Assembly (NCBI GenBank): GCA_027371855.1
Contig: DAHXLB010000026.1
Span: forward strand, 1 to 55,633
Length of the DNA: 55,633 bases
Direction of reading: 5' to 3'
Source: a bacterium
GTDB taxonomy: Bacteria > Patescibacteriota > Dojkabacteria > JAKAPS01 > JAJZLI01
Part shown: positions 1 through 55,633 of the stretch, piece by piece
How the letters are laid out: each line of letters starts with the position of its first letter
Position numbering within the stretch: the stretch's first letter is position 1
Position numbers and translations under genes: made by a program
The notes under the pieces: generated by a model
Seen by the model: only the letters and a program-made list of their open reading frames with translations
Database searches by the model: none
Told to the model about the DNA's origin: nothing

Positions 1-1
1 A

Positions 2-382
2 GAAACACTTCCTGCAATCCTGCAAGCAAGATATATAATACGACGTGGTATATGGGGAGATGAGATAGGAGAGGTATTTAGAAAAACAGATATAATAATA
101 AGTAGGGCAGGGGCAAACACTGTTTATGAAATATTAACACTTAATAAAAAAGCAATATTAATACCAATATCCTCAAGTTCTTTTGGAGAACAATATGAGA
201 ATGCAAAAATAGCAAGAAAATATTCTGATACAATATCTATAATTAGCGAATCATCATTATCTTTTAATACATTAAATATAGAACTCAAGAAATTACAAGA
301 AAGGGAAAATACAAAAAAAATAGATTTACCAAGAAATGCAAGTAAGATTATTATAGAAAAAATCCTAAAAAATATTACATAA
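2..382 (+). CDS. murG: MurG-like GlcNAc transferase, C-terminal fragment (5' end outside window)
   Basis: Not in the ORF track because no start lies in the window. Frame 2 reads ...ISRAGANTVYEILTLNKKAILIPISSSSFGEQYENAKIARKY..., which resembles the GT28 C-terminal domain motif. Stop TAA at 380-382. Confidence 0.65.
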   Translation, partial: ETLPAILQARYIIRRGIWGDEIGEVFRKTDIIISRAGANTVYEILTLNKKAILIPISSSSFGEQYENAKIARKYSDTISIISESSLSFNTLNIELKKLQERENTKKIDLPRNASKIIIEKILKNIT

Positions 383-1180
383 ATTTTTAAATAACATAGC
401 AACTGTTAATGGTCCTATTCCTCCTCTAGATGGAACAAAAAAAGAAGATTTTTCTATACAATCATCATCAATACCTCCAGATACACTCCCATCAAAATTT
501 GCACTTTGGCCTATATTTATAAGAAAAGATCCTTTTTTCACATCATCTTTTTTTATCACACTTGATACCCCAGCTGTAAATATCACCATATCTGATAATT
601 TTGAAAAATTTGAAATATCTCCTTTTTCTGCATATTTATCAAGTACTGTAACATTATATTTATTTTGTATTAGATAGTCAGAAATTGGAAATCCAACAAA
701 TCCTGATCCTATAACTAGAATATGTGCTGATTTTGGTAATTTACATTTTTTAAAAATATATAAAAATGCATAATAAACACCAGGAGAGTATGCATACTTT
801 CCTGATAGAAGTTTAGTATAGTTGGTTGATGTAAGGCAGTCTATATCTTTAGTTGGTGATACATTATCAAGAATAGTTTTATCGTTTAATCCCACAAGAG
901 GAAGCTGTACAAGGAATACATCAATATTATTATCTTCATTAAATCTCTCAATTTCTTCTTTAAGATATGGATATCCTTCTTCAAATTGATGGTATACAAC
1001 GGCAACACCAATATCTTTAGCAAATTTTATTTTCTCCCTAATAAAGATCTTTGAAAGTTTATCATCACCAACTTGTATTATTCCTAGAGTAGGTGATACG
1101 TTCTTTTTTTTAAGATAATCTTTTACCTCTTTTTTTATAATTAAAGATTCTGCTTTTCCATCAAAAATTTTATCATTCAT
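365..1180 (-). CDS. folD: Bifunctional methylenetetrahydrofolate dehydrogenase/cyclohydrolase
   Basis: 271 aa. The N-terminus (DGKAESLIIKKEVKDYL...PTLGIIQVGDD), the VIGSGFVGFP Rossmann motif and the C-terminal ...GGIGPLTVAML are typical of FolD. It overlaps glyA by 8 nt. Confidence 0.9.
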   Translation of the reverse strand: MNDKIFDGKAESLIIKKEVKDYLKKKNVSPTLGIIQVGDDKLSKIFIREKIKFAKDIGVAVVYHQFEEGYPYLKEEIERFNEDNNIDVFLVQLPLVGLNDKTILDNVSPTKDIDCLTSTNYTKLLSGKYAYSPGVYYAFLYIFKKCKLPKSAHILVIGSGFVGFPISDYLIQNKYNVTVLDKYAEKGDISNFSKLSDMVIFTAGVSSVIKKDDVKKGSFLINIGQSANFDGSVSGGIDDDCIEKSSFFVPSRGGIGPLTVAMLFKNLCNIF

Positions 1181-2402
1181 AGTAATCTGGGATTGCGAAT
1201 TCTTTTGTTAATTTTATAACACTATCTTTAATTCTACCAAGTGTTTTTATATTATCTCTATTTTTTATTGAATCTAGTATAAATTCAGCTATCTTTTCCA
1301 TTTCTCTTTCTCTCATAAAACGTGATGTTACCGAAGGAGTACCTATCCTTATACCACTTGCAACATTTGGACCTTTACTATCTTTTGGTATAGTAGATTT
1401 GGAAACAGCAATATTGACTGAGTCTAATAAATCTTGGGCCTCACTTCCAGTAATATTAAAATTCGTAAGGTCTACTACAAACATATGATTATCAGTTCCT
1501 CCTGATACTACACTAAATCCTCTCTTTAACATTGCATCCACCAGATGTTTAGAATTTAAAAGCACTTGTTCTTGATATTTTAAAAACGAAGATAAAGAAG
1601 CTTCATTGAATGCGATTGCTTTCGAGGCTATAGTATGAATCATGGGTCCTCCCCCAAATCCAGGGAATACAGACTTTTGGATTAGATTAAATATATTTTC
1701 TTTATTAGTCATTAAAATGGCACTTCTTGGTCCACGCAGAGTTTTATGTGTAGTTGTAGATATAATATCTGCATAATCAACTGGTGATTGATGAAGTCCT
1801 GTTGCAACAAGTCCTGCTATATGTGATATATCGGCAAAAAGATATGCATGAACATTATTTGCTATCTCCCTAAATTTTTTAAAGTCTATTGATCTTGAAT
1901 AAGCAGATGCCCCACAAACAATCATTTTAGGTTTTATATCTTGAGCAATCTTTAAAACTTCATCATAATCTATATATCCGTCAGAGTTTACTCCATAGGA
2001 GGAAAAATTGAAAAGCTTCCCTGAAAAATTAACTTTAGATCCATGTGTAAGATGTCCTCCATCTTTAAGACTCATCCCAAGTATTCTATCTTTGGGCTTT
2101 AAAAGAGCAAAGTATACGGCTAAATTTGCCCCCGATCCACTATTAGGCTGGACATTAACGAATGACACATTAAAGAGCTCCTTGGCCCTCCTGATTGCCA
2201 TATTTTCAATTTCATCAACAACTAAACACCCGCCATAATATCTTGAACCAGGGTATCCTTCAGCATATTTATTAGTAAGTACTGAACCTTGAGCTTCCCT
2301 TACATCTTTAGATACGTAATTTTCAGAAGCTATAAGCTCTATAACATTATCCTGTCTTTTACCTTCTTTGAAAATAAGGTCTTCTATTTCTTTATCTCTC
2401 AC
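1173..2402 (-). CDS. glyA: Serine hydroxymethyltransferase
   Basis: 409 aa with LIASENY, YAEGYPGSRYYGG and the TTTHKTLRGPR PLP-lysine motif. Confidence 0.95.
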   Translation of the reverse strand: MRDKEIEDLIFKEGKRQDNVIELIASENYVSKDVREAQGSVLTNKYAEGYPGSRYYGGCLVVDEIENMAIRRAKELFNVSFVNVQPNSGSGANLAVYFALLKPKDRILGMSLKDGGHLTHGSKVNFSGKLFNFSSYGVNSDGYIDYDEVLKIAQDIKPKMIVCGASAYSRSIDFKKFREIANNVHAYLFADISHIAGLVATGLHQSPVDYADIISTTTHKTLRGPRSAILMTNKENIFNLIQKSVFPGFGGGPMIHTIASKAIAFNEASLSSFLKYQEQVLLNSKHLVDAMLKRGFSVVSGGTDNHMFVVDLTNFNITGSEAQDLLDSVNIAVSKSTIPKDSKGPNVASGIRIGTPSVTSRFMREREMEKIAEFILDSIKNRDNIKTLGRIKDSVIKLTKEFAIPDYYE

Positions 2403-2404
2403 TT

Positions 2405-2974
2405 TTATTTAATAAAATCTTTGAAATAATGACTTTTAGTTGGATCTTTTTGACCGTTATATTTATTATTATACTCTCCATACGGTTTTTTGGAAGGGGA
2501 GGTCATAGTAAAAAATGCCAGTTGAGATATTTTCATACCTGTATATATTTTTATAGGTGTGTTTATTAAATTTGTCATCTCTAAAGTTAAAGTACCATGG
2601 AATCCAGGATCAACAAAACCTGCTGTAGCATGAACTATAAGTCCAATCCTTCCTAACGATGATTTACCCTCAATTCTAGCCACAAGATAATTTGGTATTT
2701 CTACATATTCTAGAGTAGATGAGAGTATAAATTCACCAGGATGTAGAAAAAAATACCCATGGGTTTTCACATCCACAATTTCTGTATTATCTATATCTTC
2801 TTTAACATCTATATATGGAGTATTAGCGTTTTTAAAAATTAAAAATTTAGACGATATATGAAGGTCATAAGATGACGGTTGTATAGAATTCTTTGTAAAT
2901 GGAGTTATCTTGAGATCCCCTTTTTTTAGTTCATTTAATATATCTCTATCTGATAGTATCATCTTGAGTTTCAC
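2405..2974 (-). CDS. dcd: dCTP deaminase
   Basis: 189 aa with ILSDRDI near the N-terminus and GFVDPGFHGTLTLE, the dUTPase-fold Dcd signature. An alternative start at Met5 (2962) is possible. Confidence 0.88.
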   Translation of the reverse strand: MKLKMILSDRDILNELKKGDLKITPFTKNSIQPSSYDLHISSKFLIFKNANTPYIDVKEDIDNTEIVDVKTHGYFFLHPGEFILSSTLEYVEIPNYLVARIEGKSSLGRIGLIVHATAGFVDPGFHGTLTLEMTNLINTPIKIYTGMKISQLAFFTMTSPSKKPYGEYNNKYNGQKDPTKSHYFKDFIK

Positions 2975-4577
2975 CCCCTTTATTTTTTATACAATTTGAA
3001 ATAAATTCAACAAACAAAGGATGAGGAAATAAAGGTTTTGATTTAAATTCTGGATGAAATTGTACTCCTACAAAGAATGGATGGTCTTTAAGTTCCATTA
3101 TCTCAACAAGTTTGGAATCTAGTGAAAGACCACTGAATACAACCCCTGATTTTTCAAAAACCTTTCTATATTTGTTGTTAAATTCATATCTGTGCCTATG
3201 ACGTTCTGAGATTCTATCTTTTTTGTACGCCTTATATACTAGAGTATTTTTTGAAAGAATACATTCCCAAGCACCTAATCTCATACTTCCTCCATAATCT
3301 TTAACTAGTAATTTTTTTTCTTGATCAGGCATAATATGAATAACAGGATCTGGAGTTTTAGGATTTACTTCCTCTGAATTAGCTTTTTTAAGACCAATAA
3401 CATTTCTTGCAAATTCTACTGTTGCAAGTTGCATACCATAACAAAGACCAAAATATGGGATATTATTTTCCCTAGCATATCTAATTGCCTTAATTTTTCC
3501 TTCTATACCTCGTTTCCCAAATCCTCCTGGAACAATAATTCCATTACAAGTTTTAAGAACCTTCATATTGATATTTTCGGAATCTAACCATTTTATTTTA
3601 AAATTAATTTTTTCACTCCAACATGCAATTTTAATCGATTCTACAACTGATACATAGGCATCTTCTAGAGAAAAAGAACCACTCATATGATATTTTCCAA
3701 CCATCCCTATTGTTATAGTTTTTTTATAATCTGTATCTATAGAAGATATAAGTGCCTTCCAATCTTCCATATCAACATCCTTAGATTTAAGGTTAAGGAA
3801 ATCCAATACTTTTATATCTAATTTTTGTAGATAAAAATTATACGGAACCTTATAAATACTTGATACATCTGTATTTGAAAATACACAATCTTCTTCTACA
3901 TTAGTTGCAACCGCAATTTTTTTTCTCCTCAGTTTATCAATTGGTGAATCTGATCTTCCAACAATTATATCGGGGAATATACCTCTTTGATTAAGATGCA
4001 TAACAGATTGTTGTGTGGGTTTTGTTTTCATTTCCCCTATACTTTTTGGTACGGGAAGATATGATATATGTATATGTAAAAGATCTTCTTTTAACTTCCT
4101 TTTTAGATATCTTTCAGCCTCATAATATATATCATTTTGATATTCACCAATCGTTCCTCCTATTTCTATTATTAAAATCTCGTCATGGTTATATGCTTCT
4201 CCTATTCTTGAAACAATTTCATCTCGTATATGAGGAATCACTTCTACACAAGCACCGTCATACTTTAAATTACGTTCATTTTGAATAACCTTGGAATATA
4301 TTTGACCTGTAGTGATAGCATTAACTTTTGAAACTGATATTCCCATAAACCTCTCATAATGACCACCATCCATATCCATTTCATATCCATCATCTGTGAC
4401 AAAAACCTCCCCATGTTCTATTGGGTTCATAGTACCAGCATCAATGTTTATATAAGGATCACACTTTAAAAAGGAGACCTTATATCCCTGCTTTTCAAGA
4501 AGCAATCCCAAAGATGCTGCAGTTATTCCTTTTCCAATTCCAGAGATTACACCTCCAGAAATAAATATTAGCTTCAT
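2946..4577 (-). CDS. pyrG: CTP synthase
   Basis: MKLIFISGGVISGIGKG N-terminus and a glutamine amidotransferase domain (GLCYGMQ, HRHRYEFN). The start is placed at the internal Met (4577) rather than the ORF-track Met at 4607. Confidence 0.95.
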   Translation of the reverse strand: MKLIFISGGVISGIGKGITAASLGLLLEKQGYKVSFLKCDPYINIDAGTMNPIEHGEVFVTDDGYEMDMDGGHYERFMGISVSKVNAITTGQIYSKVIQNERNLKYDGACVEVIPHIRDEIVSRIGEAYNHDEILIIEIGGTIGEYQNDIYYEAERYLKRKLKEDLLHIHISYLPVPKSIGEMKTKPTQQSVMHLNQRGIFPDIIVGRSDSPIDKLRRKKIAVATNVEEDCVFSNTDVSSIYKVPYNFYLQKLDIKVLDFLNLKSKDVDMEDWKALISSIDTDYKKTITIGMVGKYHMSGSFSLEDAYVSVVESIKIACWSEKINFKIKWLDSENINMKVLKTCNGIIVPGGFGKRGIEGKIKAIRYARENNIPYFGLCYGMQLATVEFARNVIGLKKANSEEVNPKTPDPVIHIMPDQEKKLLVKDYGGSMRLGAWECILSKNTLVYKAYKKDRISERHRHRYEFNNKYRKVFEKSGVVFSGLSLDSKLVEIMELKDHPFFVGVQFHPEFKSKPLFPHPLFVEFISNCIKNKGGETQDDTIR

Positions 4578-4651
4578 ACAATGATGAGAGGATAATGTAA
4601 AAAACACTTTTTGTCAAATTTATACAAAATATGTGATAGACTCTATTATAT

Positions 4652-5266
4652 ATGGGAAATAGACAATTTTTTTATTTAATTGCAAAATATAGTTCTATAC
4701 CATTTGTTGTCATATTAGTGGTATTATTCCTTGTTTATATAAACCAAAATCACAAATCTAATAAAGTTACAACCAATCCACCAACATCTATATATAGAAA
4801 TGGGAATCTGTATGTAGATAAAAATACTGATGGTAATGTTATAACTAAAACTGAGGCATTCGATTTAAGATCAACCGAATCTTCAAAGGTAATGCAAATT
4901 AATGGAATAAATATATCCCTAATGGAAGCATCTACACAAAAACAACAGAATGCAGGATTAATGTATTTAAAAACTATGCCCACAGCTCAAGGATCTGGAT
5001 CCTTGGGATCTAGATCCAAAGGTATGATTTTCTATTTTAAAAACTATAAAATTCATCCTTTCTGGATGGCAAATACTCTAATTCCTTTGGATATGCTGTT
5101 TATATCAAATAATCTAACTATTAACCAAATAATCAAAGCACAACCATGCACAGGAATTTATTGTAAAATTCTTTATCCGAAATATAATTCAAAATATGTG
5201 ATAGAAGTTACACCTAAATTTGTAAATACATACAATATAAAAATAGGGGAGAATATATCTCTATAA
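4652..5266 (+). CDS. Membrane-anchored DUF192-family protein
   Basis: N-terminal TM helix. GLMYLK...GMIFYF...FWMANTLIPLDMLFI...PC matches the DUF192 (COG1430) pattern. It carries an inserted GSGSLGSRSK segment encoded by palindromic modules. Confidence 0.7.
   Translation: MGNRQFFYLIAKYSSIPFVVILVVLFLVYINQNHKSNKVTTNPPTSIYRNGNLYVDKNTDGNVITKTEAFDLRSTESSKVMQINGINISLMEASTQKQQNAGLMYLKTMPTAQGSGSLGSRSKGMIFYFKNYKIHPFWMANTLIPLDMLFISNNLTINQIIKAQPCTGIYCKILYPKYNSKYVIEVTPKFVNTYNIKIGENISL
4988..5022. repeat. Two tandem 15-bp palindromic modules (GGATCTGGATCC / GGATCTAGATCC + AAAGG)
   Basis: caaGGATCTGGATCCttgGGATCTAGATCCaaagg is read directly from the sequence. It contains four GATC sites in 27 nt and encodes QGSGSLGSRSKG. 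Confidence 0.8.
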
Positions 5267-5317
5267 TTTAATTTTTCAGATATTTTATGTTAGAATTAAG
5301 AGATCTTTGAAGTTGAT

Positions 5318-5394
5318 GGTGAATGTAGCTCAGTTGGTAGAGCGACCGCCTGTGGAGCGGTAGGTCGTGGGTTCAAACCCCACCATTTACCCCA
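5318..5394 (+). tRNA. tRNA-His (anticodon GTG)
   Basis: Manual cloverleaf: encoded G-1 paired with C73, acceptor GTGAATG/CATTTAC, anticodon loop CTGTGGA, T-loop TTCAAAC, encoded CCA. Confidence 0.85.
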
Positions 5395-5404
5395 TAAATA
5401 TTAT

Positions 5405-5477
5405 GCTTTCGTAGCTTAATGGATAAAGCAACTCCCTTCTAAGGAGAAGAGTGCAGGTTCGAATCCTGCCGAGAGCG
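5405..5477 (+). tRNA. tRNA-Arg (anticodon TCT)
   Basis: Acceptor GCTTTCG/CGAGAGC, anticodon loop CTTCTAA, T-arm GCAGG-TTCGAAT-CCTGC. No encoded CCA. Confidence 0.85.
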
Positions 5478-5484
5478 ATTATTT

Positions 5485-5559
5485 GCACCTATAGCTCAGT
5501 CTGGATAGAGCATCTCGCTTCGGACGAGAATGTCGGGAGTTCGAATCTCTCTAGGTGCT
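5485..5559 (+). tRNA. tRNA-Arg (anticodon TCG)
   Basis: Acceptor GCACCTA/TAGGTGC, anticodon stem TCTCG/CGAGA, loop CTTCGGA, T-loop TTCGAAT. No encoded CCA. Confidence 0.8.
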
Positions 5560-5593
5560 TTTTAAATATTTAAAATATAATTAGCGCATCACT

Positions 5594-5665
5594 TGAGGGC
5601 ACTGGGAGTCGAACCCAGAATCAACAGCTTAAGAGGCTGATGCTCTACCATTGAGCTATACCCTC
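5594..5665 (-). tRNA. tRNA-Lys (anticodon CTT)
   Basis: The reverse complement folds as GAGGGTA-TA-GCTCAATGGTAGAGC-A-TCAGC-CTCTTAA-GCTGT-TGATT-CTGGG-TTCGACT-CCCAG-TGCCCTC-A. Confidence 0.85.
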
Positions 5666-5735
5666 ACATTGATCTATAATTGTCTCATATAGTATGCTTT
5701 ATTTACAAGGGATTAGAATCTAAACCAAAGATCAA

Positions 5736-6830
5736 ATGAATAAATATAATGTAGGTATAATAGCAAAAGATATACTAAATAGGGAAGAAACAGGGATTGA
5801 AAATTATACCCTAAGTATCCTAAAAGAGTTTGATAAGTATACAAATATTAATTTCACTGTATATATAAACCATCTAGATGAAGACCATCTAGATGGAGAT
5901 CATCTATATAAATCAAATTTCAAAAATATAAAATTCAAATATATAAAAAATAGACTTTTTTGGATGCATTTATCTTTGCCATTGCAACTTAGAAAAGATA
6001 AGCTGGACTTAATTTTCTCGCCTATTCCATCCATTCCACTATTCACAAAGACCAAGTCCATAGTTGTAGTACATGATCTATCATTTGAATATATGGATCA
6101 AAAGTTTATAAAAACAACAGTATTTTTTATTAAACACTCACTAGATACTGCGACAAAAATAATAGCTGTATCAAAATTTACCAAAGATCAAATACTAAGT
6201 AATTTCAAAATTGAAGAAAATAAAATCAAAATTATTTATGAATCATGTGACAGAGATTTATACAAATTTGATAAAAAAAAGAGAAATTTAAGAGAATTAA
6301 ACATTCTTTGTGTGGGCACAATAAATAAGAGAAAGAATTTTACTCATATTATCAAAACTATTCCTATATTAAAAAAGAAATTTGATACTGTAAAATTAAC
6401 AATTATAGGTAAATATGGTGATGATTATATCAACTTACAAAAGACAATTGAGGATCTAGGAGTAAAGAATGATGTAATCATAACAGGATACGTTCCAAAT
6501 AACGAATTAGTAAGATATTTCCATAAAAACGACGTATTTGTATATGCTTCGAAAGAAGAAGGGTTCGGTATCCCTATTTTAGAAGCATATTCTTCAGGTA
6601 CTCCTGTAGTAACATCTAATATATCTGCCACTAAAGAGATTGGAGAATCCGCTTCAGTTCTTGTAGACCCAAATAACTTTTTTGACATTGCAGATGGTAT
6701 AATAGCTGCATATGAAAATAGCGAAGAACTTGTAGAATTGGGACTTATTGAAGTTAAAAAATACACATGGGAAAAAACATCAAAAGAGATAATAAACCTA
6801 ATAGAGAGAACTCTTATACCAAAGATTTAG
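5736..6830 (+). CDS. Glycosyltransferase family 4 (GT1/GT4 fold)
   Basis: 364 aa. The C-terminal EGFGIPILEAYSSGTPVVTS (E-x7-E) motif is typical of GT4 enzymes. It contains an HLDEDHLDGDHL tandem insert. Confidence 0.8.
   Translation: MNKYNVGIIAKDILNREETGIENYTLSILKEFDKYTNINFTVYINHLDEDHLDGDHLYKSNFKNIKFKYIKNRLFWMHLSLPLQLRKDKLDLIFSPIPSIPLFTKTKSIVVVHDLSFEYMDQKFIKTTVFFIKHSLDTATKIIAVSKFTKDQILSNFKIEENKIKIIYESCDRDLYKFDKKKRNLRELNILCVGTINKRKNFTHIIKTIPILKKKFDTVKLTIIGKYGDDYINLQKTIEDLGVKNDVIITGYVPNNELVRYFHKNDVFVYASKEEGFGIPILEAYSSGTPVVTSNISATKEIGESASVLVDPNNFFDIADGIIAAYENSEELVELGLIEVKKYTWEKTSKEIINLIERTLIPKI
5870..5906. repeat. 15-bp tandem repeat built on CCATCTAGATGR palindromes
   Basis: CCATCTAGATGAagaCCATCTAGATGGagatCATCTA. 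The second unit is a perfect 12-bp palindrome. It is read as HLDEDHLDGDHL. Confidence 0.8.
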
Positions 6831-7459
6831 GTCCTCGGAGCTAAATCCTTCTTAATATTCCTTATATGTCTTACTATGAAGAATATTATACCTATTATTA
6901 CTATAATTAGAATATAATTTGATAGGGATTCTATGATTTTTGCAAAATATTGCCAATGTGCCCCAAATAAGAACCCTATGTATGTAAGAACTATAGCCCA
7001 AATCAGTGATCCTATAAAAGTATATAGAAGGAATTTTTTAAAGTTCATTCTAGCTATTCCTGCAGGAAAAGATATAAATGTTCTAAAAACAGGTAGGAAT
7101 CTAGAGACTAGTATAGTTATATCCCCATATTTTAAAAACCAAGAGTGTGCAGTATTAAGATCTTTCTTACTAATAAATAGATATTTTCCATATTTTTCTA
7201 AGAAATCATCACCTAGAGTTCCTATGTAATATGACAATACAGATCCAAGAAGATTCCCCAATGTACCAACTAGTACAACTAAGTAAAAATTTAACTTACC
7301 AAAAGACACTAAAAATCCAGAAAATGTCATTACAACTTCAGATGGAATTGGAATATTTAAACTTTCAAGCGTCATAAAAAAGAAAATTCCTGTATAAGAA
7401 AACTTCGTTATCACGTGAATAATCAGGTTACTTATTGTAATAATAATACTACTAGACAT
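6827..7459 (-). CDS. DedA/SNARE-associated family membrane protein
   Basis: 210 aa and multi-TM. The motifs ...PIPSEVVMTFSGFL... and ...SRFLPVFRTFISFPAGIARM are DedA signatures. Confidence 0.8.
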   Translation of the reverse strand: MSSSIIITISNLIIHVITKFSYTGIFFFMTLESLNIPIPSEVVMTFSGFLVSFGKLNFYLVVLVGTLGNLLGSVLSYYIGTLGDDFLEKYGKYLFISKKDLNTAHSWFLKYGDITILVSRFLPVFRTFISFPAGIARMNFKKFLLYTFIGSLIWAIVLTYIGFLFGAHWQYFAKIIESLSNYILIIVIIGIIFFIVRHIRNIKKDLAPRT

Positions 7460-7465
7460 TTTGGG

Positions 7466-7493
7466 TATATATAATATATAAAGAAGTATACAA
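7466..7493 (-). promoter_or_regulatory. Candidate promoter for dedA (TTGTAT-16-TATATA), 6 nt before the ATG
   Basis: The minus strand reads TTGTAT (7493-7488), a 16-nt spacer, TATATA (7471-7466), cccaaa, then ATG (7459). No Shine-Dalgarno sequence is present. Confidence 0.35.
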
Positions 7494-7508
7494 CATGATG
7501 TAAAAATT

Positions 7509-7517
7509 TGATATAAT
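7509..7517 (+). promoter_or_regulatory. Extended -10 element TGATATAAT
   Basis: Exact TGnTATAAT lies 58 nt upstream of the 7575 ATG in the divergent intergenic region. Confidence 0.4.
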
Positions 7518-7574
7518 GCGAACCTATAGATAGATTAATGCATTTTTAACTTAAATATACTATTTATATAGATC

Positions 7575-8045
7575 ATGACAAAAATAAAAAAAGCTACAAG
7601 TATAAAAAACGAGAAAGCTAGTAAATCTTTGAACGTTGAAGATGAAGAACCCATAATAGGTAATGACAGAGAGGAGGAGATTGATAATATATTTTTAGAT
7701 GAAGATATAGTAGTTGATACAATACCTGATGTAGCAATAGATGATAGTACTGATGATGAATTAATTGATATTCCTGAAATTTCTACAGTCACAGAAGATA
7801 TACCTAATATAGCATCAGATATTAAGGTTGTTAAATGTGTTAACTGTAAAGAAGATGTCTTAGAAGCAGATCTTTGCCCTATATGTGGCAAACCTTTAAA
7901 AAAGAAGACGAAAGTTAAAAGAAATACTGATTTACTAGATACAGAAAGAGATACATTGCATGATAATGATTTCTTTGAGGAAGAAGATGAATATATTTCT
8001 AACATTACTTCTAAGCTAAAAGATGAAGAGTCCTATGAAGGATAA
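7575..8045 (+). CDS. Hypothetical highly acidic protein with a CxxC-x10-CxxC zinc ribbon
   Basis: 156 aa, rich in D and E, with CVNCKEDVLEADLCPICGKP. No family was recognised. It overlaps the tig start. The antisense ORF 7535..8005 is low-complexity shadow. Confidence 0.55.
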   Translation: MTKIKKATSIKNEKASKSLNVEDEEPIIGNDREEEIDNIFLDEDIVVDTIPDVAIDDSTDDELIDIPEISTVTEDIPNIASDIKVVKCVNCKEDVLEADLCPICGKPLKKKTKVKRNTDLLDTERDTLHDNDFFEEEDEYISNITSKLKDEESYEG

Positions 8046-9084
8046 TAAAACTACTAAAATTCCAGAGTCTGAGGAGTCTAGACTCAAGAAGTCTGAACTT
8101 AAAGAATCTAGGTTCAAAGGTATAAAAATAACAGACATTAAAAGAGGTGAGAAATCTCATATTACATTTACTGTAAGAATTGCAAAAGAATTAGTAAAAG
8201 AAACTATAGATAAAGTAACGAATGGCTATATAAAAAATACTGAAATAAAAGGTTTTAGAAAAGGTAATGCTCCACAAAAACTAGTTTTCCAAAAATATCA
8301 TGATGCTATCGTTAAAGATTCATATGATGAAATTAATCATCTTATAAATGACTATATAGTTGATCAGATTAAAGACCTAATGAGTATATCTTTAAATAAA
8401 GAATTTATTGAAGAAATGACAAAAGATCTGGATATAGAATTAAACTTTTCAGGTTATACCAAACCTAAGATTAATAAAGTCAATTTAAAGAATATAAAAA
8501 TACCTAGAAAGACAGCAGAGGAGGAGTATGATAGAACTTCAGAAAAATATAAGAACCCAAAAACAGACGAAGAAAAGGCTGCATATGAGAATTTCATAAG
8601 TAATAAAGACATATCTATAGAAAATATTCTAGATAATATGATTATAGAGGCAATAATAGATGCAGTGATTCTTGAAAAAGAAGATATACCTGAATATATA
8701 ATTACAAATTATGTTACATCTTCAATTGAGAAGACAAAACAATTTACTGATAGTATGGGAATAGATATAAATGAATATTTCAAAAATATAGGAACGACCC
8801 ATGAAAAAGTCGTAAATGGTCTTGAAGAAGATATAATAAAACAGTTAAAATTAGATCTATTCATACAAGACTTTGCTTCAACAAACTCTATAACAGTAAC
8901 TAAAGAAGATATTGAAGAGAGATTATCTAGCCTTACTCCTGAACAAGTTAAACAAATAAAAGATGAGAAAGCAGATTTAGAAGAAATATTTAACACAATA
9001 TTGTATAATAAGGTAATGACTGCCTCTGTTAATATTATTAAAGGACCTAGGTCCAAAGGATCCAGATCCAAAGGAAACCAGTAA
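8023..9084 (+). CDS. tig: Trigger factor-like chaperone, apparently lacking the PPIase domain
   Basis: [12 protein letters not shown] ribosome-binding signature in the N-domain, position immediately upstream of clpP, and a C-terminal helical arm region. At 353 aa it includes terminal extensions encoded by palindromic modules. Confidence 0.7.
8071..8120. repeat. Three degenerate 15-bp modules (GAGTCTAGACTC ... GAATCTAGGTTCAAAGG)
   Basis: gagGAGTCTAGACTCaagaagtctgaacttaaaGAATCTAGGTTCAAAGG encodes [17 protein letters not shown] in the tig N-terminal extension. Confidence 0.65.
9040..9074. repeat. Two tandem 15-bp palindromic modules (GGACCTAGGTCC / GGATCCAGATCC + AAAGG)
   Basis: aaaGGACCTAGGTCCaaaGGATCCAGATCCaaagg encodes [12 protein letters not shown], just before the last two codons of tig. 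Confidence 0.8.
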
Positions 9085-9662
9085 TGAGTATTTTAATACC
9101 GACAGTAATAGAAAAGAGCTCTCAAGGAGAGAGAGCTTATGATATATACTCAAGACTATTAAGAGAAAGGATAGTTTTTTTAGGTGGCATAATAGATGAT
9201 GAGACTGCAAATTTAGTAATAGCACAGCTTTTATTCCTACAGAAAGAAGATACTGAAAAAGATATTTCAATGTATATAAATTCTCCTGGTGGGTCAATAG
9301 ATGCTGGTATGGCAATATACGACACAATGAACCATATTCATCCTGATGTATCTACTATTGCTATAGGGATAGCAGCATCTATGGGAGCATTTCTATTATC
9401 ATCTGGAAAAAAAGGTAAGCGATTTTCATTACCAAACTCTTCAATACTCATACATCAACCATTAGGTGGTGCAGAAGGACAAGCTTCAGACATTGAAATT
9501 TCAGCAAGAAGAATATTAACCGCAAAGGATACTATTAATACTATATTAGCAAAAAATACAGGTGTAAAAAAATCTAAAATTGAAAAAGATGCCGATAGAG
9601 ATTTCTGGATGAGCCCCAAGGAGGCTTTAGAATACGGATTAATTGATAAAATAATAAGATAA
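9084..9662 (+). CDS. clpP: ATP-dependent Clp protease proteolytic subunit
   Basis: 192 aa with [19 protein letters not shown], the catalytic [11 protein letters not shown] Ser and IHQPLGG His motifs. Confidence 0.95.
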
Positions 9663-9674
9663 CAATTATCTTAG

Positions 9675-9751
9675 GGGTTCGTAGCTCAGTTGGTTAGAGC
9701 GCAACATCGACATTGTTGAGGTCACAGGTTCAAGTCCTGCCGGACCCACCA
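9675..9751 (+). tRNA. tRNA-Val (anticodon GAC) with unusual C at position 33
   Basis: Acceptor GGGTTCG/CGGACCC, D-arm GCTCAGTTGGTTAGAGC, anticodon stem CAACA/TGTTG, loop TCGACAT, T-loop TTCAAGT, A73 and encoded CCA. There is an A49:C65 mismatch. Confidence 0.75.
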
Positions 9752-9802
9752 TAATATAGTAAAGGTACAAGTACTTAAGGTACTAATACCAAAGGAGAAA
9801 AT

Positions 9803-10408
9803 ATGCTTCTACATTTAATAATGAATCTTATAAATAATTATGGTTATATCATAATAGCCTTGTTTATAATGATTGAGACACTAGGAGTTCCTCTTCCTGG
9901 AGAAACATCCCTTATAGCTGGTGCAGTATACGCAGCATTAGCTCCTACAAGATTTCATATTACACTAGTAATATTATTTGCAATTTTAGGAGCATCTATA
10001 GGAGATAACTTGGGATACTTAATAGGTAGAAAATACGGGAAAAGAGCATCAGAGTATATTCATAAAACCTTCTCTCTAAAAAGAGATTACTTGGAGTATA
10101 CAGGAGGATTCTTCAAAAAATATGGAATGAAAACAGTTTTTTTTGGTAGATTTGTATCCTTACTAAGAATGTTTGTACCAATAACAGCAGGAATACATAA
10201 ATTGGATTATAAACAATTCTTTATATATAATATTACAGGTGCAATAGTTTGGGCGACTTTGTATGGAATATTAGGATATACTCTAGGAGAAAATATTCCT
10301 TTATTATTAAAAATATTGCAATCATTAACATTTATAACTGTGGCTATTGTAGTGGTGATAGTTATATATATAATTTATAGAAGAAGGACCCAGGTCCGTA
10401 GAATATAG
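9803..10408 (+). CDS. DedA family membrane protein (second paralogue)
   Basis: 201 aa with GVPLPGETSLIAGA and FGRFVSLLRMFVPITAGI DedA motifs. AGGAG lies upstream of the ATG. Confidence 0.8.
   Translation: MLLHLIMNLINNYGYIIIALFIMIETLGVPLPGETSLIAGAVYAALAPTRFHITLVILFAILGASIGDNLGYLIGRKYGKRASEYIHKTFSLKRDYLEYTGGFFKKYGMKTVFFGRFVSLLRMFVPITAGIHKLDYKQFFIYNITGAIVWATLYGILGYTLGENIPLLLKILQSLTFITVAIVVVIVIYIIYRRRTQVRRI
10386..10397. repeat. Near-palindromic module GGACCCAGGTCC
   Basis: It lies in the last codons of dedA2 and is read in a different frame (RTQVR) from the GS-type copies. Confidence 0.5.
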
Positions 10409-10424
10409 ATCTAAAAGAATTATT

Positions 10425-12245
10425 ATGAAAGGAAACAGTCAGAGTCAAATAAATGATGTTAATATGAGACACTCTGGAGCTCATCTTCTAGCATATGCAG
10501 TACAATCTATATATCCAAATGTAAAACTAGCAATAGGACCAGCAATTAATGACGGTTTTTACTATGATTTTGATTTTGGAGATATCAAGATACAAGAGGA
10601 TGATCTTTTAAAAATAGAGGAAAAAATGGTTGATATACAAGAAAAAGATTATTCTTTTGAAAAAATAGAAATGACTATAGATAACGCCAAAAAATTTCTA
10701 CATGATACAAAACAACCCTATTCACTATCATTACTTGAAGATATAGAAAGTATGGGTAGTACAAAAAAAAGTGAGATGTCAAAAAATAAAAGTAAAAATG
10801 GAAATGATATTGTAACTTTTTATAAAATAGGGGACTTTATAAATTTATGTCGTGGTGGGCATTTAAAATCACTAAAAGATATAGGACCATTTAAGTTGAC
10901 ATCTATAGCTGGGGCATATTTTAGAGGAGATGAAAAAAATCCTATGTTAACAAGAATATATGCAGCATGTTTTAAAGATAATAATACTCTTTCAAATTAT
11001 TTAAAAGAAAGAGAGGAAAGTAAGAGTAGAGATCATAGGGTTATAGGAGAAAAATTAAAAATTTTCATGATATCTGAAGATGTGGGACAAGGATTACCAT
11101 TACTAATGCCAAATGGTGAACAGTTGAAACATCTTTTAGAAGAATATATGAGAAAAATAGAGGAAAGATTGGGATATAAATATGTATCTACACCAATACT
11201 CACGCATAAAAAGTTATATGAAAGATCAGGTCATGCAAAATTTTATAGTGAGGATATGTATCAGATAAAAGATAAAGAAAATAATATTTTTTACATCAAG
11301 CCAATGAATTGTCCTCACCATCATATGATATTTGAAAAAATGGTACAAAGTTATAGACAATTACCATTTAAACTTGCAGAAGAAAGCCCTTTATACAGAA
11401 ATGAAAGATCTGGTACCCTAACTGGTCTGATAAGAGTAAGAGGACCTATTACACAGAATGATTCTCATATTTATGTATCAAAAGACCAATTAAAAAAAGA
11501 GTTTTTAGACGTACTTTTGATATTTAAAAATGTATATGAGGATTTAGGAATCAAAAATTACTACTTTAGATTATCACTCCCTGATTTTAAAAAAGACAAG
11601 TATGAAGGTGATAAGAGTATGTGGGATTTTGCATCATCTAACATTAGAGATGCTCTAAAAGAATCCAAAAATGAATTTAGTGAAGAAATTGGAGAAGCAG
11701 CTTTTTATGGACCAAAATTAGATGTGCAAATTAAGAATGTTTATGGTAAAGAGGATTCAATAGCAACAATACAAATAGATATTTTAGTACCAGGAAGAAT
11801 GGGACTTAAATATATTAACAAACATGGTAAAGAGGAAACTCCTATAGTGATCCATAGATCTATACTAGGATCTTATGAGAGATTTATAGCATTCATGATT
11901 GAACAAACAGGTGGTAATTTCCCATTAAGATTTGCCCCTATACAAGTTAGATTAATATCTGTATCTGAGAAATATAATGAGACAGTACTAGAATTGACTC
12001 AGGACATGAGAGATTTAGGAATAAGAGTAGATTCAGACGTTACAGAGGAGGGGATAGGTAAGAAAATAAGAAATGCATCTTTAGAAAAAATACCTGCTAA
12101 AGTTGTAATTGGTGAAAGGGAAGTTGCAAATAAAAAAAGTAATGGTGAATGGTCATTTACAATAAATTGGAGAGATGATCTAAAATATCAATCAGATCTA
12201 TCCTTTAGTGAATTACTAAAACTTTTAAAAGAAAACACTCTTTGA
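10425..12245 (+). CDS. thrS: Threonyl-tRNA synthetase (no N-terminal TGS domain)
   Basis: 606 aa with an HSGAHLLAYAV editing/SAD motif, class II core motifs (MNCPHHHMIF, RVRGPITQNDSHIY) and a C-terminal anticodon-binding domain. Confidence 0.92.
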   Translation: MKGNSQSQINDVNMRHSGAHLLAYAVQSIYPNVKLAIGPAINDGFYYDFDFGDIKIQEDDLLKIEEKMVDIQEKDYSFEKIEMTIDNAKKFLHDTKQPYSLSLLEDIESMGSTKKSEMSKNKSKNGNDIVTFYKIGDFINLCRGGHLKSLKDIGPFKLTSIAGAYFRGDEKNPMLTRIYAACFKDNNTLSNYLKEREESKSRDHRVIGEKLKIFMISEDVGQGLPLLMPNGEQLKHLLEEYMRKIEERLGYKYVSTPILTHKKLYERSGHAKFYSEDMYQIKDKENNIFYIKPMNCPHHHMIFEKMVQSYRQLPFKLAEESPLYRNERSGTLTGLIRVRGPITQNDSHIYVSKDQLKKEFLDVLLIFKNVYEDLGIKNYYFRLSLPDFKKDKYEGDKSMWDFASSNIRDALKESKNEFSEEIGEAAFYGPKLDVQIKNVYGKEDSIATIQIDILVPGRMGLKYINKHGKEETPIVIHRSILGSYERFIAFMIEQTGGNFPLRFAPIQVRLISVSEKYNETVLELTQDMRDLGIRVDSDVTEEGIGKKIRNASLEKIPAKVVIGEREVANKKSNGEWSFTINWRDDLKYQSDLSFSELLKLLKENTL

Positions 12246-12356
12246 TAAAATTTTAAGTAGTTACAATGCCAGTTGGTACAGTATCATTTAATTAGTGGAA
12301 TGGTCAATATATCATGAAGTGAACTACTATTGTAAAGAATAATTACTCTATATATA

Positions 12357-12815
12357 ATGAGTTATATGAGTCAGAACGTCTCTTTCTACAATAAGTTAGA
12401 ACTCTTTATAATAGATACATCTAAAAAGTTTGAAAGTCAGAATTTAAGCAATGAAATACTGAATCTAAGGCATATGCTAGTAGACCCTAAGCAAAGTATG
12501 CTTGTAAAGAAAAAATCTAAAAATGGTCTTCATTCTGATAAGATCCTATTTTTCAATAAGCCGTATAAAGGATATATTCATCTAATACCAAAATTTATTA
12601 TTGAGATTAAGAATGATAGTGGAATCTATACTTTTGAACTAGAAAAAAAGCAGAAGAGAGGATATAAAGTCATAATAGAGAAAAAGATAAAAGTTAATAT
12701 TTTAAAAGGTGCTATGCAATATGCAAGTTTCATAAAAAACATTGAAAAAGAAGTAGTTCTTGAAAAAGAGTACAATACCTTTGTTGATGACTTTTCAAAT
12801 AAAATATATGGATGA
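12357..12815 (+). CDS. Hypothetical protein
   Basis: 152 aa, Lys-rich, with no signal peptide or recognisable motif. Its stop overlaps the next ORF start (ATGGATGA). Confidence 0.5.
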   Translation: MSYMSQNVSFYNKLELFIIDTSKKFESQNLSNEILNLRHMLVDPKQSMLVKKKSKNGLHSDKILFFNKPYKGYIHLIPKFIIEIKNDSGIYTFELEKKQKRGYKVIIEKKIKVNILKGAMQYASFIKNIEKEVVLEKEYNTFVDDFSNKIYG

Positions 12816-13398
12816 TTTTGTAATTTCAAGATATTTAAAACTGCTCACTAAAACTAAGGTATCTAATCCTTTTGAAGGTTATGATAAAGACCTTTTTGAG
12901 TATATAGTCTCAAATATAAAAAAAGAGATCACCAATCAACTAAAGTTTATAGAAAGCATAGAAGGTAAGGATATGTACGCTATAAAATTAATAACTTCTT
13001 TCTATTCCTTAGTAAATATATACAATAAAAATTATATATATCTTGAAAATGAATATGCTATTGAGAAGAAATTACAAATAGATGGAGAAAGATACGTTGC
13101 ATTCAGAATACGTACTCCAGATCTAAACTCTAGCCCAATATATATTATTGTCAGTATAGATGAAAATAGAGAAACCATAACATATTCTATAGAAAGTAAA
13201 AAGGAAGACTTTACTAAAATAATTGTATACCATGAAAATAATAAACTTAATATAGAGATTTTTACACAGACAGAGGCTTTTGAAGACATCTTTGGTAAAA
13301 AATATAAAATATCAAATATTCAAAAAGAAAAGTTTGAACATTTTATTGAATCGAATTTAAAATTTCTAGAAGAAAATAATAAAAAAATAAACTATTAG
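12808..13398 (+). CDS. Hypothetical protein
   Basis: 196 aa counted from the ATG overlapping the upstream stop. The ORF-track start at 12760 would overlap by 56 nt. No recognisable motif. Confidence 0.5.
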   Translation: MDDFVISRYLKLLTKTKVSNPFEGYDKDLFEYIVSNIKKEITNQLKFIESIEGKDMYAIKLITSFYSLVNIYNKNYIYLENEYAIEKKLQIDGERYVAFRIRTPDLNSSPIYIIVSIDENRETITYSIESKKEDFTKIIVYHENNKLNIEIFTQTEAFEDIFGKKYKISNIQKEKFEHFIESNLKFLEENNKKINY

Positions 13399-13408
13399 AT
13401 AATTTTAC

Positions 13409-13437
13409 TTTACAAACAAAAAAATCTTTGATATTAT
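13409..13437 (+). promoter_or_regulatory. Candidate sigma70-type promoter of the infC-rpmI-rplT operon
   Basis: TTTACA (13409-13414), a 17-nt spacer, then TATTAT (13432-13437). An AAGGAGG Shine-Dalgarno sequence follows at 13459-13465. Confidence 0.5.
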
Positions 13438-13470
13438 CACAATATTGTTAGTTCAAATAAGGAGGATTCT

Positions 13471-13983
13471 ATTAACCTGAAAAGGAGATTTATAAGTTAT
13501 AATAATTACATAAAAGCCAATGAATTGAGGGTAGTTGATGAAGATGGTGAATTTCTTGGTATATTGAATAAGCAAGATGCTATAATAAAAGCTCAGGAGA
13601 AAGGATTAGATTTAATAGAGATTGCACCAAATGCTAATCCACCGGTTTGCAAAATAATGTCATATTCAAAGTATAAATATGAGCAAAGCAAAAAAGATAG
13701 AGAGGCAAACAAAAAAAATAGGCACAAAGAGATAAAAGAGATTAGATTTAAACCTTTTATTGGAATAGGAGATTATAATAATAAAATAAACAAGATAAAA
13801 GAATTCCTGGGGGATCATCATAGAGTAAAGATAGTTATACGTCAAACTGGAAGAGGAAATGTAGAGAATTCTAGAATATTGATGACTAGAATTATAGAAA
13901 GTCTAAAGGATGATGCTAAAATAGAGAATACTCCTAAACAAGAAGGAAGAAATACTATAGCTCAAGTTCAACCAATAACATAA
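13471..13983 (+). CDS. infC: Translation initiation factor IF-3, probable ATT start
   Basis: VVDEDGEFLGI, PPVCKIMSYSKYKYE and KEIRFKP are IF-3 motifs. The frame is open back to 13432. ATT at 13471 lies 5 nt after AAGGAGG. The ORF-track start (TTG 13525) would remove the conserved N-terminal part. Confidence 0.8.
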   Translation: MNLKRRFISYNNYIKANELRVVDEDGEFLGILNKQDAIIKAQEKGLDLIEIAPNANPPVCKIMSYSKYKYEQSKKDREANKKNRHKEIKEIRFKPFIGIGDYNNKINKIKEFLGDHHRVKIVIRQTGRGNVENSRILMTRIIESLKDDAKIENTPKQEGRNTIAQVQPIT

Positions 13984-13995
13984 TAAAGTAGATTA

Positions 13996-14184
13996 ATGAA
14001 AATAAAAACAAAAAAAATTATTACAAAACGATTTAAAAGAACAAAGAATGGTAAGCTTTTACATAAGATAAAAGGTGTTAATCATCTTATGTCTAAAAGA
14101 GCCTCTAACCGTAAGAATAGAGATAAGAAAGACCAGTTATTATCAAAAACTGCAACTTCAAAAATATTAAAATTTGTAAAATAA
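13996..14184 (+). CDS. rpmI: 50S ribosomal protein L35
   Basis: 62 aa, basic, MKIKTKKIITKRFKRTKNGKLLH, positioned between infC and rplT. Confidence 0.9.
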   Translation: MKIKTKKIITKRFKRTKNGKLLHKIKGVNHLMSKRASNRKNRDKKDQLLSKTATSKILKFVK

Positions 14185-14193
14185 TATAAAACA

Positions 14194-14544
14194 ATGAGAA
14201 TAAAAAAGGGCATGACAAAACATGCAAAACATAATAAAATCCACAAACAAACAAAAGGATATAGACTGACAAAACATGCTTTGATTAAAACAGCGAAGGA
14301 GGCTATTTTACATGCAGGACAATATTCATACAATGGAAGAAAACAAAAAAAGAATGATATGAAAAAACTCTGGATTATAAGAATAAACGCAGCATTGAAA
14401 GATTTTGATATAAACTATTCAACTTTTTCTAAATTACAAAAAGATAATAATATTGAAATTAATAGAAAAGTTTTAGCTCATTTCGCTACACAAGATTCTG
14501 AGATATTCAAAAGTATTGTAAATACAGTACAGAATAAAAAATAA
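14194..14544 (+). CDS. rplT: 50S ribosomal protein L20
   Basis: 116 aa with RIKKGMTKHAKHNKI...KGYR...Y.YNGRKQKK, and conserved operon position. Confidence 0.92.
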   Translation: MRIKKGMTKHAKHNKIHKQTKGYRLTKHALIKTAKEAILHAGQYSYNGRKQKKNDMKKLWIIRINAALKDFDINYSTFSKLQKDNNIEINRKVLAHFATQDSEIFKSIVNTVQNKK

Positions 14545-14548
14545 CCAA

Positions 14549-15607
14549 ATGGAGAATATAAAAAGGGATGTTGAAAAAATATGGAAAACATCTATAGATA
14601 GTATAGAAACTTTAGGTAGTTTAGAGGATGTTAAAAAGTTTTACTCTACTAATTTAGGTAAAAATAGTAATTTATCCACAATATTAAAAAGCATTTCTAA
14701 ATTGACTGTTACTGAAAGGAAAGAAGTTGGTCAATTTGCAAATCAGGTAAAAACAGATATCTCTAATAGTTTAAAGCAAAAAGAAGACAAGTTAAAACAA
14801 GCTTTATATGATAAAGAGGATAGTGAAATAATAGACACTACAATCCCAGGTTCCCAATTAAATATAGGAAAAGATTTAAATATAGGATCTATACATCCAA
14901 TAAGTGCAATGATTAAACTTATTGAAGATACTTTTGCAGTTTATGGTTTTGAAATTGCAGAAGGGCCTGAAATTGAAACTGATTGGTTTTGTTTTCAAGC
15001 ATTAAATATCCCAATAGGACACCCTGCTAGGGATATGCAGGATACATTTTATATCAAAGAAGATGAGTTATTACCAAGAACTCATACTTCTTCTGTCCAG
15101 ATAAGAACGATGCAAGAGCATACCCCTCCAATAAGGATAATAGCTCCAGGAAAAGTTTACAGAAATGAGAATAGCGACCCAAGACATTCTTTTATGTTTT
15201 ACCAATTTGAAGGATTAGTTATTGATGAGAGTAGTAACCTAAAAGACCTAGCAAGTGTATTACAGGGAGCCTTAAAAAAAATATTTAATGATGATAGTAT
15301 AAAATTAAGAATAAGGAATTCATATTTCCCTTTCACAGAACCAAGTATAGAGATAGATTGTTCTTGTATATTTTGTAGTATGAAAGGATGTAATGTATGT
15401 TCATATAAAGGATGGTTGGAACTTTTAGGAGCTGGAATGGTACACCCCCAAGTACTTAGAAATGTTAATATAGACCCAAACAAGTATCAAGGGTTTGCAT
15501 TTGGAACAGGAATAGAAAGATTAGTTATGATAAAAGATAGAATTAATGATACAAGGCTATTTTATGAAAATGATATAAGATTTTTATCTCAATTTAAAAA
15601 TATATAA
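14549..15607 (+). CDS. pheS: Phenylalanyl-tRNA synthetase alpha subunit
   Basis: 352 aa with HPARDMQDTFY, LPRTHTSSVQIR, FPFTEPS and GFAFGTGIERL class II motifs. Confidence 0.95.
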   Translation: MENIKRDVEKIWKTSIDSIETLGSLEDVKKFYSTNLGKNSNLSTILKSISKLTVTERKEVGQFANQVKTDISNSLKQKEDKLKQALYDKEDSEIIDTTIPGSQLNIGKDLNIGSIHPISAMIKLIEDTFAVYGFEIAEGPEIETDWFCFQALNIPIGHPARDMQDTFYIKEDELLPRTHTSSVQIRTMQEHTPPIRIIAPGKVYRNENSDPRHSFMFYQFEGLVIDESSNLKDLASVLQGALKKIFNDDSIKLRIRNSYFPFTEPSIEIDCSCIFCSMKGCNVCSYKGWLELLGAGMVHPQVLRNVNIDPNKYQGFAFGTGIERLVMIKDRINDTRLFYENDIRFLSQFKNI

Positions 15608-18018
15608 TGAAAATATCTTTAAGTCTGATAAAAGAATACACATATATTCCTGATAATAAAAAGTCTCTGTATGACCTTATAGACGAATTTGCAAAAAAAT
15701 CAGTAGATGTTGATGAAATAAGAGAATATCCTAATTTTGGAGAGGATATTATTATAGGGGAAGTAAAAGAGATTTATAAACATAAAAATGCAGATAGACT
15801 TTATGTAACAAAAGTAGATATAAAGGATAAGGAAATTCAAATAGTGACAGGAGCGCCTAATGTGTACAAAGGAATGATAGTCCCTGTAGTACTAGAAGGT
15901 AGTGAGATAAATGGACAAAAAATTGAGAAACATGATTTCAGAGGAGAGGCATCTTACGGCATGATGTGTTCAGAAAAAGAATTAGGATTAGGAGAAAATC
16001 ATTCTGGCATTCTTGACCTTGGATCTAGATCCTTTGAATCTAGGTCTGGATATAAATCAATAGGATCATTATTTACAGATCATATTGGAGAGAGTCTACA
16101 AAGCATAATAAAAGATACAATAATAGATATTGATAATAAGGTTATATCTCAAAGAGGAGATTTATTTTCTCATCATGGTATTGCAAGAGAATTTGCTACT
16201 ATAGAGCATAAGCCTTTTAGTGAAAGAATTATAACTCCTATAAAAACTAACAAAAGAAATAACTTGAAGGTTACTATTGAAGATAAAAATTTTTGTAACA
16301 GATATTGTGCCATTACCATTGATAATATAAAGGTAGAAGAATCTCCTTTCTGGATCAGAGAGAGATTAAAAAATTTAGGCATAAAACCTATAAATAATAT
16401 AGTAGATATAACAAACTATGTAATGGTGAATTTAGGACAACCATTGCATGCTTTTGATGTTTCTAAAATATCAGAAAATACTGATCTTGAAATAAAAGTA
16501 AGAAAAGCAAAACAAAATGAAGAAATCACAACGTTAGATTCTAAAAAAAGGGTATTAACGAAAAATAATTATGTTATTGCAACAAAAAATAAAAGTATTG
16601 GTATAGCAGGAGTTATGGGAGGAAAAGAATCAGAGATAGATGAAAGTACACAAAGTATATTGCTAGAAAGTGCATCTTTTAATCCTTTACTTGTAAGGAA
16701 AAGTGCAAAATCAGTAAATATAAGATCTGAAGCTGTATTAAGGTATGAGAAAGGGATTTCACAATCATTAACACTAAAAGCATTAAATTATGCAGTAGAA
16801 TTAATATTGCAAAATACCACAGGTGAAATATCAAGCTCTGTTACTGATATTGTTACAAACAAAGTAGTGGCTGATTTAATTATAAAATTAGATATTTCTA
16901 AAATAGAAAAGGTCTTAGGAATGGAAATCCCCTTAAAAGATACTTCTAATATATTAGCAAGTTTAAATATTAAAAATAAACAGGTTGGAAATTTTATGGT
17001 TGCTACTATACCTGATGAGAGATTAGATATAAAAGAAGATATTGACCTTATTGAGGAGATTGGAAGAATATATGGCTATGAAAATATTGATATAGAGGAA
17101 CCTAATATGAAAGTTATGTCTGTTAGAAAGAATGTAGTGTTTGATATAAATAACAAAATAATAAGTATAATAGCATCACTAGGTGGTTATGAAATAAAGA
17201 CATATTCATTTATAAACCAAGATCTAATGAATAAATCTTTAATAGAGACTGATGCAATAAAGATTTTGAACCCTATATCTCCAGATTTTGATCTTTTAAG
17301 ACCATCGTTGATACCATCTGTAATTTATACGGTAAGTAATAATCAAAGGCACAAAGATACCTTCATTCTTTATGAGATAGCTAATGTTTACCTAAAGAAT
17401 AATGATCTTCAACCGAAAGAAGAACGACACCTTATAGCTGCATATTTTAGTAAAGATAAGGAGGAACCATTTTTCTATATGAAGAGAGTACTTGATACCA
17501 TTAATACATACTTAAATTTAACTAATATTTTTGAATATAGAAATAAAGCTGAAAAACCATTTTTTAAAAATAAAAGTAGTAAGATTTATATAGATGGAGA
17601 CTACATAGGTGAGATAGGAGATATAAGTTCTGCTGTTAAAGAAAATTTTGGAATATATGGTAACTTATCAATATTTGACATAAATATAGATAATTTACAT
17701 AATAAAATAAATAAATTTATTAGTATAAAAGATATTTCTAAATTTCCAGAAATTAAAGAAGATATAACAATATTATATAAAAATAAAATCAATTTAAAAG
17801 ATATATTAGATAAGATTAACGATACAAATCTAAGAACAAAAGAGATTATAGATATTTACAAAGGTAGTAAAATAAATACTGATGAAATTAGTATAACATT
17901 AAGGTTGATATTTGAGAATTTTGAGAGGACTTTTTTAGGAACTGAAATAAAAGAAAAAATAGATAATATAAAAAGTATTTTGTCAGAAAATTTTAAAGAT
18001 AATATTACTTTCCGTTAA
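15607..18018 (+). CDS. pheT: Phenylalanyl-tRNA synthetase beta subunit
   Basis: 803 aa with an N-terminal tRNA-binding (OB) domain, B3/4 and B5 domains, and a FDX-ACB-like C-terminus. ATGA overlap with pheS. Confidence 0.92.
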   Translation: MKISLSLIKEYTYIPDNKKSLYDLIDEFAKKSVDVDEIREYPNFGEDIIIGEVKEIYKHKNADRLYVTKVDIKDKEIQIVTGAPNVYKGMIVPVVLEGSEINGQKIEKHDFRGEASYGMMCSEKELGLGENHSGILDLGSRSFESRSGYKSIGSLFTDHIGESLQSIIKDTIIDIDNKVISQRGDLFSHHGIAREFATIEHKPFSERIITPIKTNKRNNLKVTIEDKNFCNRYCAITIDNIKVEESPFWIRERLKNLGIKPINNIVDITNYVMVNLGQPLHAFDVSKISENTDLEIKVRKAKQNEEITTLDSKKRVLTKNNYVIATKNKSIGIAGVMGGKESEIDESTQSILLESASFNPLLVRKSAKSVNIRSEAVLRYEKGISQSLTLKALNYAVELILQNTTGEISSSVTDIVTNKVVADLIIKLDISKIEKVLGMEIPLKDTSNILASLNIKNKQVGNFMVATIPDERLDIKEDIDLIEEIGRIYGYENIDIEEPNMKVMSVRKNVVFDINNKIISIIASLGGYEIKTYSFINQDLMNKSLIETDAIKILNPISPDFDLLRPSLIPSVIYTVSNNQRHKDTFILYEIANVYLKNNDLQPKEERHLIAAYFSKDKEEPFFYMKRVLDTINTYLNLTNIFEYRNKAEKPFFKNKSSKIYIDGDYIGEIGDISSAVKENFGIYGNLSIFDINIDNLHNKINKFISIKDISKFPEIKEDITILYKNKINLKDILDKINDTNLRTKEIIDIYKGSKINTDEISITLRLIFENFERTFLGTEIKEKIDNIKSILSENFKDNITFR
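16018..16050. repeat. Two 15-bp palindromic modules inside pheT (GGATCTAGATCC / GAATCTAGGTCT)
   Basis: cttGGATCTAGATCCtttGAATCTAGGTCTgga encodes LGSRSFESRSG. Confidence 0.8.
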
Positions 18019-18069
18019 TATCTTAGACAAATCTACATACCATTAGTAATCATTAGAAAAAAGTTTTAT

Positions 18070-20736
18070 TTAAGAAGAAACATTTATAGGAATGTTAATC
18101 GTTCCAGTATTTCCACCATTAGAGACTGTTATAACAACCATATATTGAGTAGTTTGTCCAGAAGGTGATTGTGGTGTAGGTACTGGTATGTTAAAGCTAG
18201 AAGTCCCAGCTACAAGTGAAGTAGAACTAGATTCTACTGATGTACCAGAAGAATTGTTAATATTTACGCTAACTGAAGTGCTTGAGGTCAAGGATACCGA
18301 AGATTGAGCAGGAATAGTACCTTGAATATTTATATTAACAGGGCCTGATGTAAAGTTTTCATTGGTTACTGGATTTGACACATTAATCTGTATAGTACCA
18401 CTCGAAGATGATACAGGAGCTGGACTCGTACAGTATGTTGTGGGTAGGTTATATGTAGGACCTGCAGACTTCTCCCATGCATCTAATGCAGGTTGAAATA
18501 TAGGAGAATATTCTTGAAGTTGAATAAATACTTTCTGTACATAGTTTCCTGATGCTATATCACTTGCTGTAGCAAGCTGTGTAGGATCTTGCGAGCATAC
18601 ATCTTTTACAATATTTACATTATCTGGTTTAGGAAGTTGACCTTGCGCAAAATGTGCTACAACCTTATTGCAATCTGTTGTAGAAGATGCCAAAAGTCCA
18701 CTATCTGAACATACCATAGCTGTAGTGACTCCAGGAGGGGATTGGAATGGATGACTTGCAGGCATCATTGGTAATACCTTCAACATATATGAATTCCAGA
18801 AAGAAGATAAATCTTCTCCCCATGAATTACCAGTTGTAGGCGCATTATTATCATTTCCTGCCCAGAGCCCTGTAGCCAAAGATTGAGTGTAGCCCATTAG
18901 AACTAAATCTCTATTACTATTCGTAGTACCAGTTTTTGCTGCTATAGCATTAACATAACCCTTATATAGCGGGGAAGGAGAGTAATACAAAGTAGGGAAT
19001 TGAGATATTATTCTATCTACAAGATAGGTATATCGTGTTTGTACTACTTTTGTTCCAGAATTTTGTGGATTGTATTGATAAATGATTTTTCCTTGAGGGT
19101 TTACAATCTTTAAAATTGATATTGTAGGATATTTTACTCCTCCATTTGCTAAAACTCCATATGCTTCAGTATTCTGTAACAAAGTAGTATCTGCAGCACC
19201 AATTGCTATAGAAAGATCATTTTGATAGGTAGACAATCCAGTAAATCCAAATTTATGTAATTCTGTTATAAATTTTGAAGTACCTAAAGCATATAACGTT
19301 TTAACTGCAGGCACATTCCTTGATTCTCTTAGTGCTGTAGTAATATTCATAGGCCCATTGTAAACATTATTCCAATCTGTTGGAGAATAACCATTAATAT
19401 TTATATATAAATCTGGCATAAAAGTTGAAGGAGCAAAACCTAGATCCTGAAATGCAGTTAAATATAGGAATGGTTTTATGGATGATCCAGGCTGTCTTGG
19501 GGCAAGAGCAGCGTTAAAATCACCATTCATCTGACCGTTATACAAAGACACTCCATATTTATATGCACCTACCATTGCCAAAATTTCTCCATTATTCGGA
19601 TCTACTGATACGAGAGACCCATTATGAGCATTTAAACCAGATGATACAAGATAATTTACTGCACTAGTCACTGTAGATTGAGCTACTTGTTGCATTTTCC
19701 AAGACAAGGTTGTGTATACTTTCCAACCCCCATCTTGTACTGCACTTATACCATATTTTTGTTCAAGTTGATTTTTCACATAATACACAAACCATGGATC
19801 TTTTATATTCTGAGAAAGACTTGAAGTGTTGTATTGCATATGTAAAAGTTGTTTTTTTGCTTGAGTAACTTGTGCTGCAGTAACCCCAGTTTCACTTTTG
19901 TCAGCCAACATTTGGTTTAAGACATAATCTGCCCTTGGAATAGCATATTTTGGATTAGTACCAAACAAAGGAGAATAAAATGAAGGAGCTTGTATTATAC
20001 CTGCAAGCATAGCACACTGGGCTAGGGTAAGTTGGTTAGGGTTTTTACCAAAGTAATCTTGAGATGCAACTTGAATACCATATGCATTACCTCCAAAATA
20101 CACCTCATTTAAATATGCTTCCAGCACTTGTTGTTTACTATATTTCTGAGAAATTTCTATAGTTAAAATAATTTCTTCCAATTTCCTTTGGAAAGTTCTT
20201 TGAGAGGATAACACAGTATCTTTAACAAGTTGTTGAGTTATAGTACTACCTCCTTGGAGACCCGGAGAACGCAATATAAAATCATGGTAGAAAGCTCTAG
20301 CTATGCCCGTAAATGATATCCCAAAAGGTTCATGATAAAAATTTTTATCTTCTGCTGCTATTACAGCCCACTGCATAGTTTTTGATACTTGATTAATATT
20401 TACCCATTCTCTATTTTGAGACCCATGAAATGCATAAAGTAGAGTTCCACCTCTTGAGTAAATACTGGTAGTTTGAGCATAAGAACGAGTAAATGGAGTT
20501 CCAGGAGGTGGTAATTCATTTGCATATTTTATAACAAGGATAGTTAATCCTATAGCTCCAATTAAAAATATTAATATCACTGCCATTAGTGATATTTTAA
20601 ATATTTTTTTTATAAGTCTTTTATTTTTACTATCTGTGTTTTTCTTAGCCTTAACAGTACGTAGAGCCCTGGAACCTGAAACAGAGGCACTATTTCTCCT
20701 ATTTTTAGCTGTCAACAAAAATTTTCTAATCTTCAT
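18070..20736 (-). CDS. Class A penicillin-binding protein (transglycosylase + transpeptidase) with Ser/Thr/Asn-rich C-terminal extension
   Basis: 888 aa. N-terminal TM anchor, GT51 motifs (AAEDKNFYHEPFG, GGSTITQQL), transpeptidase SxxK (PGSSIKP) and KTGTT. Confidence 0.9.
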   Translation of the reverse strand: MKIRKFLLTAKNRRNSASVSGSRALRTVKAKKNTDSKNKRLIKKIFKISLMAVILIFLIGAIGLTILVIKYANELPPPGTPFTRSYAQTTSIYSRGGTLLYAFHGSQNREWVNINQVSKTMQWAVIAAEDKNFYHEPFGISFTGIARAFYHDFILRSPGLQGGSTITQQLVKDTVLSSQRTFQRKLEEIILTIEISQKYSKQQVLEAYLNEVYFGGNAYGIQVASQDYFGKNPNQLTLAQCAMLAGIIQAPSFYSPLFGTNPKYAIPRADYVLNQMLADKSETGVTAAQVTQAKKQLLHMQYNTSSLSQNIKDPWFVYYVKNQLEQKYGISAVQDGGWKVYTTLSWKMQQVAQSTVTSAVNYLVSSGLNAHNGSLVSVDPNNGEILAMVGAYKYGVSLYNGQMNGDFNAALAPRQPGSSIKPFLYLTAFQDLGFAPSTFMPDLYININGYSPTDWNNVYNGPMNITTALRESRNVPAVKTLYALGTSKFITELHKFGFTGLSTYQNDLSIAIGAADTTLLQNTEAYGVLANGGVKYPTISILKIVNPQGKIIYQYNPQNSGTKVVQTRYTYLVDRIISQFPTLYYSPSPLYKGYVNAIAAKTGTTNSNRDLVLMGYTQSLATGLWAGNDNNAPTTGNSWGEDLSSFWNSYMLKVLPMMPASHPFQSPPGVTTAMVCSDSGLLASSTTDCNKVVAHFAQGQLPKPDNVNIVKDVCSQDPTQLATASDIASGNYVQKVFIQLQEYSPIFQPALDAWEKSAGPTYNLPTTYCTSPAPVSSSSGTIQINVSNPVTNENFTSGPVNINIQGTIPAQSSVSLTSSTSVSVNINNSSGTSVESSSTSLVAGTSSFNIPVPTPQSPSGQTTQYMVVITVSNGGNTGTINIPINVSS

Positions 20737-20748
20737 ATATACTTTGAA

Positions 20749-20757
20749 ATTATATCA
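20749..20757 (-). promoter_or_regulatory. Extended -10 element TGATATAAT upstream of the PBP gene
   Basis: The minus strand reads TGATATAAT, followed by 12 nt and then ATG (20736). No Shine-Dalgarno sequence. Confidence 0.45.
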
Positions 20758-20807
20758 TATTTTCTGTTATGATATACATAGTTTTATTATAATATAATGT
20801 AAAAAAT

Positions 20808-22013
20808 ATGAAAGAAGAAGATAAAAAAAAGTTAATACTCGATAGAGCAACATTTAGGGTAATAACAAAAAAGGAGCTTGAAAATTCATTGGATAGTAAT
20901 AAGACACTACGTATAAAATTTGGTATTGACCCTACGGCATCTCAAATACATCTTGGTAGAGCATCTACTATACAAAGATTAAGAGATTTTCAAGATTTGG
21001 GACATAAAGTTGTTTTAATTATTGGTGATTTTACAGCAAAAGTAGGGGATGCATCGGATAAAGATAGTGAAAGAAAGGTTATCACTGAGAATGAAATAAG
21101 AGAAAATTTCAAAACTTATGAAACTCAGCTTAAAAAGATTCTAGATTTATCTAAAGTAGAGTATAGATATAATTCAGAGTGGTTAGAGAAATTTAATTTT
21201 TCTAGTATCCTTGATATATCTAAGCACTTTACAGTAGCCCAGCTTATTGAGAGAGAAAACTTTATAGATAGATATAAAAATCACAAACCAATAGGACTTC
21301 ATGAATTTTTATATCCAATAATGCAAGGTTATGACTCAGTAGCAATAAAATCAGATGTAGAACTAGGAGGCTCTGATCAGTTATTTAATATTTTAGCAGG
21401 TCGAGAAATACAAGGTTATTTTAATATGAAGAAACAAGTATGTTTAACTAAAAAACTTCTATCTGGGACTGATGGGAGAAAAATGTCTTCATCTTGGGGT
21501 AATGTTATAAATATAACGGATCAACCTAATGATATATATGGTAAAGTTATGAGCATAAGAGATAGTGTAATTATAGAATATTTTAATATAGCAACAAGGG
21601 TAAGTACCGAGGATATAAAGAACATAGAAAAAGATCTCAATGAGTCAACAAGTTCTGGAATTATGGATATAAAAAAGGTTCTGGCATATGAGATAACTGC
21701 TTTATATTCAACAAAAAAAGATGCAATAAAAGCAGAGAATAATTTTAAAAAAACTGTACAAGAAAAACAAGTTATATCTGATGATCTGATATTGGTCAAA
21801 GTAGATAAAAAGAAAGCGAGAATAATTGATCTTATAACATCTCTAACTGGACAAATTCCTTCAAAAGCAGATGCTAGAAGACTAATAAAAAGTGGTGGAG
21901 TATATATAGATAATGTAAGAATAAATGATGTAAATTTAGAAATTGATATGAAATCTGGTATGATTGTGAAGGTAGGTAAAAGAAATTTAGTAAAGATTAA
22001 GACTACTTTCTAA
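20808..22013 (+). CDS. tyrS: Tyrosyl-tRNA synthetase
   Basis: 401 aa with a HIGH-type motif (SQIHLGR), a KMSSS (KMSKS) motif and a C-terminal S4-like domain (ADARRLIKSGGVYIDN). Confidence 0.9.
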   Translation: MKEEDKKKLILDRATFRVITKKELENSLDSNKTLRIKFGIDPTASQIHLGRASTIQRLRDFQDLGHKVVLIIGDFTAKVGDASDKDSERKVITENEIRENFKTYETQLKKILDLSKVEYRYNSEWLEKFNFSSILDISKHFTVAQLIERENFIDRYKNHKPIGLHEFLYPIMQGYDSVAIKSDVELGGSDQLFNILAGREIQGYFNMKKQVCLTKKLLSGTDGRKMSSSWGNVINITDQPNDIYGKVMSIRDSVIIEYFNIATRVSTEDIKNIEKDLNESTSSGIMDIKKVLAYEITALYSTKKDAIKAENNFKKTVQEKQVISDDLILVKVDKKKARIIDLITSLTGQIPSKADARRLIKSGGVYIDNVRINDVNLEIDMKSGMIVKVGKRNLVKIKTTF

Positions 22014-22023
22014 ACAAAATATT

Positions 22024-22137
22024 ATGGCTAGAAGAAATTTTTTTCAAAAACATGAAAAAAAAATATTTGTAGTAATCATGGGACTTACTATAATAGCTCT
22101 GCTACTATCAACTCTCCTTGCTATCTATAACCAATAA
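22024..22137 (+). CDS. Possible small membrane protein (37 aa)
   Basis: Below the ORF-track size cut-off. MARRNFFQKHEKKIFVVIMGLTIIALLLSTLLAIYNQ has a basic N-terminus plus one hydrophobic helix. It fills the tyrS-recG gap. Confidence 0.3.
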   Translation: MARRNFFQKHEKKIFVVIMGLTIIALLLSTLLAIYNQ

Positions 22138-22139
22138 TT

Positions 22140-24125
22140 ATGGGGCTAGATGATCCTGTATCTAATGTCTATTACATAGGTATAAAATATTCAGAATTGT
22201 TAAAAAAATTGAATATATTAACTCTTAGAGACCTCCTATATTACTATCCAATAAAGTATGAAGACTCTAGAAATATAAAAAAAATAGCAAATATTGTACC
22301 CCAAGATATAAATATTGTAAAAGGGAAGATAAAAAATATAAAAAATATCTATACAAGGAACAGAAAAAATATAACTACCGCAGAAATAGAAGATTCTACT
22401 GGGACTTCTGATATTATATGGTTTAATCAAAAATATATAATAAATAATATAAAAATAGGGGATGAGGTTATTATTATAGGAAAGACTGATATAAAAAAGG
22501 GTAGATTTGTATTCATGTCACCAAAATTTGAGGTATTAAAAAATACGGAGACAGTACATTTTGGTAGAATAACTCCTGTATATAGTCAAACCAAAGGCAT
22601 TACTTCAAAATGGTTAAGATCAAGAATAAAAACACTATTATCAAATTTTAATATAGAAGAAGATTATCTCCCTTTAAACATAAGGAAAAAATATAATCTT
22701 ACCACAATAAAAGATGCTCTTTTTAAACTACATTTTCCAAATAGTTTTGATGATATAACGGAAGCAAAAAAAAGATTAGGTTTTGAAGAAATATTATATA
22801 TACAGATGATCTCTCACATGAGAAAACAAGAGAGAGAAAAAAGGTCTGCATATAAAATATCTATTGATGAGGAAAAAATACAAGATTTTGTATCAAGTCT
22901 TGATTTTACTCTAACAAATGCGCAAAGGAGAAGTATAAATGAAATATATGAAGATATAAAAAGAGGAATTCCAATGAATAGATTGTTAGAGGGAGACGTA
23001 GGATCGGGAAAAACAATTGTTGCTGTCATTGCAGCATATACTATGTATTTAAATAATCTTCAAACTGCAATAATGGTTCCAACTTCAATTTTAGCCAAGC
23101 AGCATTATTCTTCTTTTAAAAAATATCTACAATCCAAGGGAGTAAAAGTTGAAATAGTGACTTCTTTATCAAAAAAAATAGACAAATCAGCTTCTGTATT
23201 TATAGGAACACAAGCACTTCTACAAGATAAAGATATTTTTAAAAAGTTAGGTCTGATTATAATAGATGAACAGCATCGTTTTGGTGTAAGACAAAGAGAA
23301 ACCTTAATTTCAAAAGGTATTGATCCTCACATACTAACAATGACTGCAACACCTATTCCAAGAACACTTGCTTTAGGAATATATGGAGATCTAGATATAT
23401 CAATACTCGATGAGAAACCAGAAGGTAGAATTGATGTTAAAACATATATAGTTAGTGATAAAAAAAGAAATGATGCATACAATTTTATAAGGGAGAAAGT
23501 TAATAGTGGTGAACAGGCATTTATATTATGTCCTTTAATTACAGAATCTGAAAAACTACAACTTAAGAACGTGGAAGATGAATATAAGGTATTGAAGGAT
23601 GTAGTCTTTAAGGATCTAAAAGTAGGATTATTACATGGAAAATTAAAAAATAAAGATAGGATATTAAGAGATTTTTCAAATGGTGATTATGATATATTAG
23701 TTTCAACTCCAGTAATAGAGGTGGGTATTGATATAAAGGATGCTACAGTTATTTTAATAGAAGATGCAGACAGGTATGGGCTTGCGCAGCTTCATCAATT
23801 AAGAGGTAGAATAGGGAGATCTGATAAAGAATCATACTGCTTATTATTCACTACAAAAGGATATAATGAACGATTAGAGTTTTTTAGGAAAAACAATAAT
23901 GGTTTAGAACTTGCAGAATTTGATCTTATGAAAAGAGGTCCTGGAGAGATATACGGAGTACATCAGTCAGGAACTCCAGATTTGAAAATGGCATCATTAA
24001 TAGATGTAGAGCTCATAAAGATGACAAAAGAAGCAGTTACTGATATTATAATGGATTTAGATAAGTATCCAAAACTAAAATCAAAAATTAGGGAAGCACA
24101 GGATAAAATATTGCAAATTAATTAA
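22140..24125 (+). CDS. recG: ATP-dependent DNA helicase RecG
   Basis: 661 aa with a wedge/OB N-domain, Walker A GDVGSGKT, DEQHRFG, TATPIPRTL and QLRGRIGR motifs. Confidence 0.93.
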   Translation: MGLDDPVSNVYYIGIKYSELLKKLNILTLRDLLYYYPIKYEDSRNIKKIANIVPQDINIVKGKIKNIKNIYTRNRKNITTAEIEDSTGTSDIIWFNQKYIINNIKIGDEVIIIGKTDIKKGRFVFMSPKFEVLKNTETVHFGRITPVYSQTKGITSKWLRSRIKTLLSNFNIEEDYLPLNIRKKYNLTTIKDALFKLHFPNSFDDITEAKKRLGFEEILYIQMISHMRKQEREKRSAYKISIDEEKIQDFVSSLDFTLTNAQRRSINEIYEDIKRGIPMNRLLEGDVGSGKTIVAVIAAYTMYLNNLQTAIMVPTSILAKQHYSSFKKYLQSKGVKVEIVTSLSKKIDKSASVFIGTQALLQDKDIFKKLGLIIIDEQHRFGVRQRETLISKGIDPHILTMTATPIPRTLALGIYGDLDISILDEKPEGRIDVKTYIVSDKKRNDAYNFIREKVNSGEQAFILCPLITESEKLQLKNVEDEYKVLKDVVFKDLKVGLLHGKLKNKDRILRDFSNGDYDILVSTPVIEVGIDIKDATVILIEDADRYGLAQLHQLRGRIGRSDKESYCLLFTTKGYNERLEFFRKNNNGLELAEFDLMKRGPGEIYGVHQSGTPDLKMASLIDVELIKMTKEAVTDIIMDLDKYPKLKSKIREAQDKILQIN

Positions 24126-24143
24126 TTTTACAAATCTATATAT

Positions 24144-24707
24144 ATGAATCTAAAAGTAATAGCAGGAACTGCAAAAAGAACAAATTTAAAATTTGTTACA
24201 AAACACACAAGACCATTATCATCCAGAGCCAAGTCTGCGTTATTCTCCATAATAGCTCCTATTATCCCAAAATCAGTGGTTCTTGATCTTTATGCCGGAT
24301 CTGGAGCACTAGGTATAGAAGCATTATCTAGAGGTGCTGAGTATGCTGAATTTGTTGATATAGAAAAAACTGTTACTGCAGTTATAAAAGAAAACTTAAA
24401 AAGAGCTAAACTAGATGAGAAAGCAGAAGTTTTTACAATGCCAGCCCAAATATATTTAAGAGACATGAAAAATCAAGATCCCAAAAATTATAAATTATTT
24501 GATATTATTTTTATATTCCAACCATACGAAATAACAGATACAAAAATACTAAGGGAGGCTTGGAGAGTACTTAATAAGGATGGAATTATAGTATTTGAGA
24601 AAGAAAATAAAAGGGAGATTGAAAAGGTTAAAGGGTTTGATATTGTAGATACAAGACACTATGGTAACATAGGGATGGTTTTTTATAAAAAACAAGATAA
24701 AAATTGA
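24144..24707 (+). CDS. rsmD: 16S rRNA (guanine966-N2)-methyltransferase RsmD-like
   Basis: 187 aa with TRPLSSRAKSALFSI, the DLYAGSGALGIEALSRGA SAM motif, and a FIFQPY variant of the RsmD DPPY motif. Confidence 0.8.
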   Translation: MNLKVIAGTAKRTNLKFVTKHTRPLSSRAKSALFSIIAPIIPKSVVLDLYAGSGALGIEALSRGAEYAEFVDIEKTVTAVIKENLKRAKLDEKAEVFTMPAQIYLRDMKNQDPKNYKLFDIIFIFQPYEITDTKILREAWRVLNKDGIIVFEKENKREIEKVKGFDIVDTRHYGNIGMVFYKKQDKN

Positions 24708-24733
24708 CATTAAAAGACTCTACATTATATAAT
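24704..24733 (+). promoter_or_regulatory. Consensus sigma70-type promoter for rpmF, inside the rsmD 3' end
   Basis: TTGACA (24704-24709), an 18-nt spacer, then TATAAT (24728-24733). The ATG lies 6 nt downstream. Confidence 0.6.
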
Positions 24734-24739
24734 AGCCTC

Positions 24740-24916
24740 ATGTCTGCAGTACCAAAAAGAAGAATTTCTCACAGAAGAAAAAACAACAGAAGATCACATG
24801 ATGCATTAAAGTTGCCTAATTTAGGTATATGCCCAGATTGTAAGGCGCAAGTTATGATGCATAATGCATGCACAAATTGTGGTAAATATAAAGGAAAAGC
24901 AGTTCTCCCTATATAG
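24740..24916 (+). CDS. rpmF: 50S ribosomal protein L32
   Basis: MSAVPKRRISHRRKNNRRSH plus a CPDC...CTNC zinc ribbon. 58 aa from ATG 24740. The ORF-track start at 24704 is the TTG of the -35 box. Confidence 0.9.
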   Translation: MSAVPKRRISHRRKNNRRSHDALKLPNLGICPDCKAQVMMHNACTNCGKYKGKAVLPI

Positions 24917-24918
24917 TA

Positions 24919-25323
24919 ATGAAATCTAAAGAAGATCCTAGACACTTATCAAGAATAATAGCAGTTCAGACACTTTTTAACAGTGTATTTTCAAAATCTA
25001 CAGTTTTTTCAAGCTCAGATATATCCAAAATAGATAAAAATAGTAGTTTTAATAAAAAACTATTTAAAACTTTAATTACTGGTGTGTCTGATAATAGCGA
25101 CCAAATATATGAAATAATTAAAAAAGCAAGCTTAGAGAGACCATTTTCAAAAATAAATACACTAGATATGCAAATATTAAGGATAGCAGTATATGAGGGA
25201 TTTATAGGTAAAATAACACCACCAAAAGTATCTATTGATGAAGCTATAGAGATAGCTAAGGATTTTGGAGATAAATCTAGTGATAAATTTGTTAGTGGAG
25301 TATTAGGGAATTTAATGAAATAA
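24919..25323 (+). CDS. nusB: Transcription antitermination factor NusB
   Basis: 134 aa with RHLSRIIAVQTLF, ILRIAVYE, IDEAIEIAK and FVSGVLGN motifs. Confidence 0.85.
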   Translation: MKSKEDPRHLSRIIAVQTLFNSVFSKSTVFSSSDISKIDKNSSFNKKLFKTLITGVSDNSDQIYEIIKKASLERPFSKINTLDMQILRIAVYEGFIGKITPPKVSIDEAIEIAKDFGDKSSDKFVSGVLGNLMK

Positions 25324-25326
25324 AAA

Positions 25327-26004
25327 ATGAATAAAAATATTGAAGAATTAGATAAAAAACTAAATTTAAATATGAAAAACAAAGAGCTTTTAAAAACTGC
25401 TCTTACTCATAGGTCTATGACAACTGCTAACAATGAGAGGTTAGAATTTCTCGGTGATGCTGTAATTGAACTTTTAGTGTCAAAATATTTATTTTTTAGA
25501 TTTAAAAATGAGAAAGAAGGTATACTTACAACATATCGTTCATCAATGGTTCAAACTAAAACATTATCAAAGATAGCATCTGATATGGGTATTGGAGAGT
25601 ATTTACAGTTAGCAAAAGGTGAGGCAGATTCGGGAGGCAGGGAAAGGGCTAAAATTCTTGAAGATACCTTTGAAGCCTTAATAGGTGCCATTTATTTAGA
25701 TAAAGGACTTGAATATACAGAACAATTTCTGTATACTCACTTATACGATGTTCTGAATGATATAATAGAGAATAAGAGTTATATAAGTAATAAGTCTTAT
25801 CTGCAAGAAAGATTGCAATCTGAGCATAAACCAATACCTAGGTATAAAATTGTAAAGGAAGAGGGCCCTGCGCACAATAGGATATTTACAGTGCAAGTTT
25901 ACATAAATAAGGATCCTATGGAAACAGGGGAAGGCAAGAGTAAACAAGAAGCTGAAGATGAAGCAGCAAGAAAGGTTATAGAAAAATTATATGGTAAAAA
26001 TTAG
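25327..26004 (+). CDS. rnc: Ribonuclease III
   Basis: 225 aa with the NERLEFLGDAV catalytic signature, EDTFEALIGAIYLD and a C-terminal dsRBD (GPAHNRIFTV...GEGKSKQEAE). Confidence 0.93.
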   Translation: MNKNIEELDKKLNLNMKNKELLKTALTHRSMTTANNERLEFLGDAVIELLVSKYLFFRFKNEKEGILTTYRSSMVQTKTLSKIASDMGIGEYLQLAKGEADSGGRERAKILEDTFEALIGAIYLDKGLEYTEQFLYTHLYDVLNDIIENKSYISNKSYLQERLQSEHKPIPRYKIVKEEGPAHNRIFTVQVYINKDPMETGEGKSKQEAEDEAARKVIEKLYGKN

Positions 26005-26212
26005 ACTTACAAGAACAGGTAAAAAGCATCATGCAAGCTATAGAATTATAGTTGCTAATTCTGTATCCAAAAGAGATGGGAAATATATAGAGAAAATAGG
26101 ATATTATGAACCTATATTAAAGAAACTTGAATTTGATAAAGAGAAACTTCACAGTTGGCTATCTAAAGGAGCTCAACCAACAGATATTGTTAAAAAACTT
26201 TTAAAAATCTGA
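25991..26212 (+). CDS. rpsP: 30S ribosomal protein S16
   Basis: 73 aa, MVKIRLTRTGKKHHASYRIIVANSVSKRDGKYIEKIGYYEP. Confidence 0.92.
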   Translation: MVKIRLTRTGKKHHASYRIIVANSVSKRDGKYIEKIGYYEPILKKLEFDKEKLHSWLSKGAQPTDIVKKLLKI

Positions 26213-26213
26213 A

Positions 26214-26912
26214 TCAACCATTTCTACTTGAAATTAACTTTGATAGAGATACACTATTAACTAATCCTCCTTGATATAAAGTATTATTAGAATCAGGCAT
26301 TGAGAAAAACACTACTTCTATATTTAGGGTATCATTACCCCCAGATTGTCCTTGTAATTGCTGAGCTGAACCCATAAGAGAGCCAGAATATTCTATGCTT
26401 GATATAACAAAGAGTGTTTTTTGTTTATTTAAAGCGTTTATATAATTATCTATCTGAGATATTGTACCTATAAAAGATACAAATACATTATTTGGGGTTA
26501 GACTTGGTGAGACACCTGGTATTGAGATTTGTTGATTAAATGAAGGAGGTTGTTGCCCACTGGATAGTGTATTGAACTGTAATCCTGAGGAGAGACCTAA
26601 TGACTGTACTTGACCTGATGTTACTGAAAACTGTAGATTAGATTGTATTATTTGATTAAGTACAGCTAGATATTTATCTATTTGAGTAATCTGAGACTGT
26701 GAAGAATAGGCTTTTAATGCCTGGATTGATGTGTTCATATTTTGATTCTGTGAATTATATGATTGTGTTTCACTGTTGTACTGTTTTATAGAATTATAAC
26801 TAGGCCATATAACAAAAAATATAGCTATGATAAGTAGAATGGCTGCTAGAATTGGTATAGTATATAATTTAGCAAATCTTATTAATTTAGTTTTATCTAT
26901 ACTGCTATTCAT
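26214..26912 (-). CDS. PilO-like type IV pilus assembly protein (bitopic membrane protein)
   Basis: 232 aa with a single N-terminal TM, then a coiled/Q-N-rich region and a globular C-terminus. It lies directly downstream of pilM-pilN. Assignment is by position and topology only. Confidence 0.5.
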   Translation of the reverse strand: MNSSIDKTKLIRFAKLYTIPILAAILLIIAIFFVIWPSYNSIKQYNSETQSYNSQNQNMNTSIQALKAYSSQSQITQIDKYLAVLNQIIQSNLQFSVTSGQVQSLGLSSGLQFNTLSSGQQPPSFNQQISIPGVSPSLTPNNVFVSFIGTISQIDNYINALNKQKTLFVISSIEYSGSLMGSAQQLQGQSGGNDTLNIEVVFFSMPDSNNTLYQGGLVNSVSLSKLISSRNG

Positions 26913-26914
26913 TA

Positions 26915-27499
26915 TTATGTTGCTCCAATTGTTGAATTATTGTTGTGATATGTTGTTGTTATATTAAACTTCACTGATTGTACTTGATTACTACTATCAT
27001 ATGTAATTTGTACTGATTTTATTTGAGTGTTTATAAAATATTTATTATTTTTATTATTTGAAGAGAAATTATGTATCAGATGAGCTACATCAAGTACATT
27101 TGCTCCAGAACAGTTAAATGTAATACTACCATTATATACATAGAGAAAATTTGATAAAGATATATTTCCTGGGACTAAAGCTTCAAATCTATTTAACACA
27201 GTAACAGGGTTATTAAAAGTATTAGTTATACTACTAACATCATTATACCTTTGGTTAACATTATTAAGAGTCTTAACAGTTTTAGAAAAGGATTGCAGAC
27301 TTCTTTTATCCTTATTGTATACATTTTGAGCAAATACTTCATTCTTTTTTGCCGTCTTAGCCATACCTACAACAAATACAGAGGCTACTTCAGCGAGAAT
27401 TATAACTATAGCAGCAACAATTTCTAGAGTATACATTCTAGACTCTTTTACTAATTCTTCTTTTGTTTTTCTTGGAATTAAGTTTATTCCTGTTTTCAT
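26915..27499 (-). CDS. pilN: PilN-like type IV pilus assembly protein
   Basis: 194 aa with an N-terminal INLIPRK motif followed by a TM helix. Located downstream of pilM. Confidence 0.65.
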   Translation of the reverse strand: MKTGINLIPRKTKEELVKESRMYTLEIVAAIVIILAEVASVFVVGMAKTAKKNEVFAQNVYNKDKRSLQSFSKTVKTLNNVNQRYNDVSSITNTFNNPVTVLNRFEALVPGNISLSNFLYVYNGSITFNCSGANVLDVAHLIHNFSSNNKNNKYFINTQIKSVQITYDSSNQVQSVKFNITTTYHNNNSTIGAT

Positions 27500-27502
27500 A
27501 TT

Positions 27503-28552
27503 TTATACTTTTAATGCTAATCCTAAAGCAACTGCATACCCAGGGAGTGGGGCAGGGAGCTTATTCTTTAACGAAGGATCCATATATATTTTTGAGTAAG
27601 GATTTCCAACTTCAACTTCCATATTTAAATTTTGTGCAAGATATAAAACTAATCCTGGAAGCATTGATCCATTTCCAACAAGTATTATTTTAGTTGGAGT
27701 ATCAGATATATTAGTAGCTTTATAAGCATTAAATACCCTTCTTATTTCATTAACTATAGATTCCATTATAGGGAGTAACGTTCTGTAGATTTTTCCTTCT
27801 AGCTGGGCTGGGTCAAGGCCATAACTCTTTTTGTATTCTTCAGCCTGTACCTCTTCAAGATTAAATCCTTGAGCAATAGCTTTTGTAAGAACTGAAGATC
27901 CAATAGCTATTGTCTGTGGGAAAAGTAATGTTTCCTTATATGCTACAACTGTTTCTATTCCATTATAACCAAAATCCATAATAAGGCTCGCAGATGTATC
28001 ATTTTTATATGATAGACTCCTAACTAAAGACAATGATTCTGTTTCTATTAAAACTGGTGTAAAACCAGCAAGTTTCAAAATATCAACATATCTATTTATA
28101 AGCAGTTTGGGTGCAGCAACAAGTAAAACATCATATTGCGTAACACCGTCACTCGATGTCTCTAGTTTATTAATAATAGACCAATCAACTTGTACTTCAT
28201 CTGGAGATATAGGTATGTTTTTTTTAGTAGCCCAAAATACTGCTTCTTCCAGATCTGCTTCCTTTTGTGCAGGTATTCTTATTACTTTCGAAAATATTGA
28301 ACTATCAGGCAGAGATATTGAGGCATTGTTTCCCTGTATACCCAAATCATGCACCAATGATTTTAAAGATTCTGCTAATGTTCTTTTATGATCTTCGTTC
28401 TCACTGCCTAATACTCCATATGGAGTATCCATTGATCCAAAAGTAACAATAGCTGGATTTTTATCCACATCTTTTAGCTTCACAACTTTTATTGTATGAG
28501 CTCCGAAGTCTACAGCGAATGAGTTTAAATTTTCTTTCCTTTTACCAAACAT
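27503..28552 (-). CDS. pilM: PilM, actin-like type IV pilus assembly ATPase
   Basis: 349 aa with VDFGAHTIKVV, MDFGYNG and ILVGNGSMLPGL actin/FtsA-fold motifs. Confidence 0.8.
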   Translation of the reverse strand: MFGKRKENLNSFAVDFGAHTIKVVKLKDVDKNPAIVTFGSMDTPYGVLGSENEDHKRTLAESLKSLVHDLGIQGNNASISLPDSSIFSKVIRIPAQKEADLEEAVFWATKKNIPISPDEVQVDWSIINKLETSSDGVTQYDVLLVAAPKLLINRYVDILKLAGFTPVLIETESLSLVRSLSYKNDTSASLIMDFGYNGIETVVAYKETLLFPQTIAIGSSVLTKAIAQGFNLEEVQAEEYKKSYGLDPAQLEGKIYRTLLPIMESIVNEIRRVFNAYKATNISDTPTKIILVGNGSMLPGLVLYLAQNLNMEVEVGNPYSKIYMDPSLKNKLPAPLPGYAVALGLALKV

Positions 28553-28556
28553 AATT

Positions 28557-28943
28557 TTATAATTTATTTAAATAATTTTTTACCTCTTTAACGATCTGTT
28601 CCGGTGTAAGTTCAGTTTTCATCAAAAATCCATCAGCTTTCTGTGAGAATATATCTTTCACTATAACCTCACTAGTAAGATTGGTCAATACTACAACAAG
28701 TGGATTATGGTATTTCTCAGTATCTGTTTTTACAAGGTGTAAAAAATATGTACCATTTATGGTACCACTTGGTAACATAAGATCCAGTAAAATAAGGTCA
28801 AACTTCTCCTGTTCTGCTAACTTAATACCCTCATCTCCTGTATAAGTAGATGATACTTTATATCCAGCCTTCTCTAAGATTTCTGTATATAATTCAACTA
28901 AATAAACTTCATCTTCTACAACAAGAATCTTTTTTTTGTCCAT
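28557..28943 (-). CDS. Stand-alone response-regulator receiver domain protein
   Basis: 128 aa with ILVVEDE, the DLILLDLMLP phospho-acceptor Asp, VVLTN and FLMK. No output domain. Confidence 0.85.
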   Translation of the reverse strand: MDKKKILVVEDEVYLVELYTEILEKAGYKVSSTYTGDEGIKLAEQEKFDLILLDLMLPSGTINGTYFLHLVKTDTEKYHNPLVVVLTNLTSEVIVKDIFSQKADGFLMKTELTPEQIVKEVKNYLNKL

Positions 28944-28945
28944 AA

Positions 28946-30841
28946 TTAATTATCTATTATTATTTTTCCCATTGAAATTAAAAACGCATCTACAACATCA
29001 TATGGAGAAACAGCAGATAACCCACCTCCTGGTTCTTGAACATTTCCAGTACTCTCAACATCAGCCTGTGTATTTGCATCAAGGTCCCTATCATAAGAAA
29101 ATGCTTGTGTTGGTGTATTGCTAGTTATTTCTATATTACCACTTGCAATTATAACAAGTCCTGGACATGATTGAACATTTGTTAGTGGAGATGATCCAGC
29201 TATTGTACACGTTGCAGTTTGCGGATATAGTGAAGGGTTAATTGTAACATTACCATTAACAACTAAAACCGAGCTACCAGTATATATAGTATTTTGGGAT
29301 ATAGTTAAATTTCCTTGATAAAAATACCAATTTGGATTCGATGGGGTCATTGATTGCAGACTACCTAGGTTTGCCTGATTTTGAGGTATTCTATTCACCT
29401 GTATAACCCCATTTGAAAAAGAGTTTTGACATTTCCCAGTTATCTCACAATATAAGGTAGCATAAAAGTTGAAATCATATATTGGAATACCATTATTGGT
29501 AAGTCCTAATTTTTGATTGGTATATTCTAATGAAGATGAAGTTGCAGGGCTACCATTTTCAAAATTTAAACCACCACCTAAAGTTTCTAATAGAGCATTT
29601 GTGAATATCTTATCTGCAGGCGTAGCTGGACTTGGTGGAGTAGTGATATTAAATCCCCCTCTTGAATAAGCATTTCCTCCATTAGAAGTTGACAGCCAAG
29701 AAGCATAGATATTGAGTCCTACAGGAGTAGGGTTACTAGCTTGAACAAAAGAAGATGGAGAAACTATAACCTGACCTTGATATGAAGAAGATCCTGACCC
29801 AGATGCCATACCTTGTGTGTTTGCAACCCTTGTCCATAAATGGTTATTTACAGGAACATCTGTACTGGAATTATCACAATACAAATATAAATTAGGGCTA
29901 GTACTTGTTTTATTTGTGGGGTTTACACAATATACCAAAACAGATTTTTGTCCACTTGATTCTTTTCCATCCCATAAATAAAGCCATGGTTGACTTGTTG
30001 TAATATTCCAAGAAACGTATCTACTAGAATTAGAACATTGTAAATTACCATTAGTACAACTTGTACTTAATGTATATATTATAGTTCCATCTGGATTACC
30101 TCCATACTGTCCAGTATTAAAAGAAAGAGCTGTATCAGAGGCTAAAGATAGTATAAAGGAACCTTCCCTTAAATTCATAGTAGCTGTTGCAGCTCCCCCT
30201 GTATTACAATCTTGACCTCCAGACAAAGTAGCTGTTAGAGTTACAGGAGACAACTGTCTCCCAGGATCTGGGGACACATTATTCCAATTAAAAACTTTAG
30301 TATTATTAACCGAAACTGTATTAACAAGCGTATTAAAACTAGAGCCTGAACAAGATTCAGAAGTGTTTGCTACTAAATTATTAAGATAACTAGAGTTATT
30401 GGAGGTCTCAGATAAATTAGCACTACCGTTTACATCATAAACATTTTGATCAAAAACTTTTTCTGAGCTTTGTGTAGAATAGTTTGCAGGAGGATTATCA
30501 TATAGTACGCAAGAGTATGGATATATTGTACTATACTGTAAACATGTTGGGATATAAGTATAGTTACATTGGTATATAGTATAATAATCTATATGGTAAG
30601 GCCCAGAGCCAGAAACATTTATGTTATATGAATTACCATTGCCAACTGGAGTTAAGGATACATTAATTTGACCATTATATAAGGTATTTCCTTCTTGTAC
30701 ACCAGTATTAAAACAATTAGCATATGGACCAGTCCATGCAAAAACTGGTTTTGAACTAAATTGAGCATATAAAAATATCCCAAAAAGGACAAAAGACACT
30801 ACAAAAAAAGTTTTTAAACCATTATTAATAATAACTTTCAT
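28946..30841 (-). CDS. Large secreted/anchored Asn-Ser-Thr-Cys-rich protein of the pilus locus (unknown function)
   Basis: 631 aa with an N-terminal hydrophobic signal/anchor (FFVVSFVLFGIFLYA) and no recognised domain. It sits between the minor pilins and the receiver-pilMNO genes. Confidence 0.6.
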   Translation of the reverse strand: MKVIINNGLKTFFVVSFVLFGIFLYAQFSSKPVFAWTGPYANCFNTGVQEGNTLYNGQINVSLTPVGNGNSYNINVSGSGPYHIDYYTIYQCNYTYIPTCLQYSTIYPYSCVLYDNPPANYSTQSSEKVFDQNVYDVNGSANLSETSNNSSYLNNLVANTSESCSGSSFNTLVNTVSVNNTKVFNWNNVSPDPGRQLSPVTLTATLSGGQDCNTGGAATATMNLREGSFILSLASDTALSFNTGQYGGNPDGTIIYTLSTSCTNGNLQCSNSSRYVSWNITTSQPWLYLWDGKESSGQKSVLVYCVNPTNKTSTSPNLYLYCDNSSTDVPVNNHLWTRVANTQGMASGSGSSSYQGQVIVSPSSFVQASNPTPVGLNIYASWLSTSNGGNAYSRGGFNITTPPSPATPADKIFTNALLETLGGGLNFENGSPATSSSLEYTNQKLGLTNNGIPIYDFNFYATLYCEITGKCQNSFSNGVIQVNRIPQNQANLGSLQSMTPSNPNWYFYQGNLTISQNTIYTGSSVLVVNGNVTINPSLYPQTATCTIAGSSPLTNVQSCPGLVIIASGNIEITSNTPTQAFSYDRDLDANTQADVESTGNVQEPGGGLSAVSPYDVVDAFLISMGKIIIDN

Positions 30842-30900
30842 TTATACCATTATTATACAAATTTATTATAAATTGCAATATATTTATATAACAAGGAAAA

Positions 30901-31563
30901 TCAATTGGAATAGACGTAATTTTCTAAAGTTGCGCTAGAGATTAAATTCATGCATACTTTTTGTCCGTAAAATTGAAACGTATTTAGAGTACAACCTTTG
31001 ATCAAAATTGTTACATAAGGTGCAATATATACACTAGAATTTGATCCTTGGGGAGTACCAGTATAGTTGTAATTATAGTAGTAGAAATTTAATGCCTCTA
31101 CATCTATATTATTAGGATTTGTTACATTACTGCCATTATATGTAATATATCCTCCAGTTTTTTGCCCACCTGGGATAGACGAAGATGATGTTAGAGTAAT
31201 AGTTGCAATAGTATCACCAACTTGATTCTTTACTATTAAGGAACCAGAAGAGCTACAAAGAACAATAGAACTTTGGGGAGGATTAGGGTTACATATACCT
31301 GAGTTTACATTAGTAAGGTTAACAGTAGCTCCATTCCTAATAACTTTTTTTAAATAACTCATTGCATATTGTATTTGATTTTCAACGTGAGATTGAGTAT
31401 TTAAATCTGTAATATATGCATATGTATTAGTAAATGAAGACATTAATACTAAAATCAAAAAGGAGAATATTGCCATTACAACTAATAGTTCTATAAGGGT
31501 AAACCCTTTTTTTATATTAAATACATATTTAGCTATTTTATTATTTTTTACATTTCTTAACAT
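30901..31563 (-). CDS. Minor pilin (prepilin-type N-terminal cleavage/methylation domain)
   Basis: Leader ending KKG|FTLIELLVVMAIFSFL. Confidence 0.8.
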   Translation of the reverse strand: MLRNVKNNKIAKYVFNIKKGFTLIELLVVMAIFSFLILVLMSSFTNTYAYITDLNTQSHVENQIQYAMSYLKKVIRNGATVNLTNVNSGICNPNPPQSSIVLCSSSGSLIVKNQVGDTIATITLTSSSSIPGGQKTGGYITYNGSNVTNPNNIDVEALNFYYYNYNYTGTPQGSNSSVYIAPYVTILIKGCTLNTFQFYGQKVCMNLISSATLENYVYSN

Positions 31564-32186
31564 GATTTTCCAGTAATAATCTTGGTAGAGCTCAGGTATT
31601 GATTAAAACTTCCTTTAGGATATCCTCCAATCCAAGGTAATGAAGAAGGCATTGTTTGAGATGTACTTCCATTATTAAAATTCCAAAATACATATCCTGT
31701 TATAGTTGACTGGTTACATGAGCTTAAAGATGTTCCCATTGGTTGAGAATATAAAAGTATTTCCATATTCTGGGGTTCGCTAAAAAGAGCCAATTGATTT
31801 GCTGTTGCACCAACAACATTTAGTGCATTCGCTATAGGTAGACAATTTTGAGAATTTGAGTTTGCAGCACTACAGGATATACCTTCATTAGAAGTCCACG
31901 ATATATTACCCTCATTAGCCCATACATGAGCATACGACATCTCATATGATAGAACTTGTTGTGCTACCATATTAGCTTCATTTTGATAGCTCTGATGAAT
32001 TGCAAGTGATTCAGCATATAATACTGCAAGTAGTATAAAAGACATGAATACCATGGCTACAAGGGTCTCTATTAGAGTAAATCCACCTGATACATTTAGA
32101 TTTATATTATTTGAATCCATGTTCGATGAATCTAGACTCATCGAACATGAATCTTTAATATATTTAAAAAGATTTTTTTTATCCAT
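31557..32186 (-). CDS. Minor pilin (prepilin-type N-terminal domain); start uncertain
   Basis: ...NVSGG|FTLIETLVAMVFMSF. A start at 32186 gives a 36-aa leader. An alternative ATG at 32120 gives a 14-aa leader (MDSNNINLNVSGG). Confidence 0.75.
   Translation of the reverse strand: MDKKNLFKYIKDSCSMSLDSSNMDSNNINLNVSGGFTLIETLVAMVFMSFILLAVLYAESLAIHQSYQNEANMVAQQVLSYEMSYAHVWANEGNISWTSNEGISCSAANSNSQNCLPIANALNVVGATANQLALFSEPQNMEILLYSQPMGTSLSSCNQSTITGYVFWNFNNGSTSQTMPSSLPWIGGYPKGSFNQYLSSTKIITGKSC
32118..32149. repeat. 32-bp near-perfect palindrome centred on TCTAGA
   Basis: CATGTTCGATGAaTCTAGAcTCATCGAACATG has 15 of 16 positions self-complementary. It lies in the leader/5' region of the minor pilin gene. 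Confidence 0.85.
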
Positions 32187-32188
32187 AT

Positions 32189-32965
32189 TTATTGCATTGT
32201 TTGAACTACACTATTTGCATTGCTACTATATGTATCATATATATTAACATCCTCTGAAGAATTAGTATATTTAAGAGTAAAAGATGCGTTACTTCCAACC
32301 CCAGGTGAGCTTATAAGACTATAAGGAGAACTCAAAGAATATATAAATACACTACCAGACACTTCTTCAAGCAAAGGAAAATTACCATTAGAGGATATTG
32401 TTACACCAGGAGACAAAGCATGATAATAAGTTGCATTTGCTGGAGTAATGCTTCCTCCAATGCACTTACTAAGTGGATTAACAGAACCACTATATGTGTC
32501 TCCTGAAGGATAGTTATTATATAGTGAGTTATTCTGAGGTGGGATTGAGTTATCATAGGTTGGAGATGGAGGAGGGTTATTGCTATTTTGATCTTGGCAC
32601 GAAGGTTGAACATTCTTAACTGCCATAACTACATCATACCCAGGACAATCGCTAGTACATATTTGAGTAGCACTTGTAGCAGGTATTATATAAAATCCAT
32701 AAACCCAATTGTTACCTGCAGGTTCTTTATAAAAAGATGTAACCCCTGATACAGCTTCCTCTTTAATATAACTTAATCTTGACATAAAATTAGAGACAGA
32801 ACTTGATAATACTGCCTGAGATTGAAGTCCTTTTGTACCAAATAAAACTAACATTATCATGATTACAGAGATAGCCATCACAATTAAAAGCTCAATTAAT
32901 GTAAATCCTTTGGGTCCAGATCCTTCAATTCTATTAATTTTATTTTTTCTTTCTAAATCTATCAT
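32189..32965 (-). CDS. Minor pilin (prepilin-type N-terminal domain)
   Basis: Leader ...RIEGSGPKG|FTLIELLIVMAISVIM. Confidence 0.8.
   Translation of the reverse strand: MIDLERKNKINRIEGSGPKGFTLIELLIVMAISVIMIMLVLFGTKGLQSQAVLSSSVSNFMSRLSYIKEEAVSGVTSFYKEPAGNNWVYGFYIIPATSATQICTSDCPGYDVVMAVKNVQPSCQDQNSNNPPPSPTYDNSIPPQNNSLYNNYPSGDTYSGSVNPLSKCIGGSITPANATYYHALSPGVTISSNGNFPLLEEVSGSVFIYSLSSPYSLISSPGVGSNASFTLKYTNSSEDVNIYDTYSSNANSVVQTMQ
32907..32923. repeat. Palindromic module copy (minus strand GGATCTGGACCCAAAGG)
   Basis: It encodes GSGPKG immediately before the prepilin cleavage site. Confidence 0.6.
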
Positions 32966-33801
32966 AATAGATAAAAATAACTTAGAAAATGTAATATATA
33001 TTGATTAAATATTATATAGAATATAATACTACAAGCTAAAAATGGTGCAAAGGGTATTGTTGATTTCATATTCTTTGCTTTACTAATTATAAGTCCTATA
33101 CCAACTAATGCTCCTAATAAAAATGATAGGAAAAGAACAAATAATATTGATGGGAAGCCCAATATTAACCCCATTACAAAGGCAAGTTTCATATCTCCTC
33201 CTCCCATTCCGCTACCATGGGTTATAACAATCAAAAGGAGGAATACTGCACCTACAATGACTCCAGTATATACATGCATTGCAATATATGCTATTGAGGT
33301 AAATCCCATGAAATATAACAAAAAGAGATAAATAAGCGTAACTATTGATATAGCAACCATAAGTTTATTAGATATTTCTAAATAAAGAAAATCGTATAAT
33401 GCTATATACAAAAAAGATATTATTACAAATATATAGAAAATTAATTGTATTATATTAAGTAGGGTAGGGTACAGAATTTGTATGATACCAAAAAAATAGA
33501 AATAGAGTACAAAAATAACTCCTGTAAGTACCTCAACAATAAGGTATTGATAAGATATCTTTTCATTGCAATATCTACATCTACCTTTGAGAAATATAAA
33601 ACTAAATATAGGTATTAGATCAAAGAAAGATAGCTGATGTTTACACTGTGGACACATTGACCTCCCTGTCTTTATATTTAAACCCTCATGTACTCTATAA
33701 ACTGATGCATTTATAAAACTACCTATAGCTGTTCCAAATAGAAATGTAAAAACTAGTAAATATACAATAAAGATCAACATAATATAAAAGATATCATACA
33801 A
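32962..33801 (-). CDS. pilD: Prepilin peptidase (A24 family)
   Basis: 279 aa and multi-TM, with N-terminal CPQC...CRYC zinc motif and the GGGDMKL catalytic Asp motif. Confidence 0.88.
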   Translation of the reverse strand: MYDIFYIMLIFIVYLLVFTFLFGTAIGSFINASVYRVHEGLNIKTGRSMCPQCKHQLSFFDLIPIFSFIFLKGRCRYCNEKISYQYLIVEVLTGVIFVLYFYFFGIIQILYPTLLNIIQLIFYIFVIISFLYIALYDFLYLEISNKLMVAISIVTLIYLFLLYFMGFTSIAYIAMHVYTGVIVGAVFLLLIVITHGSGMGGGDMKLAFVMGLILGFPSILFVLFLSFLLGALVGIGLIISKAKNMKSTIPFAPFLACSIIFYIIFNQYILHFLSYFYLL

Positions 33802-33819
33802 AACCGTATAAGTAAATAA

Positions 33820-33843
33820 AGAACCTCTTTAAAAAGAGGTTCT
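33820..33843 (-). terminator. Intrinsic terminator after the major pilin gene
   Basis: AGAACCTCTT-(4 nt)-AAGAGGTTCT forms a 10-bp stem. On the minus strand it is followed by TTATTT. It lies 28 nt downstream of the pilA stop. Confidence 0.7.
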
Positions 33844-33870
33844 CTATATGATAAATAATTTACCAAATTC

Positions 33871-34497
33871 TTAGTTACATGTAATACTTACAGTCCCAGA
33901 AGTTAAAGTATTATTATTTAAAGAGTAAGGAGAGTTACTTCCATTTGCAGTGTAAGGGAATATGCCTCCATTTTCTAAACATGCTCCAACTACATAACCT
34001 GTAATAGTTTGATCATTTGACAATGCCACTGAACCATTATGAAAAGGTATGTAGAAATAATGAGTATTACTATTACCAGAAGTTCCAGTTGTATAACCAA
34101 ATCCAGGGGTTGTGCTAACTGCAGTGCAAGAATATCCACTACCAGAATTACTTAGTGTTGATTGGTTAGGAACTATTGTTGGGCTACACAGACTAGAGTC
34201 TGTAACATATGGGTTAATGCCTGGAAAAGGAGAAGCAAAAACAACGTCACCACTCGTCTGCATACCTACAGAATAAGGATATGTTTGTCCTGTTCCGTAA
34301 TACGTCTCTAACAAACCAGAAAGACCTTTCACTGCTGTTTGTCTTGCAGAGTTTCTTGCATCAGCCTGAGCTGCACCAAGACCTATAATTGCAATAGCAA
34401 TTAATATACCTATAATTGCCATAACAATCAAAAGCTCAACTAAAGTAAAACCTTTTGAATTTAATTGTTTTATTCTGAATCTAGATTCTCTATTCAT
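33871..34497 (-). CDS. pilA: Major type IV pilin
   Basis: 208 aa with leader MNRESRFRIKQLNSKG|FTLVELLIVMAIIGILIAIAI. It has its own upstream intergenic region and a strong terminator. Confidence 0.8.
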   Translation of the reverse strand: MNRESRFRIKQLNSKGFTLVELLIVMAIIGILIAIAIIGLGAAQADARNSARQTAVKGLSGLLETYYGTGQTYPYSVGMQTSGDVVFASPFPGINPYVTDSSLCSPTIVPNQSTLSNSGSGYSCTAVSTTPGFGYTTGTSGNSNTHYFYIPFHNGSVALSNDQTITGYVVGACLENGGIFPYTANGSNSPYSLNNNTLTSGTVSITCN

Positions 34498-34577
34498 AGT
34501 AAATTAATAAAAATTATATAAACTTACATTAAGTATACAAATATTATATAAAAATACAATATATAGTAATATTGTAC

Positions 34578-35789
34578 TTATTTAATAACATTTCCAAGGG
34601 TATAGATTGGTAGGTATACTGCTACACCTATGAAACCTACGACAACTCCAAGTATAATTGTTATAATAGGCTCTATAAGTTTTGATAAATTTTCAATCAT
34701 ATCTTCAGTTTCTGTTTCATAATATTGGATAACCTTAGATACTACCTCTTCCATCTTTCCAGTTTCTTCCCCTATTGCAATCATCCTCCACAGTAGACTA
34801 GGGAATACAGGATATTTTGACATTACCAAAGCCATAGATTTACCTTTTTCAACTTCATCTGCAATTTCTTTAATACTTGTTCTAAACACTACATTAGGCA
34901 TTGATTCTGCGATCATATTTAACCCTGTAACAATTGGTACCCCTGCTTTTGTGAGTAATAGAAAAGTTTTGCCGAAATTTATTATCTCTATTTTTTGAAT
35001 TAATCCTCCAAATAATGGAATTTTTAAAACTAGGGAATCTGTAACTCTTCTACCTTGCTTAGATCTTCTATATATGATAAAACCTAAAACAATAATTACT
35101 AATGCAATTATTATAAATATATAATAACTTGTCACAAAACTGCTTAAATCTATTAAAAACAATGTAGGCCACGGTAATGTTGCATTAAAACTCTGATAAA
35201 GATGTTTCATAGGAGGGATCATCTCTGTCAGCACAAGTGCAACTACAACTATTGCAGCAAGTACTACCAGGATAGGATATATCATAGCACCTCTAAACTT
35301 AGAAATTAGAGCAGATTTTGATTCTGTTTCTGTTGCTATTCTCTCCAGAATAAAATCTAGGGATCCTGAAGCCTCAGCTGTTTTTAAAAGTTGGATTTGC
35401 ATACCATCAAACAGAGTAGAGTTCTCTGCGAATGAATCTGCAAGGTTTTTTCCTGATTCTATAGCGGCTCCTACCTGTCCTAAAACTTTTTTTAAACCCT
35501 TATTACTCACTTGAGCCTGAGAGATACTTATTGATTCTACTATAGGAATTCCTGCAGATATTAAAACTGCCAACTGCCTTAGAAAGATAACTCTATCTTT
35601 CATTGGCACTCTTCCTATATTGATATCATTAAGATTCCCAAGCCTTATTTTTGTTTGACCAGTTATTTTTAGAGGACTTAGCCCCTGATCTATTATCATT
35701 TTTGCTACCTGATCACGATCTGTAGCTTCAAATTCTCCGCTAACAATATTACCAGTTGCATTTGTTGCTGTATATTTAAAAATCGACAT
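34578..35789 (-). CDS. pilC: Type IV pilus platform protein PilC (GspF family)
   Basis: 403 aa with two GspF repeats and three TM segments. Confidence 0.9.
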   Translation of the reverse strand: MSIFKYTATNATGNIVSGEFEATDRDQVAKMIIDQGLSPLKITGQTKIRLGNLNDINIGRVPMKDRVIFLRQLAVLISAGIPIVESISISQAQVSNKGLKKVLGQVGAAIESGKNLADSFAENSTLFDGMQIQLLKTAEASGSLDFILERIATETESKSALISKFRGAMIYPILVVLAAIVVVALVLTEMIPPMKHLYQSFNATLPWPTLFLIDLSSFVTSYYIFIIIALVIIVLGFIIYRRSKQGRRVTDSLVLKIPLFGGLIQKIEIINFGKTFLLLTKAGVPIVTGLNMIAESMPNVVFRTSIKEIADEVEKGKSMALVMSKYPVFPSLLWRMIAIGEETGKMEEVVSKVIQYYETETEDMIENLSKLIEPIITIILGVVVGFIGVAVYLPIYTLGNVIK

Positions 35790-35791
35790 AA

Positions 35792-36856
35792 TTAAACGTT
35801 TCTACCTCTAAATAATCTTAAAAGTTCATCTGGGTGAGATGAGTGAGCCTGAGCATCATCGATGGTAATTTTACCTTCTCTAACCAATGCTACCAATGAT
35901 TTATCTAGAGAAACCATACCAACATCACCACTTGTCTGAATTACACTATCAAGTTGGTATGTTTTTCCTTCTCTTACCATATTACGAACTGCACTTGTTG
36001 CAATCAGTATTTCAGTAACTACTCTCCTTCCACCGCCAATAGTAGGAATAAGTCTTTGAGATACAATTGCCTCTAATATATCTGCCAATTGTATTCTTAT
36101 TTGAGCCTGTTGTACATCAGGAAATACATCTACAATCCTATCTATTGTTTGTGCAGCAGAGTTGGTATGCAGAGTTGCGAATACTAAATGTCCAGTTTCA
36201 GCAATGGTTATAGCAGATGCTATAGTCTCAAAATCTCTCATTTCCCCAATCAATACAACATCAGGATCCTCTCTTAAGGCACTCCTTAGTGAGATATCCC
36301 AAGAGTGAGTATCTTCTCCCACTTCCCTTTGTTCAATTAACGCCTTACCTTTTGGGTAAACATATTCAATAGGATCTTCAACTGTAATAATATGTTTTGG
36401 ATCCCTTACATTAATCTCCTGAACCATAGCAGCCAACGTAGTGGATTTTCCATGTCCAGTAGGCCCAGTAACTAATACTAAACCTTGAGGTATCTTTGTA
36501 AAGGAGTGAATAACATCAGGGATAAATAATTCCTCTACGGTTCTAATTTTATTAGGAATAAGCCTAAATGCTATAGATAAATGTCCTTTTTGGTGAAAAA
36601 CATTAATTCTAAATCTATCATGTGTATCAACATATTCATACGATAGATCAATTTCTTTATTGACATCCAAAAATTCTTTTTGAGAGTCAGATAAGATTTC
36701 ATCTACAACCTGTTTCATATATTCGTCTTCAATGGTGAAATTAGCAGCTTGTACCAAAATTCCATCTACTCTCAAAAGTGGGGGATAGTCTACAACCAAA
36801 TGAAGATCAGAAGCTGATCTTTGTATAGTATATTTTAATAATTCTTCTATCTTCAT
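35792..36856 (-). CDS. pilT: Twitching-motility retraction ATPase PilT
   Basis: 354 aa with ASDLHL, Walker A GPTGHGKST, Asp box, Walker B and His box (ATLHTNSAAQTIDRI). Confidence 0.9.
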   Translation of the reverse strand: MKIEELLKYTIQRSASDLHLVVDYPPLLRVDGILVQAANFTIEDEYMKQVVDEILSDSQKEFLDVNKEIDLSYEYVDTHDRFRINVFHQKGHLSIAFRLIPNKIRTVEELFIPDVIHSFTKIPQGLVLVTGPTGHGKSTTLAAMVQEINVRDPKHIITVEDPIEYVYPKGKALIEQREVGEDTHSWDISLRSALREDPDVVLIGEMRDFETIASAITIAETGHLVFATLHTNSAAQTIDRIVDVFPDVQQAQIRIQLADILEAIVSQRLIPTIGGGRRVVTEILIATSAVRNMVREGKTYQLDSVIQTSGDVGMVSLDKSLVALVREGKITIDDAQAHSSHPDELLRLFRGRNV

Positions 36857-38613
36857 TCTATATCTTCTTTTGCTACTCTATATACTTCCTCTAGCGTTGT
36901 AATCTTATCAAGAACCTTTAGAAAACCATTTTGTACCAGAGACATCATATTATTTGACCTGGCAATTTTATCGATTTCATCAGTAGATGCTTTTTTTAAT
37001 ATTAAATCTCTTATTGCATCATTGACTATAAGTACTTCAAAAATACCAATTCTACCAAGATAGCCAGTATTGTTACACGTATCACACCCCTTGCCTCTAG
37101 ATAAATATAGCACACTGTTATTTGTTTGTGAAGAATCAGGAGTCTGGGCTCTTGTAATATACTTTGATATATCTATATTACTTCCTTCAAGTTCCTTAGT
37201 AATTTCATCAATCACAGTTTTATCCACTACATAATCTTCTTTGCAAACTTGACATATTGTACGCACAAGTCTTTGGGCAACAACTATTTCAATAGTTGAT
37301 GATATTAAAAATGGTTCAATCCCCATATCAAGAAGTCTAGGTAATGCACCAGCTGCAGAAGTTGTATGGATGGTTGATAAAACTAAATGTCCTGTTAATG
37401 AGGCTTGGGTAGCAAGACGTGCAGTCTCCTCATCTCTGATTTCTCCAACCATAATTATATTAGGGTCCTGTCTTAGAAATGCTCTTAGACCAGTAGGAAA
37501 AGTAAGTCCAACTTCATCATTGACCTGCACTTGATTCACCCCATCAATTTCTATTTCTACAGGATCTTCCAAAGTTGATATATTCACTGAATCATTATTA
37601 ATTTGTGCTAATGAAGCTGCTAGTGTCTGTGTTTTCCCAGAACCTGTAGGCCCTGTAATGAGAATAATTCCTTTAGTTAGAGATAAACCCTTTTTATATT
37701 TTTCAAATGATACTCCAGTAATACCTACATCTTCAAGTTTTGGTATACCTGCACCCTTCCTTAACAGCCTTATTACAATTTTTTCCCCATACACAATAGG
37801 CAATGTTGAAATTCTTAAATCTACAAGCTCTTTTTCTACTTTTATTGAAAATCTTCCATCCTGCGGCATCCTTTTTTCATCAATCTTCAATTTCGATAAA
37901 ATTTTCACTCTTGATATAACTGCAGGAGCTAAAGATAGTGGTATAGATAACTTCTCTTGCAAAATTCCATCAATTCTATACCTAAACCTTAATCTTTTTC
38001 TTTCTGGTTCAACATGTATATCTGATGCTCTAAATTTCACAGCATACTCTAAAACAGTATTTACAATTTTAACAATAGGGGCATTTTTTATATCTCCAGT
38101 AATATTACCTAAATCATTTATACTACCAGTAACATCTTCTACATCAAAATCTAGGCCTGCAGCTTCAACATCTTCTACAACCTTACTTTCTATTTGTTCT
38201 GAGACATTGGTGCTAACAATATCCTGTATTTCCTCTGCCATTGCAAGATATGGAGTTATATGTATATTATATTTACTTTCAAGGTACTGTATTAGTTGAG
38301 AATCTAGAGGGTTGGCCATTGCCAACAATAAATTTCCATTTTGCTCTTCGAAAGGTAATATTGTATGGTCTTTAATATCATTAATACTTACCTTATTAAA
38401 AACATCTCGCTGTATAGTTACACCAGCAAGATCTTTGAATGGTATATTTATAACAGAAGCTTTTGCTATATAAAAATCCTTTTTACTTACAATATTCATG
38501 TTAAAGATAATATCTTCCACATCTTTATTATTTGTAATAGAATCTATCCTTATCTTATTTGCAGTTTTTTGATCAATTTTTAATTGACTTACTAATACAT
38601 CTAATATATCCAT
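36853..38613 (-). CDS. pilB: Type IV pilus assembly ATPase PilB (GspE family)
   Basis: N-terminal GspE_N-like domain, Walker A GPTGSGKT, and a tetracysteine motif (CQVC...CDTC). Start is placed at ATG 38613; the ORF-track start at 38628 is a TTG. Confidence 0.9.
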   Translation of the reverse strand: MDILDVLVSQLKIDQKTANKIRIDSITNNKDVEDIIFNMNIVSKKDFYIAKASVINIPFKDLAGVTIQRDVFNKVSINDIKDHTILPFEEQNGNLLLAMANPLDSQLIQYLESKYNIHITPYLAMAEEIQDIVSTNVSEQIESKVVEDVEAAGLDFDVEDVTGSINDLGNITGDIKNAPIVKIVNTVLEYAVKFRASDIHVEPERKRLRFRYRIDGILQEKLSIPLSLAPAVISRVKILSKLKIDEKRMPQDGRFSIKVEKELVDLRISTLPIVYGEKIVIRLLRKGAGIPKLEDVGITGVSFEKYKKGLSLTKGIILITGPTGSGKTQTLAASLAQINNDSVNISTLEDPVEIEIDGVNQVQVNDEVGLTFPTGLRAFLRQDPNIIMVGEIRDEETARLATQASLTGHLVLSTIHTTSAAGALPRLLDMGIEPFLISSTIEIVVAQRLVRTICQVCKEDYVVDKTVIDEITKELEGSNIDISKYITRAQTPDSSQTNNSVLYLSRGKGCDTCNNTGYLGRIGIFEVLIVNDAIRDLILKKASTDEIDKIARSNNMMSLVQNGFLKVLDKITTLEEVYRVAKEDIE

Positions 38614-38707
38614 ACTTCTACAATACAATACAATATATAATTTTTAAAGTACCTGGATATAAGTACCCAAGGTACAAAGTATATTTTTTTTATGATAGAA
38701 TAGTCCC

Positions 38708-39349
38708 ATGGCCCAAAGCATCATTATAGAGTCAAATAATATTGAGAGTAGTGTAGCTTTTGCAAGATCTTATTTAGAGGATCTTGATTTAGAAGGTAAT
38801 TCTGCTTCTAGAAGCACTTCTGAATTTATACATATTAATGAACCTACTATCTCAATAGATCATATTAGAGATTTACAAAAATCACTATCATATAAACCAT
38901 ATACTGGCAAAACAAGGGTTATTCTTGTATCTATCCTTGGAAAAATATCTGATTCTGCTCAGAATGCTATGTTGAAAATGTTGGAAGATAATCAGTCACA
39001 TACACAAATAATATTACAAGTATCAAATTCAGAATTTCTACTTAAAACAATACTTTCAAGGTGCATTATAAAAAAGGGGGATCATATCTATGAAAATTTT
39101 TATGACATAAAGAATTTTTTGTCATTACCTTTACAAGAGAGACTATTATTTGTAAGCTCTGTCGAGAATACTAAGGGCTTTATTCAAAATTTGATTTCGT
39201 ATATAATTGCTTCGTATAAACAAAGTAATGAAAACTCTAAAAGTAGCAGAAGTAGTTATATTGTAAGTATAATGAAAGATTGGGAGCAGGCAATTGCAAA
39301 TAATGTCCCTGAAAAATTAATATTAGAAGATATTGCAATACAAATATAA
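38708..39349 (+). CDS. holB: DNA polymerase III delta-prime-like clamp-loader subunit (short form)
   Basis: 213 aa. ...ISDSAQNAMLKMLEDNQSHTQIILQVSNSEFLLKTILSRC matches the sensor-1/SRC region of delta-prime/RFC-like AAA+ proteins. No Walker A is visible. Confidence 0.65.
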   Translation: MAQSIIIESNNIESSVAFARSYLEDLDLEGNSASRSTSEFIHINEPTISIDHIRDLQKSLSYKPYTGKTRVILVSILGKISDSAQNAMLKMLEDNQSHTQIILQVSNSEFLLKTILSRCIIKKGDHIYENFYDIKNFLSLPLQERLLFVSSVENTKGFIQNLISYIIASYKQSNENSKSSRSSYIVSIMKDWEQAIANNVPEKLILEDIAIQI

Positions 39350-39352
39350 AAA

Positions 39353-41275
39353 ATGAATAACGATAATTATGATGAAAATTCTATAGTAGTTCTTGAGGGA
39401 CTTGAAGCGGTTAGAAAGAGACCATCTATGTATGTTGGCTCAACCGGAATCGGAGGAGTGCATCAAATAATCTATGAGGTTATAGATAATTCAATAGATG
39501 AGGCTTTAGGTGGATACTGCACTAGAATAGATATAAGAATTTTTAAAGATGGGACTGTACAAGTTGAAGATAATGGAAGAGGAATTCCTATTGGAATTCA
39601 TCCACAGACAAAAAAGTCTTCTCTTGAAACTGTTATGACTGTTTTACATGCAGGAGGAAAATTTGGATCAAAAGGTGGTTATAAAATATCAGGTGGATTA
39701 CATGGAGTAGGGGTTTCATGTACTAATGCTTTATCTGAGTATATGAGAACAGAATCTTTTATCAATAAAGATCATTATATTCAAGAGTATAAGGAAGGAA
39801 AGCCACAGTATGAGTTAAAAAAACTTGAAGATAACAATATTAATAAAAATAATGGTACTATACAAACCTTTAAACCGGATCCTACTATATTTCAAGACAC
39901 AAATATAGTAGCACGTCAAATACTAAAAAGGATAAAAGAACAAGCATATTTAACAGGAAATATTACATTTACATTCCAAGATGAGCGATCTGATAAATAC
40001 CAAACTCCTTATTTTATATATTTTGAGGGAGGAGCAAAATCATATGTTAGATTGCTTGATAAAGATAAGAAAAATTTAACAAATGTTATACATATAAAAA
40101 AACATGTTTCAGACTCAGAGGTTGAAATTGCAATGCAATATACTGATGAGATTACCGATAATATGCTAGCTTTCGCTAATAATATTTTTAATCAAGAAGG
40201 TGGAACCCACCTAACAGGATTCAAGACTGCTTTAACAAAAACAATCAATGATTATGCAAAAAAAACAGGAGTTTTAAAAGAAAATGAAGAAGGACTTACA
40301 GGAGACGATGTTAGGGAAGGATTAACAGCAATAATATCAGTCAAATTACAAGATCCTCAATTTGAAGGTCAGACAAAAATGAAATTAAATAACTCTGAAA
40401 CTCAAACGATAGTAAGAAATGTTGTATCAGGAGAACTAGAAATGTATTTGCAAGAATATCCTAAAGAGGCAAAATCTATTTTAGATAAAGTATTTCTTGC
40501 TCAAAAAGCAAGAAAGGCTGCAAAAGCCGCAAGAGAAGCTGTTGTTAGAAAAGGCGCTCTTGAGGGAGGAACTTTACCTGGTAAACTAGCAGATTGTTCA
40601 GAAAAGAATCCTCAAAAATCGGAATTATTCATTGTAGAGGGAGATTCTGCAGGAGGAAGCGCAAAGCAGGGGAGAGATAGAAAAATACAAGCAATACTAC
40701 CTCTAACAGGTAAACCAATTAATAGTGAAAAATACAGAATAGATAGAGTACTAGAAAATGAAAGGCTTAAAGATTTTACAATAGCTCTAGGAGCTGGAAT
40801 TTCTGATACATTTAATGCAGATAAACTAAGGTATCATAAAATAATAATAATGACTGATGCTGATGTTGATGGCTCTCATATTGAAACCTTGCTTTTGACA
40901 TTTTTGTATAGACATTTAAAATCACTAATAGAAAAAGGCTATGTATATATAGCTCAACCTCCCCTTTATAAAATAGTAGCTTCAGGAAAAACATATTGGA
41001 TAACAGATGATAATGAAGCAGAAATACTATTTAAAAAATGGAAAGCCGAAGATATAAAAATAACTTCTATGCAAAGATACAAAGGTCTTGGAGAAATGAA
41101 TCCAGAACAATTATGGGAAACAACAATGAATCCTCAATCACGAGTACTAAAACAGATAAATATAGAAGATATAGAGGATGCAGATAAAACATTTGATATG
41201 CTAATGGGCGCTGAAGTTCCTCCTAGAAAAAAATTTATTCAGATGAATGCAAAAAGTGCAAAAATAGATATTTAA
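39353..41275 (+). CDS. gyrB: DNA gyrase subunit B
   Basis: 640 aa with LEGLEAVRKRPSMYVGS, the GHKL ATPase domain, the EGDSAGG Toprim motif and PLxGK. Confidence 0.96.
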   Translation: MNNDNYDENSIVVLEGLEAVRKRPSMYVGSTGIGGVHQIIYEVIDNSIDEALGGYCTRIDIRIFKDGTVQVEDNGRGIPIGIHPQTKKSSLETVMTVLHAGGKFGSKGGYKISGGLHGVGVSCTNALSEYMRTESFINKDHYIQEYKEGKPQYELKKLEDNNINKNNGTIQTFKPDPTIFQDTNIVARQILKRIKEQAYLTGNITFTFQDERSDKYQTPYFIYFEGGAKSYVRLLDKDKKNLTNVIHIKKHVSDSEVEIAMQYTDEITDNMLAFANNIFNQEGGTHLTGFKTALTKTINDYAKKTGVLKENEEGLTGDDVREGLTAIISVKLQDPQFEGQTKMKLNNSETQTIVRNVVSGELEMYLQEYPKEAKSILDKVFLAQKARKAAKAAREAVVRKGALEGGTLPGKLADCSEKNPQKSELFIVEGDSAGGSAKQGRDRKIQAILPLTGKPINSEKYRIDRVLENERLKDFTIALGAGISDTFNADKLRYHKIIIMTDADVDGSHIETLLLTFLYRHLKSLIEKGYVYIAQPPLYKIVASGKTYWITDDNEAEILFKKWKAEDIKITSMQRYKGLGEMNPEQLWETTMNPQSRVLKQINIEDIEDADKTFDMLMGAEVPPRKKFIQMNAKSAKIDI

Positions 41276-41278
41276 AAT

Positions 41279-43789
41279 ATGGATGATATAAATATAGACA
41301 GAATAAAATTGGTTGATATCTCAAAAGAGATGAAAGAAAGCTATATTAACTACTCTATGAGTGTTATAACAGCAAGAGCCCTCCCAGATGCCAAAGATGG
41401 GTTAAAACCAGTACAAAGGAGAATTATCTATACAATGCATGAAGATAACTTACATGCAAATAATAAATTTAAAAAATCAGCTAGCACAGTAGGAATAGCT
41501 ATGGCTAGATATCATCCTCATGGAGATTTGTCAATTTATGATGCTCTCGTACATATGGCTCAATATTTTTCCCTAAGATATACACTAATACATGGACAAG
41601 GAAATTTCGGATCAATTGATGGTGATAGCCCTGCTGCAATGAGATATACTGAGGCAAAATTAGAGAAGATATCTGATGAATTTATTAAAGATATAGACAA
41701 AGATACTGTAGATTTTATAGATAATTATGATGGATCACTAAAACAACCTGCCATACTACCTTCTGCAATACCTAATCTTCTTTTAAACGGAACAGAAGGC
41801 ATAGCAGTTGGAATGGCAACAAAAATACCCCCTCATAATCTTGAAGAAGTTATGAATGGTTTTATACATATACTAGATAATATAAGGAAAATTTCAGAAA
41901 ATAACGAAATTGAGACTGAAGTACTAATTGAAGATCTAGTAAAATTTATAAAAGGACCAGATTTTCCTACATATGGAACTATATATGATAAAGATGAAAT
42001 ACTTAATATGTATACTACAGGAAGGGGTAGAATTGTAATTAGAGGAAAAGCAGAAATTGTAGAATCAAAAAATGAAAGGATGCAAATTATAATAACACAG
42101 TTACCTTTTCAAATAAACAAAGCAAGGTTCATAACAAAAATAGCTGATTTAGTTAAAACAGATAAACTAGAAGGTATACAAGATTTGAGAGATGAAAGTG
42201 CTAAAGGAGAGATAAGAGTAGTTATTGATTTAAAAGCATCAGCAAAACCAAATATTCTAATTAATAAATTATTTAAATATACAGAACTACAATCAGTATT
42301 CAACGCAAATGTGCTTGCTCTTGTAGATGGAGTACCAAAACAATTGAATTTAAAAAATATATTAGAGATTTTCGCACAGCATAGATTAGATGTAGTAGAG
42401 AGAAGAACTAAATATGAACTTCAAAAAGCAAAAGATCGTGAGCACATACTCCAAGGATTAAAAATTGCTATCGATAACATTGATGAAGTTATAAAAATTA
42501 TACGTGGATCTAAAGATGTAGACGTAGCTAAGAAGGAGTTGATGGAAAGATTTAAATTATCAGATTTACAATCTCAAGCTATTTTAGATATGCAACTTAG
42601 AAGACTGGCTGCATTAGAAAGAGAAAAAATTGAAAATGAACTTAAAGAAGTTCTAGCTTTAATTAAAGAATTGGAAACACTATTATCAAATAAATTTAAC
42701 ATAGTAAAAGTTATTAAAAATGAGAGTCTTCAAATTATAGAGAAATATAAAGATGAGAGAAAAACGAAAGTTATGGCATCCAAAGTAGGGGAATTTGAAT
42801 TAGAAGATATTATTGAAGATAAAGAAACTTTAATAACAATATCAAAACAAGGATACATTAAAAGATTATCTCCTGATACGTATAAAGTACAGCATAGGGG
42901 GGGTAAAGGCATAGTAGGGATGACAACCAAAGAAAGAGATGTCATATCACATGCACTGATTGCATCAACATTAGATAATATATTACTCTTTTCAAATAAA
43001 GGTAGGGTCTTTCAAACCAAAGCTTTTGAGATTCCCGAATATTCAAGAACAGCAAAAGGACAACCATTGGTTAATATAATCAATCTTGAAAGTAATGAAT
43101 TTATCACTAGTGTATTAGCACAAACTGATAATAAAAAAGGTGTTATAAAAGAAGATATTGTTGAAGATGAGAAAGAAATACAAGAAAATATACAATCTCT
43201 ATTAATGGGAACAAAGAATGGAATTGTTAAAAAAACAAAAATAGAAGCATTTAAAAATATAAGGAAAAATGGTCTTTTTGCTATTACTCTAGATAATGAT
43301 GATGAGCTTAGGTGGGTAAAACCAGTAACAGGTAAAAATGAAATATTATTAATTACTAAAAAAGCTCACTCCATAAGGTTTAAAGAAACAGATGTGAGAG
43401 AGACTGGAAGGACATCAAGAGGCGTAAAAGCTATTTCAATAAATAAAAAAGATGATGAAGCTATTGGACTGGATATTGTTAAGGAAGATAGTTTTGTTAT
43501 AACAGTTTCTAGAAAAGGGTTCGGTAAAAAAACTAAAATTAATGGATTCACTACACAAGGCAGGGGAGGCAAAGGAGTTTATGGTGCAAGAGTTACAGAT
43601 AAAACAGGGGAATTAGTCTCTATGAAAATAGTTAATAACAGCAGTAAAGAAATGATAATAATTTCAACAAAAGGGCAAATAATAAAACTTAGTATGTCTG
43701 CAATACCTTCTCACAAAAGATATACTTCAGGAGTAAAACTTATTAATCTTGATAAAGAGAGTGAAGTTGCTGCAATAGAGATAGCTTAG
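41279..43789 (+). CDS. gyrA: DNA gyrase subunit A
   Basis: 836 aa with [16 protein letters not shown], the AAMRYTE catalytic Tyr and a C-terminal beta-pinwheel with GyrA-box-like QGRGGKG. Confidence 0.96.
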
Positions 43790-43812
43790 TATAATTATCA
43801 TTGCTAGATAAA

Positions 43813-43880
43813 TTGACATTATTATAATTATATTGACAATTAAATTGTTTGACATTATTATAATACTATGATAGTATACT
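43813..43880 (+). promoter_or_regulatory. Promoter/operator region of the Phd-PIN module
   Basis: Three TTGACA boxes (43813, 43833, 43849). The direct repeat TTGACATTATTATAAT occurs twice (43813-43828, 43849-43864). A palindrome TACTATgATAGTA lies at 43864-43876. TAGTAT/TATACT -10 candidates lie just before the ATG. Confidence 0.5.
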
Positions 43881-43886
43881 GGTATT

Positions 43887-44162
43887 ATGGATTTAATAAC
43901 AGTGACAGTAAGAGATATCTTAAGAAAACAGAAAGAAATTTTTAGTAAAGTAGAAGCCGGTGATTCTCCAATAGTTGTTACTCAACATAACAGACCACAA
44001 GTTGCTATAATTAATCTAGGTGATCTCAAACTACTACAAACACAAAAATCTTTAAAATATACGTACAATCTTTTAAAACTAGGGGATGAAGCTAAAAAAT
44101 ATAATCTCTCTGGACCTAAAGATTTGTCTATAAATCATGATAAATACATCTGGGATAAATAA
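43887..44162 (+). CDS. Phd/YefM-family antitoxin
   Basis: 91 aa. TVRDILRKQKEIFSKVEAGDSPIVVTQHNRPQVAIINLGD is the typical Phd/YefM N-domain. It lies immediately upstream of a PIN gene. Confidence 0.75.
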   Translation: MDLITVTVRDILRKQKEIFSKVEAGDSPIVVTQHNRPQVAIINLGDLKLLQTQKSLKYTYNLLKLGDEAKKYNLSGPKDLSINHDKYIWDK

Positions 44163-44164
44163 TC

Positions 44165-44590
44165 ATGTATGAAAATAAATTGATAGTAGCTGATACTGAT
44201 ATTTTAATATCTTTGGTATATGAATCTGATATTAATCATGAGATTATTATTGATTTAATGCAAAAAATAATAACCAACAACTATACTGTACAATTTCCTA
44301 ATACTGCAATACTTGAAACTATTACTGCCCTTAAAAGAGCTTTAAACAAGCCTGATTTATCAAAATTAATCAACACTAATTATCAAAATGATTTTTTTGG
44401 AATCATTTATATTAATGATAAAATTCAGAAAAGAGCAAGTATAATTTTTGATGATTTAATTTCTAAACAAAACACAATTTTTGATGCTATTGTTATTGCT
44501 ACTGCAGAGATTTATGAAGCTAAAGCAATCTTTAGTATGGACAAAGTTTATAAAAAATACTTTCCTTTAGCACAAGAATTAGTCAATTAA
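44165..44590 (+). CDS. PIN-domain toxin (VapC-like)
   Basis: 141 aa with an N-terminal ...VADTDILISL acidic residue, ...LETIT... and ...FDAIVIATAE... PIN motifs. Confidence 0.7.
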   Translation: MYENKLIVADTDILISLVYESDINHEIIIDLMQKIITNNYTVQFPNTAILETITALKRALNKPDLSKLINTNYQNDFFGIIYINDKIQKRASIIFDDLISKQNTIFDAIVIATAEIYEAKAIFSMDKVYKKYFPLAQELVN

Positions 44591-44663
44591 ATACCTTTAT
44601 CATTATCTGATCCTATTTATATAATCATAGGATGAAAAAAATTTAATAAAAAATCCAGTAATA

Positions 44664-46583
44664 TTATTTCTTCACTACAGTTATTTTTTTTGAAACACTA
44701 CTAGCATTACTCAACCCTTTGGATATATTATAATAGCTCTTATTTTTTGTAAGTACATATAAATTCAGGTATATATAGCTTAAAGACATATCAACTCCAT
44801 TTAACTTGTAAAATCCTTGATAATCATGGTAAGTACTGTCTAATGGAAAATATTTACTTATAGCTTTTTTATATAATTGTATAGATTTCTTTGTATCCTT
44901 TAGATAACTATAATTTTCTGCTAAAAGTAAAACATATTTAGGATCAGAGTATTTATTAAAATTATAAGCCTCTCTAAGATATTCTATGGCTTTTTTGTGT
45001 TGACCTTCTTGTATATATGCTTGGCCAATTTTATATGGAATTTCTGGGTTATAAGGTGCAAGTTTTTGAGCCTTAAGAAGTTCAGAAATTGCTAAATTAT
45101 CCTTCCTTAATAACAGATTGTTTGAAGATTCCCATATATATGTATCATAATTATACGGGTTATATTTTAATGATGATCTAAAATACCATGCAGCCTGCTT
45201 TATATTAAAATTATTATATGCATTAACACCTTTATTAAACAAGGTATTAGAGTAAAATATATCTATAGACACAACAATTGAAAGTAATAATATAATAAAC
45301 ATGAGTAACGATAGTCTATTTTCTAAAGCTTTAATATCATTATTTCTAACATGCATAAATATACCTATGAAAATAAACAGTAGTAAAAATATGGCTTTCG
45401 ATTCCCAGTCATAGTCTATAACTACATGAGCCATGGAACCAGCAATTCCAGCAAATATAAATATGTATACCAAATCCGAAGGAAGTTTATTCTTATATTT
45501 CAGCATTCTATATTTGGAAATATTCTTCACCCCTAAATAGAATATATATACAAAGAAGGATAGAAATACTAATCCTCCAATAATACCTTCCTCCACAAAT
45601 ATTTGGAGATATTGATTATGAGTATATGTAAAGTATACCCAAGGGATATCTTGATATTTAGCAAAAATATCCCCAAATGTTCCTAACCCTGTTCCAAATA
45701 TTGGATAATGAGTAACTATATTCAAACTTCTAAAATCTACACTAATCCTATCAATAACAGATAAACTTGATCCTGAAGTAACAGATCCAGTAACTCGATT
45801 TAAAGATATTCTTGCTGTTTGAGAATTAGGGTTTATATATGATATTAGCCCAATAAATAACAATGATAAGATAATTAATACCAAAAACCTCTTTAGATAT
45901 ATTTTATAATATCTTATAAAAACAACTGTTAAAAATATTACCTCAATTACGAAAGCAATGTATGCCCCACGAGACAGTGTAAAGTAAAAAGATACTATAA
46001 ATATAGAAGACAGAATAATATTAAGCAAAATTAATAAAGTTTTTCTTGATATAAAAAGAAAATATAAAGATATAGGTATTATTATCAATAAAAATCCTGC
46101 TGCCGTGTCTGGGTCTAGTAGAGTACCTGTTAATCTTGTATCATATCCGCTTATATAATTGAATAATGCATATAAAGAAAATATTAAACCAATGGATAAA
46201 ACCCATCCTAAAAACCATTTTATTAACTTTATATCTTTAAATAAGTCAAAGGATATTATAAATATAACAAACAAAGCAATATAGGATAATAAGGAAATAA
46301 AACTAGTATAAGGATCTATACTAAAGACTGTGGTAATGATAGAAAAAAATAGGAATAGAATAAAAATATATGATGCTAGTTTTGGTATTTGTATATCTTT
46401 CCTTAAATATCTTAATATAAATAATCCAGATGCAAAAATATTTAAAACAAGTACAGCAGAGGTATTGCTCATATTCTGAGCAAAAAATAAGAATACTATA
46501 AATATAATAACTAACCAATATATATATATCTTAAATACTAAAAGTTCAATTGGTGGGTTTAATATTTTCTTTACAACATTCAT
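44664..46583 (-). CDS. O-antigen ligase/polymerase-like (Wzy_C) membrane protein fused to C-terminal TPR repeats
   Basis: 639 aa with about 12 TM segments. THNQYLQIFVEEGIIGG is the Wzy_C signature. The C-terminal ~200 aa contain TPR-like repeats (AYIQEGQHKKAIEYLREAY...). Confidence 0.75.
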   Translation of the reverse strand: MNVVKKILNPPIELLVFKIYIYWLVIIFIVFLFFAQNMSNTSAVLVLNIFASGLFILRYLRKDIQIPKLASYIFILFLFFSIITTVFSIDPYTSFISLLSYIALFVIFIISFDLFKDIKLIKWFLGWVLSIGLIFSLYALFNYISGYDTRLTGTLLDPDTAAGFLLIIIPISLYFLFISRKTLLILLNIILSSIFIVSFYFTLSRGAYIAFVIEVIFLTVVFIRYYKIYLKRFLVLIILSLLFIGLISYINPNSQTARISLNRVTGSVTSGSSLSVIDRISVDFRSLNIVTHYPIFGTGLGTFGDIFAKYQDIPWVYFTYTHNQYLQIFVEEGIIGGLVFLSFFVYIFYLGVKNISKYRMLKYKNKLPSDLVYIFIFAGIAGSMAHVVIDYDWESKAIFLLLFIFIGIFMHVRNNDIKALENRLSLLMFIILLLSIVVSIDIFYSNTLFNKGVNAYNNFNIKQAAWYFRSSLKYNPYNYDTYIWESSNNLLLRKDNLAISELLKAQKLAPYNPEIPYKIGQAYIQEGQHKKAIEYLREAYNFNKYSDPKYVLLLAENYSYLKDTKKSIQLYKKAISKYFPLDSTYHDYQGFYKLNGVDMSLSYIYLNLYVLTKNKSYYNISKGLSNASSVSKKITVVKK

Positions 46584-46633
46584 ATAAAAAAATCTTTATA
46601 TATTATGATAATTTATAATAAAAAATTATACCA

Positions 46634-46662
46634 TTTACATTGGGAATATAATATTGTATATT
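46634..46662 (+). promoter_or_regulatory. Candidate promoter TTTACA-17-TATATT, 6 nt before the ATG
   Basis: TTTACA at 46634-46639 and TATATT at 46657-46662. ATG at 46669. Confidence 0.45.
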
Positions 46663-46668
46663 TTATGT

Positions 46669-47013
46669 ATGAAAGGTAGTATGATTGCAAAATTGTTTTT
46701 GTTAGTTGTTGTAATAATAAGTTTATATTATGTATCAACTAGAGTACACGCTGCAAGTCCAAACATAGGTCCAATACAAAGGTATGAAATACAATCTCAG
46801 GGATCTTTTGTTAATACCCAAAAATCTATAATACTTTATTTATCATCTTTACCAGCAACTTCTATAATATTTCAACACGCTGTTTATAATGGCTCTATAA
46901 CAGGAGCTCAGGATACTTTATGTACTTTTTATTCTACGAGTACTGGATCAATGATCACAACACCCAATAGCACACCTAACTATTCAGGTAACAACCCAGG
47001 TAATTGTAATTAA
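46669..47013 (+). CDS. Small secreted hypothetical protein
   Basis: Signal-peptide-like MKGSMIAKLFLLVVVIISLYYVSTRVHA|AS. The mature part is S/T/N-rich and no family was recognised. The ORF-track start at 46654 is a TTG. Confidence 0.5.
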   Translation: MKGSMIAKLFLLVVVIISLYYVSTRVHAASPNIGPIQRYEIQSQGSFVNTQKSIILYLSSLPATSIIFQHAVYNGSITGAQDTLCTFYSTSTGSMITTPNSTPNYSGNNPGNCN

Positions 47014-47987
47014 ACACTTTGTAATGGATGAAACTTTCTATGTGTTTCTTCTGCATATTTGTCTGAGGCATGAACATACTTGTTAGTTGTTTGTAATGAT
47101 TCATGTCCTAAAAGAATTTGTATAGCAGCTGGATTAGCACCTTCTTCTGCAAGATAAGTAGCGAACCCATGCCTTAAACTATGAGCACTAGTTGGAACAA
47201 CAATACCAATTTTTTTTCTGTAGAATGAGATTCTATCTTGTATATAATTAGTTGATATTCTTTGATTTGTATGACCATTTCTTCCACCTCTAAGTGGAGC
47301 AAATAGAGAGGGGTATTCATCATTCCTTAAACTTAAATAATCAAATATATATTTTATTGCTCTTGAAGTTAAGTATACGAATCTCTGTTTTTTTCCTTTA
47401 CCCATAACATAAATTTTACCTTCGTCATTAATATGTTCTTTATTTAAAGAAACAAGTTCAGATATTCTCATACCTGTAGAAAAGAGAAGTTCTAATATAG
47501 CTCTATTCCTTGCACCTACTATCTTATCCTTCTCATAAGTACTAGGAAATTCAATTAATCTTATAAGTTCTGACATTTCTGCTACTTGAGACTCTTTTCT
47601 TTCTGTCTTTATAAGTTTTACCATTTCTGGAGTTATAGGAGTCTTGACATCAAATTCTATCAAGTATTTGAGGTATGATCTTAAAGAAGACAGTATTCTA
47701 TTAATGGATCTACTAGATAATTTACCAACATCATCTTTAGCAAAATTATGAAGTTTACTTTTATCATCTTTTAAAATCTCAAAGTATTTACCACTACGCA
47801 AAAAATCCTTAAAAAGGACGATGGTTTTTTTATCTACATCTTTAAATTTAAAGTTATTAAATGATAAGAATGTTTCAAATAAAGAAAGATCTCTAGTGTA
47901 GTTATATATCGTCTCTTTAGAATAATTATTATTTAACAGGTTCAATATAAAATTTTCTTTTTCATTTAATAAGTCTTTCTTCTCCAT
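47010..47987 (-). CDS. Tyrosine recombinase, XerC/XerD family
   Basis: 325 aa with an N-terminal SAM-like core-binding domain and a catalytic domain with ARNRAILELLFSTGMRISE, HSLRHGFATYL and LLGHESLQTTNKYVH. Confidence 0.85.
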   Translation of the reverse strand: MEKKDLLNEKENFILNLLNNNYSKETIYNYTRDLSLFETFLSFNNFKFKDVDKKTIVLFKDFLRSGKYFEILKDDKSKLHNFAKDDVGKLSSRSINRILSSLRSYLKYLIEFDVKTPITPEMVKLIKTERKESQVAEMSELIRLIEFPSTYEKDKIVGARNRAILELLFSTGMRISELVSLNKEHINDEGKIYVMGKGKKQRFVYLTSRAIKYIFDYLSLRNDEYPSLFAPLRGGRNGHTNQRISTNYIQDRISFYRKKIGIVVPTSAHSLRHGFATYLAEEGANPAAIQILLGHESLQTTNKYVHASDKYAEETHRKFHPLQSV

Positions 47988-48031
47988 AAAATCATTATAG
48001 AGTAAAAATACTAAAATTATAACAATTAATT

Positions 48032-48697
48032 TTAATAACCTGGGAAGAAATCTTTCTTTATATTATCAAGACCTAAACTATGAAGTGTACCAAAAACCAA
48101 ATTAACAAAACCTTTAGGCCCCGAAATATAGTATTTCTTATCTTTATAAGATTCAATTTCAGTTATATGATTTTCACTAAATGTATCGGTGGAGTAGAGA
48201 ACCTTCAAGAATTTTTGATCTTTGATACCATCAATTTCTTTTCTATAAGGAAATTCTTCATTCTTATTAAAGTAGAGTAGGTCTGCATTAATAGAGTAGT
48301 TGTTATAATTCATATCTAGTAATATAGATCTAAAAGGTGTAATCCCAATTCCTCCTGCAATAAAAACCAAATTCTGATCTTTATTCGTATAATCAACAAT
48401 AAAATCCCCCCAAGGCCCCATGGCTTCAACTGAAGTATTTAACTTTAAATTTAACAAATCTTCTTTAAATGTACTAGATCTCTCTTTATTAAATCTTGTA
48501 GTTATAACAATTGATTTTTCAAATGGAGCAGAGGATATTGTAAAAAATCTATCAACACCTCTATCATCTGGCTCATTCCTTTCTAAGGTATATTGCATAA
48601 ACTGCCCAGCTTTCCAGTTAATAGGTATTTCTGATTCAAAAACAAAAGAAAATACATCTTCCGTATCTTTTCTTTTATCTTTTAATATCAGTTTCAT
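48032..48697 (-). CDS. FNR-like FAD/NAD(P)-binding oxidoreductase
   Basis: 221 aa with RFFTISS (RxYS-type FAD motif) and FIAGGIGITP (NAD(P) motif). Confidence 0.75.
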   Translation of the reverse strand: MKLILKDKRKDTEDVFSFVFESEIPINWKAGQFMQYTLERNEPDDRGVDRFFTISSAPFEKSIVITTRFNKERSSTFKEDLLNLKLNTSVEAMGPWGDFIVDYTNKDQNLVFIAGGIGITPFRSILLDMNYNNYSINADLLYFNKNEEFPYRKEIDGIKDQKFLKVLYSTDTFSENHITEIESYKDKKYYISGPKGFVNLVFGTLHSLGLDNIKKDFFPGY

Positions 48698-48915
48698 TCC
48701 TGTTTAACAAAATCCTGAATATCTTTGGAGGAATCAAACCCTAAAATTGCATGAGTCCCATCACAAAAAGGCTTACTTGAAGACTGTCCACATCTACAAA
48801 GGTAAACCTCTTCAGAATCTAAAGTAATTTTATTACCTTCTGAATCCTCCAAAACATCTCCAGCAGAAACATTCAATTTTATTGGTCCGTTTTTAGTAAA
48901 TTTTATATTTGCCAT
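48694..48915 (-). CDS. CDGSH iron-sulfur domain protein
   Basis: 73 aa with the CRCGQSSSKPFCDGTH signature. 4-nt overlap with the downstream oxidoreductase. Confidence 0.8.
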   Translation of the reverse strand: MANIKFTKNGPIKLNVSAGDVLEDSEGNKITLDSEEVYLCRCGQSSSKPFCDGTHAILGFDSSKDIQDFVKQE

Positions 48916-48959
48916 AGTATTATTTATTATAAAATAATCATATTAAATTTAGATTAACT

Positions 48960-49130
48960 CTATATATAATGTATTAAATTAAAGTGTAATGCAAGAGCAA
49001 AAAATATAACTAATAAAAATATATACCTTAGTATCTTAAATACCAATTTTATAATAAAACCTTGAGCTCTTATGAAGGTCATTATAAAGAAAATAATTAG
49101 GAGTATTGCTATAAAAATATAAAGATTCAT
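48960..49130 (-). CDS. Possible small two-TM membrane protein (56 aa)
   Basis: Below the ORF-track cut-off. MNLYIFIAILLIIFFIM...YIFLLVIFFALAL. It is preceded by an extended -10 element. Coding status is uncertain in AT-rich DNA. Confidence 0.3.
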   Translation of the reverse strand: MNLYIFIAILLIIFFIMTFIRAQGFIIKLVFKILRYIFLLVIFFALALHFNLIHYI

Positions 49131-49139
49131 ATTCTACAA

Positions 49140-49148
49140 ATTATATCA
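49140..49148 (-). promoter_or_regulatory. Extended -10 element TGATATAAT for the small-ORF/CDGSH/FNR operon
   Basis: The minus strand reads TGATATAAT, followed by 9 nt and then ATG (49130). Confidence 0.4.
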
Positions 49149-49364
49149 TCTATATTAATACAAAGGTATATTTACAAGTCTATTTCACAATGTTCCCACA
49201 TAATGGGTATGTTGTGAAATCTAGAAGTACATATAAGTAGTGAAAATAGTGTCAGAACTTTTTCAAAATCACCCGATAATCATCTATATATAGTTTATAT
49301 AGTTTGAAAATAACCCTCACAACTAATTATTGACGGATTTATACCAATTAGACAACACACGTAC

Positions 49365-49394
49365 TTGACTACTAATATCATAATGTGATATGAT
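49365..49394 (+). promoter_or_regulatory. Promoter of the second antitoxin-PIN module
   Basis: TTGACT (49365-49370), an 18-nt spacer, then TGa-TATGAT (49386-49394). ATG at 49401 follows after 6 nt. Confidence 0.55.
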
Positions 49395-49400
49395 ACATAT

Positions 49401-49622
49401 ATGAAAAAAATTCAGTTGTATATTCCCGAAAATTTATACCAGGAGATAACAACCATAGCATCCCAAGATCAGTTATCTATTCCTGTATTCATAAGAAATT
49501 TTCTTATAAAAACAATGGAGGAGAAAAAAGGTAGGGGGATAGAAACATTAAAAAAATTTTCTCAATATAATCTTGATGGGGGGAACTTATCTACCAACAT
49601 TGACAACATATTATATAAATGA
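49401..49622 (+). CDS. Ribbon-helix-helix-type antitoxin (putative VapB)
   Basis: 73 aa. The N-terminal MKKIQLYIPENLYQEITTIA is consistent with an RHH beta-strand plus helix. 4-nt overlap with the downstream PIN gene. Confidence 0.6.
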   Translation: MKKIQLYIPENLYQEITTIASQDQLSIPVFIRNFLIKTMEEKKGRGIETLKKFSQYNLDGGNLSTNIDNILYK

Positions 49623-50017
49623 AAATCTTCATAGATTCAAATATTTTTATATCATTAGTAAACAGAACAGATCCAAATCATAAGAAAGCTCTGTATTTAT
49701 TCAATGAAATTGAGAAAAATAAAGATGATGTCACAACTTCAAATTATGTAATTTCAGAAGTTACAACAATCCTTTCCCAAAGATTTAGTCACAATATGGC
49801 AATAAAATTCGGAAATGATTTATATTCTGGAGACACCATCATATTGACAACAGATAAATATATTGAGAATTTAACATGGGATATTTTTAAAAAAAATATA
49901 AATAAAGATATAAGTTATGTGGATTGCTCAAATATTGCTTTTTGTACAAAACATAAAATCTCCAAAATGATTACTTTTGATAAAAACCTAACTAATTTAT
50001 ATAAAGAATATTCATAA
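49619..50017 (+). CDS. PIN-domain toxin (VapC-like)
   Basis: 132 aa with MKIFIDSNIFISL, ...SNYVISEV... and ...SYVDCSNIAF...MITFDKN PIN acidic-residue motifs. Confidence 0.75.
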   Translation: MKIFIDSNIFISLVNRTDPNHKKALYLFNEIEKNKDDVTTSNYVISEVTTILSQRFSHNMAIKFGNDLYSGDTIILTTDKYIENLTWDIFKKNINKDISYVDCSNIAFCTKHKISKMITFDKNLTNLYKEYS

Positions 50018-50977
50018 GTGCGGGTTCTATACTTTTCCATAATATACCAATTCCTCAATTTATATTAAGAATATAGTTTAAATTTAATATATAGTTGATT
50101 AATTACTTAGGTAAAGTTATTGTGTCCCAAAATAGCCTCAATATGGACGTTTTGCTATAATAGCGCCATTAATTGGCAACTTTATTGTATTTTCACAACA
50201 AATTAGAGTAAACCATCTATAGAATAAAAAATTAAGTTTATATCTATAGGGGATAGGAAAAAATGGCGAATATATAATAAAGAAATATATTATTAAAGAA
50301 AGTAAATAATTATTTATAAATATCAAAGAAGAATGATCGCTTAGAATAGAGAAGTAGCAGGAGGGGATTGAGTAAAGATTTTGTGTGATGTATAACTGAG
50401 TATAAGGGTGATTATACTCAATTATATTCTTACTACTTTATAGACAATATTGCTATACTCTCTTGGAGAAGTACTCTCTTAGGCTATACATACTCATATA
50501 CTTTAATATAACTAATATCATTTATAGTTATGTATTATCTTAAATACTTCATATATAAGAATATATTATTTACAATAACTACAAACACTCACTTATCCAC
50601 ATTGACAATAATTATTTAAAAAACTATAGGGTATTATATGAATACTATAGGATTCCCCACTCTTTGACTACATAATGTGAATTTTTGGCTCTGTGACAGC
50701 ACAATAAGGATACTTATAAAGGATATATTACAGGGTGTGGAATTTGTTCAATTGTGGAATAATAGTATTTAATTGACTAACATAATACAATACCTTAGGA
50801 ATTGACGCACATAGTTCCTAATATCAAGAGTTTAAGTATTCAAGTAGTTACATTTAGTCTTAAAGCAAAAAAGTAAAACAGGACAACTTATATCACAATA
50901 ACATAATCTATACAGTACAGTGTATAAAATATGTCTTATTTATACAGTATAATGTACAAATGACCACCTAGCTACAT

Positions 50978-51002
50978 AAAAATCCTAGTTTGATAGGATT
51001 TT
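50978..51002 (-). terminator. Intrinsic terminator downstream of the membrane-protein/ruv operon
   Basis: AAAATCCTA-gtttga-TAGGATTTT forms a 9-bp stem. On the minus strand the 3' arm runs into TTTTT. It starts 9 nt after the stop at 51011. Confidence 0.65.
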
Positions 51003-51010
51003 GGAGCCTT

Positions 51011-51841
51011 TTATAATATCCCTCCAGCAATACCCCACCCTGGAAGGAGTATAAACAATATAAATACTACTACAAATATTATCGTGTACTCTAAAAAAAT
51101 CCTTTGTGAAAGATGACTTTTCTTATAATGGATAATAATCCCATCATATATAAAAGTGATGACTGTTAGAAATAATGCTGTAATAAAGAAACTTTGTGGC
51201 ATAAATAGAACTACCAGATAAAAGGTACTCATCATAAAAGCAACAATTAAAGAGTATCTCACTATATCCCTAGATACGTATATTAAATTCCACATAAACT
51301 GTGCAGATAAAACAAACATACCAACAAACATGACTAAAATAGAAAATGTAACCCCTACTCTATTTGATAGAACAAAAATAAAAAATAAATAACTTATGAA
51401 AAGAGATATAACATAATTTGAAGTATAACTGAATTGTGCAAGAGGTACATTTTCTATATATGAGGCATCTATAATAGACAAATTTAAGAAGGAAGAATAT
51501 AAAAATATCAAAAAAATAACAAAAAGTATGGTAATTGTTAAATAAAATAACAACCCAGGTTGGGAAATATATGAAAAGACATTAAATATAAAAAAACTAA
51601 AGGAAAAAATAAGAATAAAGATAAAACTTATATAACTTAACATACCAAGTAGAGATATCTTAAAATTTATTATCCATAAACTAGATATATATGATACTAA
51701 AAGCAAAATAATTGTAAATACATAAAAATTAGTATGAGAAATAAATTCAAAATATAGCAATATAGACACTACAAATATTGATATTATAGATTTTACCTTC
51801 ACATTTGGATTATAGAAAGGAGAGTTGTTCATTATAATCAA
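51011..51841 (-). CDS. Polytopic membrane protein, unknown function
   Basis: 276 aa with about 8 hydrophobic helices and no recognised motif. It overlaps the ruvB 3' end, so it may start at a downstream Met. Confidence 0.55.
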   Translation of the reverse strand: MIIMNNSPFYNPNVKVKSIISIFVVSILLYFEFISHTNFYVFTIILLLVSYISSLWIINFKISLLGMLSYISFIFILIFSFSFFIFNVFSYISQPGLLFYLTITILFVIFLIFLYSSFLNLSIIDASYIENVPLAQFSYTSNYVISLFISYLFFIFVLSNRVGVTFSILVMFVGMFVLSAQFMWNLIYVSRDIVRYSLIVAFMMSTFYLVVLFMPQSFFITALFLTVITFIYDGIIIHYKKSHLSQRIFLEYTIIFVVVFILFILLPGWGIAGGIL

Positions 51842-52850
51842 GATTTAAATAATCATATGCCAATTTAGTTGCAATTCTACCCTTAGATGTCCTCTTTAGA
51901 AAACCTGATTGTATTAAATATGGTTCACATACATCCGAAATAGTACTAGTATCCTCAGATAATGCCGCAGCTATAGTATTAATTCCCACAGGTCCTCCAT
52001 TAAATTTTTCTATTACTACCTTTAAAAGCTTTATATCTAAGGCATCCAACCCTAGTTTATCTATATCATGAGCAGACATAGCAAGTAGAACTGTAGCATT
52101 ATCAATCTTATTTATCTTATACACCTGACTATAATCTCTTACCCTACGAAGTAGTTTATTTGCTACTCTCGCTGTTCCTCTGCTGCGTGATGCAATTTCA
52201 GATATAGCATCATCACTAATTGATATATTTAATATATCTGCACTTCTCTTTAATATCTTTCCTATCTCTATATCATTATAAAAATCAAGTCTAAATGTAA
52301 CTCCAAATCTATCACGTAGAGGTGAAGATAAAAGCCCTAACCTCGTTGTTGCCCCTATTATAGTAAATCTTTCAAGCTCTAGTCTCATTGTCCTTGCAGA
52401 TGGACCAGCTCCAAGAATAATATCAAATGCAAAATCTTCCATAGCTGGATATAACATCTCCTCCACAATTTTAGGAAGTCTGTGTATTTCATCAATAAAT
52501 AAAATATCCTGCTTATTCAAACTAGTAAGTATAGCTGCCAGATCTGCAGTCCTTTCAATGGCAGGACCTGATGTTACCTTTATATTAACACCCATTTCAT
52601 TAGCAACAACATATGATAAACTTGTTTTACCTAACCCCGGAGGACCATAAAAAAGTATATGGTCAACAGAATCACCCCTCATCTTTGCAGATTCTATCAA
52701 AATATTTAAACTCTTTTTCTCCTTATCCCTGCCTATAATATCCTTAAATAGTTTTGGTCTAACAGTAATGAGTGTATCATTAGAATCTGATCTTTTAGTA
52801 TTTATAGTTTTATTTTCAGTATCTGTTGTGCTCACATCTTTACCTTTCAT
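51810..52850 (-). CDS. ruvB: Holliday junction branch-migration helicase RuvB
   Basis: 346 aa with Walker A GPPGLGKT, Walker B FIDEIH, sensor motifs and a winged-helix C-terminus. Confidence 0.95.
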   Translation of the reverse strand: MKGKDVSTTDTENKTINTKRSDSNDTLITVRPKLFKDIIGRDKEKKSLNILIESAKMRGDSVDHILFYGPPGLGKTSLSYVVANEMGVNIKVTSGPAIERTADLAAILTSLNKQDILFIDEIHRLPKIVEEMLYPAMEDFAFDIILGAGPSARTMRLELERFTIIGATTRLGLLSSPLRDRFGVTFRLDFYNDIEIGKILKRSADILNISISDDAISEIASRSRGTARVANKLLRRVRDYSQVYKINKIDNATVLLAMSAHDIDKLGLDALDIKLLKVVIEKFNGGPVGINTIAAALSEDTSTISDVCEPYLIQSGFLKRTSKGRIATKLAYDYLNLDYNEQLSFL

Positions 52851-52857
52851 ATTATCA

Positions 52858-53439
52858 TTATAAATTACCGTTGCCTTTAGATCCAGAACCTTTCAATAGG
52901 ATTAGTCCTTTCTTTACAGCATCTTTAGTATCAATAATTCCAACCAAATCATTAGATATAACTGATATTTCCTCATATGAGAAACCTAAAGATATAAGTG
53001 CATCTTGAACATCTCTATTTAAAGATACTCCTTCATATTTAAAATTATCAAGTTTTCCTCTAAGTTCAAGAACAATTCTCTCAGCAACCTTCTTACCTAA
53101 TCCTGGAATTGACGATAAAAAATTGGAATCTTCTTCAATAATTGCCTTCACTAAAATCTGAGATTGATGATAAGAAAGTATATTTAAAGCACCTTTAGGA
53201 CCTATACCAGATACAGAAATTAATTTTTCAAAAAGAAAAAGATCTTCTTTATTAGGAAAACCAAAAAGTCTAAAATACTTATCACCTACATCAGAATAGA
53301 TAAATACTTCAATTTCAGAAACATCTTCTTTTAGCATCAAAGGCTTTATAACCTCCACCTTATACCCAACATTATTAACCTCTATTACTAGATAATCAGT
53401 ACCTCTATATATTACATTCCCTTTTAAATATCCAATCAT
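52858..53439 (-). CDS. ruvA: Holliday junction DNA-binding protein RuvA
   Basis: 193 aa with MIGYLKG, two HhH motifs (VSGIGPKGA, IPGLGKKVAERI) and domain III. The C-terminal GSGSKGNGNL tail comes from a palindromic module. Confidence 0.92.
   Translation of the reverse strand: MIGYLKGNVIYRGTDYLVIEVNNVGYKVEVIKPLMLKEDVSEIEVFIYSDVGDKYFRLFGFPNKEDLFLFEKLISVSGIGPKGALNILSYHQSQILVKAIIEEDSNFLSSIPGLGKKVAERIVLELRGKLDNFKYEGVSLNRDVQDALISLGFSYEEISVISNDLVGIIDTKDAVKKGLILLKGSGSKGNGNL
52874..52894. repeat. Palindromic module copy (minus strand AAAGGTTCTGGATCTAAAGG)
   Basis: It encodes KGSGSKG at the RuvA C-terminus. Confidence 0.6.
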
Positions 53440-53464
53440 AAAAATTTACTTGAGGCCAGCCTCT

Positions 53465-53974
53465 TTAAGATAAACCTCTTTGTGTTTGCATATGACACAA
53501 AGCTAGAGCAACTCCATCTGCAGCATCATCTGGTTTAGGTACATCAGAAAGTCGTAATAACAATTTTAACATATTCTGTATTTGTTTTTTATCAGCAACA
53601 CCATAACCTGTTAAAGCACTTTTTACTTGCAGTGGAGTATATTGATAAACGGGAATATTTCTTTGTGCTGCAATAAGAAGTACTATCCCTTGTGATTGTC
53701 CTACCGAGATAACAGTTTTTGCATTACTATTAAAAAATACCTTTTCTAGAGATATTTCCTGAGGTTTATATAAATCAATTATCTCATTTAATTCATTATA
53801 AATTTTAAGCAGCCTTTCTTCTATATTCTCATGAGCCTTAGTTGTAATAGCTCCCCACTCCACATTATCAACCGAACTAGCATCCAATCCCTGTATAATC
53901 CCCCACCCTAGTATTGCAAACCCAGGATCTATTCCAATAATTGTTCTTTTTACATTTACATCAGTAGTATTCAT
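53465..53974 (-). CDS. ruvC: Holliday junction resolvase RuvC
   Basis: 169 aa with IIGIDPGFAILGWG, ...EKVFFN... and ...DAADGVALALCH catalytic acidic residues. Confidence 0.93.
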   Translation of the reverse strand: MNTTDVNVKRTIIGIDPGFAILGWGIIQGLDASSVDNVEWGAITTKAHENIEERLLKIYNELNEIIDLYKPQEISLEKVFFNSNAKTVISVGQSQGIVLLIAAQRNIPVYQYTPLQVKSALTGYGVADKKQIQNMLKLLLRLSDVPKPDDAADGVALALCHMQTQRGLS

Positions 53975-53979
53975 GGATT

Positions 53980-54837
53980 TTATATATTTAAATATGTATT
54001 AATAACACCATCAACAGATTCTATTGCATCAACAAAAGAATCTATTTTATCTATAACTGCAGTACCAGAATCCTCTATTTTTAACTTATTTTTAGCTACT
54101 TTTACATTTTCTATATTGTCAATCAAGTAACCTTTGTCTAAAATAATATCTCTTACCATATTTGCATTATCTTGTGTAGTATATATTCTAAATTCATTAT
54201 CTATATCAGAATATATACTAGCATCTTTGTCATATTCATAATCATATACTCCATCTATAGATAAAAGCTCTTCTTCAAAACTTAATACATCTATAATATA
54301 TTTACCATTTGCTCCACCTAGGTTTAATTTATTATTAGATTTTTTTGATTGATTATCACTGCTATTGATCTTAATGGTTATAAGTGTTAAAGGGATAAAA
54401 TCCCATGATATTGAACCCTGGGAAAGCATTTTTCCACCATTCCTTGAGACTACTTCCCTTATTTCTGCAATTAGCCTATTTTTATTTGAGGATAATCCTC
54501 TTGAGGTTTGGCAATCAATAAGTAACTCAACATTTAATTTATATCCTCCATCATCAATTGGTATATATAATACCTCATATTCAGCATCTTCTGTGTCATC
54601 ATTTACCTCTACTAAACTAGCTTTTTTTATAACACCTTCAATTGTACTTATAGGAATATTTGCTTCTCTAGCCTTATCACAAGCAAGCTTTAGAGTATAG
54701 TTATTTTTAGGATCATCACCACCAGATTTAGTAGCATTGGATATTTGAAATAAAAGTTTTGTAAATACCTTCGCTCTGGTTAGATCATTTATTCCTTTCT
54801 TTCTTTTTATTGTAGACCACTTTGAATGTCCTGACAT
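53980..54837 (-). CDS. yebC: YebC/PmpR-family transcriptional regulator (with internal insertion)
   Basis: MSGHSKWSTIKRKKG N-terminus. At 285 aa it is longer than the usual ~240-250 aa. It lies upstream of ruvC as in many bacteria. Confidence 0.88.
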   Translation of the reverse strand: MSGHSKWSTIKRKKGINDLTRAKVFTKLLFQISNATKSGGDDPKNNYTLKLACDKAREANIPISTIEGVIKKASLVEVNDDTEDAEYEVLYIPIDDGGYKLNVELLIDCQTSRGLSSNKNRLIAEIREVVSRNGGKMLSQGSISWDFIPLTLITIKINSSDNQSKKSNNKLNLGGANGKYIIDVLSFEEELLSIDGVYDYEYDKDASIYSDIDNEFRIYTTQDNANMVRDIILDKGYLIDNIENVKVAKNKLKIEDSGTAVIDKIDSFVDAIESVDGVINTYLNI

Positions 54838-54875
54838 ATCTAGAGTATCTTGATACTAATATCTTAATACTACTG

Positions 54876-54884
54876 ATTATATCA
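54876..54884 (-). promoter_or_regulatory. Extended -10 element TGATATAAT upstream of yebC-ruvCAB
   Basis: The minus strand reads TGATATAAT, 38 nt upstream of the yebC ATG. Confidence 0.4.
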
Positions 54885-54907
54885 CATCTATTACTATCAA
54901 AACTTTA

Positions 54908-55633
54908 TTATTGTATTATAAAATAATTCCAAGAGAATAAACTTGATGAAGGAGGAATTTTTGAGAAATCTATGCTAAATCCCTGAGTAGTATCTATTAC
55001 ATAAACACCCAGAGCATTCATGTTGATACCTGCAAAAGGATTTGAAGGTGTAATTAAGACTCTAGGTACAGCTGTATATGGGGTTTTAAACTGCACAACA
55101 AATTGAGTTCCACTGTTTAATGAGGATGTTCCTGTAGTAAAATTCACTACTCCCGCAACATCGGTTGAACCTGAATTTAGAGTAGCATTTGCACCTGTTC
55201 CTGAATTTGGATTTAAGGTAATGGTTGGAGTTCCTCCATTCGATATTATATTCCCTCCAATTGTTAAACTACCAGTGACCGTTAAATTATTTGTAATTGT
55301 TATGTTACCCCCAATGTCTTGTAAATCTTGAGGTAATAAACCAGAAATTTGTGATGTAATAGGACTATAGTATTCATTCTTGACTAACATCAATATCTCT
55401 CCTTTTAGATAGTTTGTACCATTATATGTAAATGTTGAAACTCCTGGTGTACTAGATGTTAGAGAATTTAGTGCCATTCCAACAACCTGCCCAGAATTAG
55501 TTGCAAGTTCTCCGTATCCAGCAAATGTAGATCCTGTGATCATAGAGCCAGTTTGTATATTTCCGTTATAGTTTGTAACCTTTACAAGAACTCTTCCTGC
55601 AAGAGCAAGTGGTAGAGAATTTGGTAGATTTTG
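54908..55633 (-). CDS. Surface/tail-fibre-like repeat protein, C-terminal part (5' end outside window)
   Basis: The frame stays open from 55543 to the window edge (QNLPNSLPLALAGRVLVKVTNYNGNIQTGSMITG...). The sequence is G/T/N/S-rich with beta-strand repeats (NITITNNLTVTGSLTIGGNIISNGG). No family was assigned with confidence. Confidence 0.6.
   Translation of the reverse strand, partial: QNLPNSLPLALAGRVLVKVTNYNGNIQTGSMITGSTFAGYGELATNSGQVVGMALNSLTSSTPGVSTFTYNGTNYLKGEILMLVKNEYYSPITSQISGLLPQDLQDIGGNITITNNLTVTGSLTIGGNIISNGGTPTITLNPNSGTGANATLNSGSTDVAGVVNFTTGTSSLNSGTQFVVQFKTPYTAVPRVLITPSNPFAGINMNALGVYVIDTTQGFSIDFSKIPPSSSLFSWNYFIIQ

Follow-up and report, generated by a model that had tools for sequence, protein, structure and literature searches.

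Genes of a CPR/Patescibacteria lineage carry a non-random family of 15-bp palindromic modules, in which the constraint acts on the DNA and not on the peptide that it encodes. Judged by comparison with syntenic relatives, these modules appear to have been inserted recently into otherwise conserved genes of the lineage. The analysed DNA is one contig of 55.6 kb with 30% GC, referred to as the window. It was compared with relatives at about 77% amino acid identity (L001, L003 and L005) and at 86.5% nucleotide identity (L074 and L075), the cluster of units at 5–16 kb with those at about 77% only.

Module structure and copies in the window

The unit spans five codons and consists of a 12-bp palindrome centred on CTAG, followed by a 3-nt spacer which is usually purine-rich, with many modules being closed by GG. 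Its consensus is GRAYCTAGRTYC, in which the arms vary freely so long as they remain complementary. Modules occur singly or in arrays of two to three (17–47 bp), in which adjacent units are non-identical and match as inverted, not direct, repeats. About 17 units are present in 55.6 kb, corresponding to about 1 per 4–5 kb, with 10 of them lying between 4.9 and 16 kb, and their GC content of 42–75% stands against 30% for the window. All window copies reside inside ORFs, at N- and C-termini, in cleaved prepilin leaders and in inter-domain loops of conserved genes. The initial annotation had listed eight copies, for which coordinates, sequences, genes and peptides were all reproduced, and had described a period of 15 bp, which Tandem Repeats Finder recovers at 5869–5906 and 9040–9075. 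Five further sites were added (6823–6848, 34477–34491, 37137–37151, 32114–32153 and possibly 38804–38815).

The excess over compositional expectation that had been anticipated could be confirmed within the window: exact matches to GRAYCYRGRTYC number 8, where dinucleotide shuffles predict 0.10, RRRYCYRGRYYYAAAGG, i.e. the unit plus AAAGG, has 6 against 0.01, and a two-unit pattern at 15-bp spacing has 3 against 0.00. Since these patterns were designed after the copies had been seen, an unbiased test of CTAG sites was run, in which 9 of the 157 sites were embedded in perfect 12-bp palindromes compared to 1.5 expected (flank permutation; 0 of 2000 reach 9), while the 13 other palindromic 4-mer centres tested likewise in the window showed no excess. 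Perfect 12-bp palindromes with at least 6 G+C came to 1.84 in order-3 Markov simulations and to 8 in the window. Moreover, the non-palindromic flank AAAGG is common to six units in five genes, and the identical 12-mer GGATCTAGATCC is found in the DUF192 gene, in PheT and at one intergenic site of L003.

The DUF192 gene contains two modules plus GG on the forward strand (4991–5022; GGATCTGGATCC ttg GGATCTAGATCC aaa GG), encoding GSGSLGSRSKG and pairing into a 12-bp stem with a 3-nt loop (−20.6 kcal/mol, z −4.0); at the same site L003 has no unit (PID-QGM) and L001 one AT-rich unit, GATTCTGGATTTCAAGG. Three arm-variant modules lie in the forward-strand GT4 glycosyltransferase gene (5870–5914; CCATCTAGATGA aga CCATCTAGATGG aga TCATCTATATAA atc), where the palindrome begins at codon position 3, the peptide reads HLDEDHLDGDHLYKS and the hairpin reaches −16.9 kcal/mol (z −5.0). 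This site is 27 bp shorter in L001 and L003, with CCATAAATATGA and CCATGAATATGA there. At the overlapping convergent stops of GT4 (forward) and a VTT/DedA gene (reverse), two units at 6823–6848 (AGATTTAGGTCC tc GGAGCTAAATCC; 10-bp stem, 46% GC) supply C-terminal residues of both proteins, and about 27–30 bp are missing here in L001, L003 and L005. The trigger factor gene, on the forward strand, carries arrays at both ends. Its N-terminal extension holds three modules (8074–8120; GAGTCTAGACTC aag AAGTCTGAACTT aaa GAATCTAGGTTC aaa GG), compared to three diverged units in L001 and two in L003 and L005, and its C-terminus two modules plus GG (9043–9074; GGACCTAGGTCC aaa GGATCCAGATCC aaa GG), compared to two diverged units in L001 and one in L003 and L005, while a 35%-identical homologue, P0005, has no tail of this kind. 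A single CCAG-centred unit, GGACCCAGGTCC, at codon position 2 ends the second VTT/DedA gene (10386–10397, forward strand), for which four lineages show equal length and compensatory changes (GGACCCAGGTCC, GGACTCAAGTCA, GGACTCAAATCA, GAATTAAGATTC). In PheT, two modules of inverted orientation with the spacer TTT (16021–16047, forward strand; GGATCTAGATCC ttt GAATCTAGGTCT) encode GSRSFESRS in the loop after the tRNA-binding domain; among the homologues retrieved, which do not include the closest (JGI) relative, outgroups at about 49% identity have no insert and 78% relatives have 6–7 additional residues, compared to 14 in the window.

The window encodes a complete type IV pilus operon as well as an RNase III gene. 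In the prepilin-like leader of a pseudopilin (ORF 31557–32186), a 40-bp near-perfect palindrome with a CTAG centre and the inner 12-mer GAGTCTAGATTC occupies 32114–32153 on the reverse strand, begins at codon position 3 and forms an 18-bp stem (−23.2 kcal/mol, z −6.8). Only the left arm exists in the close relative L075, and of the 36 bp that the window has in addition, the first ~20 nt repeat the upstream arm in inverted form. Gaps in the L074 scaffold at this palindrome are a hint of presence/absence or unit-number polymorphism within a population. A neighbouring pilin leader (ORF 32189–32965) has a single unit, GGATCTGGACCC, plus AAAGG (32907–32923, reverse strand), read as GSGPKG before the FTLIEL cleavage motif, where L074 and L075 have the non-palindromic GGAGATTCACAT of the same length. 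Two clean 15-bp insertions follow on the reverse strand. The major pilin leader has AGA+GAATCTAGATTC (34477–34491; MN[RESRF]RIK...), which is missing in L074 and L075 and is flanked by AGA on both sides, and PilB the CCAG-centred GAGCCCAGACTC+CTG (37137–37151; ..YIT[RAQTP]DSS..), which starts at codon position 2. Since the latter is missing in L074, L075 and the outgroup L076, it was inserted in the window lineage; no flanking repeat was found at PilB, nor was a local template identified for either of the two clean insertions.

Membership is less clear for two sites. The single unit in the RuvA C-terminal tail (52874–52890, reverse strand; GGTTCTGGATCT plus AAAGG, GSGSKG NGNL*) is weakly palindromic and pairs no better than codon usage predicts, so that its membership rests on the AAAGG flanks and the trigger-factor-like tail. 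It is uncertain whether the perfect palindrome GCTTCTAGAAGC in the DNA polymerase III delta' gene (38804–38815, forward strand; ASRS) belongs to the family, possibly as an older member; being identical in L074 and L075, it does not reflect a recent event. The repeat of 15-bp period at 9761–9795 was rejected as an intergenic member, as it constitutes a GGTAC-box promoter-like region upstream of DedA. The perfect CTAG palindromes ATACCTAGGTAT (25834), nearly conserved in relatives, and AAAACTAGTTTT (8277) are AT-rich and were treated as chance.

Constraint on the DNA and recent insertion

Codons 1 and 4 are complementary in every perfect unit (GGA/TCC, GAG/CTC, GAA/TTC), as are codons 2 and 3 (TCT/AGA, CCT/AGG). 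The codons needed for this are rare in the genes of the window, with TCC providing 5.7% of Ser, CTC 3.2% of Leu and AGG 22% of Arg codons, and they fall exactly where complementarity requires them. Given the peptide, the probability of at least the observed number of pairs is 0.002–0.03 per perfect unit in a codon test. Over 36 units including the orthologous ones of relatives, 80.6% of cells pair compared to 67.2% after shuffling, and 36 double-sided changes are found compared to 13.2, a value reached in 0 of 500 shuffles. The residue at position 4 shifts between S, L and F in step with GGA, GAG and GAA at codon 1, and copies in other frames encode unrelated peptides (HLDED, RTQVR, RAQTP, SLDSS). 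Use of the same core in three reading frames, as described initially, can be refined: most copies start at codon position 1, GT4 and the pseudopilin at position 3, and DedA and PilB at position 2, where both copies carry CCAG and a CTAG centre would read an in-frame TAG. The codon test and the covariation bear out the earlier suggestion of a DNA-level element rather than selection for Gly-Ser linkers. In the explanation that we favour, which as a whole has about an even chance of being correct, the encoded peptides (GSRS, GPRS, ESRL, ESRF, HLDE...) are by-products of the palindrome.

Comparison of orthologues agrees with the initial view of lineage-specific in-frame insertions at termini, leaders and loops. 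Syntenic relatives have fewer or no units at matching sites, and unit number varies among lineages at DUF192, both trigger factor termini, PheT and GT4. Events in the window lineage comprise a 36-bp inverted duplication and the two clean 15-bp insertions, which are seen against the relative at 86.5% nucleotide identity and of which the one in PilB is polarised by an outgroup. In a survey of 18 orthologous genes, all window-specific internal or C-terminal insertions of at least 5 aa were of this module type. CTAG-centred perfect palindromes, at 9 against 1.5 expected in the window, amount to 4 against 1.9 (p=0.12) in 83 kb of relatives, where only CTAG-centred rows were counted; since the relatives show no significant excess, the burst is specific to the window lineage. 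Their units are AT-richer and imperfect but keep dyad symmetry, while many GC-rich perfect units are confined to the window lineage.

Origin and spread of the modules

We propose that the modules are lineage-specific, ultra-short insertions at the DNA level, neutral or selfish, and we infer that they spread by hairpin-promoted replication errors, a reading to which we give as much credence as doubt. A short palindrome would fold back on the nascent or template strand, whereupon the polymerase could switch template and copy one arm into the other. Such copying would create or restore a perfect palindrome, with 'compensatory' changes arising in a single step. Realignment at short repeats, e.g. 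AAAGG, could then duplicate a neighbouring 15-bp unit or copy one from another locus. Selection would act as a filter only, admitting lengths that are a multiple of three, the absence of an in-frame stop and permissive protein positions, and in the frame that would read TAG, CCAG-centred copies only. AT-biased mutation would later erode the copies, which we propose as the reason why the units of relatives are AT-rich and imperfect.

A signature of fold-back is seen in the pseudopilin leader, whose left arm has its orthologue in the relative and whose additional 36 bp open with an inverted copy of that arm, and in GT4, where CCAT...ATG arms are already present in relatives; one-step perfection is consistent with the DedA C-terminus, at which four lineages differ by compensatory changes but agree in length. 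With one ancestral local arm and its inverted copy, GT4 and the pseudopilin leader speak for replication that generates palindromes at least as strongly as for transposition. Single template-switch events create perfect stems along with substitutions that look compensatory (PMC8794818, PMC8604942), and quasipalindrome hotspots are described in E. coli (PMC7202029). However, template switching alone leaves the CTAG centre unexplained, and likewise the concentration of 10 of about 17 units in 4.9–16 kb. Since the AAAGG flank and GGATCTAGATCC are common to separate loci, purely local fold-back is insufficient, and ectopic copying or a real mobile unit would be needed. More tentatively, and with doubts outweighing our confidence, the 15-bp module may be self-propagating, actively spreading in frame into essential CPR genes and acting as the dominant source of new residues in the lineage, via a dedicated trans-acting enzyme that recognises a CTAG-centred hairpin or cruciform, or via a lineage-specific defect or peculiarity in replication and hairpin processing that turns template switching into quasi-transposition. 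All mobile repeats described so far would exceed such a module in size by an order of magnitude.

The main rival reading, which we regard as rather unlikely, is a miniature mobile element, in which an enzyme whose gene lies elsewhere in the genome (a transposase, an HUH/RAYT-like protein or a nuclease) would move the 15-bp unit in trans, preferably into RAR|GG-type targets, with each insertion recreating the target so that arrays grow. Such an element would correspond to RPEs or mitochondrial GC clusters at a much smaller size. It would account for the identical GGATCTAGATCC in DUF192, PheT and the intergenic site of L003, for the AAAGG flank at 6 units against 0.01 expected, for clean 15-bp insertions without a local template, for AGA on either side of the pilin-leader insertion and for a burst confined to one lineage; neighbouring array units differ, as repeated insertion predicts, unlike simple duplication. 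Yet no transposase, HUH or R-M gene lies within the 55.6-kb window, the PilB insertion has no flanking repeat, the GT4 and pseudopilin palindromes use local arms, all known transposable units are far longer than 15 bp, and a sequence-specific enzyme would not obviously allow free covariation of the arms. The exact 17-mer GGATCTAGATCCAAAGG is at background level in 185,579 species genomes, in which the window species or the motif family is not represented, with 13 scattered single matches in unrelated taxa; three matches lie in viral contigs. A transposon excision footprint (6 nt per TIR plus a 3-bp target duplication, giving 15 bp) was set aside because insertion into essential genes would be lethal, PilB shows no duplication and arrays would need repeated cycles.

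Quite improbable is a functional double-stranded DNA site, bound by a dimeric protein of chromosome organisation, partition or regulation, targeted by a methylase or restriction enzyme, or serving as an uptake signal tied to the type IV pilus and competence, and forced into coding sequence by scarce intergenic DNA. Dyad symmetry over 12 bp, the grouping of 10 units in 4.9–16 kb, the complete type IV pilus operon and the precedent of cyanobacterial HIP1, whose intragenic palindromes are maintained and tied to methylases (PMC4390886, PMC5861425), speak for such a site. The paired-GATC recognition site offered earlier (binding, methylation or uptake) is nevertheless not supported, since GATC is missing from many members (GAGTC, GAATC, GGACC and CCATC arms), arms can be wholly different (GGAT, GAGT, GAAT, GGAC, CCAT), and half-sites covary as base pairs instead of each following one consensus (positions 2/11: G-C 13, A-T 12, C-G 5). 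Neither CTAG nor GATC is avoided or enriched in the window (O/E 1.00 and 0.90), tandem 15-bp arrays would be unexpected, and the 86.5%-identical relative lacks these copies, whereas uptake or parS-type sites are shared within a genus. The suggested search for a GATC/CTAG methylase or R-M gene found none within the 55.6-kb window, nor is any DNA methyltransferase present among its genes, and R-M or methylation avoidance was rejected as no palindromic 4-mer departs from expectation in the window. Functional mRNA hairpins, whether as RNase III sites, as 3' stabilisers, as terminators at the ends of genes or as pause sites in translation, are very improbable as well. Three arrays do form stable hairpins of −20.6, −16.9 and −23.2 kcal/mol (z −4 to −6.8), several arrays are located where a gene ends (trigger factor, DedA, RuvA, GT4/VTT1 convergent stops), the window has an RNase III gene and G-U-compatible transitions are common, but z values of −1.6 to +1.9 put single units and the majority of arrays on a level with shuffles, a lone 12-mer gives a 4-bp stem only, the AT-rich versions of relatives would not fold although they retain dyad symmetry, leader and loop positions suggest no obvious RNA role, and a search of Rfam returned no family match. 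Least probable of all are ordinary low-complexity linkers, i.e. Gly/Ser/Arg/Lys tails growing by slippage, whose palindromy would follow incidentally from GGA/TCC-type codons. The weakest members (RuvA and the pilin unit at 32912) are indeed no more palindromic than their peptides predict, and (GGATCC)n-based 15-bp repeats encoding GS, GP or SDPDP arise in many unrelated organisms: a metagenome scan with the two-unit pattern returned 52 loci, none of the module family, almost all being GC-rich (GGATCC)n-type Gly-Ser/Gly-Pro repeats with CCGG centres, while a few low-GC contigs encode (SDPDP)n. The linker reading is, however, largely refuted by the codon test with its placement of rare codons, and the tracking of residue 4 with codon 1, the unrelated peptides of other-frame members and the match of neighbouring units as inverted rather than direct repeats also speak against it.

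Since CPR/Patescibacteria genomes are tiny and almost fully coding, selfish or mutational DNA must survive inside genes. Within the window, the five-codon module makes up essentially all recent length gains in conserved proteins, including a tRNA synthetase, a chaperone, the pilus ATPase, pilin leaders and RuvA. If this holds genome-wide, the lineage would offer a testable natural system in which hairpin-driven template switching generates protein sequence, and the phenomenon known from Rickettsia palindromic elements (RPEs) and GC clusters would reach the 15-bp scale and a new phylum. It would also call for caution in annotation, as Gly/Ser/Arg/Lys 'linkers' may be DNA artefacts and not selected peptides. 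The arrays are hypervariable between close strains and could therefore serve as strain markers.

Comparison with known systems

MITEs are about 50–500 bp long and feature terminal inverted repeats, regular target-site duplication and a transposase supplied by a related autonomous IS. Here, the unit has 15 bp, and no transposase is found among the window genes. The whole core is an inverted repeat, with AGA on either side of the pilin-leader insertion, AAAGG-type repeats next to the arrays and no repeat at PilB. REP, BIME and REPIN sequences are extragenic imperfect palindromes of 20–40 bp with an associated RAYT transposase; the copies described here lie inside ORFs, and no RAYT or Y1 transposase is present in the window. 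DNA uptake sequences (DUS/USS) are one conserved 9–12-mer at about 1 per kb, shared by related species, in contrast to variable arms at about 1 per 4–5 kb that are missing in the 86.5%-identical relative. Simple coding tandem repeats do not fit either, the units being palindromes with rare complementary codons and not 6-bp direct repeats, though slippage may account for changes in array length.

HIP1 (GCGATCGC), the highly iterated palindrome of cyanobacteria, is likewise a short over-represented palindrome inside coding regions, in several frames and maintained at the DNA level (PMC5861425, PMC4390886). It is, however, one fixed 8-mer, 15–300-fold over-represented with up to more than one copy per gene, which arises mainly by substitution, is conserved across its phylum and is tied to methyltransferases, whereas the window modules have variable arms, a density of about 1 per 4–5 kb and arise as insertions missing in a close relative, so that no single hyper-abundant word conserved in related genomes is found. 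Template-switch (quasipalindrome) mutations likewise create or perfect inverted repeats in one step, bring clusters of 'compensatory' changes, duplicate adjacent sequence in inverted orientation and are known to change coding sequence (PMC8794818, PMC8604942, PMC7202029), but are described as a sporadic mutational class and not as the source of a recognisable dispersed family whose members have centre, flank and 15-bp period in common.

The closest analogues, by likeness of description, are RPEs and the GC clusters of yeast mitochondria. RPEs are palindromic repeats lying in frame in unrelated conserved genes of a small, AT-rich, gene-dense genome, whose host proteins remain functional, with the added peptide at tolerant positions and copies being lineage-specific (PMC10969869). 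The comparison with RPEs made in the initial annotation is thus apt in behaviour, as in-frame insertions into unrelated conserved genes, absent from orthologues, are found here too. It does not extend to size and sequence: RPEs are about 100–150 bp long, Rickettsia-specific and conserved in sequence family and encoded peptide, whereas the window modules are 15-bp units in tandem arrays of 17–47 bp, with freely varying arms and peptides, in a Patescibacteria host. Yeast mitochondrial GC clusters have several times the length of the modules and lie mostly between genes, and a ribozyme or transposon-like mechanism has been proposed for them, while the window modules are CTAG-centred and almost all in coding sequence. 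Given the bacterial host and the several-fold shorter units, homology to the mitochondrial cluster classes is not expected. The likeness lies in short GC-rich palindromic clusters in a very AT-rich genome, single or tandem, with short terminal repeats (AG/TAG), fast turnover, recombination hotspots and in-frame insertions in var1 that cause protein length polymorphism (PMC8811140 and references therein); GC-rich palindromes in frame, single as well as tandem, in an AT-rich genome are what the window presents.

Palindrome excess and anatomy of the unit

The eight copies of a short palindrome family read from the sequence in the initial annotation are all present where it had placed them, and their enrichment over expectation holds within the window, with 8 occurrences of GRAYCYRGRTYC against 0.10 expected, 6 of a unit followed by AAAGG against 0.01 and 3 of two units 15 bp apart against 0. 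Since these patterns were written after the copies had been seen, we added a pattern-free test, in which the mutual complementarity of the four bases on either side of each palindromic tetranucleotide was compared with permuted flanks. CTAG-centred perfect 12-bp palindromes were found at 9 of 157 CTAG sites against 1.5 expected, a number reached in 0 of 2000 permutations, and thirteen other palindromic centres gave no excess in the same test in the window. The tetramers are neither rare nor common here (observed/expected 1.00 for CTAG, 0.90 for GATC); what is in excess is the extended palindrome and not its tetramer. Ten of the roughly 17 units are concentrated between 4.9 and 16 kb, and the first 20 kb alone hold 6 CTAG palindromes against 0.8 expected.

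The repeating unit measures 15 bp. Twelve of these form a palindrome with CTAG (sometimes CCAG or CTGG) at its centre and three a spacer, usually AAA, AAG or AGA on the coding strand; one to three units form an array, which ends in GG. The spacer gives the array its orientation; in PheT, and in the first unit at DUF192, it reads TTT or TTG and the orientation is inverted. The core being a palindromic 12-mer, copies starting at codon position 1 (GGA TCT AGA TCC) read alike in either orientation. Those starting at position 3 read x-CAT-CTA-GAT-x, as in the glycosyltransferase gene GT4 and the pseudopilin leader, and at position 2, where a CTAG centre would give an in-frame TAG, both copies (DedA, PilB) carry CCAG. 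Further sites comprise a two-unit array (6823-6848) spanning the point where the stop codons of GT4 and the first VTT gene converge, 15-bp modules in the major-pilin leader (34477-34491) and PilB (37137-37151), a 40-bp palindrome in the pseudopilin leader (32114-32153), with a family member as its inner 12 bases, and, in holB, a conserved GCTTCTAGAAGC.

The GT4 modules are immediately followed downstream by an AT-rich coding repeat of 15-bp period (AAATTCAAAAATATA-like; peptides NFKNI/KFKYI; 5915-5948), which recurs at 7882-7941 of the related locus L001 and in all lineages, so that GT4 had a 5-codon repeat at this place before any palindromes arose. Repeated GGTAC(T)T / GGTACNNNTACC boxes, which look like promoter or operator repeats, are located upstream of pilB (38640-38672) and of the second VTT/DedA gene (9760-9797; TRF period 15 at 9761-9795), and in differing number at ~7100-7190 of the related loci L074/L075.

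Insertions relative to related lineages and gene content

Four related lineages were recovered for comparison. L001, L003/L004 and L005 are fully syntenic at ~77-80% amino acid identity and cover 1-20 kb of the window, L074/L075 cover 24.4-46.7 kb at 86.5% nucleotide identity, and L076, an outgroup (PilC 64%), covers the pilus operon region. The initial annotation had offered in-frame insertion as one option, and lineage-specific insertion is borne out by unit numbers that differ between orthologues. At the DUF192 site L003 has no unit, L001 one AT-rich unit and the window two GC-rich units; the trigger factor C-terminus carries a single unit in L003/L005, a pair in both L001 and the window and none in a 35% homologue, and its N-terminus two or three depending on lineage. 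The PheT loop is extended by 6-7 aa in the 78% relatives and by 14 aa in the window, with no insert in eight 46-50% homologues, and GT4 of the window is 27 bp longer. Compared with L074/L075, the window shows two clean 15-bp insertions of one module apiece, in the major pilin (MN[RESRF]RIK) and in PilB (YIT[RAQTP]DSS), the latter polarised as an insertion by L076, and prepilin leaders grow stepwise from L076 to L075 to the window. Among 18 orthologous genes in 1-18 kb, all window-specific internal or C-terminal insertions of at least 5 aa are palindromic modules (DUF192, GT4, first VTT gene and PheT, plus trigger factor, where they are shared with L001). In-frame, lineage-specific insertion at the DNA level is well supported. 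Units in the relatives are few, mostly AT-rich and imperfect, and their pooled 83 kb hold 4 CTAG palindromes against 1.9 expected, which is no significant excess (p=0.12); set against the excess in the window, the family represents a recent burst in one lineage atop an older, decaying background.

An assembly artefact is excluded for the shared sites by agreement of the independent assemblies L003, L004 and L005. In the L074 scaffold, N runs fall exactly at the pseudopilin-leader palindrome site (~13650-13760) and the GGTAC-box region (~7160-7290), while L075, 99.9% identical, is continuous there, which suggests assembly breaks linked to repeats or hairpins, or else heterogeneity of the population. 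In L003 (6306-6569) and L004, an additional gene, for a CopG-family antitoxin, separates DUF192 from GT4 and in L003 adjoins the locus's own intergenic GGATCTAGATCC copy; the window has neither at that place.

The G+C content of the window is 30%, and its genes are ordinary core functions of a Patescibacteria (CPR) bacterium, namely folD, glyA, dcd, pyrG, the DUF192 gene, GT4, two VTT/DedA genes, trigger factor without PPIase domain, clpP, thrS, infC, pheST, PBP, tyrS, recG, nusB, rnc, a complete type IV pilus operon, holB, gyrBA, two PIN toxin modules, a tyrosine recombinase and ruvABC. The closest named proteins belong to 'MAG: Patescibacteria group bacterium', with Dojkabacteria at ~40% identity. 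The window contains neither a transposase nor a restriction-modification or DNA methyltransferase gene. The trigger factor (8023-9084, 353 aa) has N- and C-terminal domains only; the PPIase/FKBP domain is missing in the whole clade and present in more distant 416-433-aa homologues. An ~870-bp block (43790-44662) between gyrA and a Wzy/TPR gene, with genes for a Phd/YefM antitoxin (43887-44162) and a PIN toxin (44165-44590), is missing from L074 and L075 and looks like a recent toxin-antitoxin cassette insertion. The region 47010-51000 may be the remnant of an integrated element: it starts with the XerC/D-like recombinase gene (47010-47987), and in the gene-poor, very AT-rich stretch that follows, several tandem repeats accompany a lone PIN gene (49619-50017). 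In the YebC/TACO1 homologue (53980-54837, 285 aa), the second and third domains take up 183 residues for 147 matched profile positions and so may contain an internal insertion of ~35 aa, where a GC-rich palindrome is not apparent.

Constraint at the DNA level

In the window's own genes, TCC accounts for 5.7% of Ser, CTC for 3.2% of Leu, TTC for 18% of Phe and AGG for 22% of Arg codons. Perfect units nevertheless always pair codon four with the complement of codon one (GGA/TCC, GAG/CTC, GAA/TTC) and codon three with that of codon two (TCT/AGA, CCT/AGG), and the probability of at least the observed complementary pairs, given peptide and local codon usage, is 0.002-0.03 per perfect unit. The residue at position 4 (S, L or F) varies in step with the codon at position 1, which is senseless for a peptide motif and just what a palindrome demands. 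Over 36 units, including orthologous units of the relatives picked by position and not by symmetry, pairing cells amount to 80.6% against 67.2% in shuffles and double-sided changes to 36 against 13.2 (reached in 0 of 500 shuffles), figures somewhat inflated because the window's own units were picked partly for symmetry, a bias of which the codon argument and the relatives' units are free. Positions 2/11 are G-C in 13, A-T in 12 and C-G in 5 units. The constraint acts at the DNA level, as the initial annotation had held against selection for Gly-Ser linkers, and plain low-complexity linkers are refuted by codon usage.

According to a metagenome scan, ordinary slippage gives rise to GGATCC-based 15-bp coding repeats elsewhere too, and the weakest members, in RuvA and in the pilin at 32907-32923 (minus strand), could be such repeats. 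The same scan contained, on seven contigs of 29-36% GC (L026, L031, L053, L064, L073, L048, L067), a protein with an N-terminal acidic (SDPDP)n repeat of differing copy number, coded by (GGATCCGGATCC+TTC)n, a hypervariable coding tandem repeat unrelated to the palindromic units.

Origin of the units and comparison with known systems

A DNA recognition site for binding, methylation or uptake, proposed earlier with paired GATC sites, is disfavoured: the arms covary, whereas half-sites of a dimeric protein should each match one consensus independently, the arms are diverse, many members lack GATC, tetramer frequencies are normal and a close relative has no copies. A function as RNA hairpins is conceivable for three arrays, but the remaining arrays, like the single units, fold no better than shuffles, and Rfam gave no family match.

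In the pseudopilin leader, L075 has the left arm alone (MAKKIFFKYIRNSDSMNLNLSSG|FTL), and the window has 36 extra bases, opening with an inverted copy of the preceding ~20 bases and giving an 18-bp stem of -23.2 kcal/mol. The GT4 arms CCAT...ATG(A/G) already exist in the relatives, with differences confined to the centre and the 15-bp unit number. Both sites point to hairpin-templated copying. At the DedA C-terminus, four lineages have equal length and different, mutually compensated 12-mers; template-switch mutations are known to create and perfect stems, and a single such event can yield substitutions that look compensatory (PMC8794818, PMC8604942, PMC7202029). Adjacent units are complementary to each other and to themselves, and the 12-bp stem that a pair of them forms, closed by a loop of the minimal 3 nt (-20.6 kcal/mol in DUF192, -16.9 kcal/mol in GT4), would make sense of the 12+3 geometry and the 15-bp slippage. 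Purely local copying is insufficient, since the non-palindromic flank AAAGG is common to six units in five genes, an identical 12-mer recurs in DUF192, PheT and an intergenic site of L003, and no local donor was found for the two clean 15-bp insertions. Either template switching reaches ectopic donors via AAAGG-type microhomology, a mechanism which we infer at even chances, or a genuine mini-element is mobilised in trans, which we consider about half as likely. 

The initial observation is confirmed and extended, and its interest, moderate now, would be higher if a genome-wide census showed active propagation. Our literature search turned up no account of elements like these in Patescibacteria. 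Closest in behaviour are two systems, the Rickettsia palindromic elements, which are inserted in frame within conserved genes in a reduced genome (PMC10969869) and compared with which the window units are about ten-fold shorter, and the GC clusters of yeast mitochondria, GC-rich palindromes in AT-rich DNA with in-frame var1 insertions, single and tandem arrays and short terminal repeats (PMC8811140), compared with which they are about three-fold shorter. The arms of the units covary freely, and the units are members of neither. HIP1 is likewise an intragenic palindrome at the DNA level, but in contrast a single invariant word that is hyper-abundant, arises by substitution and occurs throughout a phylum (PMC5861425, PMC4390886). 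The window units are a very small form of an already known phenomenon.
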